64,000 nucleotides of DNA, from the NCBI RefSeq assembly GCF_044337415.1, contig NZ_JBIINP010000001.1:10321-74320 (forward strand), given 5' to 3'. Source of the stretch: Luteitalea sp. (GTDB lineage: Bacteria > Acidobacteriota > Vicinamibacteria > Vicinamibacterales > Vicinamibacteraceae). Of this stretch, positions 1 to 64,000 are shown piece by piece. Every line of letters begins with the position of its first letter. Positions within the stretch are counted from its first letter, which is position 1. A model generated the notes under the pieces. The model made no database searches and had not been told where the DNA came from. It worked only from the letters and a program-made list of their open reading frames with translations. The position numbers and the translations under genes are program-made.

Positions 1-2
1 GC

Positions 3-434
3 ATGGCCGCCTTCATGCTCGAGGACCTCGACGGGGCGCTCGAGGTGGTGGCCTTTCCGCTCACGTTCCAGCAGTACGCGACGCTGATCGAGAACGACCG
101 CATGGTGCTGGTGCGCGGCAAGCTGGAGGCCGGCGACGACAGCGCCAAGATCCTGGCCGGGGAGATCAAGCCGCTGTCGTTCCTGAACGAGACCCTGTCG
201 CGGGAAGTCGCCATCGCGCTGCGGACGCCGTCGCGGCGCGTCATCGAGGACGTCGCCGACATCCTGATGCGCCATCGGGGCGACAAGCGCGTCCGCCTCG
301 ACCTGGAGGTGCGCGACTTGCCGCGCCCGATGCGCGTGCGCCTCGACCTGCAGGCCGTGCAGGTGCGCCCGTCCGAGCAACTGGTGGCCGACCTCGAGCG
401 TGTGTGCGGGGTCGGGGCCGTCAAACTGCGGTAA
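3..434 (+). CDS. dnaE: DNA polymerase III alpha subunit, C-terminal part (truncated by window edge)
   Basis: OB-fold-like C-terminus (MAAFMLEDLDGALEVVAFP...LVRGKLE) and a PSEQLV..LE..CG tail typical of DnaE; lies directly upstream of accA. Confidence 0.85.
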   Translation: MAAFMLEDLDGALEVVAFPLTFQQYATLIENDRMVLVRGKLEAGDDSAKILAGEIKPLSFLNETLSREVAIALRTPSRRVIEDVADILMRHRGDKRVRLDLEVRDLPRPMRVRLDLQAVQVRPSEQLVADLERVCGVGAVKLR

Positions 435-445
435 CCTGACACGTC

Positions 446-1417
446 ATGCCCGTGGACACCCTCGAGTTCGAGGAGCCCGTCGCCGCCCTCCTGAAGGAGA
501 TCGCCCACCTCGCCGGCCAGCCCTCCACGCCGGAGCGCGCGGGCGAGATCGCCCGCCTGCAGGCCCGGGCCCGACAGGTGCGCCAGGACATCTTCGGCCG
601 CCTCACGCCGTGGCAGCGCGTGCTGGTGGCCCGGCACCCGCAGCGGCCGTACCTGCTCGACTACGCCGCCCGTCTGTGGCCGGGCTTCACGGAGATCCAC
701 GGCGACCGCCGGTTCGGCGACGACCAGGCCATCGTGACCGGGTACGCGCAGTTCCATGATCAGCCCGTGCTCATCGTGGGGCACCAGAAGGGGCGCGATA
801 CCAAGCAGAAGATCACCCGCAACTTCGGCTACGCGCGCCCCGAGGGCTACCGCAAGGCGCTGCGGGCCATGCAGATGGCCGCCAAGTTCCGTCGTCCGAT
901 CATCTGCCTGGTCGACACCCCGGCCGCGTACCCGGGCATGGAGTCGGAAGAGCGCGGGATCGCCGAGGCCATCGCGCTCAACCTCCGCGAGATGGCGGTC
1001 CTCGATACCGCGATCGTGGTGGTCGTGACAGGCGAGGGCGGCAGCGGTGGTGCGCTCGGCATCGCCATCGGCGACACGGTCCTGATGCAGGAGTACGCCG
1101 TCTACAGCGTGATCCCGCCCGAGGGGTGCGCGGCCATCCTGTGGCGTGATGCGGCCAAGAAGGTCGAAGCCGCCGACGCCCTGAAGATGACGGCCCCGGA
1201 CCTCGTGACCCGCGGCATCTGCGATGGCATCATCCCGGAGCCGCTCGGCGGCGCTCACCAGGACTACGACGAGGCGGCGCGCCGCCTCGACGAGGCCCTC
1301 TGGCCGGCGTTGCAGCAGGTGATGGCCATGCCTTCGGCCGAACGGCTCGAGCGTCGCTACGAGAAGTTCCGCCGCATCGGTCGCGTGGGCGCCGAGATCG
1401 CCGGATCGGCGTCCTGA
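446..1417 (+). CDS. accA: Acetyl-CoA carboxylase carboxyltransferase alpha subunit
   Basis: LEFEEP start, ARHPQRP, FGYARPEGYRKALR, DTPAAYPG and GEGGSGGALG motifs. Confidence 0.97.
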   Translation: MPVDTLEFEEPVAALLKEIAHLAGQPSTPERAGEIARLQARARQVRQDIFGRLTPWQRVLVARHPQRPYLLDYAARLWPGFTEIHGDRRFGDDQAIVTGYAQFHDQPVLIVGHQKGRDTKQKITRNFGYARPEGYRKALRAMQMAAKFRRPIICLVDTPAAYPGMESEERGIAEAIALNLREMAVLDTAIVVVVTGEGGSGGALGIAIGDTVLMQEYAVYSVIPPEGCAAILWRDAAKKVEAADALKMTAPDLVTRGICDGIIPEPLGGAHQDYDEAARRLDEALWPALQQVMAMPSAERLERRYEKFRRIGRVGAEIAGSAS

Positions 1418-1445
1418 CCCGGTCCCGCCGAGGGACCCCCTGTCC

Positions 1446-3179
1446 ATGCGTACGTTGATCTGGGACCCCGTCGAGTATGACGAGACGGCCGCGCAGTCGC
1501 TGGCCGCCGCGCTCGACGTGTCTCCCGTGATCGCCCGGCTGTTGTGCCATCGGGGTCACGGCGACCCCGAGGCGGCACACCGCTTCCTCAACCCCGAGCT
1601 CTCCCAGTTGTGGGATCCGTACCGGCTGGCCGACATGCGCCCGGCGGTGGAACGGCTCTGCGCGGCGCTCGAGCGTCAGGAACTGGTGGCCATTCACGGC
1701 GACTACGACGTCGACGGCGTGACCTCGACCGTGATCCTGCGTCGCGCGCTCGAGCTGTTGGGCGGTCGCGTCACCCATTTCATCCCGGAACGGCTGCGGG
1801 ATGGCTATGGGCTGCAGGTGCCGGCCGTGGAGCGCCTGCACGCCGAGGGCGTGCGCGTGATCGTCTCGGTCGACTGCGGCATCCGCAGTGCCGAGGCCGC
1901 GCGACGCGCCCGTGAGCTCGGCGTCGACCTCATCATCACGGACCACCACGAGCCGGAGGCGGAGATCCCGGCGGCGCTCGCCGTGATCAACCCCAAGCGG
2001 CCCGACTGCACCTACCCCGACAAGCACCTGGCCGGCGTCGGCGTGGCGTTCAAGCTGGTGCAGGCCCTCTGTCAGCGGTTCGGCCGGGAGCGATGGCTGC
2101 CGGCGTTCCTCAAGCTGGCCGCCATCGGTACCGTGGCCGACATGGTGCCGCTCGTGGGCGAGAACCGCATCATCGCCAAGCTCGGACTCGAGCGCCTGTC
2201 GCAGGGACCACACACGGTCGGGCTGCGGGCGTTGCTCGAGTCGGCCGGGCTGCAGAACAAGGTCATCGACGGCTTCAGCGTGTCGTTCGGGCTCGCGCCC
2301 CGCATCAACGCCGCCGGCCGGATGAGCACGCCCGACCTGGCCACGCGCCTGTTGCTGGCCAGCGACGAGGCCCAGCTCGACGAGGTCCGCCGGCTCGCCG
2401 AGCAACTCGGCGAGGAGAACACGCGGCGCCAGGCGTACGAGGCCGAGATCGTCGTCGAGGCGAAGAAGCAGGTCGAGACCGACATCCACGTCGGCGCGCA
2501 CAACGTGCTCGTGGTCGCCGGCGACGGCTGGCATCGCGGGGTGATCGGCATCGTCGCCTCCAAGCTGGTCGACGCGTTCTACAAGCCGACCATCGTGCTG
2601 TCGATCGAGGATGGCCTGGCGCACGGCTCGTGCCGGTCGATCCCCGCGTTCGACATGCTGGGGGCGCTGGACACCTGCGCGGACCTGTTCCAGAAGTACG
2701 GCGGGCACAAGCAGGCCGCTGGACTCACCATGGAGGCCGCGCGCATCCCCGAGTTCCGCGAACGCATCAACGCGCATGGGCTCGACCGGCTCGAGCCCAC
2801 CGATCTGATGCCGAAGCTCCGGATCGACACGGCGCTGCGCTTCTCGGGCATCGACGCGAAGCTCATCGCCGGGCTCGAGCAGATGGCGCCCTTCGGCCTG
2901 GCCAACGCCAAGCCGGTGTTCGATGCGGCCGGCGTCGAGCTGATCGGGGCGCCGCGCCGCATCAAGGAACGCCACCTGAAGATGCAGCTCCGGCAGGACG
3001 GGCGGATGTTCTCGGCCATGGCCTGGCGGTCGGCCGAGAAGGCCGGGCTGTGGGAGCAGCATCGGCAGGCCTTGCGGCTGGCGTTCTCGCTCGACAAGCA
3101 GACCTTCCGCGGCGAGACGACGATCGAGTTGACGGTGGCCGACCTGCGCTGCCCGGACGGCGCGATGGGGGCCTCCTGA
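1446..3179 (+). CDS. recJ: Single-stranded-DNA-specific exonuclease RecJ
   Basis: HGDYDVDG, SVDCG, TDHH (DHH family), LGPR-like LAPRINAAGR, GSCRS, YGGHKQAAG. Confidence 0.96.
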   Translation: MRTLIWDPVEYDETAAQSLAAALDVSPVIARLLCHRGHGDPEAAHRFLNPELSQLWDPYRLADMRPAVERLCAALERQELVAIHGDYDVDGVTSTVILRRALELLGGRVTHFIPERLRDGYGLQVPAVERLHAEGVRVIVSVDCGIRSAEAARRARELGVDLIITDHHEPEAEIPAALAVINPKRPDCTYPDKHLAGVGVAFKLVQALCQRFGRERWLPAFLKLAAIGTVADMVPLVGENRIIAKLGLERLSQGPHTVGLRALLESAGLQNKVIDGFSVSFGLAPRINAAGRMSTPDLATRLLLASDEAQLDEVRRLAEQLGEENTRRQAYEAEIVVEAKKQVETDIHVGAHNVLVVAGDGWHRGVIGIVASKLVDAFYKPTIVLSIEDGLAHGSCRSIPAFDMLGALDTCADLFQKYGGHKQAAGLTMEAARIPEFRERINAHGLDRLEPTDLMPKLRIDTALRFSGIDAKLIAGLEQMAPFGLANAKPVFDAAGVELIGAPRRIKERHLKMQLRQDGRMFSAMAWRSAEKAGLWEQHRQALRLAFSLDKQTFRGETTIELTVADLRCPDGAMGAS

Positions 3180-5293
3180 TGCGGGTGCGCCGCCTCCTGC
3201 GCTACGTCCTCGCAGCGTTCGCCATCGGCTTCGCGACCTGGCTGGGCCTGCAGCTTCGCCAGCGCGCGGTGACGCCCGGCGAGGTGAGCGATCCGCGCAC
3301 CGACCCCAATGCCGTCGTCGAGTCGAGCGGCGGCCTCATCACGCGGACGCGTGGCGAGGCCCGCGACATGGATCTGCAGCACAAGGGGCTGCGCACGTAT
3401 CCCGACGGCCGCACCGTGTTCCAGTCCGTGGTCGTGACCGTGCCGCCGCGCGAGGATCGTCGCGGCTTCACCATCAGCGGCGACGAGGCGGAGGTCACCA
3501 AGGACAACGCGCAGGTGCGCCTCTCCGGCAACGTGACGCTGGTGACCACCGACAAGCTCACGATGACGGGGCCGGAGGCCACCTACGACTCCGCCGACGG
3601 CATCATCCGCATCCCGGGCGCGGTGCAGTTCACGCGGGAGCGGATGACCGGCTCCTCCAATGGCGCCACCTACGACAACGCGCGCGACGTGCTGTGGATG
3701 CTCGATCAGGCGCAGATCGACATCCGGCCCGATGCGCGCGGCCAGGGCGAGACGCACATGCGGGGCGGGTCGGCCGGCTTCGCCCGGGCAGAGCGCTACA
3801 TCCGCCTCGACACCGCCGCGTCGGTCAACCGCGAGGGGCAGGTGCTCTCGGGCGACAGCGTGACCGTCTTCATGCAGCCGACCACCGACATCGTCGAGCT
3901 GGTGGAGTTGCGGGGGCAGTCATCGGTCTCGCTGCCGGCGCCGCAGTCGCTGCAGCAACTGGCGGCCACCGACATCAACCTCGCGTACCAGCCCGACGGG
4001 CGGTCCCTCCGTCAGGTCACGCTCGCCGAGCGCGCGACGGTGCAGTTCCGCGGGCAGGGAAAGGGGCCGGGCCGCAGCCTGGCGGCGGCGCTGATCGACA
4101 TGCAGCTCGACGCCGACGGGTCGACGATGACGGGGCTGTCGGCACAGGAGGCCGTGCAGCTCAGCGTGCCGCAGGATGGGGCGACTCCGGCGCGCGTGAT
4201 CAACGGCGACACGTTGAACGGCGTGGGGCAGCCCGGGCGCGGGTTGACGGGCGCCAGCTTCATCAAGAACGTCACGTTCCGCGAGACGCGCGCCGCAGGC
4301 CGCGGGCAGGCGGCCCTCGACCGGACGATCACCGCGACCGACACGCTCGACCTGCAGACGCGCGGGTCCCTCGAGGCCATCGATCGCGCGACGTTCGCGG
4401 GCGCCGTGGCGGTGAAGGACGACGGGCGCACGGCGACGGCACCGCGGCTGGTGTACCGCACCGAGTCCGGCGACATCACCCTGAGCGCCGAAGGCACGCC
4501 GCAGATGGCGCGCATCGACGACACGCGCGGCTCGGTGCAGTCGCGGATCATCAACATCCTGGCGGGCGGCGACGACATCCTGGCCGAGACCGACGTGCGG
4601 TCGGTGCTGCAGGGCGGGGCGGACGGTCCGGCTCGGCCGGGCATGTTCAAGGCCGACCAGCCGGTGAACGTCACGGCCGCCAAGCTCGAGCGCCGGACGA
4701 AGAAGGCGGTCTACAGCGGCGACGCGCAGATCTGGCAGGGGGCGACGTCCATCAAGGGCGATACGATCACGCTCGATGAGGAGTCAGGCAACCTGCTGGC
4801 CGTCGGGAAGGCGCGCACCGTGATGGAGCTGGAGGAGAAGGACGCCACCGGCAAGGTCGAGCGCAACGTGACGACGGGCACGGCGGGGGAGCTGGAGTAT
4901 CAGGAGAAGGAGCGCAAGGCCATCCTGCGCACGGCGGCGCGGCTGGTGAGCACGCGCGACGGCGACCTGCGCGGCGCCCGGATCGAGATGTTCCTGCTGG
5001 AGGGCGGCCGGGAACTGGATCGCCTCGAGGCCTACGACGCGGTCACGCTGCAGACCCCGACGCGCCATGCGACCGGCGCGCGGCTGACGTACTTCACCAA
5101 GGACGGACGGTACGTGATGGGCGGCACGCCCGTGGTGGTGCTCGAGCAGTTTCCGAACGAATGCCGCGAGACGACGGGCCGGCGCCTGACGTTCTTTCGC
5201 ACCTCGGACGTGATTTCGGTGGACGGCAACCAGTCCACCCGTACCCAGGGCCGCACCGCCGGCACGTGCCCCGCCCTGACCAAGCCCTCCTGA
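3179..5293 (+). CDS. LptC/LptA (OstA-like) multi-beta-jellyroll LPS transport periplasmic protein, about 704 aa, N-terminal TM anchor
   Basis: ATG overlaps the recJ TGA. One TM segment ([16 protein letters not shown]), then repeated beta-strand jellyroll-like segments ([38 protein letters not shown]). Directly upstream of lptB. Confidence 0.8.
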
Positions 5294-6018
5294 TGGCGCT
5301 CCTGCAGACGGATCGGCTCACCAAGGCCTACGGCGGGCGCACCGTCGTCGCGGGCGTGAGCCTCGAAGTGCGGTCGGGGGAAGTGGTCGGGCTGCTCGGG
5401 CCGAACGGGGCGGGCAAGACCACGACGTTCTACATGTGCGTCGGCCTCACGCGTCCCGATTCAGGCACCGTGACCCTCGACGGCATCGAGGTCACGCAGG
5501 ACCCGATCTATGTGCGGGCCCGCAAGGGGCTGGCCTACCTGCCGCAGGAGGCCTCGATCTTCCGGGGGCTCACGGTCGAGCAGAACGTGCTGGCCATTCT
5601 CGAGACCCTGCCGCTCGATGCGACACAGCGGCGGGCCCGCTGCCGCGAACTGCTGGCCGAGCTGTCGCTGTCGCACCTGGCGCGGTCCAAGGCCTACACC
5701 TTGTCCGGGGGGGAGCGACGCCGGGTAGAGATTACGCGGGCGCTGGTCAACAACCCGAAGTTCATCCTGCTGGACGAGCCGTTTGCAGGTATCGACCCGA
5801 TCGCGGTCTCCGACATCCAGAAAATCATCTTCCACCTCAAAAATCGTGGCATCGGCGTGCTGATTACGGACCATAATGTCCGCGAGACCCTGAAGATTAC
5901 GGATCGGGCGCACATTGTGCATGCGGGCACCATCTTCAAGAGCGGGACGCCGGGCGACCTGGCGGCCGACGAGGAGGTCAAGCGCATTTACCTCGGGACC
6001 GATTTCCGGCTCGACTGA
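5293..6018 (+). CDS. lptB: LPS export ABC transporter ATP-binding protein
   Basis: [41 protein letters not shown]; ATG overlaps the upstream TGA. Confidence 0.96.
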
Positions 6019-6045
6019 GACCTCCGTGTTCATGTAGCCCAGACC

Positions 6046-7491
6046 ATGGCCATCACGCAGAAGCTCCAGACCCGTCTTTCGCAGAAGCTCGTCCTGACGC
6101 CCTCGTTGCAGCAGGCGATCAAGCTCCTGCCGATGACGACGCTCGAGCTGGCCGAGCTCCTGACGCAGGAAATCGTCGAGAACCCGATGCTCGAGGAGGT
6201 CCCCACCGAGGAACTGCAACAGGTGGACCCGCAGGCGCAGACCTCCGAGCCGGAAGCACCGGAAGCCCCCAAGCCCGATCGCCCCGACGCCAACTGGGAC
6301 GAGCAGGACTACGCCTACTTCTTCGGGGAGTACCTCGACGACGGCGGGTACCGGTCGCGGATGCCCGTGGAAGTCAAGGAACTGCCGCCGATCGAGAACA
6401 CGCTCTCGACGTCGGGATCGTTGGCCGATCATTTGCTCTGGCAGCTGTCGATGCGGCCCGATGTCACGGGGACGCAGCGCGAGATCGGCGAGGCGATCAT
6501 CGGCAACCTCAACGACGACGGCTACCTGATGGCGTCGGTCGACGAACTGGCCCAGATGGGGGGCTGGTCGCCGTCGGAGGTCGAAGGGGTGCTCTCGATG
6601 CTCCAGCACCTCGACCCGGTCGGGGTGGCGGCGCGCGACCTGCAGGAGTGCCTGACGCTGCAACTGCGGCACCTCGGCCATGCCGACACCCCCGCCGAGG
6701 CCATCGTCATCGACCACCTCCGGCTGCTGCAGAACCACCAGGTGCCCGAGATTGCCAAGCGGATGGGCATGCCGGTGGAGCAGTTGAAGGACCACATCGA
6801 GATCATCCGGCACCTCGACCCGAAGCCGGGCAGCCGCTTCAATCCGGCGCCGTCGCAGTACGTGATGCCCGATGTGTACATCGTCAAGGTCGAGGATCAG
6901 TATGTCGCCGTGCTGAACGACGACGGGTTGCCGCAGCTGCGGATCAGCCCGGTCTACAAGCGGCTCCTCGACAACAAGCACGACGAGTCGGCCGCCGAGA
7001 CGCGCGCGTACGTGAAGGAGAAGTTCCGCTCGGCGCTGTGGCTGCTCAAGTCGGTGGACCAGCGGCAGAAGACCATCATCAAGGTCGCCACCTCGATCAT
7101 CACGTTCCAGAAGGAGTTCCTGGACCACGGGATCGAGCACCTGCGGCCGCTCGTGCTGCGCGACGTCGCCGAGGACATCGGCATGCACGAGAGCACGGTC
7201 AGCCGCGTGGTCAACAACAAGTACATGCACACGCCGCAGGGCGTGTTCGAGATGAAGTACTTCTTCCACAGCGGCATCAGCAGCTCGTTCGGCGAGAGCG
7301 TCTCGTCGGTGACGATCAAGCAGCGGATCCGCAAGATCATCGAGGCGGAGGACGGCCGCAAGCCGCTCAGCGACTCGAAGATCGTCAGCATCCTGCAGCG
7401 TGAGGGGCTCGTGCTCGCGCGCAGGACCATCGCGAAGTACCGCGAGGAGCTTCGCATCCCCACGTCGAACCAGCGCAAGGTGCTGTACTAG
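6046..7491 (+). CDS. rpoN: RNA polymerase sigma-54 factor
   Basis: Q/L-rich region I (LTPSLQQAIKLL), HESTVSR HTH, RpoN box ARRTIAKYR. Confidence 0.97.
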   Translation: MAITQKLQTRLSQKLVLTPSLQQAIKLLPMTTLELAELLTQEIVENPMLEEVPTEELQQVDPQAQTSEPEAPEAPKPDRPDANWDEQDYAYFFGEYLDDGGYRSRMPVEVKELPPIENTLSTSGSLADHLLWQLSMRPDVTGTQREIGEAIIGNLNDDGYLMASVDELAQMGGWSPSEVEGVLSMLQHLDPVGVAARDLQECLTLQLRHLGHADTPAEAIVIDHLRLLQNHQVPEIAKRMGMPVEQLKDHIEIIRHLDPKPGSRFNPAPSQYVMPDVYIVKVEDQYVAVLNDDGLPQLRISPVYKRLLDNKHDESAAETRAYVKEKFRSALWLLKSVDQRQKTIIKVATSIITFQKEFLDHGIEHLRPLVLRDVAEDIGMHESTVSRVVNNKYMHTPQGVFEMKYFFHSGISSSFGESVSSVTIKQRIRKIIEAEDGRKPLSDSKIVSILQREGLVLARRTIAKYREELRIPTSNQRKVLY

Positions 7492-7510
7492 ACCGCGAAA
7501 GGACCGCACC

Positions 7511-8086
7511 ATGCGGCTCGCGCTCACAGGGCGCAACCTCACCATCACCCCGGCCCTCCGACAAGCCGTCACCCGGCGTCTCGAGAAGCTGGACCGTCAT
7601 CTTCACGACAGCATCACCACCGCGCAGGTGGCCCTCCAGGTCCAGAAGGACCAGGTGAAGGCCGACGTGCGGGTGCGCACGAAGGGCGACCACGACCTGA
7701 GCGGACACGGCCTGGCCAAGACGGCGCAGGCCTCGGCGCTGGCCGCGATCGCCAAGATCGAGGCGCAGGCCAGCAAGGTCAAGGGCAAGTGGGAAGAGCG
7801 CAAGCGCGGCGCCTCGGTGAAGGCCGCGGCGGCGGCCCCCGTCGTCGTGGTCGAAGTGGCCCCGAAGACGAAGCCGCGCGTCGCCAAGGCTGTCGCGACC
7901 GCCGAACCCAGGGTGGTGCGGGTCCGCCGGAGCAGCGCCAAGCCGATGCGCCTCGAGGACGCGCTGCTGCGCGTCGACGCGCCGGCAGGGTCCGTCTTCG
8001 TGTTCCGCGATGCCGAACTCGACCGGGTGCAGGTATTGGTGCGTCGCGCCGACGGGCACGTGGGCCTGGTCGATCCGGACGCCTGA
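7511..8086 (+). CDS. hpf: Ribosome hibernation promoting factor, long form with C-terminal S30AE domain
   Basis: LTGRNLTITPALR...KLEKL N-terminus, KPMRLEDA and VLVRRADGHVGLVDP C-terminal domain; follows rpoN. Confidence 0.88.
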   Translation: MRLALTGRNLTITPALRQAVTRRLEKLDRHLHDSITTAQVALQVQKDQVKADVRVRTKGDHDLSGHGLAKTAQASALAAIAKIEAQASKVKGKWEERKRGASVKAAAAAPVVVVEVAPKTKPRVAKAVATAEPRVVRVRRSSAKPMRLEDALLRVDAPAGSVFVFRDAELDRVQVLVRRADGHVGLVDPDA

Positions 8087-8102
8087 GCCAGGACGGCCAC
8101 CG

Positions 8103-9068
8103 ATGGTCGCCATCCCCGAGTCCGGCCCGCAGAGCCTCACCGTTCGCGATCTGCTGGCGCGCTGCGCCGGCACGCCGCTCGGGGACCTGTCTGTCCGGGC
8201 CGGGGCCTCGGGACTGGCCCGGCGCATCACCCGCGTGTCGCTCCAGAAGACCGGGCTGGCGCTGACGGGCCAGCCCGAGTATCTCGAGGACGGCCGCGTG
8301 CTGTTGTTCGGCCGGTCGGAGGTGCAGTACCTGGCGAGCCTCGACCTGGAACTGCGGCGCCGCCGCCTCCACGATGTGCTGCGTCCCGGGTTGCCCTGCA
8401 TCGTCGTGACGGCGGGCCTGCCCGTCGACGCGGTGCTCGTCGCCGAGGCCGATGCGCGCGGCGTGCCCGTCCTCTCGACCGACGTGCTGACGTCGGAGAC
8501 GCTGGTCGCACTCACGGGCGTGCTCGAGGAGGGACTGGCGCCGGTCACCACGCTGCACGGGGTGCTGGTGGACATCCTCGGTCTCGGGGTGTTGTTGCTC
8601 GGGGAGAGCGGCATCGGCAAGAGCGAGTGCGCCCTCGATCTCGTGGTGCGTGGTCATCGGCTCGTCGCCGACGACGCCGTGGAGGTGACGCGTCGAGGCT
8701 CGGCGCTGATCGGCACGTCGCCGCCGCTCACGCGGCACCACATGGAAGTGCGCGGGCTCGGCATCATGAACGTGCAGGACCTGTTCGGCGTGGCCTCGAC
8801 GCGCCACAGCATGCAGGTGGAGTTCATCGTGCGGCTCGTCCGCTGGGACAGCCACACGGAGTACGAGCGGCTCGGCCTCGACGAGGCGACCGAGCCGCTG
8901 CTGGGCGTGCCGGTGCCGGTGGTGACGCTCCCGGTGGGACCAGGGCGTAACATCGGCATCCTGGTGGAAGTGGCGGCACGCCGGCACCTGCTGCTGGCGC
9001 GCGGCATCTCCGCGGCGCAGCGCCTGGCGGCACGGCTCGAAGCCGAGTTGCAGGCAGGAGAGTCATGA
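8103..9068 (+). CDS. hprK: HPr kinase/phosphorylase
   Basis: HGVLVDILGLGVLLLGESGIGKSECALDLVVRGHRLVADD, MEVRGLGI, VGPGRNI. Confidence 0.95.
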   Translation: MVAIPESGPQSLTVRDLLARCAGTPLGDLSVRAGASGLARRITRVSLQKTGLALTGQPEYLEDGRVLLFGRSEVQYLASLDLELRRRRLHDVLRPGLPCIVVTAGLPVDAVLVAEADARGVPVLSTDVLTSETLVALTGVLEEGLAPVTTLHGVLVDILGLGVLLLGESGIGKSECALDLVVRGHRLVADDAVEVTRRGSALIGTSPPLTRHHMEVRGLGIMNVQDLFGVASTRHSMQVEFIVRLVRWDSHTEYERLGLDEATEPLLGVPVPVVTLPVGPGRNIGILVEVAARRHLLLARGISAAQRLAARLEAELQAGES

Positions 9069-9931
9069 GTCGATTCATCGTCCTCACGGGGCTGTCGGGG
9101 TCGGGCAAGACGCAGGCGATCCGTGCGCTGGAGGATCTCGGCTACTTCTGCGTCGACAACCTGCCGGTTGCGCTGATCCCCACGTTCGCCGAGCTCACGC
9201 AGCGCGCCGGCGGCGAGATCACGCGGGCGGCGGTGGTGATCGACATCCGCGAGCGCTCGCTCCTCAAGGCCTTTCCCGAGACGTACGAGAAGCTGCGCCA
9301 GATGCCCGCCCTGGAGCCGCGGCTGATCTTCCTCGATGCCTCGGACGCGGCGCTGGTGCGTCGGTTCAGCGAGACCAGGCGCCCGCACCCGCTGGCCGAG
9401 CACGAGTCGGTCAGCGAGGGGATCCGGTTGGAGCGCGAGCAGATGGCGCCGATCCGGGCGATGGCCGACCAGATCATCGACACGTCGGACATGACGGTGC
9501 ATGAACTGCGTCACGCGTTCATGGCCGCCTCACGCGACACGGGCACCAGCGCGGGGCCGGTGGTCACGTTCCTGAGTTTCGGCTTCAAGCACGGCGTGCC
9601 GCTGGATGCCGACCTCGTGTTCGATGCCCGGTTCCTGCCCAACCCCCATTTCGTGCCGGAACTCAGGCCGCACACCGGGCGCGACGCCGAAGTGCGTGGC
9701 TTCCTCGAGCAGTACGAGGACTACGCGACGTTCCTGGCGCGCGTCGGCGACCTGCTGGAGTTCCTGCTGCCGCGCTACGCCGCCGAAGGGAAGAGCTACG
9801 TGACCGTGGCGATTGGCTGCACGGGCGGCAAGCATCGCTCGGTGGCCATCGCCGAGGAACTGCGGCGACGGATGGCGAGCGTGGCGGGCATCCGGCTGCG
9901 CGTGCGTCATCGCGACATCGCGCAGGAGTAG
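9065..9931 (+). CDS. rapZ: RapZ/YvcJ-family P-loop protein
   Basis: GLSGSGKT, GYFCVDNLP, RRFSETRRPHPL, SFGFKHG, RFLPNPHF, GCTGGKHRSV. Confidence 0.95.
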   Translation: MSRFIVLTGLSGSGKTQAIRALEDLGYFCVDNLPVALIPTFAELTQRAGGEITRAAVVIDIRERSLLKAFPETYEKLRQMPALEPRLIFLDASDAALVRRFSETRRPHPLAEHESVSEGIRLEREQMAPIRAMADQIIDTSDMTVHELRHAFMAASRDTGTSAGPVVTFLSFGFKHGVPLDADLVFDARFLPNPHFVPELRPHTGRDAEVRGFLEQYEDYATFLARVGDLLEFLLPRYAAEGKSYVTVAIGCTGGKHRSVAIAEELRRRMASVAGIRLRVRHRDIAQE

Positions 9932-9949
9932 CAGGGGCAGCACCGCCGC

Positions 9950-9977
9950 GGGTGCCGGGTACGGGGTGCCGGGTACG
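9950..9977. repeat. Heptamer tandem repeat (GGGTGCC GGGTACG)x2
   Basis: Read directly, just downstream of the rapZ stop. Confidence 0.7.
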
Positions 9978-10002
9978 GATCGTCTCCGAGGCGGATGACG
10001 GT

Positions 10003-10090
10003 GGGCCGGCTCCCCGAGCGACGCAAGGGCAGGTTCGGCTCTCCGAGCGAAGTGAGATGGCAGGGCCGGCTCTCCGAGCCCGGCCCCTGC
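10003..10090. repeat. Cluster of three degenerate REP-like palindromes, core GG(G/T)(C/T)CGGCTC(T/C)CCGAGC
   Basis: Copies start at 10003, 10032 and 10063. The last is preceded by GCAG and forms an imperfect hairpin (GCAGGGCCGGCTC-TCC-GAGCCCGGCCCCTGC). Confidence 0.6.
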
Positions 10091-10101
10091 GAGAAACAGA
10101 C

Positions 10102-10536
10102 ATGCCAGACTCCGGACAACAACGACTCGGCGTGGTCGTGGTCACGCACGGCCAACTCGCACACGAACTGGTCAACGCGGCCGAGATGATCGCCGGCGAG
10201 TTGGTGCGCTTCGAGGCCGTCGCGCTGGGGTGGCACGACGAACCGAACGCGGCCAGCGACCAGATCGCGGCCGCCATCGCCCGCGTGGAGGGGCCCTCCG
10301 GCGTGCTGGTGCTGACCGACATGTTCGGCGGCACGCCCAGCAACCTGGGCATCACGTTCCTCGAGGACGACCGCGTCGAGGTGATCACGGGCGTCAACCT
10401 GCCGATGCTCGTCAAGCTGGCCACCCTCGATCCGGCCAACCACGGGCTGCTCGGGATCGCCCGCCTCGTGCGCGAGCACGCGCGGGAGGCGATCCGCGTC
10501 GCCTCGGACCTGATGCGCCCCGACGCAGGCTCGTAA
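10102..10536 (+). CDS. PTS EIIA component, mannose/fructose (EIIA-Man) family
   Basis: VVVTHG phospho-His motif, LTDMFGGTPSN, VITGVNLPML. Confidence 0.92.
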   Translation: MPDSGQQRLGVVVVTHGQLAHELVNAAEMIAGELVRFEAVALGWHDEPNAASDQIAAAIARVEGPSGVLVLTDMFGGTPSNLGITFLEDDRVEVITGVNLPMLVKLATLDPANHGLLGIARLVREHAREAIRVASDLMRPDAGS

Positions 10537-10540
10537 GTCG

Positions 10541-10807
10541 ATGGTGACGCGTGACGTGGTGATCGTGAACCAGCTCGGCCTGCACGCCAGGGCCGCGGCG
10601 CGTTTCGTGCGGCTCGCCTCCCAGTACGCGGCGACCGTCCGCGTGGCCAAGGGCGCGCGGGAGCTCGACGGCAAGAGCATCCTGGGCCTGCTGCTGCTCG
10701 GGGCGGCCCGCGGCACGACGATCGTCATCAGGACCGAGGGCAGCGACGCCGAGGCAGCTGCCGACGCCCTCGCCGCGCTCGTCGCGGAAGGATTCGGGGA
10801 GTCGTGA
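10541..10807 (+). CDS. ptsH: Phosphocarrier protein HPr
   Basis: His15 in GLHAR and Ser46 in DGKSIL; both positions counted from the translation. Confidence 0.95.
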   Translation: MVTRDVVIVNQLGLHARAAARFVRLASQYAATVRVAKGARELDGKSILGLLLLGAARGTTIVIRTEGSDAEAAADALAALVAEGFGES

Positions 10808-10814
10808 CGTGCTG

Positions 10815-12497
10815 ATGCTGACCGGCGTGGCCGTCGCTCCGGGGGAGGCACTGGGCCCGGCCGTGGTCGTGCGGCTGCGGACGCACGACGTGCGCTACCG
10901 GATCGCCGAGGAGGACGTGGCGGCGGAGCAGGCGCGCCTGACTGCCGCCTCGGACCTCACGCGCACGCAACTCGAGGACATCCGCGATCGCACCCGTCAC
11001 GTGCTGGGCGCCGAGCTGGCGGGCATGTTCGACGTGCAGATCCTGATGCTGGCCGATCCGCTGCTGCGCGAGCGGGCCGACGCCCTCATCCGGTCGCGCC
11101 GCGTCAACGCCGAGTGGGCGGTCGTCGAGGCGGGGGAGGAACTGGTCCAGCGGCTCCGCGCCATCGAGGATCCGTACCTGCAGGAGCGCCACGGCGATCT
11201 CACCGACGTCCTCGGCCGTGTGCGCGCCAACCTGCAGCGCGTGGATGGCGATGCCGGGTGGCTGAACGCGCAGCTGGCCCGGTTCAACGAGCCCTGCGTG
11301 TTCGTGGCCGACGACCTGCCCGTGTCGGTGGCCGCGCAGCTCGACTGGAGCCGGCTCGCGGCGCTCGCCACCGATGCCGGGACACGGACGGCCCACACCG
11401 CCATCCTGGCCCGCTCGATGGGGGTGCCTGCCGTGGTCGGCCTGCAGGAGGCCACGCGCATGGTGCCGCCTGGGGCCACGCTGCTCGTCGACGGCACGAC
11501 CGGCATGATTGCCGTCGACCCGCCCCCGGCCGTCGTCGACGCGACGCGCCGCCGCTTGCGCGCGGTGGCCACGCCCGCCGAGTCGCTCTCGGGGCCAGCC
11601 ATGACTGCCGACGATGTCCCGGTGCTGCTGCTGGCCAACATCGAGCGTCCCGAGGACGTGCCGTTCGCCTGGCGCGAGGGCGCCGAGGGCCTCGGACTCG
11701 TGCGCTCGGAACTGCTGCTCGGCGGGCAGCCCATCGGACAGGTCAGCGAGCAGGCGCAGGTCGACGCCTACCGGGATGTGCTCGACCGCGCTGGTGACCG
11801 CGAGGTGACCATTCGCACGTTCGACATCACGCCGGAAGAGGTCGGGCTCCCCGAGCAGATGGATGTGGAACCGCGCGAGCGACTGGGGATGCGCGGGTTG
11901 CGGCTCGGCCTCGCGCGCCCGGAGGTGCTCGAGCGTCAACTGCGCGCGTTGATTCGCGCGGGCGAGGGACGACACCTTCGCGTCATGTTTCCGTTCGTGA
12001 CGAGCGCCGACGAGATGGCGCGTGCCGTGCAGATGCTGCGCACGCAGGCCGAGCGCCTGGGGTTGCCGGCGCCGCTCGCCGGCGCGATGGTCGAGGTCCC
12101 GGCGGCGGCGCTCGACGCCGGTCGCCTGGCGCAGCATGCGGACTTCCTCAGCATCGGGACCAACGACCTCACGCAGTACACGCTCGCCGCCGACCGCAGC
12201 GACGTTCGCGTGCAGCACCTCTACAATCCTCGACATCCGGCGGTCCTGCGCCTGATCCGCATGGTGGTCCGCGGGGCCAGGCGCCACGGTCGGCGCGTGG
12301 CCGTGTGCGGGGAGATGGCGTCCGACACGATGCTGCTGCGGGTGCTGCTCGGCCTCGGCCTGCGCGAGTTCAGCATGGCCGCCACGTCCCTGCGCCAGGC
12401 GCGCGAGGCCCTGGCCGGGTGTTCGATCGCGGAGGCGCGCGACGCCGCGCTCCGCGTGCTGTACGAAGGCGACGTCAACGCACCCGTGGGTCCGTGA
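10815..12497 (+). CDS. ptsI: PTS enzyme I (PEP-protein phosphotransferase); alternative GTG start at 10809
   Basis: TAHTAILARS phospho-His motif, GLVRSELL, RTFD, SIGTNDLTQYTLAADR, VCGEMA. No N-terminal GAF domain, so not PtsP. Confidence 0.93.
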   Translation: MLTGVAVAPGEALGPAVVVRLRTHDVRYRIAEEDVAAEQARLTAASDLTRTQLEDIRDRTRHVLGAELAGMFDVQILMLADPLLRERADALIRSRRVNAEWAVVEAGEELVQRLRAIEDPYLQERHGDLTDVLGRVRANLQRVDGDAGWLNAQLARFNEPCVFVADDLPVSVAAQLDWSRLAALATDAGTRTAHTAILARSMGVPAVVGLQEATRMVPPGATLLVDGTTGMIAVDPPPAVVDATRRRLRAVATPAESLSGPAMTADDVPVLLLANIERPEDVPFAWREGAEGLGLVRSELLLGGQPIGQVSEQAQVDAYRDVLDRAGDREVTIRTFDITPEEVGLPEQMDVEPRERLGMRGLRLGLARPEVLERQLRALIRAGEGRHLRVMFPFVTSADEMARAVQMLRTQAERLGLPAPLAGAMVEVPAAALDAGRLAQHADFLSIGTNDLTQYTLAADRSDVRVQHLYNPRHPAVLRLIRMVVRGARRHGRRVAVCGEMASDTMLLRVLLGLGLREFSMAATSLRQAREALAGCSIAEARDAALRVLYEGDVNAPVGP

Positions 12498-12545
12498 GGC
12501 CGTGAGGGGCAGGCCACCCCGTCGTGTCGGCTGACGGGTGTTGCA

Positions 12546-12565
12546 GTGTAGTAGTCGATCTACAC
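12546..12565. promoter_or_regulatory. Inverted repeat GTGTAG-N8-CTACAC, putative TA-operon operator
   Basis: 6-bp perfect arms ending 11 nt upstream of the vapB-like ATG at 12576. Confidence 0.5.
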
Positions 12566-12575
12566 AGGTATCGAC

Positions 12576-12765
12576 ATGGCACTGAACATCCGGAACGACG
12601 AAGCGGAGCGGCTGGCGGCCACATTGGCGAGGCTGACGGGCGAGACCAAGACACAGGCCGTGACGCAGGCCCTGAAGGATCGACTCGCACGCGTGCGTGG
12701 CGAGCGCCGCGGACGTTCCTCGAGAAGGCCGCGATCGAGATCGTGGCCGTGGACGTCGAGCGCGG
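12576..12765 (+). pseudogene. Collapsed vapBC toxin-antitoxin module: VapB N-terminal half joined out of frame to an internal VapC fragment
   Basis: MALNIRNDEAERLAATLARLTGETKTQAVTQALKDRL is a VapB (Rv0623-like) N-terminus. From about 12713 another frame reads TFLEKAAIEIVAVDVE, resembling the VapC PIN core. There is no proper stop. Confidence 0.7.
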
Positions 12766-12767
12766 AC

Positions 12768-13751
12768 TCAGACCGCCCGGTTGCCGTCGACCGTGGCGGT
12801 GCTGAAGTAGTAGAAGTTCTTCACCCACACGTGTTCGCGGCGGATGCGCTCGAACAGCACCTCCGGCAGCGGCCCCTTGTCGGCCGCGGCGATCGCCGCC
12901 TCCACCTGCGCCACGTCGGCCAGCGAAATCGCCAGCGTCGACATCCCCGGGTGCGTGAGCGCGAACCGCACCGACAGTTCCACCAGGTCCATGCCGTGCG
13001 CGCGGGCATCGTCATGCAGGCGATCGATGCGGCGGAGGTACTCGGTGACGAGCTCCGGCGATGCGTTGGCGAGCTTCACGTCGCGGGCGAGCGATTCGCG
13101 CGTGGCCACGCCTGCGAGCGCCCCCGAGTGATCGAAGACGCAGCGGGCGATCACGCCGACACCGCGCGCGGCCGCAAGCGGCACGACGCTGACGAGCGGC
13201 CGCGACTCGAAGGCGTTGAACACCACCTGCACGCCGTCGACCAGTCGATCGTCGACGAGCTTGAGCACGCCGTCGTGCTCGTGGTCCTGCGCACTCACGC
13301 CGATGTACCGGATCTTGCCGGCCGCACGAAGCGCGTGGAGCGCCTCCAGCCACGTGGTCTCGTGCGACCAGCGGTAGTACCACTGATGCAACTGCACGAG
13401 GTCCAGGCAGTCGACGCCGAGCGTGCGCAGGCTCTCCTCGACAGACGCCTCGATGCTCCGGGACGTGAACTGTACGTCCATCGGCACGTAGTGGCGCCAG
13501 TTGGAGATGTCGCGCGGCTTGACCTTGGTGGCGATCAGCGGCCGCGCGCCGTGCCACGCGCGCAGCGTCCGCGCGACGATGGCCTCGCTCTCGCCGTAGT
13601 TCCTGGCGGTGTCGATGGCGGTGATGCCGCGCTCGAGGGCCGCCAGCAGCGCTGAGGATGCGCCGTCGGGCCTGTCACCGACGATCCGCATCGCACCGAA
13701 CGTGATGGGGGAGACCTGGAGCCCGGAAGTGCCGAAGGGACGAAGTGTCAT
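12768..13751 (-). CDS. Aldo/keto reductase family oxidoreductase
   Basis: LRPFGTSGLQVSPITFG, IDTARNYG.SE, IATKV, LDLVQLH, GKIRYIGVS. Confidence 0.9.
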   Translation of the reverse strand: MTLRPFGTSGLQVSPITFGAMRIVGDRPDGASSALLAALERGITAIDTARNYGESEAIVARTLRAWHGARPLIATKVKPRDISNWRHYVPMDVQFTSRSIEASVEESLRTLGVDCLDLVQLHQWYYRWSHETTWLEALHALRAAGKIRYIGVSAQDHEHDGVLKLVDDRLVDGVQVVFNAFESRPLVSVVPLAAARGVGVIARCVFDHSGALAGVATRESLARDVKLANASPELVTEYLRRIDRLHDDARAHGMDLVELSVRFALTHPGMSTLAISLADVAQVEAAIAAADKGPLPEVLFERIRREHVWVKNFYYFSTATVDGNRAV

Positions 13752-13773
13752 CTCGAGAATTCCGCGCTGCTGC

Positions 13774-13852
13774 GATGCCGCAAGGACTGGCGAACGCACG
13801 AATGCCGCAACGCCTCTCGACATTGCGGCATTCCCGGCATTCCCGGCATTAC
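13774..13852. repeat. Short-unit repeat/hairpin built from (A/G)ATGCCGCAA and GGCATTCCC units
   Basis: AATGCCGCAA (13801-13810) pairs with TTGCGGCATT (13823-13832), followed by GGCATTCCC tandem units. Confidence 0.5.
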
Positions 13853-13876
13853 CACCGAGCGGGAGCTCTGTGCCCG

Positions 13877-14380
13877 CTAGAACGGAATGTCGTCGTCGTT
13901 GTCGCCGCCGCTCATCGGGTCGAAGCCGCCGGCGCTGCCGCCAGACGTGGTTCCACCGGAACTCGCGCCGCCGCCGTAGCTGCCGCCGCCGTAGTCGTAG
14001 TCGTCCTCGCTGCGGCTGCCGCCACCCGCGCCGCGGCCGCCACCGCCGCCACCACCCAGCAACTGGATGCGGTCGGCCACGATCTCGGTCGTGTAGCGCT
14101 TCTGGCCATCCTTGTCGTCCCACGACCGCGTCTCGATGCGGCCTTCGACGTAGATCTGCTTGCCCTTCTTCAGGTAGTCCTGCAGCGACTCGGCCTGCTT
14201 GCCGAGCAGGACGATACGGTGCCACTCGGTCTTCTCGACCCAGTCGCCGGTCTTGCTGTCCTTGCGCCGGTCCGTCGTCGCGATGCTGAAGCGCGCGATC
14301 GCGAAGCCGTTGCCGGTGAACTTGAGTTCCGCGTCCCGCCCGAGGTTCCCGACGAGGATCGCCTTGTTGACGCTACCCAT
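13877..14380 (-). CDS. ssb: Single-stranded DNA-binding protein
   Basis: SVNKAILVGNLGRD, TEWHRIV, YVEGRIETRSW, Gly-rich linker, DDDIPF tail. Confidence 0.97.
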   Translation of the reverse strand: MGSVNKAILVGNLGRDAELKFTGNGFAIARFSIATTDRRKDSKTGDWVEKTEWHRIVLLGKQAESLQDYLKKGKQIYVEGRIETRSWDDKDGQKRYTTEIVADRIQLLGGGGGGGRGAGGGSRSEDDYDYGGGSYGGGASSGGTTSGGSAGGFDPMSGGDNDDDIPF

Positions 14381-14493
14381 GCCTGCCTGCTCTCTCTCCA
14401 CCCGGGCATCCCGGGTCTCTCACGCCCCCACGACCCCGTGGGGGTACAGTCGTGCCGCCACTGTGACGGGCGATCCTTGCCGAATCTGACAGC

Positions 14494-14624
14494 GGCAATT
14501 TGACATTCGACATTTGAAATTTCCGGGGCGCTGGCCATCGGCCGCGCGCCTCTGGGTGCGCCGCGCGAGCGAAGGCCGGGAGGCCGAGCCGCCAAGAATC
14601 TCGAATGTCAAATCTCGAATTGCC
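14494..14624. repeat. Intergenic element with inverted heptamer-repeat arms around a GC-rich core
   Basis: Left arm GGCAATTTGACATTCGACATTTGAAATT; right arm reverse complement GGCAATTCGAGATTTGACATTCGAGATT. Confidence 0.65.
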
Positions 14625-14626
14625 AC

Positions 14627-15535
14627 TTACTCTCGCGGACGCCGATTCAGGCCGTCGAGCACCTGCTTGGCCAGCACCGCGACCTCGCTCTGCGGATAGT
14701 TGCGGATCACCTGCTGGAACGACTCGCGCGCACGGTCGTTGTCGCCGAGCAGGCTCAGCGCGACGCCTCGCTTGTACAGCGCCTGCGGCACCCGGTCGCC
14801 GCTCGGGTAGTCGGCGATCACCTTCTCGTAGGCGCCGACCGCCTCCTTGAACTTCCCGTCGAGCTGGTACGACTCGCCGATGTAGAACTGGGCGTCGTCG
14901 GCCTTGTCGCTGGTGGGGAAGGAGCGGATGAACTGCTCGAACCCGGAAATGGCCAGTGGCCACTGCCCGGCGGCGTAGTCGGCCTGCGCCGTGTCGAACA
15001 TCCGCTGCGGCGACAGGCCGCCGGCCGGACCGGTCGGCACGGCGGGGGCCGCGGGAGCCGGGGTGGCGGGTGCACCCGCCACCGGCGCGCCCGGCGCCGC
15101 CGTGGGTGTTACGGGGACCATGGTCCCGTTTGGTCCGGGCACCATCGACACCGGGGGCGGCGCGAGCTGCGACGGCAACGTGTTGACGGCCTCGCGCAGC
15201 GAGTTCAGCTCCTGGCCGATCGACCCCACGCGCGTGTTGTTCTCGTCGAGCCGCTCACGGACGACGCGGAGATCGCCGCTCAGGTTGTCGATCAGCAGCT
15301 TCTGGTCGGCGAACTGCTTGCGCGAGGTAGTGGCCTGGTCGTCGAGCTTGGCGTTGAGGGCCTTCAGCGTGTCGCCGAGGGTCACCAGCACGAGCTGCAA
15401 CTGCTGGTTCTGCTCCTGCAGCATGCGGATGTCGGCCATCAACTGCTGGTGCTCGCGGTTGGCGGCGTGGGCCGGCAGCGCCAGGCCCACGAGCATCACG
15501 CCCGTCAGGGCGCCAATCACGGTGCGCGTCATCAT
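14627..15535 (-). CDS. cpoB: Tol-Pal system protein CpoB/YbgF (coiled coil plus TPR)
   Basis: Signal peptide (LALPAHA), coiled coil, TPRs (AQFYIGESY, ALYKRGVAL); downstream of pal. Confidence 0.88.
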   Translation of the reverse strand: MMTRTVIGALTGVMLVGLALPAHAANREHQQLMADIRMLQEQNQQLQLVLVTLGDTLKALNAKLDDQATTSRKQFADQKLLIDNLSGDLRVVRERLDENNTRVGSIGQELNSLREAVNTLPSQLAPPPVSMVPGPNGTMVPVTPTAAPGAPVAGAPATPAPAAPAVPTGPAGGLSPQRMFDTAQADYAAGQWPLAISGFEQFIRSFPTSDKADDAQFYIGESYQLDGKFKEAVGAYEKVIADYPSGDRVPQALYKRGVALSLLGDNDRARESFQQVIRNYPQSEVAVLAKQVLDGLNRRPRE

Positions 15536-15554
15536 GTCCGTCCTGACTGCGGCC

Positions 15555-16157
15555 TTACTTGCTGGTGACCACGAAGTGGGCGCGCCGGTTCTTGGCGTAC
15601 GCCTCCTCGGTGCTGCCTGGGTCGAACGGGAACTCCTTCCCGTAGGACACGATCTTGAGCCGCTCGGCCGGAATCCCCAGCGACACCAGATACGCGCGGG
15701 CCGACTGTGCCCGGCGCTCACCAAGGGCCAGATTGTACTCGGCAGTCCCGCGCTCATCGCAGTGGCCTTCGATGGTCACGACCCAGCTCGGGTACTGCTT
15801 CAGGATCTCGGCGTTCTTCTGCAGCGTCGCCTGCATGTCGCCAGCCACGTCGGAGCTGTCGAGGCCGTAGTAGACAGGCTGCAAGGGCGACTCGCGATTG
15901 AGCTCGTCGAGTGAGCGCGCGTTGTAGTCCACCATCGGGCTGCTGGCCACGGCAGGCTCGGCCGGAACCGAGGCCACTGGCGGCTCAGGCTCGGGCAGCG
16001 GCGCGGGCGGCGGCGGAGGGGCCGTGTCCACGGTCGTGTTGACCGACGGCGGCGGCGGCGTCGGCCGCGCGACCGGGGGCTTCTTGCGGCTGCAGGCCGA
16101 AGTGGTGGCGACGATCACCAGACAGGCGGCGACGAGGCGGACGAAACGAGCGGACAT
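15555..16157 (-). CDS. pal: Peptidoglycan-associated lipoprotein Pal
   Basis: Lipobox TSA-C, IEGHCDERGTAEYNLALGERRA, SYGKE, NRRAHF. Confidence 0.95.
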   Translation of the reverse strand: MSARFVRLVAACLVIVATTSACSRKKPPVARPTPPPPSVNTTVDTAPPPPPAPLPEPEPPVASVPAEPAVASSPMVDYNARSLDELNRESPLQPVYYGLDSSDVAGDMQATLQKNAEILKQYPSWVVTIEGHCDERGTAEYNLALGERRAQSARAYLVSLGIPAERLKIVSYGKEFPFDPGSTEEAYAKNRRAHFVVTSK

Positions 16158-16195
16158 GCGGGACGTCTCCTTGTGGGCGGGGGGCCGCACCGGAA

Positions 16196-17623
16196 TCAGC
16201 GGGACCAACTGGGCTGCACGTTGTTGCCCGACTTGGTGACCTGGCGGAGGTCATTGCCGTCGCGGGCGATGGTGAAAATCTGCGTCCGGCCGGCGCGCGT
16301 CGAGGCAAACGCGAGGTGACGCCCGTTGGGCGCCCACGACGGGCTCTCGTTGCTGCCGGTACTGTCGGTGATGGTCCGAATCTGGCCCTGTTCGAGGCTG
16401 AAGATCTTGATGTCGAAGCCGGGACCGTTGCGGCCCGCGTACGCGATCTCGTTGTAGGGCGCCGGCGACCACGTGGCACGGTCAGCCCACGACTCGCTGG
16501 TGATGCGACGGGGCTGCCCGATGCCATCGGCGTCCACGATGTAGATCTGCGGCGAGCCGGAGCGGTCCGACGTGAACGCAATCTGGTTGCCCGCTGGCGA
16601 CCACGTGGGCGTCGAGTCGTTGCCGGGGTGGCGAGTCACGCGCCGCAGGCTCGAGCCGTCGCGGTTCACGACATAGATCTCCATGTTGCCGTCGCGGTTG
16701 GTCATGAAGGCGAGGCGCGTGCCGTCCGGCGAGAACGCCGGCAGGAAGTTGTGCACCGTGTCGGTGCCCGCGGCAGGCTGGTCCATCTTGCCCTGGTAGA
16801 TGTAGGACACGTAGATGTCAGGGTACCCGCGGCGATACGACGTGTAGGCGATGGCTCGCCCATCGGCCGACCAACTCGGGTTGATCGCGAGCGACCGGTT
16901 GACGGTGACGCGTCGCTGGCTCTCCCCATCGTAATCGGCGATGTAGATCTCCTTGATGCTGCGCTGCTCGACCGGCCCCTTCGAGGTCTCACCATCGCGA
17001 TCGCTCACGAACGCCAGCTTGGTCCGGGCGACGCCGGTGAGCGACCGCGTGTCCTTGTGCAATTCGTCGGCGATGGTGTGCGCGAACGCCCGCGGGTTGC
17101 TGGCCGCGGCCGTGTACTCCTTGGCCCACATGCTGCGCTGCGACGAGACGTCGAACAGCCGCGCCTGCACCGTCAGGCTCGACGCATTCTGGCGCACCGT
17201 GCCGATCAGCACGTAGTTGGCGCCCAGCTCCTTCCACTGCGCGAACGGCACCGTCTCCATCGACGTCGCTGGCGTGATCGGGGCGTACGAGGCGCGCGGG
17301 ATGAGGTCGAACTCCCGCTCGAAGCGGAGGTCGTCCCACAGCACCTGCGCGATGGCCTCGGCCGGCCCCTTCAGGTCGGCGCCCGCCATGAACGTCGGCA
17401 CGGCCAGACGCGGGGTGGCACCGCCACTGAGCGAGATCGCCGTGGAGATCTCGGTGGGCTGCTGTGTGGCGGGCGGCGTGCCTGCCGGTGGCGCCTGCGA
17501 CGCAGGCGGCTGCGACGGAGCCGCCGGGGCCTGCGCGGAATCCGGTGCGGCGATCACCAGCACCGTGGACGCGAGGGCCGCGAGGGCGGCGGTCAGGAGG
17601 AAACGTGGAGCGGTCGTCGTCAT
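16196..17623 (-). CDS. tolB: Tol-Pal beta-propeller protein TolB
   Basis: FAHTIADE, TKLAFVS, IYIADYDG and repeated PD40 motifs (PSWSADG, PAFSPDG, PTWSPAG, PSWAPNG). Confidence 0.93.
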   Translation of the reverse strand: MTTTAPRFLLTAALAALASTVLVIAAPDSAQAPAAPSQPPASQAPPAGTPPATQQPTEISTAISLSGGATPRLAVPTFMAGADLKGPAEAIAQVLWDDLRFEREFDLIPRASYAPITPATSMETVPFAQWKELGANYVLIGTVRQNASSLTVQARLFDVSSQRSMWAKEYTAAASNPRAFAHTIADELHKDTRSLTGVARTKLAFVSDRDGETSKGPVEQRSIKEIYIADYDGESQRRVTVNRSLAINPSWSADGRAIAYTSYRRGYPDIYVSYIYQGKMDQPAAGTDTVHNFLPAFSPDGTRLAFMTNRDGNMEIYVVNRDGSSLRRVTRHPGNDSTPTWSPAGNQIAFTSDRSGSPQIYIVDADGIGQPRRITSESWADRATWSPAPYNEIAYAGRNGPGFDIKIFSLEQGQIRTITDSTGSNESPSWAPNGRHLAFASTRAGRTQIFTIARDGNDLRQVTKSGNNVQPSWSR

Positions 17624-18426
17624 GGGGTGAAGTTGAATTCCAGGTTCACCGTCAGCGTCGGGTTGGTGTACTCGCGCGGCAGCGGTGGCAGCTTGGTGAG
17701 GACGAGCGCCCGCTGCGCCGCCTGGTCGAGCAGGAAGTTGCGGCTCGTGCGCGCCACCGCGATGTCGCTCAGGACGCCCTGGCGATCGATCACGAAGCGC
17801 ATCACCGTCGAGCCCGTCGTGCCCTGCTGTTGGCGGAAATTCCGCTGGATGATCTGCAGCATCTCGGACACGTAGCCCGGGCAGCAGAAGTTGCCGAGGT
17901 TGATCTGGCCGCCGGCGCCACCGCCACCCGTGGACAGGCCGATGCTGTCGCTCACGACACCGGTGTCGGCGCGTGCCTGGCCCTCGCTGACTCGGGCCCC
18001 CGTGGTCGGCGTCCGTCCTCTGGCCTGCTCCGTCGTCGTCTGCGGCGGCGTGACGGGCGGACGGGGCGCCGGCTTCGGCGCCGCCTTCACAGGTTCGGTC
18101 ATCTCGGGGGGCTTGGCCGCGGGCGGCTGCACCGGGGTGGGCTTGACGTCCGGCTTCGGCTCAACCGCCTGTTGCACGGGGCGACCCGACATCGACGTGA
18201 GTCCGCCGGCCCGTGGGCCGGGAGCCCCGCCGAGGCTGATGGTCATCACGTTCCTGGGCTCGTCCTGATGGGTCCGCCACGAGGACGGCATCAACGCCAC
18301 CAGCAGTACCAGCGCCGCGTGCGCGGTCAGCGACAGCAGCACCATCCGCTTGAAGCCGTCCGGGCCGGTCGTGCGCCGGGCGGTGGTCCCGCCGGCAAGT
18401 GCGAAGGGGGCAGTAGGGGAGGCCAC
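17620..18426 (-). CDS. TolA/TonB-family energy transducer (TM, Pro-rich linker, TonB_C-like domain)
   Basis: SLTAHAALV TM motif, P/K-rich linker, FVIDRQG...SRNFLLDQAA...LPPLP domain. GTG at 18426 chosen because AGGA precedes it. Confidence 0.85.
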   Translation of the reverse strand: MASPTAPFALAGGTTARRTTGPDGFKRMVLLSLTAHAALVLLVALMPSSWRTHQDEPRNVMTISLGGAPGPRAGGLTSMSGRPVQQAVEPKPDVKPTPVQPPAAKPPEMTEPVKAAPKPAPRPPVTPPQTTTEQARGRTPTTGARVSEGQARADTGVVSDSIGLSTGGGGAGGQINLGNFCCPGYVSEMLQIIQRNFRQQQGTTGSTVMRFVIDRQGVLSDIAVARTSRNFLLDQAAQRALVLTKLPPLPREYTNPTLTVNLEFNFTP

Positions 18427-18433
18427 GCGCGTC

Positions 18434-18898
18434 CTATCGCTCCCCTGGCAGGCGCGACACGAGGCCAACCTTCTCGACGCCGGCCGTCTTCAGGGCGTCC
18501 ATGACCGTCATCGTCTGTTGCACGGTGACGGCGCCGTCGGCGCGGAGGTAGACGGACTTGTCGGACTTGCCTTGCAGCGCCTGCCGCATCCGCTCACCGA
18601 GCACATCCACCCGGATGAACTCCTCGTCCAACTGCACGCGCCTGTCCTGGGCGAACGACAGCGGGATCGTGACGAAGATCCGTTCGTTGCTCAGGTTCTG
18701 CGATCGGCGGGCGACCGGCAGGTTCACGTCGAGGCCACGGGTCATCATCGGCGCCGCGACCATGAAGATGATCAGCAACACCAGCATCACGTCGACGAGG
18801 GGGACGACGTTGATCTCGGCCAGCGCGGTCGAGGCGACCATCCGGCCGCGTCGCCCCCGTCCCATCCCGCCCCCGCCTGCCGCTTGTACCTTGGGCAT
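18434..18898 (-). CDS. tolR: TolR/ExbD-family protein
   Basis: EINVVPLVDVMLVLLIIFMV, LDVNLP, LRADG; Tol-Pal context. Confidence 0.88.
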   Translation of the reverse strand: MPKVQAAGGGGMGRGRRGRMVASTALAEINVVPLVDVMLVLLIIFMVAAPMMTRGLDVNLPVARRSQNLSNERIFVTIPLSFAQDRRVQLDEEFIRVDVLGERMRQALQGKSDKSVYLRADGAVTVQQTMTVMDALKTAGVEKVGLVSRLPGER

Positions 18899-18917
18899 GT
18901 GGTCGTCCGGGACGGGC

Positions 18918-19670
18918 CTAGGTGAAGTTGCGCTCGGAGATGTTGAGGAACTCCAGCGAGAAGTCCTCCATCGCCGCGGCGAACCCGCGCACCTTGCCGG
19001 TGAAGTGGTTGTAGAAGTACACGGCAGGAATCGCCGCGAACAGGCCTGCCGCCGTGGCGATCAGGGCCGACGCGATGCCGGGCGCCACCACGGCGAGGTT
19101 CGAGGACCCCACCGCCCCGATGGCCTGGAACGCCGTCATGATGCCCCACACCGTGCCGAACAGGCCGATGAAGGGCGTGATGCTCGCTGTCGTCGCCAGG
19201 AATCCCACGCGCTCCTCGAGCTTGGCCAGTTCGGTGCCGCTGGCGCGCAGGAGGGCGCGGTCCACGGCTTCGAGACTCTTGAGCGTTGGACGCGGCGCAC
19301 CGGCCGCTGGCTTGTCGCCCGTCCCACGCAACTGCGCGTTGAGTTCCCCGTAGCCGGCCTGGAACAGGCCAACGAGCGGACTCTCGCCGAGCGAGCGACA
19401 CACGGCCTGCACTTCCGAGAACTTGCTGCTCCGCCGGAAGACGTCCAGGAACTGGCGCGTCTGCGCGTCGGCCTTGCGGAACGCCCATGTCTTGTAGGCC
19501 ACGATGCCCCAGGACACGACGGAAAAGAGGACGAGAAGAGCGAGGACGAGCTGCTCGATGAGCCCGGTCCGGGTGACGAGGGAAATGACGTCAGTCGCCG
19601 ATTCCGCGGTCTCCGCCGCGGGTCCGGCCAGCTCCTGCAGGGCAAGAGCGAACACCCAGAGCGTCTGCAA
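18918..19670 (-). CDS. tolQ: TolQ/ExbB-family proton channel protein; probable TTG start after GGAGG
   Basis: FLATTASITPFIGLFGTVWGIM, VAPGIASALIATAAGLFAAIPAV. Confidence 0.9.
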   Translation of the reverse strand: MQTLWVFALALQELAGPAAETAESATDVISLVTRTGLIEQLVLALLVLFSVVSWGIVAYKTWAFRKADAQTRQFLDVFRRSSKFSEVQAVCRSLGESPLVGLFQAGYGELNAQLRGTGDKPAAGAPRPTLKSLEAVDRALLRASGTELAKLEERVGFLATTASITPFIGLFGTVWGIMTAFQAIGAVGSSNLAVVAPGIASALIATAAGLFAAIPAVYFYNHFTGKVRGFAAAMEDFSLEFLNISERNFT

Positions 19671-19828
19671 ACAGGCCTCCGCAATGCATGATCGATGCGC
19701 CGCTGGGAAGGCGCGAAGCTGCAAGGCTACCACGCGCCGAAAACAGGGGTCAACTCCATGATATCGTTGCAGTTCTGGCCATTCGGCGCGCCCGTCAGTC
19801 CCTACGGTCGACCTGCGTCCTCCCGTCC

Positions 19829-21562
19829 ATGATCCGGTTCCTCAGCATCCGTCACCTTGCGGTCATCGAGGCCCTCGACCTGTCGCTCGCCGACGGCCTC
19901 ACCGTCCTCACGGGCGAGACCGGCGCCGGCAAGTCCGTCCTCGTCGAGGGCATCGGCCTCCTCCTGGGGGGGCGCGCCTCCGCCGACATGGTCCGCACCG
20001 GCGCGACCGCCGCGTCCGTCCAGGCCATCGTGACCACCCCCGAGGGCGCCGACGTGATCGTCCGGCGAGAGATTTCCGCCGAGGGCCGCTCACGGGCGTT
20101 CATCGACGATGTCCTCGTGACCGCGGGAACGCTGCGGGAGCGGGTCTCGGCGTGGGTCGACCTCCACGGTCAGCACGAGCACCAGACGCTCCAACTCCCC
20201 GACACGCACCTGGACCTGCTCGACCGCGTCGCAGGACTCGGCGACCGGCGCGCCGAGGTGGCTCGCGCTCATAGCGTGTGGGTGGCTGCTCGCGAGGCGC
20301 TTGCGGCGACGCAGATGGACGCGAGGGAGCGCGCTGCCCGCATCGACCTCCTGTCGTTCCAGTTGGGCGAGATCGACAAGGTACAGCCGCTCGAGGACGA
20401 GGACGAGCAGCTCGTCGCTTCACGACAGGTGCTGGCCAACGCCGACCGCCTGCAGCGACTCGGGCAGGAGGCCTACGACGCGCTCTATGAAGGAGAGCAC
20501 TCCGCGCTTCAGAGTCTGGCCATCGTCTGGAAGCGCGTCGACGAGCTGGCCCAGCTCGATCCAGCCGCCCACGGCTATGCGGCGCAGCGGGACGGACTCA
20601 AGGCGCAGCTCGACGACCTGGCCTTCTTCCTTCGGCAGTACGTCTCGGGCATCGACGCGTCGCCCGAGCGTCTGCAAGAGGTGGAGGACCGCCTCGCCGC
20701 GCTCGAGCGCCTGAAGCGCAAATACGGCCCCACGCTCGCCGAGGTCCGGGCACGGCAGCAGGCGCTGACCGAGCAACTTGCTGCGCTGCAGCAGCCGGAG
20801 GGGCAGTTGTCTGCCCTGCAATCGGCCTGTGAGGCTGCCGCAGCTGCCTACCTCGAACGCGCCACTGCGCTCTCCGTCGCGCGCAGAGCGGCGGCTGCGC
20901 CGTTCGCCGCACGCCTGCGTCGGGAACTGGCCGACCTCGCCATGCCTCACGCGGACGTCTCGTTCCGGTTCCAGGCCGCGGCGGGGGAAGGAGAGTGGCT
21001 GGCCTCGGGAATCGACCGGGCCGAGCTGCTGCTGTCGGCCAACCCCGGCGAGTCGCCCCGTCCCCTTGCCCGCGTGGCCTCGGGGGGCGAACTGTCGCGG
21101 GTGATGCTGGCCGTGAAGGTGCTCGACGCACCCGAGGCGCAGGACCGGACCCTGATATTCGACGAGGTCGACGCCGGGATCGGCGGCCGCGTCGCGGACT
21201 CGGTGGGGGCGCGCTTGCGGGCCCTGTCGGGGCGCGCCCAGGTCCTGTGCGTCACGCACCTGGCCCAGGTCGCGGCCCACGCCGACGCCCACATCCACAT
21301 CGCCAAGCGAGTCAGCGGAGGGCGCACGCAGACGTCTGCCAGCCACCTCGACGGCGATGCGCGTGTCGAGGAGATCGCCCGCATGATGGCGGGCGACACC
21401 TCGGCGCCGATGCTCGAGGGCGCTCGCACGCTGCTGCAGTCGAAGGCGGCGGAGGCGAAGGCTGCCACGGGGCGAAAGGCGAAAGGCGAAAGCGAAGCCG
21501 GAGCAAAAGGCGAAAGCGAAAGTGCGGCAGCGGGCCGCAAGGGACGAGCACGTGGCGCGTAA
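19829..21562 (+). CDS. recN: DNA repair protein RecN
   Basis: LTGETGAGKS, HGQHEHQ, ASGGELSRVML, IFDEVDAGIGG, VTHLAQVAA. Confidence 0.96.
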   Translation: MIRFLSIRHLAVIEALDLSLADGLTVLTGETGAGKSVLVEGIGLLLGGRASADMVRTGATAASVQAIVTTPEGADVIVRREISAEGRSRAFIDDVLVTAGTLRERVSAWVDLHGQHEHQTLQLPDTHLDLLDRVAGLGDRRAEVARAHSVWVAAREALAATQMDARERAARIDLLSFQLGEIDKVQPLEDEDEQLVASRQVLANADRLQRLGQEAYDALYEGEHSALQSLAIVWKRVDELAQLDPAAHGYAAQRDGLKAQLDDLAFFLRQYVSGIDASPERLQEVEDRLAALERLKRKYGPTLAEVRARQQALTEQLAALQQPEGQLSALQSACEAAAAAYLERATALSVARRAAAAPFAARLRRELADLAMPHADVSFRFQAAAGEGEWLASGIDRAELLLSANPGESPRPLARVASGGELSRVMLAVKVLDAPEAQDRTLIFDEVDAGIGGRVADSVGARLRALSGRAQVLCVTHLAQVAAHADAHIHIAKRVSGGRTQTSASHLDGDARVEEIARMMAGDTSAPMLEGARTLLQSKAAEAKAATGRKAKGESEAGAKGESESAAAGRKGRARGA

Positions 21563-22889
21563 GTACCTGGTCGAGGCCTACGGGTGTCAGATGAACATGC
21601 ACGACGGCGAGCGGCTCGCCGGTCTGCTCGAATCCGCCGGATTCGAGGCCACGACCGACCCGGCCGACGCTGACGTGATCGTCATCAACACCTGCAGCGT
21701 GCGCGAGCGCGCCGAGGAGAAGCTGTTCACCCGCCTGGGCGAGTTCCGGGAAGCCGCGCAGGCCGTGGGCAACAGTCCCGTGATCGCGGTCACGGGGTGC
21801 GTGGCGCAGCAGGAGGGCGCGGCGCTGCTCAAGCGGTCACGGCTCATCGACGTGGTGGTCGGCACCCAGCGGGTCAAGCAACTGCCGATGCTGGTCACCC
21901 GTGCGCTCGAGGACACCGTCGGTCCGCAGGTCGACATCAATCCGCACGAGGACGTCTCGTTTCCGCTGGGCATCGCCCGACGGGCCGACACCGTCAAGGC
22001 GTACGTCAACATCATCGAAGGCTGCAACGAGTTCTGCGCCTTCTGCGTGGTGCCCTACACCCGGGGCCACGAGCGGATGCGGCCGGCGGCGGAGATTCTC
22101 GCCGAGGTCCGCGAGGCGGCCGACAAGGGCCATCGCGAGGTCCAGCTCCTCGGGCAGATCGTGAACCACTACCAGGCGCCCGACGATGCCGAATGCGACT
22201 TCGCGGGCCTGTTGGAGAAGGTGCACGAGGTGCCTGGTGTGGAGCGCATCCGCTTTGCCAGTCCGCATCCGAGGCACGTGACGCCGCGGCTGCTGGAGGC
22301 CTACCAGGCGCTGCCCAAGGTGTGTCGGCACCTGCACTTGCCGGTCCAGTCCGGCTCGACCCGTGTGCTGGCCGCGATGCGGCGCCGGTATTCGCGCGAG
22401 CGGTACCTCGAAATCATCCAGGACGTGCGGGAGGCGGTTCCGGACATCTGCCTGTCGACCGACATGATCGTGGGGTTCCCCGGCGAGACGGCGGCCGACT
22501 TCGACGACACGCTGAGCCTCACGGAGGCCGTCCGGTATCACAGCATGTTCTCGTTCAAGTACTCGCCTCGTCCGCGCACCCTCGCCATCAAGCGGATGGC
22601 AGACGATGTGGCGGAGGAGGAGAAGACTCGTCGGATCGTCGAACTGCAGGCGCTGCAGCGGCGCATCCAGTCGGACCTGCTCCAGCAATCGGTCGGTCGG
22701 ACCGAGACCGTGCTCGTGGATGCCACGAGCCGCCGGCGGGATCACGAGCTGTCGGGGCGGACCAGTGGGAACACCGTGGTCAATTTCCCGGGCGAGCAGT
22801 CCTGGCTGGGCAAGCTGGCGCAGGTGCGGATCACCGCCGCCGGGCCCAACAGCGTTCGTGGCGAGGTCGTGCAGGTGGAGGGCTCATGA
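21552..22889 (+). CDS. miaB: tRNA-2-methylthio-N6-dimethylallyladenosine synthase
   Basis: YGCQMN, NTCSVRE, TGCVAQ, radical-SAM GCNEFCAFC, HLPVQSGS, C-terminal TRAM domain. GTG start overlaps the recN end. Confidence 0.93.
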   Translation: MARKYLVEAYGCQMNMHDGERLAGLLESAGFEATTDPADADVIVINTCSVRERAEEKLFTRLGEFREAAQAVGNSPVIAVTGCVAQQEGAALLKRSRLIDVVVGTQRVKQLPMLVTRALEDTVGPQVDINPHEDVSFPLGIARRADTVKAYVNIIEGCNEFCAFCVVPYTRGHERMRPAAEILAEVREAADKGHREVQLLGQIVNHYQAPDDAECDFAGLLEKVHEVPGVERIRFASPHPRHVTPRLLEAYQALPKVCRHLHLPVQSGSTRVLAAMRRRYSRERYLEIIQDVREAVPDICLSTDMIVGFPGETAADFDDTLSLTEAVRYHSMFSFKYSPRPRTLAIKRMADDVAEEEKTRRIVELQALQRRIQSDLLQQSVGRTETVLVDATSRRRDHELSGRTSGNTVVNFPGEQSWLGKLAQVRITAAGPNSVRGEVVQVEGS

Positions 22890-23368
22890 GCGTTCGGATG
22901 CTGATCAAGGGACTGATGATGGATCCGGTGACGAACATGCCCATCCTGGTCCTGCGCGACGAAGCCGGGGATCGGACGTTGCCGATCTGGATTGGCATGT
23001 TCGAGGCGCATGCGGTGGCGTTGCAACTGGAGAACAGCACCTCAGCCCGCCCGATGACGCACGACCTCCTCAAGCAGGTGATCGAGGCGCTGGGCGGCCG
23101 CGTGACGGCCGTGCACGTGACCGACGTGCGCGATGGGACGTTCTTCGCTCTGGTCTCACTCGATGTAGCGGGGGAGACGGTGGCGATCGACGCGCGCCCC
23201 TCGGACGCGCTGGCGCTGGCCCTGCGGACGCGCGCTCCGGTGTACGTGGCCGAGCACGTCCTCTCCGATGCGCGCCCGCTCGACACCCCGACTCCCCAGG
23301 ACACCGAGCGTCTGCAGCACTGGCTGGAGAGCCTCGATCCCGAGGACATGGGCAAGTACAAGATGTGA
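22886..23368 (+). CDS. Bifunctional nuclease (DUF151) family protein
   Basis: LPIWIG.FEA, RPMTHDLL, IDARPSDALALA. Confidence 0.9.
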   Translation: MSVRMLIKGLMMDPVTNMPILVLRDEAGDRTLPIWIGMFEAHAVALQLENSTSARPMTHDLLKQVIEALGGRVTAVHVTDVRDGTFFALVSLDVAGETVAIDARPSDALALALRTRAPVYVAEHVLSDARPLDTPTPQDTERLQHWLESLDPEDMGKYKM

Positions 23369-23435
23369 ATCGGCGGGACTCCCGTAGAATGCGCGGGGCC
23401 CCTGTGTCCGACTACCGCCTGCCGACTTCGAAACG

Positions 23436-24194
23436 ATGATCCTGGCCATTGCCAACCAGAAGGGCGGCGTGGGGAAGACCACGACCGCAATCAACATTGC
23501 CGCTGCCCTGGCGCTGCGCGGCAAGCCGACGCTGCTTGTCGACCTGGATCCCCAGGCCAACAGCACCATGTCGTTCCTCGACATGGCCGCGGTCGGCCCC
23601 AACATGTTCGAAGCGCTGACGGGGGAGGGCGGAGCCACGTTGCCGTCGGTCATCAGGCCGACGAACCAACCGCACCTCAGCATCGCGCCTGCCCGTATCG
23701 CCCTGGCCAAGCTGGAAGCGAAGCTCGTCGGCGAACTCGACGCGCACTTCCGCCTCAAGGAGAAGCTCGCGCCGCTCGAGGCCGAGTATCCCTACATCGT
23801 GATTGACTGCCCGCCGACCCTGGGCTTGCTGACGGTGAACGCGCTCGTGGCGGCGTCGCACCTGGTGGTTCCGATTCAGTCCTCGTATTTCGCGCTCGAG
23901 GGCACGGACGACCTGCTGGAGACCGTGAGCAAGGTGCAGGTCCGGGCCAATCCCTCCCTCCAGGTGCTCGGCGTGCTCATCACCATGCACGACAAGCGCA
24001 CGAGCCTGGCCAGGGACATTCGCGACCAGATTCAGAATGTGTTTGGCCAGAAGGTGTTCAAGACCGTGATCACGAAGAGCGTCCGACTCGAGGAGAGCCC
24101 GGCGTACAAGGAAGCGATCTTCAGCTTCGCCCCGGAGTCATCGGGGGCATCCGAGTACTACAGCGTCAGCGAGGAGGTTCTCAGCCGTGTCTAA
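23436..24194 (+). CDS. parA: ParA/Soj-family ATPase
   Basis: ANQKGGVGKTT deviant Walker A, DLDPQAN, IDCPPTLG, SVRLEESP. Confidence 0.92.
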   Translation: MILAIANQKGGVGKTTTAINIAAALALRGKPTLLVDLDPQANSTMSFLDMAAVGPNMFEALTGEGGATLPSVIRPTNQPHLSIAPARIALAKLEAKLVGELDAHFRLKEKLAPLEAEYPYIVIDCPPTLGLLTVNALVAASHLVVPIQSSYFALEGTDDLLETVSKVQVRANPSLQVLGVLITMHDKRTSLARDIRDQIQNVFGQKVFKTVITKSVRLEESPAYKEAIFSFAPESSGASEYYSVSEEVLSRV

Positions 24195-25092
24195 GCGTGG
24201 ATTGCCGGAATCGGTGCGCATGCGGCACGACGCGCATTACGTCGAAACGCTGACGTCCTCTGCGGGCGCGCCAGTCGGGCGCATGATCCCGATCGAACAG
24301 ATCGACCCGAATCCTCATCAGCCTCGGCAGGTGATGGGCGATCTCACCGAGCTCATTGCGTCCGTGAAGGAGCAGGGGCTGATCGAGCCCATCGTGGTCC
24401 GCCAGCGCGGCTCGCGATTCCAGATCGTGGCGGGTGAGCGCCGTTACCAGGCTGCCGTCAGGGCCGGCATCGAAGAACTCCCCGTTGTCATCCGGGATGT
24501 AGACGATGTGGGGATCCTCGAGATCGCGCTGGTGGAGAACATCCAGCGCAAGGATCTGACGCCGTTCGAAGAGGCAGAAGCGCTCCACGCCCTTTGCCAG
24601 AAGGCGGGCTACACCCACGAGACCCTGGCGCAGAAGCTCGGCAAGAGCCGCACGGTCATCACCGAGTCGCTCTCGCTGAATCAGATGCCGGAGCACATCA
24701 AGCATCTTTGTCGGCTGGCCGACATTTCCTCCAAGTCGTTGCTTCTACAGGTAGTTAGACAAGGCGATCCGGAGAAGATGGCGGCGCTCGTCGAGCAGAT
24801 GTCCCGCAGCGGCGGCATGACCCGGCAGGAACTGCGCGAGCAGGTGAAGGCCAAGGTGGCCAGGCGCGCTGGACGTGCCAAGCCGTTCACCTACACCTAC
24901 AAGGCCCCGACCAGGCAGTTCGCCTTCCAGCTCAGCTTCAAGAAGGCCGACGTCGAGCCGGATGAGGTCATCGAGACGCTCGAGCAGATCCTTGTCGACC
25001 TGCGGGCGCAACGCTCCGCAGCGGCCGGCCTTGCCGGAGATGATGCCGACGCCGGTGAGCAGGCGGCGCGCCCGGACCTGACGCTGGACTGA
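24187..25092 (+). CDS. parB: ParB/RepB/Spo0J-family protein
   Basis: PNPHQPR, GLIEPIVVR, AGERRYQA (CTPase motif), ALVENIQRKDL, HTH (THETLAQKLGKSR). Confidence 0.9.
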   Translation: MSKRGLPESVRMRHDAHYVETLTSSAGAPVGRMIPIEQIDPNPHQPRQVMGDLTELIASVKEQGLIEPIVVRQRGSRFQIVAGERRYQAAVRAGIEELPVVIRDVDDVGILEIALVENIQRKDLTPFEEAEALHALCQKAGYTHETLAQKLGKSRTVITESLSLNQMPEHIKHLCRLADISSKSLLLQVVRQGDPEKMAALVEQMSRSGGMTRQELREQVKAKVARRAGRAKPFTYTYKAPTRQFAFQLSFKKADVEPDEVIETLEQILVDLRAQRSAAAGLAGDDADAGEQAARPDLTLD

Positions 25093-25216
25093 ATCGGCGC
25101 CTGTGGACGCCCCGAGAAGGGCGCACGCCAAGCCGACGCGTACGTGCCGTGCAAGGGCACACCCGACGCCAAGCTATGGCAATCCGGCCAGGTGAGTTTG
25201 CTGTCTCACAGTCTTC

Positions 25217-25244
25217 AGTTAACATAATGTGTATTATCGGACTC
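25217..25244 (-). other. dif-like Xer recombination site GAGTCCGATAA-TACACA-TTATGTTAACT
   Basis: 11-6-11 architecture. The right arm TTATGTTAACT matches the E. coli XerD arm TTATGTTAAAT at 10/11, and the left arm ends in ATAA like XerC arms. It sits in an AT-rich intergenic patch. Confidence 0.8.
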
Positions 25245-25387
25245 AATGGTCATAGTTAAGAAAGATGCCCTGTTGAAGCCGTGTGTGGAACTCATGCGGG
25301 CGATCGACCTAGCGATATGACGCGGCAACCGACGCCGCTCCGGGTGCCCCACGCCGCCACACCGCATACCATGCTCCTCAATCGTTC

Positions 25388-27349
25388 ATGGGTATCGCCG
25401 CCGACCTCGCCATCGTCATCGTCTCCAGCCTCGCCGGGGGCCTGCTGGCGCAGTACCTGCGACAGCCGCTGATCCTCGGCTACATCCTGGCCGGCGTCCT
25501 GATCGGACCCCACTCGATTGGCCACGCCATCACCAACACCCACGACATCGAGCTCCTCGCGGAGATCGGCGTGGCACTGTTGCTGTTCGCGCTGGGACTC
25601 GAGTTCTCGCTGAAGCAACTGCAACCGGTGCGCGCGATCGCGCTCATCGGCACGCCCATCCAGATGGGCCTCACAATGGCGCTCGGCCTGGCCTTCGGCG
25701 CGTTCCTGGGCTGGGACTGGCGCCCCTCGCTGTGGCTGGGCGCCCTGATCTCGCTCAGCAGCACCATGGTGCTGCTCAAGACCCTGATGGCCCAGGGCCG
25801 GCTCGGGACGCTGTCGAGCCGCGTGATGATCGGCATCCTGATCGCCCAGGACCTCATCGTGGTGCCGCTGATGATCCTGTTGCCCACGTTGTCCAAGCCC
25901 GAGGCGGGTCTGGAGGCACTGGCCGTCGCGGCGTTGAAGGCGGCGGCGTTCCTGGCGCTGATGGTGATCGTCGGCACGCGTCTACTGCCGCGCCTGATGC
26001 AGGTGATCGCGGTGCACCAGTCGCGCGAGCTGTTCCTGCTGGCCATCACGGCCATCGGCCTCGGCGTCGGCTACGGCACCTACCTGTTCGGGCTCTCGTT
26101 CGCGTTCGGCGCGTTCGTGGCCGGACTGGTCCTGAGCGAGTCCGATTACGCCCATCAGGCCCTGTCCGACATCATTCCGCTCCGCGACGTGTTCGGCATG
26201 CTGTTCTTCGCGTCCGTCGGCATGCTGATCGACCCACGCCTGCTCTGGACGATGGCGGGACCGGTGGGCCTGCTGCTGCTGGCCATCCTCGTCGGCAAGT
26301 CCTTGATTCTTGGCGGGTTGTCGTACGCGTTCGGGTATCGCAATGTGGTGCCTCTGGCCGTGGGCCTCGGCCTGTGGCAGGTCGGCGAGTTCTCGTTCGT
26401 CCTGGGCCGCGTCGGCCTGGCCACGGGCGGCCTCGACGCGTGGGGGTTCGCGCTCGTGCTGAACACGGCAGTGCTCAGCATGGTGCTGACGCCTGCGGTG
26501 TCGGGGCTTACCACGCCGATCTACGCCTGGTGGCGGCGACGCGCCGGTTGCGAACCGGTCCAGACCATCAACATGCCGGCCGCGGGGTTGAAGGGCCACG
26601 TGGTGATCGTCGGTGGAGGGCGCGTTGGGCGCTTCACGACCACCTTCCTGCAGCGCCTGCACCTCCCTGCCGTCCTGCTCGAACTCGACTACCGCCGCTT
26701 CGAGCAAGCGCGGGAGGAAGGCCTCGCCGTGGTGTTCGGCGATGCCACCCAGCCGGTGGTCCTCGAGGCAGCGCACGTGGCCGACGCGCGACTCGTCCTC
26801 GTGACCGTGCCTGTCGTGAGCGTCACCGAGGCGATTCTCGATGCCGTTCGTCGCCTCGCGCCGCAGGTGCGCGTGGTCGCCCGAGCCGAGGGTGCCGAGC
26901 AGCTGCGGCAGTTGCAGGCCAAGGGCCTCACCGAGGTCGTCCAGCCGGAACTGGAGGCAGGCCTCGAGATGGTCCGGCAATCGCTCCTGCATCTCGACTA
27001 CGGGGTCACGGAAGTGCACCGGGTCAGCACCCAGCTGCGCCGCGAGATGTATGCCCCGTTGTTCGGCGACGACAGCGACTACCAGACGCTCGTGCAACTG
27101 GGGGCTGCCAGCCAGTTGTTCGACTTTGCTTGGATCCAGGTCGACCCGGAGAGCCCGCTCGCCGGCGAGACGCTCGGCGCACTGGGCATTCGCGCCCGCA
27201 CGGGCGCGACCGTGGTGGGCGTGATGCGCGAGGGGCAGATGCTCACCAGTCCGGGCCCGGACACGGCCCTGGAGCCGCACGACCTGCTGGCCGTGGCCGG
27301 CACGCCTGATCAGCGGCGCGCCCTCGAGGGGCTCGCTCGGGCCGCGTAA
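25388..27349 (+). CDS. CPA2 cation:proton antiporter (KefB/YbaL-like) with RCK_N and RCK_C domains
   Basis: [65 protein letters not shown]-terminal TrkA-C. Confidence 0.92.
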
Positions 27350-27352
27350 TCC

Positions 27353-27370
27353 GCGGTTGGAACCAACCGC
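27353..27370. repeat. Palindrome GCGGTTGG-AA-CCAACCGC (REP-like or terminator stem)
   Basis: Perfect 8-bp stem 4 nt after the antiporter stop; no U-tract. Confidence 0.45.
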
Positions 27371-27445
27371 AAGTTCTGGAATGATCGTCAGATGAGCGGG
27401 GCGCGTATACGCGCACCCCGGCTCACGCCCACTCGACTCCCCTGC

Positions 27446-29866
27446 ATGCTCCGCACGCTCGATCGCTACATCATCCGCGAGACGCTCGCCCCGTTCGGGT
27501 TGACGCTGCTCATCCTGACGTTCCTGCTCCAGATCCCCACGATCATGGACGTCGCGGAGAAGCTGATCGCCAAGGGCGTCAACCTGCCGACGATCGGCCG
27601 CATCCTGCTGACGCTGCTCCCCTCGTCGCTGGCCCTCACGATTCCCATCAGCCTGCTGGTGGGGTTGCTGATGGCCCTCGGCCGCCTGTCGGCCGACCGC
27701 GAGGCCGTGGCGATGCAGGCCTGCGGCGTCAGCCTGTACCGCATCCTCCGCCCGGTGGGGCTGATGGCCGTCCTGGCGACCGCCGCCACGGCGTACACGA
27801 TGATCGAGGCCATGCCGCGGGCCAACCAGACGTTCCGCGACATCACGTTCCGCATCATCCAGGCGAAGGCGGAGAGCGACGTGCGCCCGCGCGTCTTCTT
27901 CGAGGAGTTTCCCAACCTCGTCCTGTACGTCCGCGATGTGCCGACGAACACGCGCGGGTGGAAGGGCGTGTTCCTGTCCGACACGCGCAATCCGGGCGAA
28001 CCCCAGCTGCTCACTGCCGATCGCGGGCACTTCGTCCTGGATCCTGCGACTCGGCGCGTGGACCTGATTCTGGAAGACGGGATCATGCACCGGTCGAAGG
28101 TCGACACCCCGGCGCAGTACGAGCTCCAGGAATTCGAGTCGCTCACCGTCTCGCTCGACCCCGAGACCGTGTTCCCCCGCCAGGGACTCACGCCGGGGGA
28201 CAACGAGATGACGATCCCACAGTTGCGGACCAAGGCCCGGCAACTGCGGGAACAAGGCATGTCGGCACACAACCCGATCATGGCGATCCAGCGCAAGTAC
28301 ACGATTCCCGTGGCGTGCCTGGTGTTCGGGTTGATCGCCCTCGGTCTCGGCGTGAGCCACCGGAAGGATGGCAAGAACGCCGGCTTCGTCATCGGCATCG
28401 CCGTGGTGCTCGTCTATTACGTGCTCATGTACATGGGCGAGGCGCTGGCCAAGGGCCAGAAGGTGCCGGCGGAGTTGGCGCTGTGGCTCCCGAACGTGCT
28501 GCTCGGCGGTGCCGGACTCGTGCTCCTGGTGATGAAGACGCGCGGCTACGAGTTCGCGCCGAGTCTCCGGATTCCGGTGCCGGCGTTGCTGGCGCGGGTG
28601 CTCGGCCGCGTCGCGGTGCCCGCCATGTCATCGGGCGACGCGTCCGTCGCGGGGCCCGCCACCGAGGCCCAGTCGGTCCCCACGGCGACTGACCCGAAGC
28701 CCGCCCCGGCGAGCCGCAAGGGGCAGGTCGTGGTCGTCATCAAGGTGCCCCAGGGGATCCTGCCCTCCTTCAACATCCTGGATCGCTACCTGAGCCGCAT
28801 CTACCTGCGCGTGTTCGGCGTGACGTTCCTGGGCATGCTGGCGGTGTTCTACATCGCCATCTTCACGGACTACAGCGAGTACCTGTTCAAGGGCAAGACG
28901 ACCGGGCAGACACTGCTGAGTTTCTTCGCCTACTCGACGCCGCAGTACACCTACTACATCACGGCGATGGCGGCTCTCGTCGGCACCCTGGTGACGGTCG
29001 GGTTGCTCACCAGGACGAGCGAGCTGACGGTCATGCAGGCCTGCGGCGTGTCGCTGTATCGCGCGGCCGTCCCGATGCTGCTGTTCGGCCTGATGTGGAG
29101 CGGCGTGCTCTTCGGCATGGAGCAGAGCATCCTGGCGGCGTCCAACCGCCGCGCCGAGGAACTGCGCGACACCATCAGGAGCGGAACGCCGACGCGCAGT
29201 CGCTATGGCCTCGCGTCGCGGCAATGGATGGCCGGGAGTGACGGAGAGCTCTACCACTACGGCCGGTTCGATCCCCGCGCGGCGCGGCTCGAGGAGCTGA
29301 CCGTCTACACGTTCGGCACGCGTGGCTGGAACGTGACGGGGCGGAGTTACGCGCGTGTCTCGACGAACATGGATGGCACGACGTGGCGGTCGGACCTCGG
29401 CTGGACACGGACGTTCGCGGAGAAGAACGTCGTCACCGACTTCGAGGTCTTCCCCACCCGCACGGTGACGCTCGAGACGGCCGACTACTTCGGTGTCGAG
29501 GAACCCGAGGCGGTGCTGGCGGAGCGGCTCAAACTCGGCCAGTTGCGAGACCACATTGCGGAACTCGAGAAGGCGGGCTACAACACCGTGCCGCTCCAGG
29601 TGGCGATGCACCGGAAGATGGCGTTCCCGTTCATCACCGTCATCATGACGCTGATCGCCATCCCCTTCGGTGTCACGACCGGCCGGAAGGGCACGCTCTT
29701 CGGCATCGGGATCGGGATCGTGCTGGCCATCCTCTACTGGACCACCCAGAGCCTGTTCGCCGCCGTGGGCAGCGCCGGCGTCCTCGCGCCGGCGGTCGCC
29801 GCGTGGGCCCCGAACGTCCTGTTCGTGGCAGTCGCCGCCTACCTGGTCGCCTCCGCGCGCACCTGA
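27446..29866 (+). CDS. Fused LptF-LptG LPS export permease
   Basis: Two YjgP/YjgQ repeats, each starting LDRY (MLRTLDRYII; NILDRYLSRI) and containing (A/T)MQACGVSLYR. Each half ends WLPN or WAPN. Confidence 0.9.
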   Translation: MLRTLDRYIIRETLAPFGLTLLILTFLLQIPTIMDVAEKLIAKGVNLPTIGRILLTLLPSSLALTIPISLLVGLLMALGRLSADREAVAMQACGVSLYRILRPVGLMAVLATAATAYTMIEAMPRANQTFRDITFRIIQAKAESDVRPRVFFEEFPNLVLYVRDVPTNTRGWKGVFLSDTRNPGEPQLLTADRGHFVLDPATRRVDLILEDGIMHRSKVDTPAQYELQEFESLTVSLDPETVFPRQGLTPGDNEMTIPQLRTKARQLREQGMSAHNPIMAIQRKYTIPVACLVFGLIALGLGVSHRKDGKNAGFVIGIAVVLVYYVLMYMGEALAKGQKVPAELALWLPNVLLGGAGLVLLVMKTRGYEFAPSLRIPVPALLARVLGRVAVPAMSSGDASVAGPATEAQSVPTATDPKPAPASRKGQVVVVIKVPQGILPSFNILDRYLSRIYLRVFGVTFLGMLAVFYIAIFTDYSEYLFKGKTTGQTLLSFFAYSTPQYTYYITAMAALVGTLVTVGLLTRTSELTVMQACGVSLYRAAVPMLLFGLMWSGVLFGMEQSILAASNRRAEELRDTIRSGTPTRSRYGLASRQWMAGSDGELYHYGRFDPRAARLEELTVYTFGTRGWNVTGRSYARVSTNMDGTTWRSDLGWTRTFAEKNVVTDFEVFPTRTVTLETADYFGVEEPEAVLAERLKLGQLRDHIAELEKAGYNTVPLQVAMHRKMAFPFITVIMTLIAIPFGVTTGRKGTLFGIGIGIVLAILYWTTQSLFAAVGSAGVLAPAVAAWAPNVLFVAVAAYLVASART

Positions 29867-29907
29867 CCAGGCGTCCCCCTGGCCTGGTCGTGCGCCTGCG
29901 GCTCTTC

Positions 29908-30009
29908 GCCCCTTTACCCCTTTACGCCTTCACTCCTTCGCCCTTCCGCATGACTCATGAGGCATGACTCATGAGGCATGAGACACGACCGTTGTCGGCC
30001 GGCCGACAA
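29908..30009. repeat. Short tandem repeat cluster and perfect palindrome in the convergent lptFG/xerD gap
   Basis: CCCTTTAC-like octamers, heptamers CATGACT/CATGAGG x5 (29949-29983), and the 18-bp palindrome TTGTCGGCCGGCCGACAA (29992-30009). Confidence 0.7.
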
Positions 30010-30037
30010 ACGCGCCAAGTCGCTGTGGCTGATTGGC

Positions 30038-30961
30038 TTAGGCCCTGGGATGGTGTGAGTCGTACAGCCGTTTCAGGCGCGCCTCGAGCACGTGCGTGTA
30101 GATCTGGGTGGTCGAGAGGGCGGCGTGGCCAAGCATCATCTGGATGGCCCGCAGGTCAGCCCCGCGGTCCAGCAGATGGGTCGCGAAGGAGTGGCGCAGC
30201 ACGTGCGGCGAGACGTCCCTGGTGATGCCCGCCTGCAGCGCATACGCCTTCAGCGCTTTCCAGAAGCCGACGCGGGTCAACGGCGCACTCCCCCGCCCGT
30301 TCGGGAACAGCCACGGGGAGGCATGTCCCTTCAGGAGCAGCGGTCGCTCGCTGCGCAGGTATCGCCGTAGCGAGGCTACGGCGACGTCTCCCACCGGGAC
30401 GATCCGCTGCTTGTCGCCCTTGCCGAGACACGTCAGGAAGCCGACCTCGAGGTTCAAGTCGGTGGGCTTCAGCGACACCAGTTCGGTCACGCGCAGCCCG
30501 GTGGCATAGAGCACGTCCAGCATGACGCGGTCTCTCGCCCCCCGGGGCGTGGCCGTGTCTGGCGCAGCCAACAGGGCCTCCACATCGTCCAGGGACAGGT
30601 ACTTCGGCAGTTCCCGCCACGCGCGCGGTGGTCGCAGGTCTTCGGCAGGGTTCGCGCCGATCACGCGCGACACCAGCAAGTGCTTGTAGAACCCTCGTAC
30701 CCCCGCCACCATCCGCGCGACAGAGCGCGGAGAGTACCCCTCCCCCATCAGGCCCCTCACGAAGGCCTCGAGGTCCTGAAGCGTCAGCGTCTCGGGGGAC
30801 TTCGCCGCGCCAGCGGAGAACCTCGCCAACTGTCGGAGGTCGCGGCTGTAGCTCTCCAGCGTGAGTGGCTGGAGTCGCCGCACCACGCGCAGATGGTCGA
30901 GATACGCGTCGATTCGCGCGTGACTGACAGGTGTCTGGTCGCCGTCCACCACGCCCAGCAT
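30038..30961 (-). CDS. xerD: Site-specific tyrosine recombinase XerD
   Basis: LPKYLS, LYATGLRVTEL, GKGDKQRIVP, SPHVLRHSFATHLL, QMMLGHA.LSTTQIYTHV. Confidence 0.88.
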   Translation of the reverse strand: MLGVVDGDQTPVSHARIDAYLDHLRVVRRLQPLTLESYSRDLRQLARFSAGAAKSPETLTLQDLEAFVRGLMGEGYSPRSVARMVAGVRGFYKHLLVSRVIGANPAEDLRPPRAWRELPKYLSLDDVEALLAAPDTATPRGARDRVMLDVLYATGLRVTELVSLKPTDLNLEVGFLTCLGKGDKQRIVPVGDVAVASLRRYLRSERPLLLKGHASPWLFPNGRGSAPLTRVGFWKALKAYALQAGITRDVSPHVLRHSFATHLLDRGADLRAIQMMLGHAALSTTQIYTHVLEARLKRLYDSHHPRA

Positions 30962-31002
30962 ACGACGCGCGGGAACCTTCCTTGTGACCCCTTCGTCTCT
31001 AG

Positions 31003-31049
31003 GCATAGAATTCGAGGCATCGATGTCGATGTATCGAATCCGAGGTATC
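31003..31049 (+). promoter_or_regulatory. Imperfect 19-bp direct repeat upstream of padR, putative operator pair
   Basis: GCATAGAATTCGAGGCATC (31003-31021) and GTATCGAATCCGAGGTATC (31031-31049), 15/19 identical. Confidence 0.45.
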
Positions 31050-31051
31050 CC

Positions 31052-31384
31052 ATGCCACCCCGTACCGACGCCCTCCAGGGCACCCTCACGCTGCTGATCC
31101 TCAAGACCCTCGACGCAGGGCCGCGTCATGGGTACGCCATCGCCCAGCACATCCAGAACACCTCCAATGCCCTGCTGCGGGTCGAGGAGGGCTCCCTCTA
31201 CCCCGCCCTGAGGCGGCTCGAGCAGGAGGGCTGGGTCAAGTCGTCGTGGAGCGTCACCGAGAGCCAGCGCAAGGCACGCGTCTACTCGCTCACGCCAGCC
31301 GGTCGGCAGCAGCTCGACGAGGAAGAAGCCAAGTGGCAGAAGCTCCTGCAGGGCGTGCGGCACGTCCTCCGGTTCGCGGAGTAA
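31052..31384 (+). CDS. PadR-family transcriptional regulator, acidobacterial type
   Basis: LQGTLTLLILKTL, HGYAIAQHI, VEEGSLYPALRRLE, YSLTPAGRQQL. Confidence 0.93.
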   Translation: MPPRTDALQGTLTLLILKTLDAGPRHGYAIAQHIQNTSNALLRVEEGSLYPALRRLEQEGWVKSSWSVTESQRKARVYSLTPAGRQQLDEEEAKWQKLLQGVRHVLRFAE

Positions 31385-31388
31385 GGGC

Positions 31389-33989
31389 ATGGGCTGGCTG
31401 CGCAGGTTCATCAACTCGGGCACGCGACGGGTCGCCATCGAGCAGGAGATCACCGACGAGATGACGTTCCATCGGGACGAGCTGGTCGCGGAACTCGAGG
31501 CCAACGGCTGGGCCCCTGCCGACGCACGCCGCGAAGCACAGCGCCGACTTGGCCTCTCCGGCGCCCTGGTCGCAGAAGGGGTGGCGCAGGACACGCTCCC
31601 GTGGGTCGCGACGTGGCGGCGCGAGATGCGGCAGACCTGGCGGGGCCTTCGCCGCCGCCCGGTCCTGTTCTCGACGGCCGTCCTGACACTCGCCCTGGGA
31701 GCCGGTGTGCTCCTGGCGACGGCCACCGTGGTCGATCGCCTGTTGCTCGCTCCCCTGCCCCTGCCCGGTGCCACCCGGCTGGTCGTGCTCGACGAGACCC
31801 TCAACGGCCAGAAGGTCGGCGGCAACCCGGCGCGCACCGCCGACTACCGTCGGGAACTCGGTGGCGTGCGGGGCGTCATCGGCGTCTACGGCGAGCAGGT
31901 GGTGCTCGGCCGCGGCACCGACGCGAGGCTGGTGCAGGTGCTGCGCGCGGTGGGCCCGTTTGTCGACGTGCTCCAGCTCACGGCGGCTCGAGGGCGCGTC
32001 CCGACCGACGACGAACAGCGCGACGGCGCCGCGGTCATCCTGCTCACCGACCGCGGCTGGCAGCGCCTCTTCGGGCGAGCTTCGTCGGTCGTCGGGAGCC
32101 AGGTCACGCTCAGGGGGGCCTCCCATCAGGTCGTGGGCGTCCTGCCCGAGTCGGTGGGCTACCCGGCGGATATCGACGTGGTCGCGTCGTCCGGGCCTGA
32201 CTATCAGCGTGCTCCTCGAGGGGGCAACTGGCTGCAGGTGATCGGCCGTCTGGCGCCGGGCGCCACACTCGAGAGCGCCGAGCAGGAAGCCCGGGCCGTT
32301 GCACGTCGCTTCGGCGAAACCTATCCCGAGCACGACCGCAACCTCGACGTCCGCCTCACTGGCTTGCAGGCCTACGAGACGCGCGACATCAGGACCCCGC
32401 TCCTGCTGCTCTTCGGCGCGGCCGTGACCGTCTTCCTCGTCGTCTGCGTGAACGTCGGCGGGTTGCTGTTCGTGCGGGCGATGGCCCGCGACCACGAATC
32501 ATCGGTGCGTGCCGCCCTCGGCGCCGGGCCCTGGGCGATGGCGCGCCTCTCGCTGCACGAGGCTGCCCTCATCGCCGTCGCCGCCCTGCCGGTCGCCTGG
32601 TACATCGCCAGCCTGGTCCTCGGCTGGTTGCAGCGGACGCTCGCCGAGGATGTCGGGGCGCTGGGCCAGGTGGCGCTGGGCCGACGGACCCTTGGCGTGG
32701 GCCTCATCATGCTGCTGGCGACGACGCTGGTACTGGCGGTGTGGCCGGCGTGGCATGTGGTGACGCGCCCCGTCCGGCCCGGCATCGCCCTCCATGCCGC
32801 CACCGATTCGCCGAGCCGTCGCCGGGTCCGGCGAGCGCTGGTCGGCACTCAGGTGGCCTGCAGCACCGTGCTGCTCGTCCTCGCCCTGCTGTTCTCCGTC
32901 AGCCTGCGCGAGATGCTCCAGCGCCCGCGAGGCTTCGATGCGACCAACGTCGTCGCCATCCGGTACGACCTGGATTGGGAGCAGCCCAAGGGCGACATCG
33001 ATCGGCTGGCCCAGCGCGTCCTCGCCGCCGTCGATGGCACCCCCGGCGTGGTCGCCGCGGGTGTGGTCGATCGGTTCCCGCTGCAGGGCGGCACCCAGTC
33101 GGCCGGTGTGCAGATCTACGGGGAAGCCGATGTGGCGGCCGAACGCGCCGACGTGTCGATCCGATCGGCCACACCGGAGTACTTCAGCGCCATCGGGATC
33201 CCCCTGCTGGCGGGGCGCGTGTTCGTCGATGGCGAGGCCGCGGCACAGCGGGCCGAGATCGTCGTCTCGGCGACGTTTGCCCGGAAGCACTTCGGGACGA
33301 GCGACCCCATCGGCAAGCGGGTGTGGCTCCGTTGGAAGGGCAACACGCCGGAGTGGTCCGAGGTGGTCGGCGTCGTGGGCGACGTGCGCCAGTCGTTCCG
33401 GGACGAGTCGGCGGTTCCCGAGGTCTACCGCCCCTGGTCGCGCGCCTACTGGCCGCTGCTGCACGTCGCGGTCCGCACTGACGGGGCGCCCGATGCGATG
33501 CGGCGCCTCCGCGGCGCGCTGCAGCAGGCCATCCCCGATCAGCCGCTGGCCTCGCTGGGCCCCCTGGATGAAGCCATCGACCGCGGGAGTCATCAGGCCC
33601 GAGCCCTGACCCAGGTGATGACGGCCTGCGCCGCGGCAGCCGCGCTGCTGGCCGTGGTGGGCTTGTACGGCCTGCTGGCCAGCGAGATGTCCGCGCGTCG
33701 ACGCGAGGTCGGGATCCGGTTGGCCCTCGGCGCGCGCACGTGGCCGCTGCGCGCCTGGCTCATCCGACCGGGACTCTGGCTGACCCTGGCAGGCGTGCTG
33801 ATCGGCGTGGTGGCGAGTGTGCCGGCGGCGCGGATCCTCGAGCAGCAGCTGTTCGGCGTGCGCAGCGGACACATCGGCGTGCGGGTCACGGCGGCCCTCG
33901 TGCTGCTCCTCGCCGGAGCGGTGGCCGCACTCGTGCCGGCCTGCCGGGTCGTCACCGACCGCGCCCTCGGCGGGCTGAGGTACGAGTGA
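31389..33989 (+). CDS. Duplicated MacB/FtsX-type ABC permease (ADOP-like)
   Basis: EITDEMTFH prefix domain, AVLTLALGAG, VCVNVGGLL, VRAALGA, VVGVVGDVR, GLYGLLA, RRREVGIRLALGA. Confidence 0.9.
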   Translation: MGWLRRFINSGTRRVAIEQEITDEMTFHRDELVAELEANGWAPADARREAQRRLGLSGALVAEGVAQDTLPWVATWRREMRQTWRGLRRRPVLFSTAVLTLALGAGVLLATATVVDRLLLAPLPLPGATRLVVLDETLNGQKVGGNPARTADYRRELGGVRGVIGVYGEQVVLGRGTDARLVQVLRAVGPFVDVLQLTAARGRVPTDDEQRDGAAVILLTDRGWQRLFGRASSVVGSQVTLRGASHQVVGVLPESVGYPADIDVVASSGPDYQRAPRGGNWLQVIGRLAPGATLESAEQEARAVARRFGETYPEHDRNLDVRLTGLQAYETRDIRTPLLLLFGAAVTVFLVVCVNVGGLLFVRAMARDHESSVRAALGAGPWAMARLSLHEAALIAVAALPVAWYIASLVLGWLQRTLAEDVGALGQVALGRRTLGVGLIMLLATTLVLAVWPAWHVVTRPVRPGIALHAATDSPSRRRVRRALVGTQVACSTVLLVLALLFSVSLREMLQRPRGFDATNVVAIRYDLDWEQPKGDIDRLAQRVLAAVDGTPGVVAAGVVDRFPLQGGTQSAGVQIYGEADVAAERADVSIRSATPEYFSAIGIPLLAGRVFVDGEAAAQRAEIVVSATFARKHFGTSDPIGKRVWLRWKGNTPEWSEVVGVVGDVRQSFRDESAVPEVYRPWSRAYWPLLHVAVRTDGAPDAMRRLRGALQQAIPDQPLASLGPLDEAIDRGSHQARALTQVMTACAAAAALLAVVGLYGLLASEMSARRREVGIRLALGARTWPLRAWLIRPGLWLTLAGVLIGVVASVPAARILEQQLFGVRSGHIGVRVTAALVLLLAGAVAALVPACRVVTDRALGGLRYE

Positions 33990-35245
33990 TGCCCGACGTC
34001 ACCCTTTCTCCGGCAGAGCGTCGCCGCCGCCGTTGGCAGCGCTGGCGCGTCCCGGCACTGATCGGCGCCCTGGTGATCGGCGGCACGCTGGGCGTGATGC
34101 GGCTTGCTCCGGCGTCTCCCTCCGTGGATGGCAGTCCGTTGTGGTTCGACACCGTGCAGCGTGGGGAACTCGTGCGGGAGGTGCGCGGCACCGGCTCCCT
34201 GGTGCCCGTGGACACGGCGTGGATTCCGGCCGCCACCGATGGGCGGGTCGGGCGCATCCTGCTCCGCCCGGGAGCATCAGTCGAGTCCGACGATGTGATT
34301 CTCGAGCTGCAGAACTCCGCATTGCAGCAGGAGGTGATCGACACGGGGCTGCAGCTTGCTGCCGCCGAGGCCCGCCTCACGCGAGCCGGTGCCGACGCCA
34401 CCACCACCCTGCTCGCGCAGGAGGCACTCGTGGCCCGCACCGAGGCCGAGTACGAGGAGGCTCGGGCCGACGCCGATGCGGACGCCGCGCTCCGCGTCGA
34501 CGGCCTGGTGTCTGACCTCCAGCATCGCCGGTCGTCCGCGCGTGCCCGGTCCCTGCAGGCGCAGGTCGCCGCCGAGCGCAAGCGCCTGGATGTCGGCGAG
34601 CGCATGCGCCCCTCGCAACTGGCCGAGCAGCAGGCGGAGGTCTCGCGCATGCGGGCGCTGCTCGCCCTCAAACAGGAGCAGCTCGGGCTCCTCCACGTGC
34701 GCGCCGGCATGCGGGGCGTGCTGCAGGCGGTGCCCGTTGAGGTCGGCAGCCAGGTGACGGCCGGCACCAACGTGGCGCGCGTCGCCGATCCCTCCCAGCT
34801 CAAGGCGCAGGTGCGCGTGCCGGAGACGCAGGCGCGCGACGTTCAGGTCGGCCAGGTGGCGCGTGTCGACACGCGAGCCGGCGTGACGGAGGGACGCGTC
34901 TCGCGGGTCGATCCGGCGGCCGTGTCAGGCACCGTGCTGGTCGACATCACGATCGTCGGCGAGATGCCGCGTGGGGCCCGCCCCGACCTGTCGGTGGACG
35001 GCGTCATCGAAATCGAGCGCCTCGTCGACGTCCTCTACATGTCGCGCCCCTCGCAGGGGCCGGAGGGCGGCACGATCAGCGTCTTCCGGACTTCGCCCGG
35101 GGGCATGGCCGACCGCCAGACGGTGCGCCTCGGCAAGGGCTCGGTCCGTCACATCCAGGTCGTCGACGGCTTGCGCGAGGGCGACCGCGTCGTGCTCTCC
35201 GACATGTCGGACTGGGACCAGGTCGACCGCATCCGGATCAGGTAA
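33989..35245 (+). CDS. Efflux periplasmic adaptor (HlyD/MacA family)
   Basis: TM segment, VRGTGSLVP, GRVGRILLRPG, coiled coil, RVDPAAVSGTV, GLREGDRVVLS. Confidence 0.88.
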   Translation: MPDVTLSPAERRRRRWQRWRVPALIGALVIGGTLGVMRLAPASPSVDGSPLWFDTVQRGELVREVRGTGSLVPVDTAWIPAATDGRVGRILLRPGASVESDDVILELQNSALQQEVIDTGLQLAAAEARLTRAGADATTTLLAQEALVARTEAEYEEARADADADAALRVDGLVSDLQHRRSSARARSLQAQVAAERKRLDVGERMRPSQLAEQQAEVSRMRALLALKQEQLGLLHVRAGMRGVLQAVPVEVGSQVTAGTNVARVADPSQLKAQVRVPETQARDVQVGQVARVDTRAGVTEGRVSRVDPAAVSGTVLVDITIVGEMPRGARPDLSVDGVIEIERLVDVLYMSRPSQGPEGGTISVFRTSPGGMADRQTVRLGKGSVRHIQVVDGLREGDRVVLSDMSDWDQVDRIRIR

Positions 35246-35287
35246 CGCCTTTCACACGGGCCGCACGGGCCCCTTTCCCGATACCCC

Positions 35288-36022
35288 ATGTCCCAGCCTC
35301 TGATTCGACTCGACGGTGTCCGCAAGATCTTCGCTGGCGAGGACGTCGAAACCCACGCGCTCGACGGCATCGACCTGACCATCGACTTCGGCGAGTACGT
35401 CGCCATTGCCGGGCCGTCCGGCTGCGGCAAGTCCACGCTGCTGTCGATCCTCGGCCTGCTCGACACGCCGAGCGAAGGCCGCTACCTCCTGAACAACCGC
35501 CCCGTGGAGAGCCTGTCGGCGGCCGAGCGGGCGCGCACCCGCAACCGCGAGATCGGGTTCATCTTCCAGAGCTTCAACCTGATCGGCGACCTGACGGTCT
35601 ACGAGAACGTCGAGTTGCCACTGACCTACATGGGGATGTCGGGCGCGGACCGCACGTCACGGGTCACCCGGGCGCTCGAGCGCGTCGGCATGGCACACCG
35701 CGCCCGCCACCTGCCCGGTCAACTGTCGGGAGGCCAGCAGCAGCGCGTGGCCGTGGCCCGTGCGGTGGTGACGCAGCCGTCGATCCTGCTGGCCGACGAG
35801 CCGACCGGGAACCTCGACTCGCACAACGGCGAGGCCGTGATGCAGTTGCTGCGTGACCTGCACGCCGACGGCGCGACGATCTGCATGGTCACCCACGACC
35901 CGCGGTATGCCGCGCACGCGACGCGGTCGGTGCACCTGTTCGACGGGCGGGTGGTGCCGGATGACCACGCGGGTACCACGACCGGCGTGGGGGGAGCGGC
36001 CGCAGGCGCGCGCCGGGACTGA
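35288..36022 (+). CDS. ABC transporter ATP-binding protein (MacB/LolD-like)
   Basis: GPSGCGKST, FIFQSFNL, LSGGQQQRVAVARA, ADEPTGNLD, VTHD. Confidence 0.95.
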   Translation: MSQPLIRLDGVRKIFAGEDVETHALDGIDLTIDFGEYVAIAGPSGCGKSTLLSILGLLDTPSEGRYLLNNRPVESLSAAERARTRNREIGFIFQSFNLIGDLTVYENVELPLTYMGMSGADRTSRVTRALERVGMAHRARHLPGQLSGGQQQRVAVARAVVTQPSILLADEPTGNLDSHNGEAVMQLLRDLHADGATICMVTHDPRYAAHATRSVHLFDGRVVPDDHAGTTTGVGGAAAGARRD

Positions 36023-36052
36023 CGTCCCGGGCACGCCCGCCGCTGAGGCCGG

Positions 36053-37669
36053 TCAGAGGTAGGCGGCGCCCACCATGATCTTGCGGACGCGCATGTAGGG
36101 CGCGCCGTGCGAGATGTGATTGATCTGGACCGGCTGGCCCTTGGCGTCGCCGGTCGTGCCGTGCATCTCCCAGGAGCCCTTGTTGGAGACGGCGTCGAGG
36201 TTGCCGTAGAAGTCCGTCGTGATCGCGTTGTAGGTCACGTCGGCCACCATGCGGGTCTTCTTGCCGTTCTTGATCTCCCAGAACGCGTCGCCGCCGAACT
36301 GCCCGTTGTAGCGCTGCTGGTCGATGGAGTAGCTGCCGCGCCCGTCGATGAGCAGGCCGTCCTTCGTGTCCGCGATGATCTCCTCGGCGCTGGGGGCCTT
36401 GTCGTCGCCCGGCTCGACGTGCACGTTGGGCATGCGCAGGAACGGATAGTTGCGCCAGGAGGTGGCGAACGTGCAGCCGCGGCTCTCCTTCTCGCCCATG
36501 AAGTGGGCCGTCTCGCGGTTGGTCTGCAGCCCCACCAGGACGCCGTCGCGCACGATCGGCCACGACTGCGTCTTCACGCCATCGTCGTCGTACCCCACCG
36601 TGCAGAGGGCGCCGGGCATGGTCCGATCGGCCGTGACGTTGAAGAGCTTGCTGCCGTACTTCAGCTTGCCGACGTCCGACACCTTGATGAAGCTCGTGCC
36701 GGCGTAATTGGCCTCGTAGCCCAGGATGCGATCGAGCTCGGTCGGGTGGCCGATGATCTCGTGGATCGTCAGCATCGAGTGCGACGGCGTCATCACGATG
36801 TCCTTCAGGCCGGCGGTCACCGACGGCGCCATCGCGTGCTCGACCGCCTCGGCGGCGATGCGGTCGGCGTTCTCGAGCATGCCGCCGCCGGTCACCACCT
36901 CGTAGCCGCCCGTCCGCGCCTGGACGGTGTAGGTGCGCGTCTTCACCTTCCCGCCCGCGCGCGCCGTCGCCGTGTAGCTCGGCGCCATGCGCCACGTTTC
37001 CTGCTCGATGTAGGAGCCCTCGCTCGAGGCGAAGTACTTCCACTCGTAGTCCTGGGCGATCGACGACTGCGTGCGGATGATGCCCTTGGTCTTCATCAAC
37101 TGCTCGTTGATGCCGAGCAGGAAGGTGATCCGGTCGTCGAGGCTCACCGTCGCGGGATCCACCGTGATCGGCGTGGCCCAGTAGGTCTGGTAGCCCTGCG
37201 TCGGCGTGAGCTTCACGTCGAAGCGCTTGGCGACGGCGCTGGCACGCGCCACGTCCACCGCCTGCCGGGTGATGGCCCGCACCTGTTCCTCGGTGACCGA
37301 CGGGCTGCTGGCGAAGCCCCACACACCGCTGTGGAGCACGCGCACGCCGAAGCCGGCGCTCTCGTTGCGGCCGCCCCCGCCGCCGAACCCACCGCCACCA
37401 CCACCGCCCCCGCCGAACCCGCCGCCGCCCACGATGCGATCACGCACGGTGACCGAGTCGCTGACGTTGCGCGTGAAGCGGACATCGCAGTAGGTGGCCC
37501 CGAGGCGCTTGGCTTCGCCGAGCGCGATGTCGGACAGGCCCCTGAACTTCGACTCCAGCACCTTGCCCTTGGGCGACTGCGCGACGAGCGCGGCGACCAG
37601 GTCGCTGGAGGCGAGCGCCATCGAGGTGGCGCCCACGGTCTTGAGGAACTCGCGACGATTGCTGGACAT
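36053..37669 (-). CDS. TldD-family metalloprotease with twin-arginine signal peptide (paralogue 1)
   Basis: MSSNRREFLK Tat motif, GFGVRVLHSGVWGFAS, HEIIGH (36746-36763), SWRNYPFLRMPN, SYSIDQQRYNGQFGG. Confidence 0.9.
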   Translation of the reverse strand: MSSNRREFLKTVGATSMALASSDLVAALVAQSPKGKVLESKFRGLSDIALGEAKRLGATYCDVRFTRNVSDSVTVRDRIVGGGGFGGGGGGGGGFGGGGGRNESAGFGVRVLHSGVWGFASSPSVTEEQVRAITRQAVDVARASAVAKRFDVKLTPTQGYQTYWATPITVDPATVSLDDRITFLLGINEQLMKTKGIIRTQSSIAQDYEWKYFASSEGSYIEQETWRMAPSYTATARAGGKVKTRTYTVQARTGGYEVVTGGGMLENADRIAAEAVEHAMAPSVTAGLKDIVMTPSHSMLTIHEIIGHPTELDRILGYEANYAGTSFIKVSDVGKLKYGSKLFNVTADRTMPGALCTVGYDDDGVKTQSWPIVRDGVLVGLQTNRETAHFMGEKESRGCTFATSWRNYPFLRMPNVHVEPGDDKAPSAEEIIADTKDGLLIDGRGSYSIDQQRYNGQFGGDAFWEIKNGKKTRMVADVTYNAITTDFYGNLDAVSNKGSWEMHGTTGDAKGQPVQINHISHGAPYMRVRKIMVGAAYL

Positions 37670-37677
37670 GGCTGGCC

Positions 37678-39033
37678 TCAGACCGCGGGAGAGACGGACG
37701 TCATCGTGAAGTCCTCGATGCGCATGGCCGGGATCATGGCCGTGCCCGGCTGGTCGTAGGCCTCCCCGGTGTGCATCGGCTCGGGCGGCCCGAGCGCGCT
37801 GATGTTGTTCAGGCCGACCACCGGCGTCTCGTTCCAGCGGAAGTTCTGCACAGGGGCCGTGATCTCGCCGTTCTCGATGAGGAACAGGCCGTCGCGCGTC
37901 ATGCCGGTGTAGAGGATCGACATCTGTTCCACCGGTCGCATGTACCAGAAGAACGAGACGAGCAGGCCGCGCTTGGTCGTCTTGATCATCTCCTCGACCG
38001 ACGTCGTGCCCCCGTCCATCACCAGGCTGAGCCCGGGCGGCGTCGCCGTGGGCTGCTTGCCGGTCTTCTGCGCCCAGTAGCGGCTGTAGTAGAGGTTCTT
38101 GACGACACCCTTCTCGATCCAGGTGACGTCCTGCGCGGCGAGGCCGTCCTCGCCGATCGGCGACTGGCGCAGCACGGGATGGTTGATCACCGAGCGGATG
38201 GTGACGTTGTCGCCGAACAGCTTCTCGCCCACCTTGGTCTGGCCGCGTTCCTTGCCGCTCATGAAGCTCCGGCCTTCCTCGGCCGACCGCGCGTCCATGG
38301 ACGTCAGCAGCAGAGAGAGGAAGCGGGCCGCCGGCCGCGACTCGAGGATCACCGTGTAGTCGCCGGGCTCGATGGCGCGTGGCTTCTGCGACTTCAGCGC
38401 CTTGTCCGAGGCGCGCTCGGTGATCGAGACGGGGTCGATCTGCGACACGTCCTTGAGCCCGGTCTGCCCTGCCCACCCGGACCCGGTGCCATCCGGCGTG
38501 CGGCACGTGAGGATCAGGCTGGCCTCGGCGTAGCGGAAGTACGAGAACAGGCCCTCGCTGTTGGCCGTGGCCTGCGTCCAGTGCAGCTTCGGGATGTAGC
38601 CGGCGCCGACCACACCCTTCTTCTCGCAGATGTCGAGGCTCTTCTTGACCATCGCGGCCCGCTCGGCCGGGCCGAAGTTGGCCGTGCGGTCGATCACGGC
38701 CTCGACGGGCACGTAGTTCTGCGGCGGCTTCACCAGCGGCATCGTCTCCGGGTTGTCGGGCTTGCGCCTGGCCAGGGCCTGCGCTTCCTCGATCGCCGTC
38801 TTGAGCGAGGCGTCGTCGAACTGGTGCGTCACCGTGCTGGCGCTCTTCTGCCCGTAGTACACGGTGATGTTGACCTGCTGGTCGTGCTCGATCAGGTTGG
38901 CCGTGATGCTGGAGTTGGCGTACCGCGTGGCCGAGCGCTCGCCGCCCTGGAAGTCGACCTCGACCGCGTCGGCCTTGGCCATGTTCAGGATCTTGTCGGT
39001 GATCGCCTTCACTTCTTCGCGTGAATAACTCAT
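37678..39033 (-). CDS. TldE/PmbA-family protein, no signal peptide, no HExxxH
   Basis: [51 protein letters not shown]. Confidence 0.88.
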
Positions 39034-39055
39034 GAAGTCCTCGGACAATCCGTGT

Positions 39056-39112
39056 GTAGCCGTCGGACTTGTCCGACGGTGGCCTCACGCGCCGGACAAG
39101 TCCGGCGCCTAC
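39056..39112. repeat. Inverted REP doublet (REPIN/BIME-like), GTAG-type
   Basis: GTAGCCGTCGGACTTGTCCGACGG on + (39056-39079) and GTAGGCGCCGGACTTGTCCGGCGC on - (39089-39112), with a 9-nt spacer. Confidence 0.8.
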
Positions 39113-39116
39113 GAAC

Positions 39117-40724
39117 CTAGGAGAATGCCGCGCCGACCATGACCTTGCGGATCAGGCAGGGCGACGAGCCGTGCGACGGGTAGTTGGACTGGACGGGCTG
39201 CCCCTTCGCGTCGCCGTCCATGCCGTGGTGCTCCCAGCTCTCGGGCGGGCCCACGGCATCGAGGTTGGCCCAGAAGTCGGTGGTGATGGCGTTGTAGGTG
39301 AAGTCGGTGACCATGCGCGTCACCTTGCCGTTCTTGATCTCCCAGAAGGCGTTGCCGCCGAACTGCCCGTTGTACCGCTGCTGGTCGATGCTGAAGCTGC
39401 CCGAGCCCTCGACGAGTACGCCGTCCTTGACGTCGGCGATCATCTGGTCGAGCGTCGGCGACCCGGGCTTGCCCGGCTCGAGCTGGATGTTGGGCATGCG
39501 CAGGAACGGGTAGTTGCGCCAGTGGTTGGCGAACGTGCACCCGCGGCTCTCGGTCTCACCCATGTAGTGCGCGGTCTCGCGGTTGGTCTGCAGGCCGACC
39601 AGGATGCCCTCCTGGATGATGGGCCACCGCTGCGACTTCACGCCATCGTCGTCGAAGCCGACGGTGCCGCACGCGCCCACGTGCGTGCGATCGGCGTACA
39701 CGTTGAGCAGCGGACTGCCGTACTTCAGCTTCTTCAGGTCGGACAGCTTCACGAAGCTGGTGCCCGCGTAGTTGGCCTCGTAGCCGACGATGCGATCCAG
39801 TTCGGTGGGGTGCGCGATGATCTCGTGGATCGTCAGCGCGAGGTGCGACGGCTTGAGCACGAGATCCTTCAGGCCCGCCGACACCGGCGCCGCCAGGCTG
39901 TGCTCCACGGCCTCGGCTGCGACGCGTTCGGCATTCCCCTTCAGGTCGGCCTTCACCAGGAACTCGTAGCCGGCCGTCGACGCGCCCGGCGTGTAGATGC
40001 GCGTCTTCACCTGGCCCTTGCTGCGCGCCGTCGCCGAGCACCCGCACGAGCAGTAGTACAGGCTCTGTTCGATGAAGGAGCCTTCGCTGGTGACCAGGAA
40101 CTTCCAGTCGTGCGAGAAGCTCACCTGCGCCGTGGCGAAGAGCACCTGCTTGTTCTTCTGGATCTCGCTCGTCGCGTCGGTGAGGATCGCCAGCTTCTCC
40201 TCGAGCGGCACCTCGAACGGGTCGCGCTGGTGCGGCGTCTCGTAGAACTCGTCGTAGGCCGGCACGGGCGCGAGTTTCACGTCGAAGCGCTTGGCCATGG
40301 CGCTGGCCTTCGCGATGTCGGTGGCCTGCTGCACGATGCGGCGGATCTCCTCAGGCGTGACGAGCGGGCTGCTCGCAAACCCCCACACGCCCGAATGGAC
40401 GACGCGGACGCCGAACCCGAAGGTGTCCGAGATGCCGCCGCCCGGCACGGCGCCGAAGCCGCCGAAGCTGAAGCCCCCGGCGCTGGTCAGCTGTCCGTTC
40501 CGCACGTTCAGGGCCTGGGAGCGCTTGCGGCCGAACCGGATGTCGGCGTAGGTGCAACCGAGGCCCTTGGCCTGCCTGAGCGCGTCGGCGCCCCACGTGC
40601 GCCAGGGCCCGGAGCGCGCCCGCGGCGACTGGGCCGACACGGGAGCGAGCCAGAGGTCGGACAGCGTCAGGGCCACCCCGGCGGCGCTGGCTGTCTTGAG
40701 GAAGTCCCGTCGATTCTGCGGCAT
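39117..40724 (-). CDS. TldD-family metalloprotease with twin-arginine signal peptide (paralogue 2)
   Basis: MPQNRRDFLK Tat motif, GFGVRVVHSGVWGFAS, HEIIAH (39810-39827), HWRNYPFLRMPN, SIDQQRYNGQFGG. Confidence 0.9.
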   Translation of the reverse strand: MPQNRRDFLKTASAAGVALTLSDLWLAPVSAQSPRARSGPWRTWGADALRQAKGLGCTYADIRFGRKRSQALNVRNGQLTSAGGFSFGGFGAVPGGGISDTFGFGVRVVHSGVWGFASSPLVTPEEIRRIVQQATDIAKASAMAKRFDVKLAPVPAYDEFYETPHQRDPFEVPLEEKLAILTDATSEIQKNKQVLFATAQVSFSHDWKFLVTSEGSFIEQSLYYCSCGCSATARSKGQVKTRIYTPGASTAGYEFLVKADLKGNAERVAAEAVEHSLAAPVSAGLKDLVLKPSHLALTIHEIIAHPTELDRIVGYEANYAGTSFVKLSDLKKLKYGSPLLNVYADRTHVGACGTVGFDDDGVKSQRWPIIQEGILVGLQTNRETAHYMGETESRGCTFANHWRNYPFLRMPNIQLEPGKPGSPTLDQMIADVKDGVLVEGSGSFSIDQQRYNGQFGGNAFWEIKNGKVTRMVTDFTYNAITTDFWANLDAVGPPESWEHHGMDGDAKGQPVQSNYPSHGSSPCLIRKVMVGAAFS

Positions 40725-40741
40725 GTCGTCGTTTCGTCCGC

Positions 40742-42478
40742 CTAGCGCTCGCGATGCAGGCGGCGCAGGATCCACTCGAAGCCGAGCACGGCGAGCACGA
40801 GCGCGGCGTACCACCAGGTCCGCGTCACGTGCCAGCGCGCGCCCGGCGGCGCGTCCAGGGCGGCCCGCAGCGCCGAGAGCGCGCGAGGCGCCTCGGCGTC
40901 GGTGGCCGCAAGGGCTCCCACGCTGGCCTGGTGGCGGACCACATCCGGCCACGCGCCAACCAGTGCGGGAGGGCTTACGTCTATCACGGCTGCGTCCTCG
41001 GCCACCACTCGCCCTTGCTCCATCGTGCGAGCGGCGACGTTGACTCGCCGTCCTGCCGGCCAGGGCGCGGTGCCGCGCCACTGGCCCGGCGCCGGCGACC
41101 ACAGGGGGACGGACTGCCCCCACGCGTCGATGGCCTCACCCGGCGTGACCCGCACGTCGGCGGCCGCCGTGTCCGGACCTGTCGTGACCGCGAGGCCCAC
41201 GACCCGTCCGTCTTCCGAGTACCCCAGCCAGGGCCGGAGCGACAGCGGGCGAGGTTGCTCGAGCGCCAGCGACGTCACCAATGCGCGCCATCCGCCCGCG
41301 AAGTCCGTGCCCGCATCCGCCCGCCAGCGCCAGGCGTCGAGCGCGCTGATCAGCACGATGCGGCCGCCGCCTGCGGCCCGTCCCCAGATCACCGGCGTGC
41401 CCTCGTCGAGATACGCCAGCGGTTGCGCGTCCGTTGCCGGGCCGGGCGCCAGCCACTCCCGGACGTGCCAGCGGTGACTGCCGATGTGGGCGGGCTGCAC
41501 CGCAGCGGCGGTGCGCACCAGGCCGACGGGCTGCGGCCACAGGCGGGTCCAGGGGCCGGCCGTCGGCGGCGCGTCGAGCACCAGCACCACCGTGCGTCCG
41601 CGCTCCTGCACGTCGGCTGCGAGGCGCGTCACGTCCGCGGAGGTCAACGCCTCGACGCCCCCGGCGATGGTGAGGTGCGCCAGATCGCGGCCCGACGCCA
41701 CCTGGGCGTCGTCGGCGCCCGTGGTCAGGCCTGGCGCGACGCGGGTCTCGCTTCGCACCGTGAGCCCACGGGCGCCCTCGAGCGCGAGGCGTGCGAATCG
41801 CGCGCCCCAGGACGGGCGCGCCTCGAGCACATCGACCGCGATCTGCAGATCGCGGACACGGACATCGACGTCGGCGGGCGATGCCGGGCGCACCACGCCC
41901 TCCCCCTCCCACGCGGCCGATATGCGGAGCCGGACATGGCCGGGGCTCACAGGGAGCCAGGGGACGCGCACGGCCAACGGCGGCGCCTGCCCCGGCGCTG
42001 TCGGAGCAGAGGTCCCGGTCGCGACCTCCACGTCGCGAGCCGTGTCGACGACGCGAACGCGGACCTGCCCTCGCGCTGATGGAACGGCGGCAAGCCTCAC
42101 GAGGATGTCTGTCGTGACACCGACGGCCGCGTCGACAGGCGCCCCGACGTGCGCCATCGCCAGCGCATCGCCGGCAGGCCGGACGACCATGGCCGCGCCA
42201 CGCTCACGCAACAGGGTCAGCGCGGCTCCTGCGTCGCCGACGACGATGCGCGCGGCGACGTCGGTCGCTGCCGCGGGATCGTCGCCATCGGCGCGGCGCA
42301 CGTCTGCCCACGGTGCGGCAGCGGCCAGGCGGGCGACCTCCGCCGCCGCATCGGGGACGCCGGCGAGCACGGTCGCCTCGATGACCGGCCGACGCGCACG
42401 CGCGCAGCCGGGGTCGAGCAGGCCGCCGGCCACGCCGAGTATCCCGAGCGCGCGCAGGCTGACGCGCAGCCACCTCAT
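40742..42478 (-). CDS. Membrane-anchored protein, degenerate glutamine-amidotransferase-like fold member of MoxR operons (hypothetical)
   Basis: N-terminal TM, VDVLEARPSWGARF resembling the EGRPRWEYRF motif of such proteins, WRWR, C-terminal TM ending FEWILRR. Confidence 0.55.
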   Translation of the reverse strand: MRWLRVSLRALGILGVAGGLLDPGCARARRPVIEATVLAGVPDAAAEVARLAAAAPWADVRRADGDDPAAATDVAARIVVGDAGAALTLLRERGAAMVVRPAGDALAMAHVGAPVDAAVGVTTDILVRLAAVPSARGQVRVRVVDTARDVEVATGTSAPTAPGQAPPLAVRVPWLPVSPGHVRLRISAAWEGEGVVRPASPADVDVRVRDLQIAVDVLEARPSWGARFARLALEGARGLTVRSETRVAPGLTTGADDAQVASGRDLAHLTIAGGVEALTSADVTRLAADVQERGRTVVLVLDAPPTAGPWTRLWPQPVGLVRTAAAVQPAHIGSHRWHVREWLAPGPATDAQPLAYLDEGTPVIWGRAAGGGRIVLISALDAWRWRADAGTDFAGGWRALVTSLALEQPRPLSLRPWLGYSEDGRVVGLAVTTGPDTAAADVRVTPGEAIDAWGQSVPLWSPAPGQWRGTAPWPAGRRVNVAARTMEQGRVVAEDAAVIDVSPPALVGAWPDVVRHQASVGALAATDAEAPRALSALRAALDAPPGARWHVTRTWWYAALVLAVLGFEWILRRLHRER

Positions 42479-44463
42479 GGGCGTCGCTCCAGGGCGGCGA
42501 GGCCGACCTCGTCCCTCGACGCCGGCAGTGGCAGCGGCACACGCGCGGTGCCGGACGCGAGCAGGCGGGCACGCAGCAATCGCGCCGCGGCGGCGCCGTC
42601 GCTTCCGGCGGCAGCCCCCTGCACGGCTTGCACCCACGTCCCGTCGGCGCGATCGAGCGCGATGAGGTCCGGTACTGCCGCTGCGACGGTGGTGGCGCCG
42701 CTGTCGAGCCGGGCCAGCAGGGCCAGCGCCCGGCGCGCCTGGGGCTCGGGCAATGGCGCCCGGGCCCAGCGTGCGGGCGCCGCCTCGGAGCGGTCGCCCT
42801 GCAGGCGCCGCGCGCCATCGAGTTGGACCGGGGTCGGCAGCGTGCGCATGAAGTAGCGGGCCTTGCCGAAGGCCGCCTGCAACGCCGCAAGCGCCCTGTA
42901 CTCGTAAGGCAGTGCTTCCCTGAGATCGGCGTCAGTCAGGCGCGTCTCGGCCTGCGCCATCTGCCGGACGGCGGTCGTGAGGTCGCCCTGGCCGCGGTTG
43001 TCGAGGCGGCCGGCCTCCACCTCGTGCGAGTGGGCGGCCTCCTCCTCCTCGTCCTCGACCTCGCCACCGAGCATGAAGACGAACTCGGCGCGCACGCGGC
43101 GCTGCGCGATGGCGAGTGCCTGGGCCTCGCTCAGGTAGGCTGCCGCCGTCATCCGCGGACGTCGCTCCAGGAGTCGCTCGGTGAGCAGGATCACCATGCG
43201 CTGGCTCAGCGCGAACTTCTCCTCCGGCTCTGGCAGGCTGAAGTCGCCGGCCGCCTGCGCCCCTTCCCGCGCGATCTCGATGAGGAAGCGCTCGGATTCG
43301 CCGGCGCCTTCCGCGCCCGGCCGGGCGTCGTGCGCCACCGCGTGGTAGGCCACCGAGTCGCCGGGGCCGAGGCCCAGTGCGGCCAGCTCCACCACGTGGT
43401 CTCCTTCCCACGTGGTCGGCGACCGGCGCTGCAGGCGCACGGGCCACTCGCCGTCCTCGAAGGTGAAGCTCTCACCGCTGCCGGACACCTTGGTGTAACG
43501 GAGTCGCAGTTCGCGGAGGCCAATGTCGTCGGCGGCCACGACATGGATCGAGACCTGGCCGGTGGCCGCGGCTCGCTTGAGGTCAGCGCCTGGCGCCGTG
43601 ATCCGGACGTCTGGAGCCGCGTCGGCGCGCACGATCACGACGATCGTGGCGAGTGGCGTGCCTGTGGCGGTGCCCAGCACCAGGGCGTCGGACTGATGGA
43701 CGTCGAACGTCGCCCGCGCGGTCGTGCCCGTGGTCTCGACCACCAGCGGTGTCGCCCCGAGCCGTGCCTGTGCGCCTGCGGGCCAGCCCTCGACGCGCAC
43801 GTCGAGACGCGCGCCGGCGAGCGCCTCGATCCGCGTGGGGGCATCCAGTTCCTGCACCGATTGGCGGGAGTAGGCCGGCGGACGCACGGTGACGTGCCAG
43901 CGGATGCCGCTGCCTCCACCGCCGGTCGCAGGGTTCGAGGCGCCGTCGCTGCCGTGGCCCTGAGCCGGGCGCGCGGCCGGGAGCCACCATGGGGCCATCG
44001 CGGCGAGCGCCAGGGCGAGGAGGGCTGCGCGCCAGCGCCGCACGGAGACGGGCCGAGGCCACGACGCCGCACCGAGGGCGCCGCGGACCTGCCGCGTCAG
44101 GTGGGTCTCGATCGACGGGTCGAGCGTGCTCCCCAGTTCGTGCCAGGTCCGGAGCGCGTTGCCGAGCGTGGGCGTGTGCGCCTCGGTCTCGGTGATCAGT
44201 GGGGTGAGCGAGCGCAGTCCCCGTGTTGCCAGGAGCCCCGCTACCGTCACGCAGGCGCCAGCCGCGCCAGCCGGCAGCATCGCCGACCCTCCGTACGTGG
44301 ACACGCAGGCATGCACCAGGCGCCCCACGGCCATGCCCACGACGAGGTGCCACGTGACGAGGGCGAGGCGCCATCGCTGCTGCGCCGTTGCGAGCCACGT
44401 GTGGATCCACGCGCGGTCGGCACTGGGACTGCCGCCGCCGACGCGCGGTTCGTCAGGCGGCAT
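42475..44463 (-). CDS. DUF4175-like membrane protein (hypothetical)
   Basis: TMs, VRPPAYSR, DAAPDVRITAPGAD, ADDIGL, LGPGDSVAYHAVAHD, SQRMVILLTERL, QRRVRAEFVFMLGGEVEDEEEEA. Confidence 0.6.
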   Translation of the reverse strand: MPPDEPRVGGGSPSADRAWIHTWLATAQQRWRLALVTWHLVVGMAVGRLVHACVSTYGGSAMLPAGAAGACVTVAGLLATRGLRSLTPLITETEAHTPTLGNALRTWHELGSTLDPSIETHLTRQVRGALGAASWPRPVSVRRWRAALLALALAAMAPWWLPAARPAQGHGSDGASNPATGGGGSGIRWHVTVRPPAYSRQSVQELDAPTRIEALAGARLDVRVEGWPAGAQARLGATPLVVETTGTTARATFDVHQSDALVLGTATGTPLATIVVIVRADAAPDVRITAPGADLKRAAATGQVSIHVVAADDIGLRELRLRYTKVSGSGESFTFEDGEWPVRLQRRSPTTWEGDHVVELAALGLGPGDSVAYHAVAHDARPGAEGAGESERFLIEIAREGAQAAGDFSLPEPEEKFALSQRMVILLTERLLERRPRMTAAAYLSEAQALAIAQRRVRAEFVFMLGGEVEDEEEEAAHSHEVEAGRLDNRGQGDLTTAVRQMAQAETRLTDADLREALPYEYRALAALQAAFGKARYFMRTLPTPVQLDGARRLQGDRSEAAPARWARAPLPEPQARRALALLARLDSGATTVAAAVPDLIALDRADGTWVQAVQGAAAGSDGAAAARLLRARLLASGTARVPLPLPASRDEVGLAALERRP

Positions 44464-45637
44464 CGCGTGCCTCCACCGCAGGCTCACGACTGTCGCGCGC
44501 ACCGCGCCGCCACCACTGCTCCCCTACCAGCAGGAGCAGGGCCAGCGCCCAGCACCAGCGTGTGTCCAGTCCCGCGGGCAGCGTGTTCGCGGTAGGCGGC
44601 TTCCCGTCCCGTGTCAGTCGGGCGAGGTCGGCAGCACTCCACGTCATGGGTACCTGCTCGACCTCGGGGCGAGCGAGCGCCTCGCTTGCGACGAGGACGC
44701 TCCACAAGGCCAGCGGCGATCCGGGCGTCGCCGCCAGCAGCAGCTCCACGCGGTTGCCCTCCGCCCAGCCGGCGAGCAACGGCCGTCCCTGCGCATCGGC
44801 CGCGAGGAGCCGGGCCGCCGCCGGCATGCGCACGCTGCGCGCGTCGGGTCGCGAACGCTCGGCGGCCTCCCGGATGCGCGGGTCGGTGGCCAGCGCGTCG
44901 AGCAGCATGGCGGCGCCGGACGTGGCCGGTGCAGCGGCGGCATCCGGAGATGGGCTGCCGGGCAGGTTCACTCGAACGGCCACCTCGCTGCGCGACGCCA
45001 GTCGCGTCGCCGTCTCGCGCAGCCGCGCGGCGACGGCCGCGTCGCCGGGGGCGGCGGCAACGCTGAGGGGGACGGCCACCGCCGGCCGGGCGGGCGCGTC
45101 GATCGGAGCGAACCTCAGGCCCACGTGCCCGGGCACCGCGTCCAGCGCACGTGGCGGCAGGGCCGTGGCACGACCGCTCCAGGCGAGCGCAATCTCGGTG
45201 CGCGATTCGCGGGCGGCGACGGTGGCACGCGCACTGGCGTCCGCGAGCGCCTGCATCGGCGCGGCTGCCGTCAGGACCTCGGACGATGAGGCGGTGCGCT
45301 GCCATTCGCCGACCACCGATCGCGCGTTCGCCGCCGCGGATGTCTCCACGACGATCACGCGATGCAGGCGCGATCGCCAGGCGTCCAGGCGCCCCGCGGT
45401 GACGACGGTCGGCCCGGCGGCCGCCGCGACGATCAGCAGCACGATGGCGGCGCGCAGCGCGAGCAGTGGCCAGTCCTGCACGCGCTGCAGCCGGCGCGCC
45501 ACGGGCGACGAGGCGCGCAGGAACCGGAGCGTGGAGAAGGGCCGCAGGGTGGGCTGCCGTCGCGACCACAGGTGGGCGACGAGCGGCAGCACGACGGCGA
45601 TCGCCAGCGCCCCGGCCCACGGGAGGGCCCAGTTCAC
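44453..45637 (-). CDS. BatA (N-terminal double-TM) domain protein
   Basis: GTG start overlapping the DUF58 stop; LPLVAHLW...PFSTLRFL...LLALRAAIVLLIVAAAAGP BatA signature; C-terminal TM (LLLVGEQWW). Confidence 0.75.
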   Translation of the reverse strand: MNWALPWAGALAIAVVLPLVAHLWSRRQPTLRPFSTLRFLRASSPVARRLQRVQDWPLLALRAAIVLLIVAAAAGPTVVTAGRLDAWRSRLHRVIVVETSAAANARSVVGEWQRTASSSEVLTAAAPMQALADASARATVAARESRTEIALAWSGRATALPPRALDAVPGHVGLRFAPIDAPARPAVAVPLSVAAAPGDAAVAARLRETATRLASRSEVAVRVNLPGSPSPDAAAAPATSGAAMLLDALATDPRIREAAERSRPDARSVRMPAAARLLAADAQGRPLLAGWAEGNRVELLLAATPGSPLALWSVLVASEALARPEVEQVPMTWSAADLARLTRDGKPPTANTLPAGLDTRWCWALALLLLVGEQWWRRGARDSREPAVEARDAA

Positions 45638-46544
45638 CGCGCCCCTCCGGCCAGGGCCGCGCGCTGCTGCGAGAACGCGCGCAGGACGGCATCGAGCGGC
45701 CTGTCGGTGTGCGCCTCGACGAAGGTCACGCCCTCGCTGGCGGCAAACGCCTGCCACTGCGCGATGAATGCCGCCAGGCGGCCGGCGTAGGCCTCGCGGA
45801 TCGCCGGCACACTCGTCACCAGTCGCTCACCCGTTTCGAGGTCCTCGAACGCGACGTCGCCCCCCGTCGGAAGTGTCCGCTCTTCGGGCGCGAGCACATG
45901 GAAGAGCACCACTTCGTGGCCCATGCGGCGCACCTCGCGCACCGCGCTGGCCGTGTCCTCGTCATCGCCGAACAGGTCCGAGACGACCGCCACGAAGCCG
46001 CGCCGTCCGAGTCGAGTCGCCGCCGTGCGAATACCACGACCGAGTGCGGTGCCGCCTCCTGGCTCGAGACGATCGAGTTGCCCGAGCAGTCGCACCAGGT
46101 GCGGGCGGCCGGTGCGCGGTGGCAACTGCAGGCGCGGCTGGTCGGCGTGCGCCACCAGGCCCACCGCCTCGCCCTGCTGGACCAGCAGGTACGCCAGGGC
46201 TGCGGCCAGCAACGCCCCCACGCGCAGCTTGGTGACGCCACTGGTCGTGGACAGGGTCATCGATCGGCTCGCGTCGACGGCGAGCATCACCGGCCACTCG
46301 GTGGTCTCCCGGTACACGCGGGTGAACAGGCGATCGGTCCTGGCGTAGTGCTTCCAGTCCAGGTGCTTCAGGTCGTCGCCCGGCAGGTAGGGGCGCATCT
46401 GCTGGAACTCGGCGCCCGACCCCGTGAACGGGCTGCGATGCGCGCCGAGGCGGGTGCCCTCGACGATGAGGCGGGCGGCCAACTCGAGGTCGGCGATGCG
46501 GGCCAGCAGCGCCGGGTCGAGGGCCAGCGTCGAGGACGAGCCCA

Positions 46545-46545
<1 letters not shown>
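45634..46545 (-). CDS. DUF58 vWA-like protein
   Basis: GAHRSPFTGSGAEFQQMRPYLPGDDLKHLDWK, MIDAS-like VDASRSM, VVSDLF, FEDLETGE. Confidence 0.9.
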
Positions 46546-47537
<992 letters not shown>

Positions 47538-47603
47538 GTCTGGCTGCGATTGTAGCAACCGGACCTCGAGCGTCTACACGACGACGGGGCGCCGGGCGTT
47601 TCG

Positions 47604-47633
47604 TTGACAGCCTCGAAACCCCCGCGCTACGCT
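47604..47633 (+). promoter_or_regulatory. Sigma70-type promoter for murQ
   Basis: TTGACA (47604-47609), 18-nt spacer, TACGCT (47628-47633). Confidence 0.55.
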
Positions 47634-47671
47634 TCACCGGTTCGCCGCGATCGCCCCACGAGTCACCCTTC

Positions 47672-48622
47672 ATGCCGATGATGTCGAAGTGGGAAGCCCT
47701 CCCGACCGAAGCGATCAACCCCAACAGCCTCGCGCTCGACACCGCGTCGGTCGGCGACGTGATCGACCTGATGGTCAGCGAGGACCGGAAGGTCGTCGCC
47801 GCCGTCCATCGCGAGAAGGAACGCATCACCGCCGGCGTGCAGATGGTGACCGAGTCGTTCCGCAAGGGCGGCCGGGTGATTTTCGTCGGCGCCGGCACGA
47901 GCGGCCGTCTCGGCGTGGTCGAGGCGGCCGAGATGCCGCCGACCTTCGGCGTGTCGACCACCCGTGTGCGCGCGCTGATGGCGGGCGGCAAGGACGCTGT
48001 GTTCCAGCCCAAGGAGGGCGTGGAAGACGACTACGAGGAAGGCGCCCGCGCCATCGCCCGGCTGCGTCCCCAGAAGCGCGACGTCGTGATCGGGATCTCG
48101 GCCAGCGGCGTGACGCCGTTCGTGCGCGGTGCGCTGACGCGCGCCCGCAAGGCGGGCTTGCGCGTGATCTTCGTGACGTGCTGGCCCGGCAGCGAGTTGC
48201 AGAACTTCGTCGACCTGATCATCGCGCCCGCCGTCGGGCCCGAGGTGCTGACGGGCTCGACGCGCCTCAAGGCCGGCACCGCCACCAAGATGGTCCTCAA
48301 CATGCTGACCACCATCGCGATGGTGCGCAGCGGCAAGACCTACGGCAACCTGATGGTGGACGTGCAGGCCACCAACGACAAGCTGAAGGATCGCGCCCGC
48401 CGCATCATCTGCATGGCGACCGGCGTGGACTACGAGACGGCGGGCAAGCTCCTGAAGTCGGCCCGCAACGACGTGAAGGCGGCCATCGTCATGCAGCGCA
48501 CCGGCCTGACGCTCTCCAAGGCCCTGGCCACCCTGAAGCAGTCGCACGACTCGGTCCGCGAGGCCGTGGGCGAGGATGTCGAGCCCCGGCTGCGGGCGCT
48601 GCTGGGGCTCGACAAGAAGTAG
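47672..48622 (+). CDS. murQ: N-acetylmuramic acid 6-phosphate etherase (alternative ATGs at 47678 and 47681)
   Basis: TEAINP, GAGTSGRLG, EMPPTFG, EGVEDD, GISASG, GPEVLTGSTRLKAGTATKMVLNML, YGNLMVDV. Confidence 0.92.
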   Translation: MPMMSKWEALPTEAINPNSLALDTASVGDVIDLMVSEDRKVVAAVHREKERITAGVQMVTESFRKGGRVIFVGAGTSGRLGVVEAAEMPPTFGVSTTRVRALMAGGKDAVFQPKEGVEDDYEEGARAIARLRPQKRDVVIGISASGVTPFVRGALTRARKAGLRVIFVTCWPGSELQNFVDLIIAPAVGPEVLTGSTRLKAGTATKMVLNMLTTIAMVRSGKTYGNLMVDVQATNDKLKDRARRIICMATGVDYETAGKLLKSARNDVKAAIVMQRTGLTLSKALATLKQSHDSVREAVGEDVEPRLRALLGLDKK

Positions 48623-48625
48623 ACG

Positions 48626-49357
48626 TCACCGGATCTGCGCGGCGGCCTCGGTGTCGCAGATCAGCTCCACGTCGGCGTGCAACTGGAGGAACGACGCTGG
48701 CAACTGCGTCGTGACGGGCCCCGTGATGAGGGCCGCGACGGTGGCGGCCTTGCTGCTGCCCGTCACCAGGAGCAGGATCCGCCTCGCCTTCAGGATCGTC
48801 CCCATCCCCATCGTCATCGCCTCGGCAGGCACGCGTGAGGGGTCGCCGTCGAAGAACTCGGCGTTGGCCTTCCGGGACGGCTCGAGCAGGGTCACCCGGT
48901 GCGTGCGCGCCTGCAGGGTCGCATCGGGCTCGTTGAAGCCGATGTGCCCGTTGGCGCCGAGGCCCAGGATCATCAGGTCGATGCCGCCGGCGGCCTCGAT
49001 GGCCTCCTCGAAACGGGCGCACTCGGCGTCGGGGTCGGCGGCCAACCCGTCGAGCACGTGCCCGCGCGCCTCGGTGATGCCGACGCGATCGAAGAGATGG
49101 CCCTTCATGTAGGCGCGGTAGCTGCCCGGATGGCTCACGCCGATGCCGACGAACTCGTCGAGGTTGAAGCTGGTGGCCTGCGAGAAGTCGACCTCGCCGT
49201 CGCTGGCGCGCGTCGCCAACTCCTCGTACATGCGGATGGGCGTCCGTCCGGTGGGGAGACCGAGCACGGCGCGGGGGGTGTCGTGGAGCAGGTCGGCCAC
49301 GCGTTGCGCCGCGAGGTCGGCCACGTCCTGGGGAGAATCACAGAGCGAGATGATCAC
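48626..49357 (-). CDS. nagB: Glucosamine-6-phosphate deaminase (GTG start)
   Basis: LGLPTGRTP, FNLDEFVG, GGIDLMILGLGANGHIGFNEP, AMTMGMGTIL. Confidence 0.92.
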   Translation of the reverse strand: MIISLCDSPQDVADLAAQRVADLLHDTPRAVLGLPTGRTPIRMYEELATRASDGEVDFSQATSFNLDEFVGIGVSHPGSYRAYMKGHLFDRVGITEARGHVLDGLAADPDAECARFEEAIEAAGGIDLMILGLGANGHIGFNEPDATLQARTHRVTLLEPSRKANAEFFDGDPSRVPAEAMTMGMGTILKARRILLLVTGSSKAATVAALITGPVTTQLPASFLQLHADVELICDTEAAAQIR

Positions 49358-50312
49358 GAGTCTTGTATGTGGGAAGGGATGCGCCGCCCTGAGCCTCGGC
49401 CAGGGCCAGGCGCACGGCGCCAATCGCCGGGTCGGTGGTGAGCAACTGGACGTGCCCGCCGGGCACGTCCTCCGAGAGGCGGGTCCGCAGCGCGTCCTGC
49501 AGCCACGGAACCGCGTGGAACGCGCCGCCGGCCATCACGACCGGGAACGCCCCGTCGAGTGCCAGCTGGCGCACGACCGAGCGGACCGAGGCCGCCAATT
49601 CGTCAGCGGCCACTGACGCGATGTGGGTCGCCATGGCGTCGCCGGCGTCGCGCGCGGTCTGCACCAGGCTGGCGCACCGGGCGATGTCGCTCGGCTTCAG
49701 GTAGTGGCGGTAGACCTCGCGCACGAGCTGTTCCGGCCGCGTCACGCCGAAGAAGTCGAGCACGAGCGGCGTCAACGCGGTGGCGGGCCCGCGCCCGTCG
49801 GCCGCGCGCACGACGGCGCGCAGCGCCTGCCGGCCGATCCAGAAGCCGCTGCCCTCGTCGGCGAGGATGTAGCCCCACCCGCCGGCGCGCGCCGCCTCGG
49901 CGCGGTCGTTGCGACCGTAGGCGATGGATCCCGTGCCGGCGATCACCACCACGCCCGGCCCCACGCCCGCGCCCGCGACCAGGGCGATGAGCGCGTCGTT
50001 GGTCACGAGGATCCGCGCCCGTGCGCCGATGCGCCGCATGATGCCCTGGATGATGGCGTTGTCCTCGGCACGGTCGACGCCGGCGATGCCGAGGCAGATG
50101 ACGTCGGGCCGGAGGTGCCCCTCGCCCAGGACCTCGTCGATCAGCTCGTGCAGGGTCTTCTCGACCGCGAGTTCGCCGTGCGCCGCGAGGTTGGCGCCGC
50201 CGCGCCGGGCGCGGGCCACGACCGTACCGTTCCCATCGGCCAGCACGGCCTCTGTTTTCGTCCCGCCGGCGTCGATGCCGATCACGAGGGGAAGGGTGTG
50301 GCTGCCCGACAT
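49338..50312 (-). CDS. BadF/BadG/BcrA/BcrD-family N-acetylhexosamine kinase (GlcNAc/MurNAc kinase-like)
   Basis: IGIDAGGTKT, CLGIAGVD, VTNDALIAL, VIAGTGSIAYG, GGWGYILADEGSGFWIG. Confidence 0.88.
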   Translation of the reverse strand: MSGSHTLPLVIGIDAGGTKTEAVLADGNGTVVARARRGGANLAAHGELAVEKTLHELIDEVLGEGHLRPDVICLGIAGVDRAEDNAIIQGIMRRIGARARILVTNDALIALVAGAGVGPGVVVIAGTGSIAYGRNDRAEAARAGGWGYILADEGSGFWIGRQALRAVVRAADGRGPATALTPLVLDFFGVTRPEQLVREVYRHYLKPSDIARCASLVQTARDAGDAMATHIASVAADELAASVRSVVRQLALDGAFPVVMAGGAFHAVPWLQDALRTRLSEDVPGGHVQLLTTDPAIGAVRLALAEAQGGASLPTYKTRDHLAL

Positions 50313-50324
50313 CACGCGACCGCG

Positions 50325-50334
50325 AGTATATACT
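50325..50334. promoter_or_regulatory. Palindrome AGTATATACT between divergent genes (overlapping TATACT boxes and/or GntR-type operator)
   Basis: Perfect 10-bp AT-rich palindrome in a 61-bp GC-rich gap; reads TATACT on both strands. Confidence 0.5.
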
Positions 50335-50373
50335 TCGCATGCGCGTGCTCGTTCCCTCGCGCGCGCCGGATCG

Positions 50374-51648
50374 ATGCCCGTAGCCTCCCGCCGCGACCTC
50401 CTGCGGTTCTCCCTCGCAACCCTGCTGCCTGCCGTGGCCTGGCCACGCGTCATCGCCGCGCGCCCACAGCCCGGTGCGAGCGAGATGCGAGGCCTGTGGG
50501 TCACGCGCAGCTGGATGACGAGCCCGGCCCACGTCACGCAGGTGGTCGACGACGCAGCGCGGCACGGGTTGACGGCGATCTTCGTCCAGGTGCGGGGCCG
50601 GGGCGATGCCTTCTATCAGGGCGGGCCGGATCCTCGTGCCACCTTGCTGGCGCGTCAGCCGGCGGCCTTCGACCCGCTCGGCGATCTCGTCGCCCGCGCG
50701 CGGACCCGCGGCCTGCAGGTCCACGCCTGGCTGAACGCCAACCTGGTGGCGGGCGCCACTGCGATGCCGTCGGCATCACAGCACGTGGCCGTGCAGCATC
50801 CCGAGTGGCTGATGGTGCCGCGGCCGCTCGTCGACACCCTGCTGCCGATGTCGCCCAGGGACCCACGCTACGCCTCGACGCTGGCGGCCTGGAGCTTCAA
50901 GCAGAACGCGACGATCGAGGGCGTGTTCAGCTCGCCGCTGCTCGACGGCGCACAGGCCCGCCTCGACGCGATCGTCGATCACCTCACGACCCGGTACGCG
51001 CTGGACGGCCTGCACCTCGACTACATCCGCTTCCCGTCACCGGACTTCGACTACAGTCGTGCGGCGCTCACGGCCTTCCGCGCCTCGATCGCGCTCGAGC
51101 TGACCCCAGCCGAGCTGGCCGCGCTCGACGACCGCGCGGCGACGCGTCCGCTCGCCTTCGTCGACACGTATCCCGCCCGCTGGATCAGCTGGCGTCGCGA
51201 ACGTCTCACGCAGCTGGTGGCGCGGCTCGCCGCCACGGCTCGCCGCAACCGCCCCCAGGTCCGGATGACGGCTGCGGTGTGGCCCGATCCCGACTACGCT
51301 CGCGACTACAAGCTGCAGGACTGGGCCCGCTGGCTACGCGAGGGGCATATCGACGCGGCGTGTCCGATGCTGTACATGTCCAGCGGCGCCTCGTACGAGC
51401 GGCAACTGCAGGTGCTGGCCGACAGTACGGCGGGCGCCGTCTGGCCTGGGATCGGCGCCTACAAGATCGAGCCCGACGAGGCCTCGCGCCGCGTGGCCGT
51501 GGCCCGCGCGCGCGGCTTCACGGGCGTCCTCCTCTACTCCTACGACAGCATGACCGGCGGCGTGGGGCGGCCCTCGCCCTATCTGGCCGCCGTCCAGCGG
51601 CGCGTGTTCCGCGACGGCGCGGCGAGCCAGGTCGGTGCGACGCGCTGA
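50374..51648 (+). CDS. GH10-like (DUF187/YddW-DigH-like) glycoside hydrolase with Tat signal
   Basis: SRRDLL Tat motif, EMRGLWV, IFVQVRGRGDAFY, FDPL, VHAWLN, DGLHLDYIRFP, QDWARWLREG.ID...PMLY. Confidence 0.85.
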   Translation: MPVASRRDLLRFSLATLLPAVAWPRVIAARPQPGASEMRGLWVTRSWMTSPAHVTQVVDDAARHGLTAIFVQVRGRGDAFYQGGPDPRATLLARQPAAFDPLGDLVARARTRGLQVHAWLNANLVAGATAMPSASQHVAVQHPEWLMVPRPLVDTLLPMSPRDPRYASTLAAWSFKQNATIEGVFSSPLLDGAQARLDAIVDHLTTRYALDGLHLDYIRFPSPDFDYSRAALTAFRASIALELTPAELAALDDRAATRPLAFVDTYPARWISWRRERLTQLVARLAATARRNRPQVRMTAAVWPDPDYARDYKLQDWARWLREGHIDAACPMLYMSSGASYERQLQVLADSTAGAVWPGIGAYKIEPDEASRRVAVARARGFTGVLLYSYDSMTGGVGRPSPYLAAVQRRVFRDGAASQVGATR

Positions 51649-52678
51649 CGTCCCCGGCCTCTCGGCCGCCGCAGCGCTGCTCTCTGCCTCGGTCGACGAC
51701 GGACGCATCCCGGCCGCCGTGCTCGAGATCGGCACCTCGTCGGGGGTCGCCGGCCGGGCGGCCGTCGGCGTGCCAGACGACGCGTGCTTCGACCTGGCGT
51801 CGCTGACCAAGGTGCTCGGCACAGGGCTCCTCGCCACGCACCTGTGTGGACGACGCCTCCTGGATCTCGACATGCCGGTCCGCACCCTGATGCCCGACTG
51901 GCGTGGCGCCGACCGCGCCGACGTCCGTGTGCGTGACCTGCTGGCGCATGCCGCTGGACTGCCCGCCCACCTGCCCCTGTTCGAGCGGCATCGTGGGGCC
52001 GAGGCGCTGGCGGCGGCCAGCGCGCGGGCTCCCCTGGCCTGTGCGCCTCGCAGCGCGGCCATCTACAGTGACCTCGGCTTCATCGTGCTGGGGGCCCTGC
52101 TCGCGGTCATCACCGAGTCGCGGCTCGACGAGCAGATTCACACGCTCCTCGGCTGGCTGAGCCCTGCCCCGCCCCGCTTCGGCCCGCTCGCCTGCACGGC
52201 GCTGGTGCAGGGGACGGGGACGAGCGCCTGGCGCGGGCGGGCGCTGTGTGGCGAGGTGCACGACGACAACGCCGCGGCGATGCACGGGGTGGCTGGCCAC
52301 GCCGGCCTCTTCGGGACGGTCGGCGGCGTCGGCGACATCGCGAGGGCGGTGCTCGGAGGCGTCCGCGGGGCGGAGACGCCCATCGGGCCGAGTTGGGTGG
52401 TGCGGGCGTTCGCGCGCCGGTCCCCGGTCCCCGGGTCGTCCCGGGCGCTCGCCTGGGACACGGCGCTGCCCACCTCGTCGTGCGGCCCACGGCTGTCGGC
52501 ATCCGCGATCGGCCACACGGGATTCACCGGGACCTCGGTCTGGATCGACCCGGCGCGGGATCTCTACGTGGTCCTGCTCACCAATCGGGTCGCCGGGCGG
52601 GCCACCGCGGCAGACATGGCTGACCTCCGCCGGTCCGTCCACACGACGATCGGGGCCGCCTGGGAAGGCCCGGCCTGA
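51635..52678 (+). CDS. Serine hydrolase, beta-lactamase class C/AmiE-like fold
   Basis: FDLASLTK (SxxK), DLLAHAAGLP, YSDLGF, GEVHDDNA, AGHAGLFG, GHTGFTGT. Confidence 0.85.
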   Translation: MRRADVPGLSAAAALLSASVDDGRIPAAVLEIGTSSGVAGRAAVGVPDDACFDLASLTKVLGTGLLATHLCGRRLLDLDMPVRTLMPDWRGADRADVRVRDLLAHAAGLPAHLPLFERHRGAEALAAASARAPLACAPRSAAIYSDLGFIVLGALLAVITESRLDEQIHTLLGWLSPAPPRFGPLACTALVQGTGTSAWRGRALCGEVHDDNAAAMHGVAGHAGLFGTVGGVGDIARAVLGGVRGAETPIGPSWVVRAFARRSPVPGSSRALAWDTALPTSSCGPRLSASAIGHTGFTGTSVWIDPARDLYVVLLTNRVAGRATAADMADLRRSVHTTIGAAWEGPA

Positions 52679-53832
52679 TGCCGACGCCGCACGCGCTCAT
52701 CGCGCTCCTGTGTGCGTTCTTCGTCGCGCTCGGCCTCAGCATCGCCACGCTGGGCCCGGCGTTACACGAGTTCGCCCAGGTCGCCGGGTTGCCCGTCTCG
52801 GCGATGGGCGTGCTGTACAGCGCGTTGTTCGCCGGGTTTCTCGCGTCGCAGGTGTCGGCGGCTTTCCTGCTCGACCGCGTGGGCACGCGGCCCACCATCC
52901 TCGGCGCGATCGCCGTGTTCGCCGCTGGCACTGCCGCGCTGGCGGTGGCGCCGGGCGCCACGTCGTTGCTGGCGGGGAGCGCGGTGTTGGGCGCCGGCTA
53001 CGGGTTCGGCACCATCGGCATCAACCTGGTGGCCTCGCGCCTGCTGGCCCATCGCCCGGCCTTCGTGGTCAACCTGATCAATGCGCTCTACGGCGTGGGC
53101 ACGGTCATCGGCCCGCTGATTACGAGTGCGGCCTTGCGGACCGGGGGGCAGGCCCGGTGGGTGCCGCTGGTCGGAGGAGTTTGTGCGCTGGGCCTGCTGC
53201 CATGGGCCTGGCGTGTCCTTCCCGGCGATCCTGCGCCGTCCCGGCGGGTCGACGGTCCGACGAGCGGCCATCGGACGGTGCCGACCGCGTTGGTGCTCAT
53301 CGGGGTCCTGGTCTTCCTCTACGGCGGCGTCGAGTCGGGTTTCAGTGGCTGGGCGCCCACCTACCTCGAGCAGACCCTGGGGATTTCGCCGGCCGATGCC
53401 GCGCTCGCCATGTCGGCGTACTGGTCGTCGTACCTGGCCGGCCGCATCGTGTCGACGCTCCTTGCACTGCGGGTGGGGCCGGCGACCGTCTTGTGGGGCT
53501 CGTTGGCGGTGTTGGCGGCGGGTGGCGTGTGCCTCCTCGCGGGCCTGGGGCAACGGCTGCCGACGACGGTGGCCCTGGTCCTGCTCGGTGGCGCGACTGG
53601 CCCCATCTACCCGTCGATGTTCGGGGTCGTGACCAGTCGGTTCGCCGACCGTGCGGCGTTTGCCGTATCGATCGTCGCCGCCATCGGCTGTGTCGGGGCC
53701 ATGCTGCTGCCCTGGGGCATGGGACTCACCTTGCCGCTGGCCGGCGGGCGGATACTGGCCTCGTTCCCTCTGCTGCTCTGCCTCGGCATGGCGCTGGCCC
53801 TGTACGGGGCCCGCCCGCGCGCCCCCCGCTGA
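52678..53832 (+). CDS. MFS transporter (FucP/TsgA-like)
   Basis: About 12 hydrophobic segments, GPALHEFA, LINALYGVG..IGP, YGGVESG, GPIYPS. Confidence 0.85.
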   Translation: MPTPHALIALLCAFFVALGLSIATLGPALHEFAQVAGLPVSAMGVLYSALFAGFLASQVSAAFLLDRVGTRPTILGAIAVFAAGTAALAVAPGATSLLAGSAVLGAGYGFGTIGINLVASRLLAHRPAFVVNLINALYGVGTVIGPLITSAALRTGGQARWVPLVGGVCALGLLPWAWRVLPGDPAPSRRVDGPTSGHRTVPTALVLIGVLVFLYGGVESGFSGWAPTYLEQTLGISPADAALAMSAYWSSYLAGRIVSTLLALRVGPATVLWGSLAVLAAGGVCLLAGLGQRLPTTVALVLLGGATGPIYPSMFGVVTSRFADRAAFAVSIVAAIGCVGAMLLPWGMGLTLPLAGGRILASFPLLLCLGMALALYGARPRAPR

Positions 53833-53856
53833 TCCCGGACGAGGCAGACGCGCCGA

Positions 53857-54621
53857 TCACTGCCGGCGAATGGTGTTGCCGTAGGGATTGGGCGGCAGCC
53901 CGCCGGGCGATGTCGCTCCAGGGCCGCTCTGTCCTCCCGGACGCTGGCCGGGGCCACCCGGTCGCTGGTTCTGCCCGGGTTGCTGCTGCACGCCGAAGAA
54001 TCGCGGCGTGATGTCCTCGATGGCGACTTCCCACTGGTCGTACTGGGTGCGCCCCTTCCACGCGCGCAAGGACGTTTCCTTGCTCGTGCTGACCACTCCC
54101 CGGATGCCGCCGACGGCGCCACCGGCGGCGCCCATGCCGGGCTGCAGGATCTGGCCCGGGGCCATCGATGTGCCTCCGGGGCCCATCCCCTGCCCGGCGC
54201 GCGAGGGGCCGGCCGGCCCCTCGGTCAGGGCGCCCGGTCGGACACTCGTGCCGGCGCCTCCCTCCCCGACGCCGGGTACCGTGGCGGTCATGCCCGGTGA
54301 GACCTGCCCCACCCGCAGCACCGTGAAGTCCTTGCCGGTCATCGGATCCTTGTACTTGCGGCGGAGGTAGCGTTCCTTCACCAGGTCGTCGAGGTTGGCT
54401 GGCGAGGCGCCCGGGAGCTTGCGTTGGTACAGCGCCAGCGCGTGGGCGTATTGCCTGAGGCGGAACAACAGTTCCTCCTCCTTCTCGCGCTTGGCCTGCT
54501 GTTTCCACACCGGCATGGCCATCGACATCAGCGTGAGCATCACCGCCAACGCTACGAGCAGCACGGCCATGGCGTAGCCGCGCGCGTCTGACACAGCCGG
54601 GGTCTGATCGGGGGGCCTCAT
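53857..54621 (-). CDS. Type II secretion/pilin-like protein (minor pseudopilin lacking Glu5); start uncertain (54621 ATG or 54594 GTG)
   Basis: ARG|YAMAVLLVALAVML prepilin-like segment, KREKEEELLFR, YLRRKYKDPMTG, P/G/Q-rich tail. Confidence 0.7.
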   Translation of the reverse strand: MRPPDQTPAVSDARGYAMAVLLVALAVMLTLMSMAMPVWKQQAKREKEEELLFRLRQYAHALALYQRKLPGASPANLDDLVKERYLRRKYKDPMTGKDFTVLRVGQVSPGMTATVPGVGEGGAGTSVRPGALTEGPAGPSRAGQGMGPGGTSMAPGQILQPGMGAAGGAVGGIRGVVSTSKETSLRAWKGRTQYDQWEVAIEDITPRFFGVQQQPGQNQRPGGPGQRPGGQSGPGATSPGGLPPNPYGNTIRRQ

Positions 54622-54643
54622 GCGTTTGGTATTCTTGCCAGTC

Positions 54644-55849
54644 ATGCTAGCACCGCGTCACGCCGGCCGGCCGATTGCCCTCCGGGCCCTCCTCGGCACG
54701 CTGCCCGTGCTGATCGCGCTCGTCGCGGGCGCCTGCAACAAGGTGCCCCTCACGGCGCCGACTGATTCAGCGGTCACCCTGTTCGCCGCCCAGACCGTGG
54801 TGGCGCTGAACGGGACCGTCGAGATCACGGCCAACGTCACCGAACCCGGGGGCGTGCCCGTGCAAAACGGCACGCAGGTGAACTTCACCACCACGCTCGG
54901 GTCGCTCGAGCCGGCCGAGGCGCGCACCAACGGGGGCAAGGCCACGGTGCGCCTCAGTGCCGGCACGGCGTCCGGCATCGCCCGGGTCCGAGCGTTCTCC
55001 GGCGGGGCGCAGGCCGAGGCCGTGGAAATCCGGGTCGGTGCGGCGGCGGCCTCGCAGCTCACGCTCAGCGCGCTGCCCAGCGCGGTGGGGGCCAATGGCG
55101 GGACGGTGGACCTGTTGGCCGTGGCGACGGGCGAGAACAACCAGCGCCTCCCCGGCGTGCCGGTCACCTTCGCGACCACGGCGGGCTCCCTGCGCGACGC
55201 CACCGTCATCACCGACGGCAATGGCGAGGCGCGGACGCTGTTGACGACCACGCGCGAGGCCACCGTGACGGCCACGGTCGGCACGGTGCAGGCCACGACC
55301 ACGGTGCGCGTCACCACGCGGCCGATCATCACGCTGACTGGGCCGTCCACGGCCGTCGGCGAGGGTGAGACGACCACGTTCACGGTCAACGTGCAGCCAC
55401 AGACCAACGGCGACGCCGTGCGGGACGTGGTGATCGACTTCGGCGACGGCGAACGACGGTCCCTGGGGGCCCTGACGGGGTCGCGGACGGTGCAGAAGGT
55501 CTACGCGCGCAAGGGCACGTATCAGGTGACCGTCTCGGTGCTCGATACCGGCGGCGAGACGACGACGGCGACGACGACGGTCACGGTCGAGGAGCGGGTC
55601 ATCAACGTGACCCTGACGGCCTCGCCCTCGACGGCGGGCGTCAACACGGTCGTGCAGTTCACCGCCACGGCCTCTGGCACCAACATCGTGACCTACAACT
55701 GGAACCTGGGCGATGGCGACACGCGCGTGACGACCGGACCGACGACGAGCAAGGTCTACGGATCGGCTGGTCGCCGGCGGGTGTCGGTGGAAGTGGTCAA
55801 CGCCGTCGGGCAGCGTGGGATTGCCACGATCGAGGTGCTAATCCAGTAG
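54644..55849 (+). CDS. Lipoprotein with Ig-like (invasin Big_1-like) and PKD domains
   Basis: Lipobox VAGA-C, T/V/A-rich beta sandwiches (VTFATTAGSL), PKD motifs IDFGDG and YNWNLGDG. Confidence 0.75.
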   Translation: MLAPRHAGRPIALRALLGTLPVLIALVAGACNKVPLTAPTDSAVTLFAAQTVVALNGTVEITANVTEPGGVPVQNGTQVNFTTTLGSLEPAEARTNGGKATVRLSAGTASGIARVRAFSGGAQAEAVEIRVGAAAASQLTLSALPSAVGANGGTVDLLAVATGENNQRLPGVPVTFATTAGSLRDATVITDGNGEARTLLTTTREATVTATVGTVQATTTVRVTTRPIITLTGPSTAVGEGETTTFTVNVQPQTNGDAVRDVVIDFGDGERRSLGALTGSRTVQKVYARKGTYQVTVSVLDTGGETTTATTTVTVEERVINVTLTASPSTAGVNTVVQFTATASGTNIVTYNWNLGDGDTRVTTGPTTSKVYGSAGRRRVSVEVVNAVGQRGIATIEVLIQ

Positions 55850-56005
55850 CGCTGCGGCGTGGAGCCATCGAGGGGCACGCGCGTCTGCGTGCCCCGTCCG
55901 AAGCGCCGGCTGTCCAGTGACGCCCGGCGCTTCTTTTGGTCTTTATGCTCGTTAAAACAAAGTGCTTCTTTGCCCGATGTGATGATCCTTAGCCGCACCT
56001 CATTC

Positions 56006-56048
56006 AACAAACTTGTCGCACTATGTCAGATGAGAAACATTAATGTCG
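56006..56048 (+). promoter_or_regulatory. Paired ACA-N4-TGTC sites, putative enhancer for the porin promoter
   Basis: AACAAACTTGTCG (56006-56018) and AACATTAATGTCG (56036-56048), 30 bp apart. Confidence 0.6.
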
Positions 56049-56140
56049 GATCTCGGATTCCTGGGGGCACCAGGCGGTAGAGGCGCAATGGATTGTAGAA
56101 ATTCGACTTAGCCTCAACGTGTGACAACCGCGGACGACAG

Positions 56141-56156
56141 CGGCACGGGCTTTGAT
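56141..56156 (+). promoter_or_regulatory. Sigma54-like -24/-12 promoter CGGCACG-GGCT-TTGAT
   Basis: Matches TGGCACG-N4-TTGCW except at the first base and C to A at -12. Confidence 0.5.
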
Positions 56157-56171
56157 AGAGAGAGGAAGTGC

Positions 56172-57446
56172 ATGGCATCCTCTGCCCACTTTGTCTCGTC
56201 ATGGACTCGCCCCGCTGGCGTCGTCTCGGCCCTGACTCTGGCGTCCCTGGTGCTGGTCGCCCCCGCCGCCGCCCAGAGCGGGACGACGGCCGCCGCCGGT
56301 GAGCAGCCAACGCCGGTCACCACGACGGCCGCCCTGATCGAGAAGGCGCCGCCAGAGCCCCAGTCGCCGGCTCAGGCCCCTGCGCCCGCCCAGCCCGTGG
56401 AGGTCGCCGCTCCCGCCCCCACCAACCCCTGGATGCGGCTCTTCGGCCCCACCAAGGTGTCGACAACGGGCGACACGTACTACGCCTACAACGGCAACGA
56501 GCCCTCGTCTGGCAAGAACGTCCTTCGCAACTTCGACGAGAACGACAACCAGTTCTCCGGCAGCTACTTCGAGATCGCGTTCGAGCAGGTGCCGACCGAG
56601 AAGCGCCGCCTCGGCTTCCGGACCGACATCGGGTTCGGACCGACGGCGACGTGGGTCAACTCGACCGATCCGGATGATGGGGCCCTGAAGTACCTGCAGC
56701 AGGCCTACGTGAGCGTCCTGGCTCCGGTGGGCCGCGGCCTCCAGATCGACGTCGGCAAGTTCAACACGCCGATCGGGGCCGAGCCGACCGAAACCGCCTA
56801 CAACTGGAACTATTCGCGTTCGCTGCTCTTCTCGTGGGCGGCCCCCTACTACCATCTCGGGATGCGGGCCTCGCTGCCGCTCAGCGACACCGTGTCGGTG
56901 TCGGGCTACCTCATCAACGGCTGGAACAATGCCCAGGACAACAACCGGGGCAAGACCGGGGCGGCGACGGTCAGCTGGAAGGTCACGCCGGCGCTCACCC
57001 TCTCGCAGGCCTGGATGGGCGGCCCCGAGGGGCCCAACGGCGCGGCGGGCTGGCGCAACCTCTACGACACCATCGCGACCTGGACGGTGAACCCGCGGCT
57101 GACCCTGATGACCAACATCGACATCGGTCGCGACACGGTGGGCGGCGTGACCACGGCGTGGCAGGGCATCGCCGGGTATGGGCGGGTGGTGGTGCTCCCC
57201 TCCTGGGCCCTGGCCAGCCGGTTCGAGGTCTTCGAAGATCGTGATGGTTTCATGACGGGCACCGCCCAGACCATCCAGGAAATCACCCTGACCAGCGAGC
57301 ACACCATCGTGAAGGGGCTCGCCTTGCGCGTCGAGTACCGGCGCGACTGGTCCGACGAGGATTTCTTCGAGTACAAGACGGACCAGTTCCGGCCACAGCA
57401 GAACACGATCCTCTTCGGCTTCACCTACGCCCTGGCCACGCCCTGA
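56172..57446 (+). CDS. Outer-membrane beta-barrel porin (OmpL-like/BBP2 family)
   Basis: SD AGAGGAAG, signal peptide (APAAA-Q), DTYYAYN, LQQAYVS, DVGKFNTPIGAE, NWNYSRSLLF, NGWNN, RVEYRRD, terminal FGFTYAL. Confidence 0.8.
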   Translation: MASSAHFVSSWTRPAGVVSALTLASLVLVAPAAAQSGTTAAAGEQPTPVTTTAALIEKAPPEPQSPAQAPAPAQPVEVAAPAPTNPWMRLFGPTKVSTTGDTYYAYNGNEPSSGKNVLRNFDENDNQFSGSYFEIAFEQVPTEKRRLGFRTDIGFGPTATWVNSTDPDDGALKYLQQAYVSVLAPVGRGLQIDVGKFNTPIGAEPTETAYNWNYSRSLLFSWAAPYYHLGMRASLPLSDTVSVSGYLINGWNNAQDNNRGKTGAATVSWKVTPALTLSQAWMGGPEGPNGAAGWRNLYDTIATWTVNPRLTLMTNIDIGRDTVGGVTTAWQGIAGYGRVVVLPSWALASRFEVFEDRDGFMTGTAQTIQEITLTSEHTIVKGLALRVEYRRDWSDEDFFEYKTDQFRPQQNTILFGFTYALATP

Positions 57447-57455
57447 GGTGCGAGC

Positions 57456-57482
57456 GGCGGGCCGTCACTGGGGCGGCCCGCC
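57456..57482 (+). terminator. GC-rich hairpin after the porin gene
   Basis: 9-bp stem GGCGGGCCG/CGGCCCGCC with a 9-nt loop; no U-tract. Confidence 0.4.
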
Positions 57483-57551
57483 ACGCTGACCAGCCGATTG
57501 CGTCATGCGCCACGGTTCTGCGCTCACGGCGACGCCGGAAAGGCGTAGGCT

Positions 57552-59117
57552 ATGGGCCGCATGCCCAGGCAACTGGCCGTCAGGGTCGAGGCTGATCACC
57601 TCGCGGCCCTGCTGTCGCTCGGTCCCGTGCTGAGCGAGGCCCCCAACCTCAAGACAGCCCTGGCTCGTGCCCTCGAGCACGTGACGGAGGCCGTGTCGGC
57701 GCGCAGTGGCCTCATCGCCCTGCGCGAGGGCGACGGCCGGGAACTCTCGGTGGCGGCGGCCACCGGCATCAGTTGGCAGACCGCCCAGCGTGTGCGGTAT
57801 CGCGTCGGCGAGGGCATCATCGGCCGGGTCGTCGAGACCGGTCGGCCGGTGGTGGTGCCGCGCGCCAGCCAGGAGCCCCTGTTCCTGAACCGTACCGGCG
57901 TGCACAAGCGCACGGCAGCGGCCGGCGAGGACACGTCGTTCCTGTGCGTCCCGATTTGTGCGGCGGGTGCCTGTGTCGGCGCCGTCGGCCTGGCGCGTCC
58001 CCATCGTCCAGACGCCGACGTCGAGCGGTTGATGCAGTTCCTGGGCGTCGTGGCTTCCCTGCTCGGCTATGCCGTGCGTGTCCACGGGCTGCAGCAGGCC
58101 GAGCGGCAGCAGCTGGTGGCCGAGAACGCGCAATTGCGCGAGGAACTCCGCGAGCGCTACGACTTCCGCAACATCATCGGCAGCAGCCGTCCGATGCAGG
58201 CGCTGTTCGGGCAGGTGACGCAGGTGGCCCGCAGCCAGACGACGGCGCTGATTCGCGGCGAGTCGGGCACCGGCAAGGAACTCATCGCGCACGCGATTCA
58301 CTACCACTCGGCCCGCGCGAGCAAGCCGTTCGTGAAGGTCAATTGCGGTGCCCTGCCCGAGGGACTCGTGGAATCGGAGCTGTTCGGGCACGAGGCCGGC
58401 GCGTTCACCGACGCACGCACCGCCAAGAAGGGGCGCTTCGAACTGGCGCACGGCGGCACGCTCTTCCTCGACGAGGTCGGCGAACTGTCGGTGGGCACCC
58501 AGGTCAAGCTGCTCCGGGTGCTGCAGGAGCGCGAGTTCGAGCGGCTGGGCGGCACGCAGACCATCCGTGTGAACGTGCGACTCATCGCCGCCACCAACCG
58601 CGACCTCGAGGACGCCGTCAAGGCGCGCACGTTCCGCGAAGACCTCTACTACCGGCTGAACGTGTTCTCGCTGTTCCTGCCGCCCCTGCGCGACCGCAAG
58701 CCCGACATCCTGCTGCTCGCCGACCATTTCGTCGAGAAGTACGCCGCGGCCCACGGCAAGGACGTCCGTCGCCTGGCGACAACGGCCATCGACATGCTCA
58801 TGAGCTATCACTGGCCGGGCAATGTCCGCGAACTCGAGAACTGCATCGAGCGCGCGGTACTGGTGGCGACCGGCGGCGTGATTCACGGCCACGACCTGCC
58901 TCCGAGCCTGCAGACCGCCGAGGTCTCGGGCACCCTGCCCCGCGTGTCGCTGGCGTCGGCGACGGCCGCGCTCGAGACCGACCTGATTCAGGACGCCCTC
59001 AAGACCGCGGGCGGCAACCTGGCCCGCACGGCGCGGCTGCTCGACACCACCGAGCGGATCGTCGCGTACAAGGTCAAGAAGCTCGGCATCGACCTCCGTC
59101 GCTTCCGCCGAGAGTAG
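57552..59117 (+). CDS. NifA-like sigma54 enhancer-binding protein (GAF, AAA+, HTH)
   Basis: GAF domain (YRVGEGIIGRV..TG, SFLCVPI), GESGTGKE, ESELFGHEAGAFTDA, LFLDEVG, IAATNRDL, FREDLYYRLNV, WPGNVRELEN, HTH GNLARTARLLDTTERIVAYKV. Confidence 0.9.
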   Translation: MGRMPRQLAVRVEADHLAALLSLGPVLSEAPNLKTALARALEHVTEAVSARSGLIALREGDGRELSVAAATGISWQTAQRVRYRVGEGIIGRVVETGRPVVVPRASQEPLFLNRTGVHKRTAAAGEDTSFLCVPICAAGACVGAVGLARPHRPDADVERLMQFLGVVASLLGYAVRVHGLQQAERQQLVAENAQLREELRERYDFRNIIGSSRPMQALFGQVTQVARSQTTALIRGESGTGKELIAHAIHYHSARASKPFVKVNCGALPEGLVESELFGHEAGAFTDARTAKKGRFELAHGGTLFLDEVGELSVGTQVKLLRVLQEREFERLGGTQTIRVNVRLIAATNRDLEDAVKARTFREDLYYRLNVFSLFLPPLRDRKPDILLLADHFVEKYAAAHGKDVRRLATTAIDMLMSYHWPGNVRELENCIERAVLVATGGVIHGHDLPPSLQTAEVSGTLPRVSLASATAALETDLIQDALKTAGGNLARTARLLDTTERIVAYKVKKLGIDLRRFRRE

Positions 59118-59119
59118 GC

Positions 59120-59163
59120 GACGTAAATGTCGGATCATCGGTGAACGGCAGACAGAATTGTCT
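59120..59163 (+). promoter_or_regulatory. Paired AC(A/G)-N4-TGTC sites, putative enhancer for amtB-glnK
   Basis: GACGTAAATGTCG (59120-59132) and GACAGAATTGTCT (59151-59163), 31 bp apart. Confidence 0.6.
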
Positions 59164-59211
59164 GATTCCGTTCCTGGCCGATTCCTGACGATTCGCTGCA
59201 ACATCCTTCAA

Positions 59212-59224
59212 TATCAGTGACTTG
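59212..59224 (+). promoter_or_regulatory. IHF-like site TATCAGTGACTTG
   Basis: Fits WATCAR-N4-TTR and lies between the enhancer pair and the promoter. Confidence 0.45.
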
Positions 59225-59253
59225 CAAAAGTCACAGCCTGTGCCAGTTCGATC

Positions 59254-59269
59254 AAGCATCGAATTTGCT
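59254..59269 (+). promoter_or_regulatory. Degenerate sigma54-like promoter AAGCATC-GAAT-TTGCT
   Basis: Perfect TTGCT -12 element; -24 reads AG instead of GG. Supported mainly by position relative to the paired sites. Confidence 0.4.
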
Positions 59270-59348
59270 ACGTAATAGAGCCGAGCGGACGCGACCCGCG
59301 TGGGACACCGACGTCCCGCCCGGCCCGTCGTCTCCATTCGGAGGATCG

Positions 59349-60632
59349 ATGAACAACGCAGATGTGGCGTGGATGCTGGTCTCCACGGCCCTCGTGCTGC
59401 TGATGACCCCGGCCCTGGCCTTCTTCTACGGCGGGCTGGTCCGGTCCAAGAACGCGCTCAACACGATGATGATGTCGTTCATCTCGTTGGGCTTCGCGGG
59501 TGTGGCGTGGGCCCTCGTCGGGTACTCCCTCGCTTTCGCCCCGGGCACGCCCTGGGTAGGTGGACTGAACTTCGCCTTCCTGAAGGGCGTGACGCTGGAC
59601 CCGCAGGGCACGATTCCCCATGTGCTGTTCATGGCGTTCCAGGGCACGTTCGCGGTCATCACGGCGGCGCTCATCTCCGGGGCCGTGGTGGAGCGCATGC
59701 GGTTCAGCGCCTACATCGCCTTCATCACGCTGTGGGTGCTGGTCGTATACGCGCCGGTCGCCCACTGGGTGTGGGGCGGCGGCTGGCTGGCCACCATGGG
59801 CGCACTCGACTTCGCCGGCGGTACGGTGGTCCATGTGAACGCCGCCGCGGCGGCGCTGGTGGCCGCCGTGGTGGTCGGTCCCCGGTTCGACCACGGCCGG
59901 CAGGCGATGCTGCCGCACAACGTGCCGTTCGTGCTGCTCGGCGCGGGCCTGCTGTGGTTCGGCTGGTTCGGCTTCAACGCCGGTAGCGCGCTCTCGGCCA
60001 ACGGCATCGCCGGCCTGGCGTTCACCAACACGATGCTCGCACCGATGGCGACGCTGGTCGTCTGGACGCTGCTCGACGTTGTCCGGACGGGCCGCGCGAC
60101 GGCAGTGGGCGGCGCCACCGCGATCGTCGTGGGCCTGGTGGCCATCACGCCCGCGGCCGGCTACGTCAGCCCGATGTCGTCGCTGCTCCTCGGTGGGCTG
60201 GCGGCCGTCCCCAGCTACTTCGCGATTCAGTTCCGGGCCAGCACACGCCTCGACGACTCGCTGGACGTGGTCGCGGCGCACGGCGTCGGCGGCACCGTGG
60301 GCGCGCTGCTCACGGGCGTCTTCGCCGACAAGGCGTGGAGCGGCGCGGCCAACGGGCTCGTCGGCGGCAACGCGGCCCAGATCGGGATCCAGGCGGCCGG
60401 CATCGGCGCCGCGCTGGTCTACAGCGCCGTCATGACCTTCGTCCTCTTGAAGCTCATCGCGCTGGTCCTGCCGCTTCGCACGGGCACGCGTGATGAGGCC
60501 CTCGGTCTCGACGTCAGCGACCACGGCGAAGAGGCGTACGCCCACGGCGACGGGGCGATCCTCATCAGCCCCGACCTGCTGCACGGGGCGGTGGCCAGCA
60601 GCGCCGTGACGGCGGAAGGGAGCCGGGCATGA
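59349..60632 (+). CDS. amtB: Ammonium transporter
   Basis: LMTPALAFFYGG, FQGTFAVIT.ALISG, DFAGGTVVH and DVVAAHG (twin His), LLWFGWFGFNAGS, GLVAITP, GLD...HGEEAY. Confidence 0.97.
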   Translation: MNNADVAWMLVSTALVLLMTPALAFFYGGLVRSKNALNTMMMSFISLGFAGVAWALVGYSLAFAPGTPWVGGLNFAFLKGVTLDPQGTIPHVLFMAFQGTFAVITAALISGAVVERMRFSAYIAFITLWVLVVYAPVAHWVWGGGWLATMGALDFAGGTVVHVNAAAAALVAAVVVGPRFDHGRQAMLPHNVPFVLLGAGLLWFGWFGFNAGSALSANGIAGLAFTNTMLAPMATLVVWTLLDVVRTGRATAVGGATAIVVGLVAITPAAGYVSPMSSLLLGGLAAVPSYFAIQFRASTRLDDSLDVVAAHGVGGTVGALLTGVFADKAWSGAANGLVGGNAAQIGIQAAGIGAALVYSAVMTFVLLKLIALVLPLRTGTRDEALGLDVSDHGEEAYAHGDGAILISPDLLHGAVASSAVTAEGSRA

Positions 60633-60991
60633 AGATGGTCGTGGCATTCGTCAGGCCCGAGAAAATCAACGACGTCCTGCAGGCGCTGTTCAGCGTCCAG
60701 GTCCGCGGGCTGACCATCAGCCGCGGCCAGGGCCACGGCGGCGAGACCGAGCACGTCGAGAACTATCGGGGTACGAGCGTCAAGATGGCGCTCGCCGAGA
60801 AGGTGCGCATCGAGATCGGCGTCAGCAACGGCTTCGTCGAGCGGACCATCGAGGCCATCGCCGGCGCCGCGCGCACGGGCGAGGTGGGAGACGGGAAGAT
60901 CTTCGTGCTGCCGGTCGAGCGCGTCGTGCGCATCCGCACCGGAGAGCAGGATCAGGATGCGGTGACGCCCGTCGCCGTGCTCCACCAGTAG
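60629..60991 (+). CDS. glnK: P-II nitrogen regulatory protein
   Basis: VRPEK, YRG, EKVRIEI, ARTGEVGDGKIFVLPVERVVRIRTGE; overlaps the amtB stop. Confidence 0.93.
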   Translation: MKMVVAFVRPEKINDVLQALFSVQVRGLTISRGQGHGGETEHVENYRGTSVKMALAEKVRIEIGVSNGFVERTIEAIAGAARTGEVGDGKIFVLPVERVVRIRTGEQDQDAVTPVAVLHQ

Positions 60992-61005
60992 GCCGGCTCG
61001 GGATG

Positions 61006-61039
61006 ACGAGTGGTGGGCGGCGCGACGTTCACCACTCGT
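61006..61039. terminator. Inverted repeat between convergent glnK and pilin genes
   Basis: ACGAGTGGTG (61006-61015) and CACCACTCGT (61030-61039), perfect 10-bp stem overlapping the pilin stop. Confidence 0.5.
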
Positions 61040-61517
61040 TGTACGCCTGGCCGTTCATCGAGGTCCGATCGGACCCGCTCTTCACGTTGAACACGCCGGG
61101 CTCGGCAGACGGGTTGCTCGCGTCGGGTTCGGCCGGCACCTCCTGCCACGTGGACGCCGACTTGGTGAACGGGTCCTCGGGGATGGAGCGGAGGTATCCG
61201 TCGCTGACCAGGGCTTCCAGGGTCGACGGGTACTTGTTCTTGTCGGCGTAGTACTGGTCGATGGCATCGCGCATGCGGAACAGGTCCTCACGCAGCACGG
61301 CCTCCTGCGCCAGCGTGACCGCGTTGCGGTAGCTCGCCATCGCCATGCCCGCGATGACGACAATCAGCGCCATCACCACCATCAGTTCCAGCAGCGTGAA
61401 TCCGCGCTGACGCCGCGCCCGCCCCTCGGCGCGCAGGCCCTCCCCGTCAGCCCGCACGCCCGTGTCGGCCGTCGTCGCGCCGCGCTCGACGCCTGGGTCG
61501 GTCACGCCCTTCCCCAT
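61029..61517 (-). CDS. Type II secretion pseudopilin GspG-like
   Basis: QRG|FTLLELMVV prepilin motif, EAVLREDLFRMRDAIDQYYAD..KYP, YLRSIPEDPFT. Confidence 0.88.
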   Translation of the reverse strand: MGKGVTDPGVERGATTADTGVRADGEGLRAEGRARRQRGFTLLELMVVMALIVVIAGMAMASYRNAVTLAQEAVLREDLFRMRDAIDQYYADKNKYPSTLEALVSDGYLRSIPEDPFTKSASTWQEVPAEPDASNPSAEPGVFNVKSGSDRTSMNGQAYNEW

Positions 61518-61521
61518 CGCC

Positions 61522-62034
61522 TCAATACTCGCTGTACGGCGTGCCATCGAGTCCCGTCCCGCCTGCCTTCGAGTACACATCGAACACGTTCTGGCCGCCC
61601 CATGACGTGGAGTCGGGGCGATCCTGATAGGAGCGCAGGCCCCACTCCGCGTCCCCGGTCAACGGGTCCACCGGAATGCGACGCAGGAACCGCAACTTGG
61701 TCTGCGTGGCGTCGCCCGCCTTGGTCACGCCCTTGACGAGGGTCTCGAGGTCCGGCGGGTACCCCATGTCGTCGGGCTCGAGTTCGAGGTTCGAGATCTG
61801 CTGCAGATCGGCGGCGTCCTTGTAGCGATCGATGGCCGTCCGCAGTTCCCGCAGCGTGCGCCGCAACTCGACTTCCTTCTGCCGCTGGATCCCCACCTTG
61901 CTCAGCGGCAGCACCGCGGTCGCCATCACGAGCACCACGGCGGCGACGACGAGCAACTCCACGAACGTGTAGCCACCCTGCGCGCCCCCGACGGCGCGGC
62001 GCCACCGCCGCAGCCCGCTGCGCGCCAGGGTCAT
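61522..62034 (-). CDS. Type II secretion pseudopilin GspG-like
   Basis: GG|YTFVELLVV prepilin motif, KEVELRRTLRELRTAIDRYK, FLRRIPVDPLTG, WGGQNVFDVYS. Confidence 0.88.
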   Translation of the reverse strand: MTLARSGLRRWRRAVGGAQGGYTFVELLVVAAVVLVMATAVLPLSKVGIQRQKEVELRRTLRELRTAIDRYKDAADLQQISNLELEPDDMGYPPDLETLVKGVTKAGDATQTKLRFLRRIPVDPLTGDAEWGLRSYQDRPDSTSWGGQNVFDVYSKAGGTGLDGTPYSEY

Positions 62035-64000
62035 CGCACGGTGACCGTCGCGGGGACCAACTGGAGTCCCACGCTCGCCTGTTCCGGCGTGCTCGCGACC
62101 CCGGCCGGCGTGATGGCCGACTGCCCCGGGGCAATGGCCTCGAAGACGAGGGTCGCCACCAGCCCCGTGCCGGTCGCGCCGACCTGATCGCCAGGCCGCA
62201 GGGCGGTGAGATCGACGCGCCCGGCGCCGGGATCGACCTGCTGCGTGAAGGTCGGCGTCACGCCGCCCTGCGCGAGGAACGTTCCTGGCTGCACCGTGCG
62301 GACCCGCAGCACCGACGGGTTGTAGGTGACCGACACGCTGATCGTCGACACGCGCTGCGCGCCGGCGATGGTGATGGGCACCGTATACGGACCACCGCCA
62401 ACAGCGAACTGCGGGCCCGGCGTGGTGATCGCGAGCCGCGCCGTTGGCGGCGGGGCTGGAGACGGGGCCGGGGGCGGCGTCGCCGCGGCCTGCGGCGTGG
62501 CCGGCGGGGCCTCCGGGACGGGCGTGGCCGGCGTCGGCGGGGCCGCCGCGGGAGGCGGCGTTGCGGGCAGGACCGAGGGCGTCGAGGTGACCTGCCCCGT
62601 CTGCGGCGACACGACCGGCATCGTCGCAACCGGCTGCGGCACGGCGACAGGCGCGGCCGGCGGAGCGGTCCCGGCTGGGGTGTTCGGCGCTGGCGCCTGG
62701 GCGCTGGGATCGACCGCGATCAGCGGCGGCGCTCCCGTGAGGCCGAGGTTCTGCTGGCTGCCGATGTAGATCGGATCGAGGTTCTCCTGCGTGACTTCCG
62801 ACGACCGCACCAGGCGCGGCGTCAGCAGGAACACGATGTCGGTCTGCGTGACCTGGTCGACCGTGTTGCCGAAGATGCGGCGCAGGATGGGCGTGCGCAG
62901 CAGCCCGGGGAAACCCGTCAGGGCCTTGCGCTGGTCCTCGCGCAACAGGCCCGCCAGCATCAGCGACTCGCCTTCGCGCATCCGGATGACGGTGGTGACG
63001 CGACGCGTCCCGAACGTCGGCAGGCTCTGGCCGGCGATGTCGATGTTGGCGCCGAGCGTGCTGCTCTCGACCTCGAGTTCGGAGACGATCTCGCCCTCGA
63101 GCGTGACGCGCGGGGCGGTCATCTTCACCTTGAGGCCGACGGTGCGGTAGTTGAACTGGTTGATCGGGATCGTGGTGAGCCCGCCACCGCCCAGGCCGCC
63201 GAACGTGGTGCTCGGCACCGGGATCTCGTCGCCGAGATCCAGCGTGATCGTCTTGCCTTCCATGCCGCGCAGCTGCGGCTTGGCGATGATCTTGTTGTTG
63301 TTGTCGCTGGCCAGGAAGTTGACGACGGCCTGCGGCACCGTGAGGTAGAAATCGGCGGCGCTGATGCCGCGCGTGATCGTGTTGAGGTTGAAGGGGGGCA
63401 CGGAGGTGCCGCCTTCGCCGCTCGAGGGCGGCGCCTCGGGCGAGAAGATCGCCCCCACCGAGTACTGCGACAGGTTGAGCCCGACTTCCTTGGCGCGGGC
63501 GCGGTTGACCTCGATGATCTCGACGTCGACCACGATCTCGGCGCGGGGCTTGTCGTTGTTGCGCACCACCTGGTCGATGATGTTCATCACCCGGTCCGAG
63601 GCGCGCACGGTGAGCGAGTTCTGCGTCTTGTTGGCCAGCACGCGCGGCTGCACCGGCAGGCCGGGCAACTGCAGGATCTGCTGCACGGTCTGCACGAGGT
63701 CGGTCGCGTCGGCGTGCGACAGGTAGAACGTGCGGATGACCTGTTCCTCGTACGCCGCGCGCTTGGGCGGCGTGTCGGGGATCACCATGATGGTGCGCGG
63801 GTTGACGACCTTGTAGAAGTTGTTGGAGGCCGACATCACCTGCGTGAGGGCCTCCTCCAGCGACAGCCCCGTCAGGTCGACGGTGATCTGCGCCGGGCGG
63901 AACGTCGACTCGAAGATCACGTTGATCCCGGTCGCCTTGCCGATGAAGGTGAGCACGTCCTGCGAGCCGGCCTGCGAGAACTTGATCTCCAGGGGATCGC
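62031..64000 (-). CDS. Secretin (GspD/PulD-like) with C-terminal cohesin-like domain; 5' end outside window
   Basis: The frame stays open to the window edge. FIGKATGINVIFE, IRTFYLSHADA, IVVDVEIIEV, LDLGDEIPV, VGLKV, MLAGLL, GLLRTPILRRIF; Pro-rich linker, then VTYNPSVL..VQPGTF cohesin-like domain. Confidence 0.88.
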   Translation of the reverse strand, partial: DPLEIKFSQAGSQDVLTFIGKATGINVIFESTFRPAQITVDLTGLSLEEALTQVMSASNNFYKVVNPRTIMVIPDTPPKRAAYEEQVIRTFYLSHADATDLVQTVQQILQLPGLPVQPRVLANKTQNSLTVRASDRVMNIIDQVVRNNDKPRAEIVVDVEIIEVNRARAKEVGLNLSQYSVGAIFSPEAPPSSGEGGTSVPPFNLNTITRGISAADFYLTVPQAVVNFLASDNNNKIIAKPQLRGMEGKTITLDLGDEIPVPSTTFGGLGGGGLTTIPINQFNYRTVGLKVKMTAPRVTLEGEIVSELEVESSTLGANIDIAGQSLPTFGTRRVTTVIRMREGESLMLAGLLREDQRKALTGFPGLLRTPILRRIFGNTVDQVTQTDIVFLLTPRLVRSSEVTQENLDPIYIGSQQNLGLTGAPPLIAVDPSAQAPAPNTPAGTAPPAAPVAVPQPVATMPVVSPQTGQVTSTPSVLPATPPPAAAPPTPATPVPEAPPATPQAAATPPPAPSPAPPPTARLAITTPGPQFAVGGGPYTVPITIAGAQRVSTISVSVTYNPSVLRVRTVQPGTFLAQGGVTPTFTQQVDPGAGRVDLTALRPGDQVGATGTGLVATLVFEAIAPGQSAITPAGVASTPEQASVGLQLVPATVTVR

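Follow-up and report, generated by a model that had tools for sequence, protein, structure and literature searches.

Twin-arginine leaders on two TldD paralogues in a MoxR operon of Luteitalea sp. point to a putative periplasmic TldD/PmbA protease

Background

TldD and TldE (PmbA) of Escherichia coli form a heterodimeric metalloprotease (MEROPS M103, PDB 5NJ5 series) that needs both subunits for activity, and all TldD/TldE proteins characterised to date are cytoplasmic (Ghilarov et al. 2017, PMC5810440). Here we describe three genes of this family in the window, a 64,000-nucleotide stretch of a Luteitalea sp. contig, in which a single PmbA gene lies between two TldD paralogues within a MoxR operon. 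Their identity to the E. coli proteins is only about 22%, and their scores (61 bits for TldD, 40 bits for PmbA) are far below the NCBIfam equivalog cut-offs of 513 and 438 bits. The two TldDs also differ from E. coli TldD in an N-terminal twin-arginine (RR) leader of approximately 30-45 amino acids and in a Gly-rich loop inserted into the N-terminal domain.

That subunits without a signal can be exported by Tat as hitch-hikers is established, and the complexes concerned include E. coli PaoABC, the small and large subunits of hydrogenase, and DmsAB; Tat substrates also often have cytoplasmic signal-binding chaperones. As in these complexes, the locus described here has a twin-arginine leader on one subunit and none on the adjacent partner, and assembly of both subunits would precede transport. 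To our knowledge the known hitch-hiker cases are cofactor-bearing redox enzymes, whereas the cargo here would be a putative peptidase cage.

The third point of comparison is the Bacteroides aerotolerance (Bat) or MoxR-DUF58 operon (PMC11834572, PMC3557215), which likewise starts with a MoxR AAA_3 gene followed by DUF58 and a BatA N-terminal double-transmembrane protein. The present operon differs by carrying DUF4175, a 578-amino-acid protein of no known family and the TldD/PmbA trio; no vWA-bearing BatA, BatB or TPR BatC was detected in it with Pfam and NCBIfam, and the classical Bat operon papers make no mention of TldD.

Organization of the locus

The first-pass annotation had placed a TldD/TldE/TldD trio at 36053-40724, which agrees to the base with our coordinates (Table 1). 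Each of the three proteins contains three Pfam PmbA_TldD domains. TldD-A and TldD-B are 57% identical and, as judged from their sequences, are lineage-specific paralogues. TldD-B starts 8 nt past the PmbA stop, and the hairpin in the spacer between TldD-A and PmbA has a minimum free energy of -48.9 kcal/mol (z-score -4.4) and lacks a U-tract. Other GC-rich hairpins occupy the same position in relatives.

Table 1. Features of the predicted MoxR-TldD/PmbA operon, with coordinates of the window.
Feature	Coordinates	Strand	Description
Sigma-70-like promoter match	47549..47576	minus	TAGACG and TG-TACAAT separated by 16 nt; immediately 5' of moxR
MoxR-type AAA+ ATPase	46545..47537	minus	first operon gene; Pfam AAA_3 6.5e-62 and AAA_lid_2
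DUF58 / vWA-like protein	45634..46548	minus	Pfam DUF58 3.8e-48 and VWA_2
BatA_N protein	44453..45637	minus	N-terminal double-transmembrane domain; PF07584 1.4e-12, TIGR02226 3.8e-12
DUF4175 protein	42475..44463	minus	large membrane protein; PF13779 5e-13
578-aa protein	40742..42478	minus	hydrophobic helix at both ends, multidomain middle
TldD-A	39117..40724	minus	ATG 40724, stop 39117; 535 aa; catalytic TldD-type metalloprotease, twin-arginine leader
TldD-A leader	40632..40724	minus	MPQNRRDFLKTASAAGVALTLSDLWLAPVSA, then QSP
TldD-A HExxxH zinc site	39810..39827	minus	HEIIAH (H300, E301, H305); aligns to E. coli HEAVGH
TldD-A Asp505	39210..39212	minus	aligned with Cys454 of E. coli, the third metal ligand; then Lys507
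TldD-A/PmbA spacer	39034..39116	minus	81 nt; long GC-rich hairpin
PmbA	37678..39033	minus	ATG 39033, stop 37678; 451 aa; PmbA/TldE-type non-catalytic partner, no leader
TldD-B	36053..37669	minus	ATG 37669, stop 36053; 538 aa; second catalytic TldD, twin-arginine leader
TldD-B HExxxH site	36746..36763	minus	HEIIGH
TldD-B Asp508	36146..36148	minus

The trio appears to form the tail of a tightly packed eight-gene operon, which the first-pass annotation had missed, with the order MoxR, DUF58, BatA_N, DUF4175, 578-aa membrane protein, TldD-A, PmbA and TldD-B. Four of the junctions overlap and the others span 8-81 nt: the GTG start of the DUF58 gene overlaps the moxR stop (GTGA), the BatA_N start overlaps the DUF58 stop, and the ATG of the 578-aa protein overlaps the DUF4175 stop (ATGA). 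The hydrophobic segments of the BatA_N protein are at residues 3-21 and 63-81, and the DUF4175 protein has a homologue of 745 aa in the equivalent position of the Dokdonia module (BLASTP 8e-12). In Vicinamibacterales the 578-aa protein is conserved as an upstream neighbour of TldD-A or PmbA; it has no match in Pfam or NCBIfam, and its AlphaFold2 model (pLDDT 84.9) gave domain-level Foldseek matches only, to a flavodoxin/GATase1-like domain and an Ig/MG-like sandwich. The match upstream of moxR is the sole promoter-like site within 35500-48500 and is a consensus match only. This putative promoter would leave a very short 5' leader ahead of ATG 47537; a murQ-like gene lies upstream of moxR in divergent orientation.

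Catalytic sites and family identity

The identification of the trio as TldD/TldE held up on domains, alignment and catalytic residues. The best PDB match of TldD-A by sequence is E. coli TldD (2.5e-17), the profile of the RR-leader clade likewise matches E. coli TldD best, hitting 5nj5_A over the full length (1.3e-47), and the AlphaFold2 model of TldD-A (pLDDT 85) has the same three-domain fold, with E. coli TldD as best fold match (Foldseek 1.4e-36, TM 0.71/0.79). Both TldDs retain the HExxxH motif of the central helix together with the Glu, Asp and Lys clamp residues, and thus have a full predicted catalytic apparatus; in TldD-A the HExxxH site is invariant among 70 homologues, and D505 and K507 are invariant as well (homologue alignment A3). 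The HExxxH motif is absent from the PmbA sequence, whose nearest PDB relatives are the PmbA-type chains 1vpb, 1vl4 and 3qtd, so that, as in E. coli, a catalytic TldD comes with a non-catalytic PmbA-type partner, here encoded by the adjacent gene.

A point missed by the first-pass annotation is that the third metal ligand of these TldDs is predicted to be Asp instead of the Cys454 of E. coli, since profile alignment to 5nj5_A and column analysis place Asp505 in that column. Replacement of Cys by Asp occurs in some TldD homologues (PMC5810440). Outside the RR-leader group, the most closely related proteins (33-45% identity) are TldD-like, leaderless and of the Cys type; they are about 480 amino acids long, and the NCBIfam model closest to them is the archaeal TldD NF040952. 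They share the HExxxH motif and the Lys and lack the entire N-terminal extension of about 45 amino acids; in the third-ligand column 80 of 81 leaderless forms have Cys, whereas 11 of the 16 forms with an RR leader have Asp.

Twin-arginine leaders and the leaderless PmbA

The N-termini of TldD-A (MPQNRRDFLK) and TldD-B (MSSNRREFLK) are almost exact matches to S/T-R-R-x-F-L-K. The TldD-A leader passes the cut-offs of both Pfam TAT_signal (23.0 versus 22.7 bits) and TIGR01409 (24.5 versus 16.7 bits); that of TldD-B, despite its canonical motif, reaches 11.3 bits on TAT_signal, below the same cut-off, and has conserved acidic residues in its hydrophobic region. Residues R5, R6 and F8 are conserved in at least 90% of 70 homologues from two phyla, the leader is present in 63 of 69 TldD-A and 50 of 52 TldD-B orthologues, and it is also found in relatives from Dokdonia (Flavobacteriaceae), Polyangia and Nannocystaceae (Myxococcota) and Gemmatimonadetes. 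The RR motif is no chance feature. The RR leaders noted before on both TldDs (NRRDFLK and NRREFLK) are thus conserved in orthologues, and the true starts, which might have lain downstream of the motifs, coincide with the conserved leaders instead. The leader ends, VSA|QSP and LVA|QSP, agree with the -3/-1 rule as putative cleavage sites. In the TldD-A model pLDDT is low over the leader and rises above 90 in the mature domain, which begins near residue 41.

No leader was found on PmbA in any orthologue, nor in PmbA relatives from other phyla. Its N-terminus is MSYSREEVK or a near variant in all orthologues (about 70), and in many of these a stop codon precedes the start by 0-20 codons, which bears out the earlier description of a signal-less TldE. 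Among 66 Vicinamibacterales loci the layouts TldD-A/PmbA/TldD-B, TldD-A/PmbA and PmbA/TldD-B occurred 35, 23 and 8 times; since all three exist, one PmbA would serve either TldD, in agreement with the proposal that the two TldDs have a TldE in common. Pairing of TldD with PmbA is itself assumed here by analogy with E. coli.

The genome contains only five PmbA_TldD genes, three TldD and two PmbA. All three TldDs have RR leaders and neither PmbA has one, so the genome holds no leaderless TldD that could pair with PmbA in the cytoplasm. TatC is encoded in the genome.

Distribution of the arrangement

The trio belongs to a very large cross-phylum clade that combines an RR-leader TldD with a leaderless PmbA; the clade is visible in databases, and we found no published study of the arrangement in the literature. 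Across four phyla the smallest conserved unit is one TldD plus one PmbA. The complete eight-gene order was present at 22 of 80 related loci, most of which come from one order, and MoxR at 50 of the 66 loci having room on both sides of PmbA. The link to MoxR was also detected with other gene orders in three further Acidobacteriota families and in Dokdonia: divergent in one locus (L088), with TldD-PmbA ahead of MoxR in two (L095, L096), and interrupted by DUF4159 in Dokdonia. The module was absent near the RR-leader pair at 7 of 10 Acidobacteriota sample loci and at all Myxococcota and Gemmatimonadetes loci examined, indicating that the link is not universal.

Proposed mechanism and alternatives

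In the reading that we consider somewhat probable, the products of the trio make up a divergent TldD/TldE (PmbA) metalloprotease set, which is sent to the periplasm by the following steps. Each TldD would fold, bind metal and pair with PmbA in the cytoplasm, as in E. coli; TatABC would then move the closed heterodimer, some 105 kDa in mass, across the inner membrane on the single leader of TldD, with PmbA as hitch-hiker, and the leader would be removed near A-Q-S-P. The periplasmic cage would trim or degrade unfolded peptide ends, with one PmbA for two alternative TldDs, and the protease would probably act jointly with the MoxR-linked envelope proteins, which is the weakest step of the scheme. 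The first-pass reading of the trio as a whole is partly supported: that the TldDs are exported, that PmbA goes with them and that periplasmic or imported peptides are acted upon is what we infer from the genes.

Alternatively, only the TldDs might be exported, either as homodimers or with A and B paired in a heterodimer; PmbA would then stay behind in the cytoplasm, perhaps holding TldD for assembly or proofreading ahead of export, or in a separate role. The two paralogues at the locus and the signal-binding chaperones common for Tat substrates are in favour of this, and a Sulfolobus TldD homodimer has been reported as active (PMC3497727, as cited in PMC5810440), so PmbA need not belong to the exported enzyme. 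We nevertheless regard it as unlikely, given the four-phylum minimal unit, the retention of PmbA at loci with a single TldD, the better conservation of PmbA (73-75% identity) than of either TldD (65-70%), the need for both subunits in E. coli (PMC5810440) and the lack of a leaderless TldD in the genome. It is improbable that the signal is uncleaved or cut elsewhere, with TldD, with or without PmbA, tethered outside the inner membrane beside the BatA_N, DUF4175 and 578-aa proteins: acceptable -3/-1 motifs end both leaders, whose hydrophobic stretches are short and weak, none reaching the hydropathy threshold for membrane helices. Such tethering would fit the membrane proteins among the operon partners, the putative status of the cleavage sites, of which TldD-B has two candidates (ALA|SS at residue 20 and LVA|QSP at residue 30), and the conservation of ASDLVxxLxAQSP in TldD-B, unusually high for a signal peptide. 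Least probable of all is a cytoplasmic location with an RR-bearing extension that is no working export signal. Every characterised TldD/TldE is cytoplasmic (PMC5810440) and the TldD-B leader falls below the Pfam cut-off, but the motif is nearly exact in both TldDs and is kept across phyla in an otherwise variable, signal-peptide-like leader, TldD-A passes two curated HMMs, TatC is encoded, and residues 1-40 are a detached low-confidence segment in the AlphaFold2 model.

A different question is whether the MoxR/DUF58/BatA_N/DUF4175 neighbourhood is inherited synteny, functionally unrelated to the protease, which we hold to be possible although doubtful. The predominance of one order among the 80 loci, the many RR-leader pairs elsewhere without the module and the silence of the classical Bat operon papers on TldD are consistent with it. 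Against it, the pairing recurs in two phyla with the different gene orders given above, the module was found at none of 8 leaderless TldD loci, and the operon genes overlap or abut. Moreover, the 5.3 Mb genome has only two true AAA_3 (MoxR) genes, including the one of this operon, so that chance alone would place one within 10 kb with a probability below 1%.

TldD/PmbA genes and their active-site residues

The coordinates of the genes and other features are listed below. The three genes that the first-pass annotation had described as two TldD paralogues flanking a TldE lie at the positions it gave, each encoded by the minus strand. In each of the three proteins the first, second and third PmbA_TldD domains score above the Pfam cut-offs.

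Features of the TldD/PmbA locus and its surroundings (positions in the window)
Feature	Position	Strand	Size
MacB/FtsX-type permease, HlyD-like adaptor and ABC ATPase genes	31389-36022	plus	three genes
TldD-B	36053-37669	minus	538 aa
Glycine-rich insert of TldD-B	37360-37430		
PmbA (TldE-type)	37678-39033	minus	451 aa
TldD-A/PmbA spacer with hairpin	39034-39116	minus	81 nt
TldD-A	39117-40724	minus	535 aa
578-aa protein, no family match	40742-42478	minus	578 aa
DUF4175 protein	42475-44463	minus	
BatA_N double-transmembrane protein	44453-45637	minus	
DUF58/vWA-like protein	45634-46548	minus	
MoxR AAA_3 ATPase	46545-47537	minus	
Amino-sugar gene group	47528-50537		
Sigma-70-like site	47549-47576	minus	

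Among solved structures, sequence comparison puts E. coli TldD closest to TldD-A (2.5e-17), and 5nj5_A is matched over its full length by a profile built from the clade (1.3e-47). The AlphaFold2 model of TldD-A (pLDDT 85, pTM 0.83), in which residues 1-40 form a detached segment of low confidence, retrieved E. coli TldD as the top Foldseek match (1.4e-36, TM 0.71/0.79), and the nearest solved relatives of PmbA are PmbA-type chains. The two TldDs score 61 and 55 bits with NF008006, the TldD equivalog (cut-off 513), and 116 and 134 bits with NF040952, the archaeal TldD (cut-off 635). No score comes near the NCBIfam equivalog cut-offs, so the trio belongs to a divergent subfamily. TldD-A shares 57% identity with TldD-B, and the two form, with one other representative, a supported three-member clade of the family tree, indicating that they are lineage-specific paralogues. 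TldD-A also shows 95% identity to a protein of Luteitalea sp. TBR-22. The N-terminal domain of TldD-B carries a glycine-rich insert, GGGGFGGGGGGGGGFGGGGG, at residues about 81-103, in place of a short loop in E. coli TldD; the corresponding loop of TldD-A, SAGGFSFGGFGAVPGGG (residues 81-95), has low pLDDT in the model.

The HExxxH motif reads HEIIAH in TldD-A and HEIIGH in TldD-B, aligned to HEAVGH of E. coli, and is absent from the PmbA sequence. In E. coli TldD the motif has been described together with a clamp formed by Glu270, Asp272 and Lys456 (PMC5810440). The corresponding residues of TldD-A, H300, E301 and H305 for the motif and E308, D310 and K507 for the clamp, are invariant across 70 homologues. 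Judged by these residues, the alignment shows both TldDs to be catalytically competent.

The column of E. coli Cys454, the third metal ligand, is occupied by Asp505 in TldD-A, by Asp508 in TldD-B and by an Asp in TldD-C, the third TldD of the genome, with Cys in none of them; Asp in place of Cys454 in some homologues was mentioned in passing by Ghilarov et al. (PMC5810440). When only representatives that retain HExxxH are counted, the leader-bearing forms comprise 11 with Asp and 5 with Cys and the leaderless ones 1 with Asp and 80 with Cys (Fisher p 5e-10 on raw counts). On the tree, every leader-bearing form falls within one supported clade, with about six changes of leader state and about four of ligand, and an independent-pairs test of leader against ligand was underpowered. 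We therefore treat the correlation between leader and Asp as a lead suggested by the alignments and not as an established rule. The replacement of a thiolate by a carboxylate, found mostly in forms with a twin-arginine (RR) leader, would in our reading fit an oxidising compartment. HExxxH was lost in several relatives of the clade (among the family representatives P0125-P0274), and the RR leader was retained in three of these, e.g. P0199, P0227 and P0251, suggesting TldD-like shells that are exported and catalytically dead.

Twin-arginine leaders and the leaderless PmbA

Both TldDs begin with the twin-arginine leaders proposed earlier. Their N-termini, MPQNRRDFLK in TldD-A and MSSNRREFLK in TldD-B, follow the S/T-R-R-x-F-L-K pattern at residues 3-10 (Q-N-R-R-D-F-L-K and S-N-R-R-E-F-L-K, respectively). 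In 80 related loci gathered from Vicinamibacterales genomes, the RR leader was found in 63 of 69 TldD-A and in 50 of 52 TldD-B orthologues, those counted without it being explained by contigs that are cut short or frameshifted, or by motifs outside the search pattern. In a 70-sequence alignment that includes Flavobacteriaceae, R5, R6 and F8 are conserved in at least 90% of the sequences. Outside RR-x-F, which is fixed, the leader varies among the orthologues. In-frame starts past the leaders exist and were rejected as true starts, because the protein sequence of the leader is conserved and the start codon of the orthologues lies 2-6 residues ahead of the RR; this conservation also speaks against the objection, raised with the first-pass annotation, that translation begins downstream of the motif.

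PmbA starts with MSYSREEVK and has no hydrophobic leader, as had been noted for the TldE, and it is likewise leaderless in about 70 orthologues and across four phyla. The orthologues share one start Met and in many of them a stop codon is present 0-20 codons upstream, leaving no room for a hidden signal. The gene arrangement is that of a Tat hitch-hiker, with the signal-less PmbA adjoining a leader-bearing TldD and neighbouring genes separated by 8-81 nt or overlapping. Among the 66 Vicinamibacterales loci with room on both sides of PmbA, the layout TldD-A, PmbA, TldD-B was found in 35, TldD-A and PmbA only in 23, and PmbA and TldD-B only in 8; the layouts with one TldD indicate that the minimal unit is one TldD plus one PmbA. 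PmbA is conserved at 73-75% identity, against 65-70% for either TldD. A single PmbA able to pair with either TldD would fit these patterns, and gene adjacency and co-conservation support a predicted TldD-PmbA heterodimer.

The genome contains five PmbA_TldD genes, namely the trio and a second pair on another contig (C11 of this genome, G000; locus L006 2240-5130, minus strand). This pair encodes a leaderless PmbA and TldD-C, which has an RR leader (MIDRRRFVQS...), HESVGH and the Asp ligand. It is flanked by genes for a copper-type P-type ATPase and an amino-acid permease, and the MoxR module described below was not found near it.

The probable MoxR operon

Upstream of the trio we found five genes that were absent from the first-pass annotation, here called the MoxR module. 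Four of the junctions are overlaps (GTGA, GTGA, 11 nt and ATGA) and the remaining gaps are 15, 81 and 8 nt. The sole sigma-70-like site in 13 kb, identified as a consensus match, is just upstream of moxR, and the next gene upstream of moxR is divergent. The eight genes thus look like one operon. Because the promoter-like site ends 12 nt ahead of the moxR ATG (47537), the operon mRNA may be nearly leaderless.

The full eight-gene order was found in 22 of the 80 related loci, the rest being mostly truncations. Three other Acidobacteriota families show the MoxR association in other arrangements: in locus L088 the module is divergent, and in L095 and L096 TldD-PmbA lies ahead of MoxR-DUF58...DUF4175. 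In Dokdonia (Bacteroidota) the order is TldD, PmbA, DUF4159, MoxR, DUF58, BatA, a 745-aa protein and a 583-aa protein, the 745-aa protein being homologous to the DUF4175 protein described here (8e-12). The DUF4159 protein between PmbA and MoxR in Dokdonia (L108 13096-13716) is leaderless; in the Luteitalea genome DUF4159 occurs on other contigs only, once directly beside the second MoxR gene.

The operon resembles Bat/MoxR-DUF58 operons in combining a MoxR AAA_3 ATPase, a DUF58 protein and a protein with the BatA N-terminal domain. Bat operons have vWA-containing BatA/BatB and the TPR protein BatC, whereas here the BatA_N protein contains PF07584 only, and family searches gave no TPR or vWA match in the genes downstream of it. 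Pfam and NCBIfam searches, loose thresholds included, assign the 578-aa protein to no family, and a profile comparison gave it no significant similarity to the 583-aa protein at the equivalent Dokdonia position (E 0.25). The model of the 578-aa protein (pLDDT 84.9) has a helix at both ends, with flavodoxin/GATase1-like and Ig-like domains between them, and Foldseek returned domain-level likeness only, with no informative whole-chain match. We therefore leave the function of this protein unnamed. Its macroglobulin-like matches, considered as a link to a protease trap, were rejected as domain-level similarity only.

Distribution of the predicted exported clade

A search of 5.8 billion proteins returned at least 6805 matches among 8000 scored candidates, and an exhaustive search of 50%-identity representatives revealed 761 clusters at E <= 1e-30. 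The relatives fall into two classes, one of about 530-550 aa with the RR leader and one of about 480 aa without the whole extension. An RR-leader TldD with HExxxH and Asp, adjacent to a leaderless PmbA, was found in Dokdonia, other Flavobacteriaceae, Polyangia, Nannocystaceae and one Gemmatimonadetes genome. The subfamily is present in 34 of 151 Acidobacteriota genomes. At 18 fetched Acidobacteriota loci outside Vicinamibacterales, TldD has the RR leader in 10 and is leaderless in 8, and PmbA is leaderless at each locus with a readable start.

Literature searches combining TldD/PmbA with twin-arginine, and wider ones, gave no description of an exported TldD among the papers covered, and the Bat operon literature that we examined does not mention TldD. 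The locus is a member of a very large, database-visible and unstudied clade of predicted exported TldD/E proteins, within which its particular features are the duplicated catalytic subunit and the embedding in the MoxR operon. To our knowledge, the only established role of TldD/E is that of a cytoplasmic peptidase, in microcin B17 maturation and CcdA degradation.

Proposed mechanism and alternative explanations

The earlier interpretation, that two exported heterodimers share one TldE and act on periplasmic or imported peptides, is a reasonable hypothesis. TldD would fold, load its metal and pair with PmbA in the cytoplasm, and the closed cage would then be exported on the single leader of TldD, with PmbA as the hitch-hiker. 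For PaoABC and enzymes like it, Tat hitch-hiking is established (PMC4273604). After export the leader would be cleaved, and the periplasmic cage would act on unfolded peptide ends, probably together with the MoxR-linked membrane proteins. We consider this whole chain, hitch-hiking included, marginally favoured by the genomic evidence.

Its main rivals concern the leader, the partner and the neighbourhood. The RR leader could be non-functional: with the Pfam Tat model (cut-off 22.7) the TldD-B leader scores 11.3 bits despite its textbook motif. The TldD-A leader scores 23.0 bits with the same model and 24.5 with TIGR01409 (cut-off 16.7), and the genome encodes TatC (G000:C207, E 4.4e-70). We regard Tat targeting of the TldDs as likely. 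TldD could instead remain tethered by an uncleaved leader. TldD might also be exported alone, leaving in the cytoplasm a PmbA that has no signal of its own. None of the five PmbA_TldD genes of the genome encodes a leaderless TldD, and PmbA, if it depends on a partner as in E. coli, would thus have only RR-leader TldDs to pair with.

The MoxR neighbourhood, finally, could be mere synteny. In the Acidobacteriota sample the module is missing from 7 of the 10 RR-leader loci, and it is also missing from the Myxococcota and Gemmatimonadetes loci examined, so the link between TldD/PmbA and MoxR is not universal. The same sample shows the module at none of the 8 leaderless TldD loci, and since the 5.3-Mb genome has just two true MoxR genes, the chance of such proximity is below 1%. 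We consider a functional tie of the protease to the MoxR module somewhat more probable than not.

A bolder and, in our judgement, unlikely proposal is an envelope machine driven by MoxR, with the Tat-exported TldD/PmbA cage as its enzymatic end. Cytoplasmic MoxR and DUF58 would work on the membrane proteins (BatA_N, DUF4175 and 578-aa), these would take hold of polypeptides of the periplasm or membrane, or unfold them, and pass their ends to the protease, and the two TldD paralogues would provide two specificities on a common PmbA. If true, this would give a concrete biochemical output to the long-unexplained Bat-like MoxR systems. The MoxR/vWA pairs NorQ/NorD and CoxD/CoxE serve in metal loading of their own enzymes, and by analogy MoxR and DUF58 might load metal into TldD before export.

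A large, multi-phylum branch of TldD/E appears to have shifted to the periplasm in the form of a cage assembled beforehand. If so, one protease would be added to the few Tat hitch-hiker cargoes that are not redox enzymes, soil and marine bacteria would possess an unrecognised periplasmic activity in peptide processing or quality control, and MoxR/Bat-like envelope modules would gain a testable partner enzyme.

Intergenic hairpin and flanking genes

The Rfam scan of the window gave no match. The spacer between TldD-A and PmbA folds into a long hairpin rich in G and C (-48.9 kcal/mol, z -4.4), and close relatives have different GC-rich palindromes, some of them repeated, at the same spot. A terminator or a conserved riboregulator was rejected, because the hairpin lacks a U-tract and the hairpins differ among relatives; its appearance is that of a REP-like intergenic element or of one affecting mRNA stability. 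Three genes converge on the TldD-B end and, as named from their translations, encode a MacB/FtsX-type duplicated permease (866 aa), an HlyD-like periplasmic adaptor and an ABC ATPase. Beside the operon lies an amino-sugar gene group encoding a MurQ-like etherase with a SIS domain (plus strand; the name is taken from the translation), a member of the glucosamine-6-phosphate isomerase family and a BadF/BcrA-type ATPase.

Follow-up and report, generated by a model that had tools for sequence, protein, structure and literature searches.

The locus lies within a 64,000-nucleotide stretch of Luteitalea DNA (the window) and consists of a porin gene, a gene for a NifA-like activator, amtB and glnK, with paired dyads and promoter-like elements in the intergenic regions (Table 1). 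An earlier sequence-only reading named the same four genes, and matches to Pfam and TIGR profiles agree with it. The start of glnK overlaps the stop of amtB (ATGA at 60629-60632), consistent with translational coupling. Residue 51 of the GlnK T-loop, read from the sequence, is Val (Val51) instead of Tyr51; tblastn of the genome reveals this protein to be its sole P-II and detects no GlnD. The sigma-54 gene, rpoN, is present as a single copy in the genome. Synteny of the locus is retained across 17 loci, and the locus is also found in another genome (G002; single contig, 7.48 Mb). Genera g1 and g4 retain the porin-activator order, and in other phyla a porin of the same family is located 3′ of amtB-glnK.

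Table 1. Genes and predicted control elements, numbered from the first nucleotide of the window.
Feature	Position	Strand	Sequence or type	Basis
rpoN (sigma-54), within the window	6076-7479 (C309:16396-17799)	+		TIGR02395, 458.9 bits, above cut-off
P1, distal dyad upstream of porin (putative enhancer)	56005-56020	.	CAACAAACTTGTCGCA	conserved in 14 orthologous loci; PWM rank 4 in genome
P2, proximal dyad upstream of porin (putative enhancer)	56035-56052	.	AAACATTAATGTCGGATC	top PWM score in genome; conserved, identity 0.81
Weak IHF-like site between enhancer and porin promoter (low confidence)	56086-56095	.	CAATGGATTG, CAA-N4-TTG	identity 0.43, partly conserved
Porin -24/-12 element	56141-56156	+	CGGCACGGGCTTTGAT, cGGCAC-N5-TTGAt	alignment consensus TGGCAC-N5-(T/G)TG(A/G)TAG
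BBP2/OmpL-like porin, outer-membrane beta-barrel, signal peptide	56172-57446	+		PF07642, E=4e-73
Possible -10 element of activator gene	57546-57551	+	TAGGCT	GGCGTAGGCT and CATGC start conserved in genus
NifA-like one-component activator	57561-59117	+	GAF-AAA+(sigma54)-HTH_8	Pfam domains, TIGR01817
A1, distal dyad upstream of amtB (putative enhancer)	59119-59136	.	CGACGTAAATGTCGGATC	direct reading, orthologue alignment, PWM
A2, proximal dyad upstream of amtB (putative enhancer)	59149-59165	.	CAGACAGAATTGTCTGA	direct reading, orthologue alignment, PWM
IHF-like site	59212-59224	.	TATCAGTGACTTG, WATCAA-N4-TTR type	CAA-N4-TTG core conserved in orthologues
amtB -24/-12 element	59254-59269	+	AAGCATCGAATTTGCT, aAGCAT-N5-TTGCT	consensus GAGCAY-CGANN-TTGCT, 15/15 orthologues
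Conserved structured 5′ leader of amtB	59288-59333	+	nested helices around GUGGGAC...GUCCCGC	RNAalifold, 16 pairs, 5 with compensatory changes
amtB, ammonium transporter	59349-60632	+		PF00909, E=9e-119; TIGR00836, 428 bits
P-II protein (GlnK)	60629-60991	+		PF00543

The activator combines a GAF domain (PF01590/PF13185), a sigma-54 AAA+ domain (PF00158, E=1e-72) and a Fis-type HTH (PF02954). Its score against the nifA model TIGR01817 (523.9 bits) is below the curated cut-off of 528.85 by a small margin, and it aligns over its full length, HTH included, to a solved NifA (9qq6_C). These matches uphold its previous description as a GAF protein of NifA architecture, and the JGI family name is “Nif-specific regulatory protein”. 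The product predicted by the gene caller has 518 amino acids, or 521 if translation begins at the alternative start, 57552. In the loop that contacts sigma-54, GAFTGA is replaced by GAFTDA, which is conserved in 16 orthologues; the variant is given as functional, or compatible with activity (PMC4641369).

Upstream of the porin gene and of amtB, direct reading finds the two AC(A/G)-N4-TGTC sites per region that had been pointed out before, with cores 30 bp (P1-P2) and 31 bp (A1-A2) apart and with AATGTCGGATC common to P2 and A1. The dyad core is ACA/ACG-N4-TGTC and the family consensus is cGACA-N4-TGTCgga, and each promoter has two GAC-N6-GTC dyads. A2 is a perfect 6-4-6 palindrome, and A1 begins 2 bp past the activator stop codon. 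The dyads, a CAA-N4-TTG element and both -24/-12 elements stand out as phylogenetic footprints when 11-15 orthologous loci of Vicinamibacteraceae are compared; among 11 genus-level loci, identity is 0.69-0.77 within the elements versus 0.38-0.40 in the remaining intergenic DNA. When a PWM was built from orthologous sites only, leaving out the window, the four window sites ranked 1-4 of ∼10.6 million positions. A scan for paired sites, which the sequence-only reading had proposed as a check, returned the porin and amtB pairs as the only ones in the 5.3-Mb genome, and the motif is conserved in orthologous loci.

Each dyad pair is followed by a predicted sigma-54 promoter, with 115 bp (porin) and 113 bp (amtB) between the start of TTG(A/C) and the proximal ACA. 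The element is where it had been placed, and the 116 and 114 bp given earlier differ by one because the distance was defined differently. In the porin promoter the -24 block is canonical and the -12 base is A or G instead of C in every orthologue (GA or GG at -13/-12). In the amtB promoter the -12 block is canonical and position -25 has A, or in some relatives C, in place of G. This A-for-G change recurs in other Acidobacteriota, whereas Gemmatimonadota and Desulfomonilaceae have the canonical GG.

Because each promoter is off consensus at a key base, we infer, and do not take as given, that both are sigma-54 dependent. The two promoters could instead use another sigma factor, with the dyads serving as ordinary activator or repressor sites, an arrangement that would suit the presence of the non-consensus bases in every orthologue and of fully canonical TGGCAY-N5-TTGCT promoters elsewhere in the same genome. 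However, the blocks are separated by the exact sigma-54 promoter spacing, the remaining 12-13 positions are conserved, homologous loci of other phyla have canonical GG/GC at the corresponding positions, the locus yielded no sigma-70-like promoter, and the domain content of the neighbouring regulator makes it an obligate partner of sigma-54. We therefore regard use of another sigma factor as unlikely.

Other elements surround these promoters. The IHF-like site noticed previously between dyads and promoter at amtB is indeed present with its core conserved, and ATCAA-N4-TTG is perfect in two orthologous loci (L063 and L064). Three HU/IHF-family genes are encoded in the genome. The porin mRNA would be nearly leaderless, since the ATG is only ∼17 nt past the -12 element; the predicted amtB leader structure has no match in Rfam. 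No enhancer dyad is present at the activator's own promoter in this genus, where TAGGCT is a possible -10 element of a constitutive promoter that would yield a leaderless mRNA from the ATG at 57561.

The association between dyad and activator extends well beyond this family of bacteria. We assembled 93 loci with activator homologues from Acidobacteriota, Gemmatimonadota, Myxococcota, Desulfobacterota and other phyla, in which the density of exact ACA-N4-TGT matches is 2.12 per kb up to 300 bp from the activator gene and 0.127 per kb in the rest of the loci, a 17-fold enrichment. Pairs in these loci are spaced by 30 bp (23 cases), 31 bp (nine) or 29 bp (two), and pairs are located 100-116 bp upstream of TGGCA-N6-TTGC promoters of genes for GSIII, GlnD and porins. 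In 51 of 94 loci there is a gene of nitrogen assimilation no further than 4 kb away, and neighbours include amtB, PII, GSIII, GlnD, GltBD and NasA-like genes. The dyad operator is common to the whole activator family across many phyla.

Nor is the operator new, as had been proposed, because xACA-N4-TGTx is equivalent to xAC-N6-GTx, and both this geometry and the two-site layout are published for AnfA/VnfA (PMC7294313). For AnfA the bound sites are two TAC-N6-GTA dyads in the interval from the anfA stop to the RpoN site of anfH, and the VnfA consensus is GTAC-N6-GTAC (PMC7294313). AnfA and VnfA (Rhodobacter capsulatus anfA-anfH; Azotobacter vinelandii vnf) resemble the present system in being NifA-family one-component GAF-AAA+-HTH proteins, in having distal and proximal dyads between activator stop and RpoN promoter, and in the xAC-N6-GTx half-site geometry. 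However, porin and amtB-glnK are the predicted targets here, nitrogenase is missing from the genome, the half-site is GAC/GTC extended to cGACA...TGTCgga, and the GAF domain lacks a Cys cluster, having one Cys only, which is moderately conserved.

Palindromes of this size would suit many dimeric regulators, and related genera have a single dyad overlapping the start region of the activator gene, a position typical of repression. The dyads might therefore be operators of a different, unlinked factor such as a nitrogen-gene repressor, with the adjacent activator acting elsewhere or through other sequences. We find this very improbable given that the motif tracks the activator gene across phyla, is strongly enriched close to it and forms pairs with a fixed spacing of 30-31 bp, that the dyads sit at the classic enhancer distance from -24/-12 elements, that they have the same geometry as the homologous AnfA/VnfA sites, and that the recognition helix TTERIxxYKVKK is conserved together with the motif. 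On the basis of orthologue footprints, genome-wide uniqueness and co-occurrence of motif and activator across phyla, the NifA-like protein is the best candidate for the factor that binds the paired dyads.

The absence of nif and ntrBC genes, previously claimed for the window, extends to the whole genome. In this 100%-complete genome nifH is absent (best model match 29.7 bits; cut-off 394), no protein exceeds the NtrC model cut-off, and no NtrB-like kinase is encoded beside the best NtrC candidates, where the adjacent kinases resemble AtoS. A divergent NtrBC-like system among the ∼15 receiver-type enhancer-binding proteins could nevertheless be the real nitrogen regulator, leaving the NifA-like protein an accessory that answers, for example, a non-nitrogen signal. 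Many REC-AAA+-HTH proteins reach 370-454 bits on the NtrC model, and GSIII, a GSI-like gene, gltBD and the second amtB carry neither the dyad motif nor a -24/-12 element, so that glutamine synthetase, GOGAT and the second ammonium transporter must be controlled by something else. However, all of these proteins are below the NtrC cut-off and the best match sits in a pilus (PilSR-like) context, NtrC-type sites (GCAC-N5-7-GTGC) are absent from both the porin and amtB control regions, and gene neighbourhoods of the activator family are overwhelmingly those of nitrogen assimilation. This alternative is accordingly quite improbable.

These findings narrow the proposal that the activator replaces NtrC, which would hold only at this locus. 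The dyad motif is restricted in this genome to the porin-activator-amtB-glnK locus, and the activator is therefore a local rather than a general nitrogen regulator. Since ∼26 other enhancer-binding proteins are encoded in the genome, cross-regulation by some of them may occur.

We consider it likely, judging from sequence and comparison, that the NifA-like activator drives porin and amtB-glnK through the paired dyads and sigma-54 promoters under nitrogen limitation. The host would be a non-diazotrophic Luteitalea-like soil acidobacterium in which the regulon serves during nitrogen limitation. The activator, probably made constitutively from its own promoter, would bind as dimers to the tandem dyads that precede porin and amtB-glnK, the two dyads of each pair being separated by three helical turns. 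On a signal of nitrogen shortage from the GAF domain it would assemble into an active AAA+ ring and reach sigma-54 holoenzyme ∼115 bp downstream by DNA looping, which the IHF-like bend may aid at amtB. Opening of both promoters would supply a channel in the outer membrane, an ammonium channel in the inner membrane and, to gate the latter, the P-II protein. We infer that the activator binds, that transcription depends on sigma-54, which condition induces it and which signal is sensed; the GAF domain could respond to 2-oxoglutarate, P-II or both. GlnK, encoded within the regulon as the genome's sole P-II, lacking Tyr51 and unaccompanied by GlnD, is a plausible candidate feedback sensor.

Several known systems share parts of this design. 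NifA proteins (TIGR01817) have the same architecture but act with nif genes, which are missing here, as are NifL, the interdomain Cys motif and any conserved TGT-N10-ACA: none lies upstream of amtB, and the one upstream of porin, at 56024, lacks conservation in orthologues. The recognition helices differ, with TTERIVAYKVKK here and MTPRQIAYRIQT in NifA. Enterobacterial NtrBC control of glnK-amtB likewise yields an ammonium channel and P-II from a sigma-54-dependent promoter with an upstream enhancer (predicted here), but the present locus lacks a receiver domain, NtrB and TGCACC-N5-GGTGCA sites, its gene order is amtB-glnK, and its P-II cannot be uridylylated (Val51, no GlnD). The NifA-like homologue Nlh1 of Aquifex aeolicus reportedly binds upstream of glnBA. 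Nlh1 is a NifA-like GAF activator in a non-diazotrophic host, although the similarity is distant, with a weak GAF match (4g3k, E=3e-12) and no established common operator. It is thought to control nitrogen assimilation, not fixation (PMC9866876). In Leptospira interrogans, EbpA with sigma-54 is described as activating amtB and envelope (lipoprotein) genes, as needed under nitrogen limitation and as shown to bind upstream of its targets (Hu et al. 2017 via PMC12655853). By description EbpA is likewise a GAF-type, receiver-less enhancer-binding protein linked to amtB, but the same account calls it FhlA-like with two GAF domains.

With Aquifex Nlh1 and Leptospira EbpA as published precedents, the locus is well supported as a local case of a nitrogen circuit that is widespread but little described, and it does not represent an entirely new type of system. 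A broader and decidedly more tentative proposal is that the TTERIxxYKVKK family may constitute a one-component nitrogen-assimilation regulator with tandem xACA-N4-TGTx enhancers that takes the place of NtrBC in Acidobacteriota, Gemmatimonadota, Myxococcota and Desulfobacterota. Such a family might be the stock from which the nitrogenase-specific NifA, AnfA and VnfA arose. In Luteitalea it could have split into paralogues, one for porin and amtB-glnK and, in larger genomes, one beside nitrate-assimilation genes, with nitrogen status read through GAF and a single non-modifiable, induced P-II.

Acidobacteriota are among the most abundant soil bacteria, and how they sense and respond to nitrogen is essentially undescribed. 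The locus supplies a testable circuit whose operator is defined, which has two promoters and three output genes, and for which there is a candidate sensor. A “NifA” database label in such genomes does not mean nitrogen fixation, which is relevant where diazotrophy is deduced from metagenomes. The conserved non-consensus base in each promoter and the conserved GAFTDA contact loop also provide leads for the study of sigma-54 mechanism.

Domain and profile searches of the window place four genes in the same orientation at this locus, coding for an outer-membrane porin, a NifA-like activator, AmtB and a P-II protein. The control regions of the porin gene and of amtB each carry one tandem pair of dyads, palindromic candidate enhancer sites of the form ACA/ACG-N4-TGTC, and have AATGTCGGATC in common. 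The paired dyads, this shared sequence and the -24/-12-like and IHF-like elements had been listed in a sequence-only reading of this DNA, and each was found when the sequence was re-read. The spacings within the dyad pairs also stand as first given, while the distances from proximal dyad to promoter, put at 116 and 114 bp, re-measure as 115 bp (porin) and 113 bp (amtB).

Features of the locus and of related elements, in window coordinates
Feature	Position	Sequence	Remarks
rpoN	6076-7479		single copy in the genome
Porin-side dyad P1	56005-56020	CAACAAACTTGTCGCA	read from sequence
Porin-side dyad P2	56035-56052	AAACATTAATGTCGGATC	P1-P2 cores 30 bp apart
Porin -24/-12-like block	56141-56156	CGGCACGGGCTTTGAT
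Porin gene	56172-57446		BBP2/OmpL-like outer-membrane porin
Activator gene	57552 or 57561 to 59117		GAF-AAA+(Sigma54_activat)-HTH_8
Sigma-54 contact loop of activator	58395-58412	GAFTDA
amtB-side dyad A1	59119-59136	CGACGTAAATGTCGGATC	read from sequence
amtB-side dyad A2	59149-59165	CAGACAGAATTGTCTGA	perfect palindrome; A1-A2 cores 31 bp apart
IHF-like element	59212-59224	TATCAGTGACTTG	amtB control region
amtB -24/-12-like block	59254-59269	AAGCATCGAATTTGCT
amtB leader helix	59288-59333		conserved nested helix
amtB	59349-60632
P-II gene (GlnK)	60629-60991		ATG overlaps amtB stop

Against the NifA equivalog model, for which the cut-off is 528.85 bits, the activator reaches 523.9 bits. It aligns over its full length, including the HTH, with 9qq6_C (E=2e-114), a solved structure named ‘Nif-specific regulatory protein’. 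Its close homologues carry that same name as their JGI label and a generic label at NCBI. The recognition helix TTERIxxYKVKK is kept across the activator family, where NifA has MTPRQIAYRIQT instead. The sigma-54 contact loop is invariant in the Vicinamibacteraceae orthologues checked (16 of 16), and the wider family consensus is GAFTGA. Redox sensing through a Cys cluster was also considered for the activator and dropped, the Cys residues not being conserved.

Both control regions were aligned using orthologous loci from 30 related genomes. The gene order porin-activator-amtB-glnK is kept in the window’s genus and in a second genus, and activator-amtB-glnK in a third. Had the motif not been conserved, the sequence-only reading would have lost its basis; both alignments instead contain sharp footprints amid otherwise diverged DNA. 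Both dyads stand out in this way, with the consensus cGACA-nnAw-TGTCGGAt, as do a CAA-N4-TTG element and the -24/-12 blocks; identity to the window base reaches 0.77 and 0.69 inside the elements compared with 0.40 and 0.38 outside in the two regions. The 5.33 Mb genome was then scanned with a weight matrix derived solely from the orthologues, the window being excluded. The four window dyads rank first to fourth, the porin and amtB pairs are the only pairs, and the other high-scoring single matches lie mostly within genes. The genome scan proposed by the earlier reading thus returns its own two control regions, and no additional pair that would mark a further regulon member exists anywhere in the genome.

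The association between protein and motif extends well beyond these relatives. The comparison set comprised 80 more distant activator homologues (52-87% identity), from several Acidobacteriota classes, Gemmatimonadota, Myxococcota, Desulfobacterota, Hydrogenedentota and others, together with 14 from relatives. In homologous loci the palindrome C[G/T]ACA-N4-TGT[C/A]G directly adjoins the activator gene. The density of exact ACA-N4-TGT is 2.12 per kb up to 300 bp from either end of this gene and 0.127 per kb over the remainder of the loci. Dyads are paired at 30 bp (n=23), 31 bp (n=9) or 29 bp (n=2), and almost never at other spacings. Pairs downstream of the activator are followed, 100-116 bp on, by a TGGCA-type -24/-12 promoter ahead of GSIII, GlnD or porin genes. 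The neighbouring gene families are amtB (27 loci), P-II (17), GSIII (12), BBP2 porin (9) and a DUF481 outer-membrane protein (7), with NasA-like molybdopterin oxidoreductase (6), GlnD, GltB and GltD (4 each) and GSI (2) at fewer loci. Local motif enrichment, fixed pairing, promoters, neighbours and the conserved recognition helix together provide strong comparative evidence that members of the activator family bind the dyad and control genes for nitrogen assimilation. The recognition helix was also compared with the G/T before ACA across the homologues for signs of covariation, and no clean pattern emerged.

Two variations on this arrangement were observed. In a sister genus (homologous loci L073, L074 and L079) a single GACAAAATTGTCG-type dyad lies directly before the activator start, which suggests autoregulation there; in the window’s genus the activator gene has no dyad of its own, and such autoregulation would be absent. 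Some larger genomes of the genus encode a second NifA-like paralogue, ∼61% identical (L089, L090 and L091, from genomes G010, G002 and G003, respectively). At two of these three loci (L090 and L091) it stands beside a divergently transcribed NasA-like molybdopterin oxidoreductase gene and has its own [C/T]ACA-N4-TGT sites, suggesting paralogues specialised for ammonium or nitrate. The window’s genome has neither this paralogue nor the oxidoreductase.

The operator had been proposed as new, a claim that is overstated in the light of the literature. In Rhodobacter capsulatus, AnfA recognises a distal and a proximal TAC-N6-GTA site between the anfA stop and the anfH RpoN site, and VnfA sites are GTAC-N6-GTAC (PMC7294313). 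The window dyad xACA-N4-TGTx has this same xAC-N6-GTx geometry, which makes the predicted operator a variant of the published type, and the amtB-side layout mirrors anfA-anfH in placing two sites past the activator stop and before an RpoN-type promoter. The locus differs from NifA systems in that TGT-N10-ACA is absent from its control regions, save one occurrence that is not conserved in orthologues. Non-diazotrophs in which a GAF-type activator runs ammonium genes have also been described. In Leptospira, EbpA activates amtB with sigma-54, according to binding and mutant data in the summary of Hu et al. 2017 given by PMC12655853, and for Aquifex Nlh1 a role in controlling nitrogen assimilation is proposed (PMC9866876). 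Our literature search found no paper on the activator family or its operator in Acidobacteria.

Each of the two promoters combines one canonical block with one conserved deviation from consensus. At amtB, position -25, the first G of the expected GG doublet, is A (C in some relatives) in all 15 orthologues and in other Acidobacteriota, while homologous loci in Gemmatimonadota and Desulfomonilaceae have the canonical GG. At the porin gene, -12 is A or G where C is expected in every orthologue aligned. The loci concerned in these promoter comparisons are L062-L076, L098, L109 and L156. Because canonical TGGCAY-N5-TTGCT promoters are present elsewhere in the same genome, we take these deviations to be locus-specific and selected. 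Canonical -24/-12 words number 9 genome-wide against ∼4 expected by a hand calculation of chance, an excess too weak to serve as evidence of a sigmulon, and this count was set aside. A scan of the locus for sigma-70 promoters and terminators found none.

A conventional NtrC circuit is an alternative for ammonium genes, and the earlier reading held that the activator replaces NtrC. Genome completeness is put at 100% by the tool used; of the roughly 27 enhancer-binding proteins encoded, none attains the NtrC model cut-off, and NtrC-type sites are absent from the porin and amtB control regions. The best match to the model (C207:31482-35601, on another contig) was rejected as PilR-like, the pair resembling PilS/PilR, because it sits among pilC, a kinase gene and a pilin gene preceded by a fully canonical sigma-54 promoter, TGGCACCGCGCTTGCT. 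The next candidate has an AtoS-like partner kinase rather than NtrB, and a profile search found no nifH, so the reported lack of nif and ntrBC genes holds across the genome. Replacement of NtrC would therefore hold only at the porin gene and amtB-glnK and not genome-wide: GSIII, a GSI-like gene, gltBD and a second amtB lie outside the locus, and their upstream regions have neither the dyad motif nor a -24/-12 element. By that criterion the predicted regulon is local, consisting of the porin gene and amtB-glnK. The second amtB (C375:5-1195; 47% identical) encodes an N-terminal signal peptide and has a sigma-70-like TTGACC...TACGCT promoter; it is probably an ammonium channel under different regulation.

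GlnK is the sole P-II protein in the genome and has Val51 in place of Tyr51. Since no GlnD homologue was found in the genome either, P-II signalling must, on this gene content, proceed by effector binding alone. The sole P-II gene is itself under predicted activator control.

We consider it probable that a NifA-like activator acts through the dyads on two sigma-54 promoters to produce the porin and AmtB-GlnK. Activator dimers would occupy the four dyads on one face of the helix, and nitrogen limitation, sensed via the GAF domain, would release the AAA+ domain for oligomer formation. The activator would then reach E-sigma54 at the two weak promoters through looping of the DNA, with help from IHF at amtB, yielding porin, AmtB and GlnK. 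As 2-oxoglutarate falls, the non-modifiable GlnK would plug AmtB, and it may in addition act back on the activator. Assignment of any particular sensed signal is doubtful.

Features of the transcripts were also observed. The porin ATG lies ∼17 nt past the -12 block (56157-56174), so that the porin mRNA looks nearly leaderless. The activator ATG is apparently at 57561, 9 nt past a conserved TAGGCT (57546-57563 region), and its mRNA may consequently be leaderless. The amtB 5′ leader contains a conserved nested helix of 16 pairs, 5 of them compensatory, among 11 genus-level sequences. Compared with Rfam at E<=10, the locus gave no match to this leader and nothing else credible. A CUCC...GGAGG stem may form near the SD sequence, and the hairpin that more distant orthologues carry at this position is a different one.
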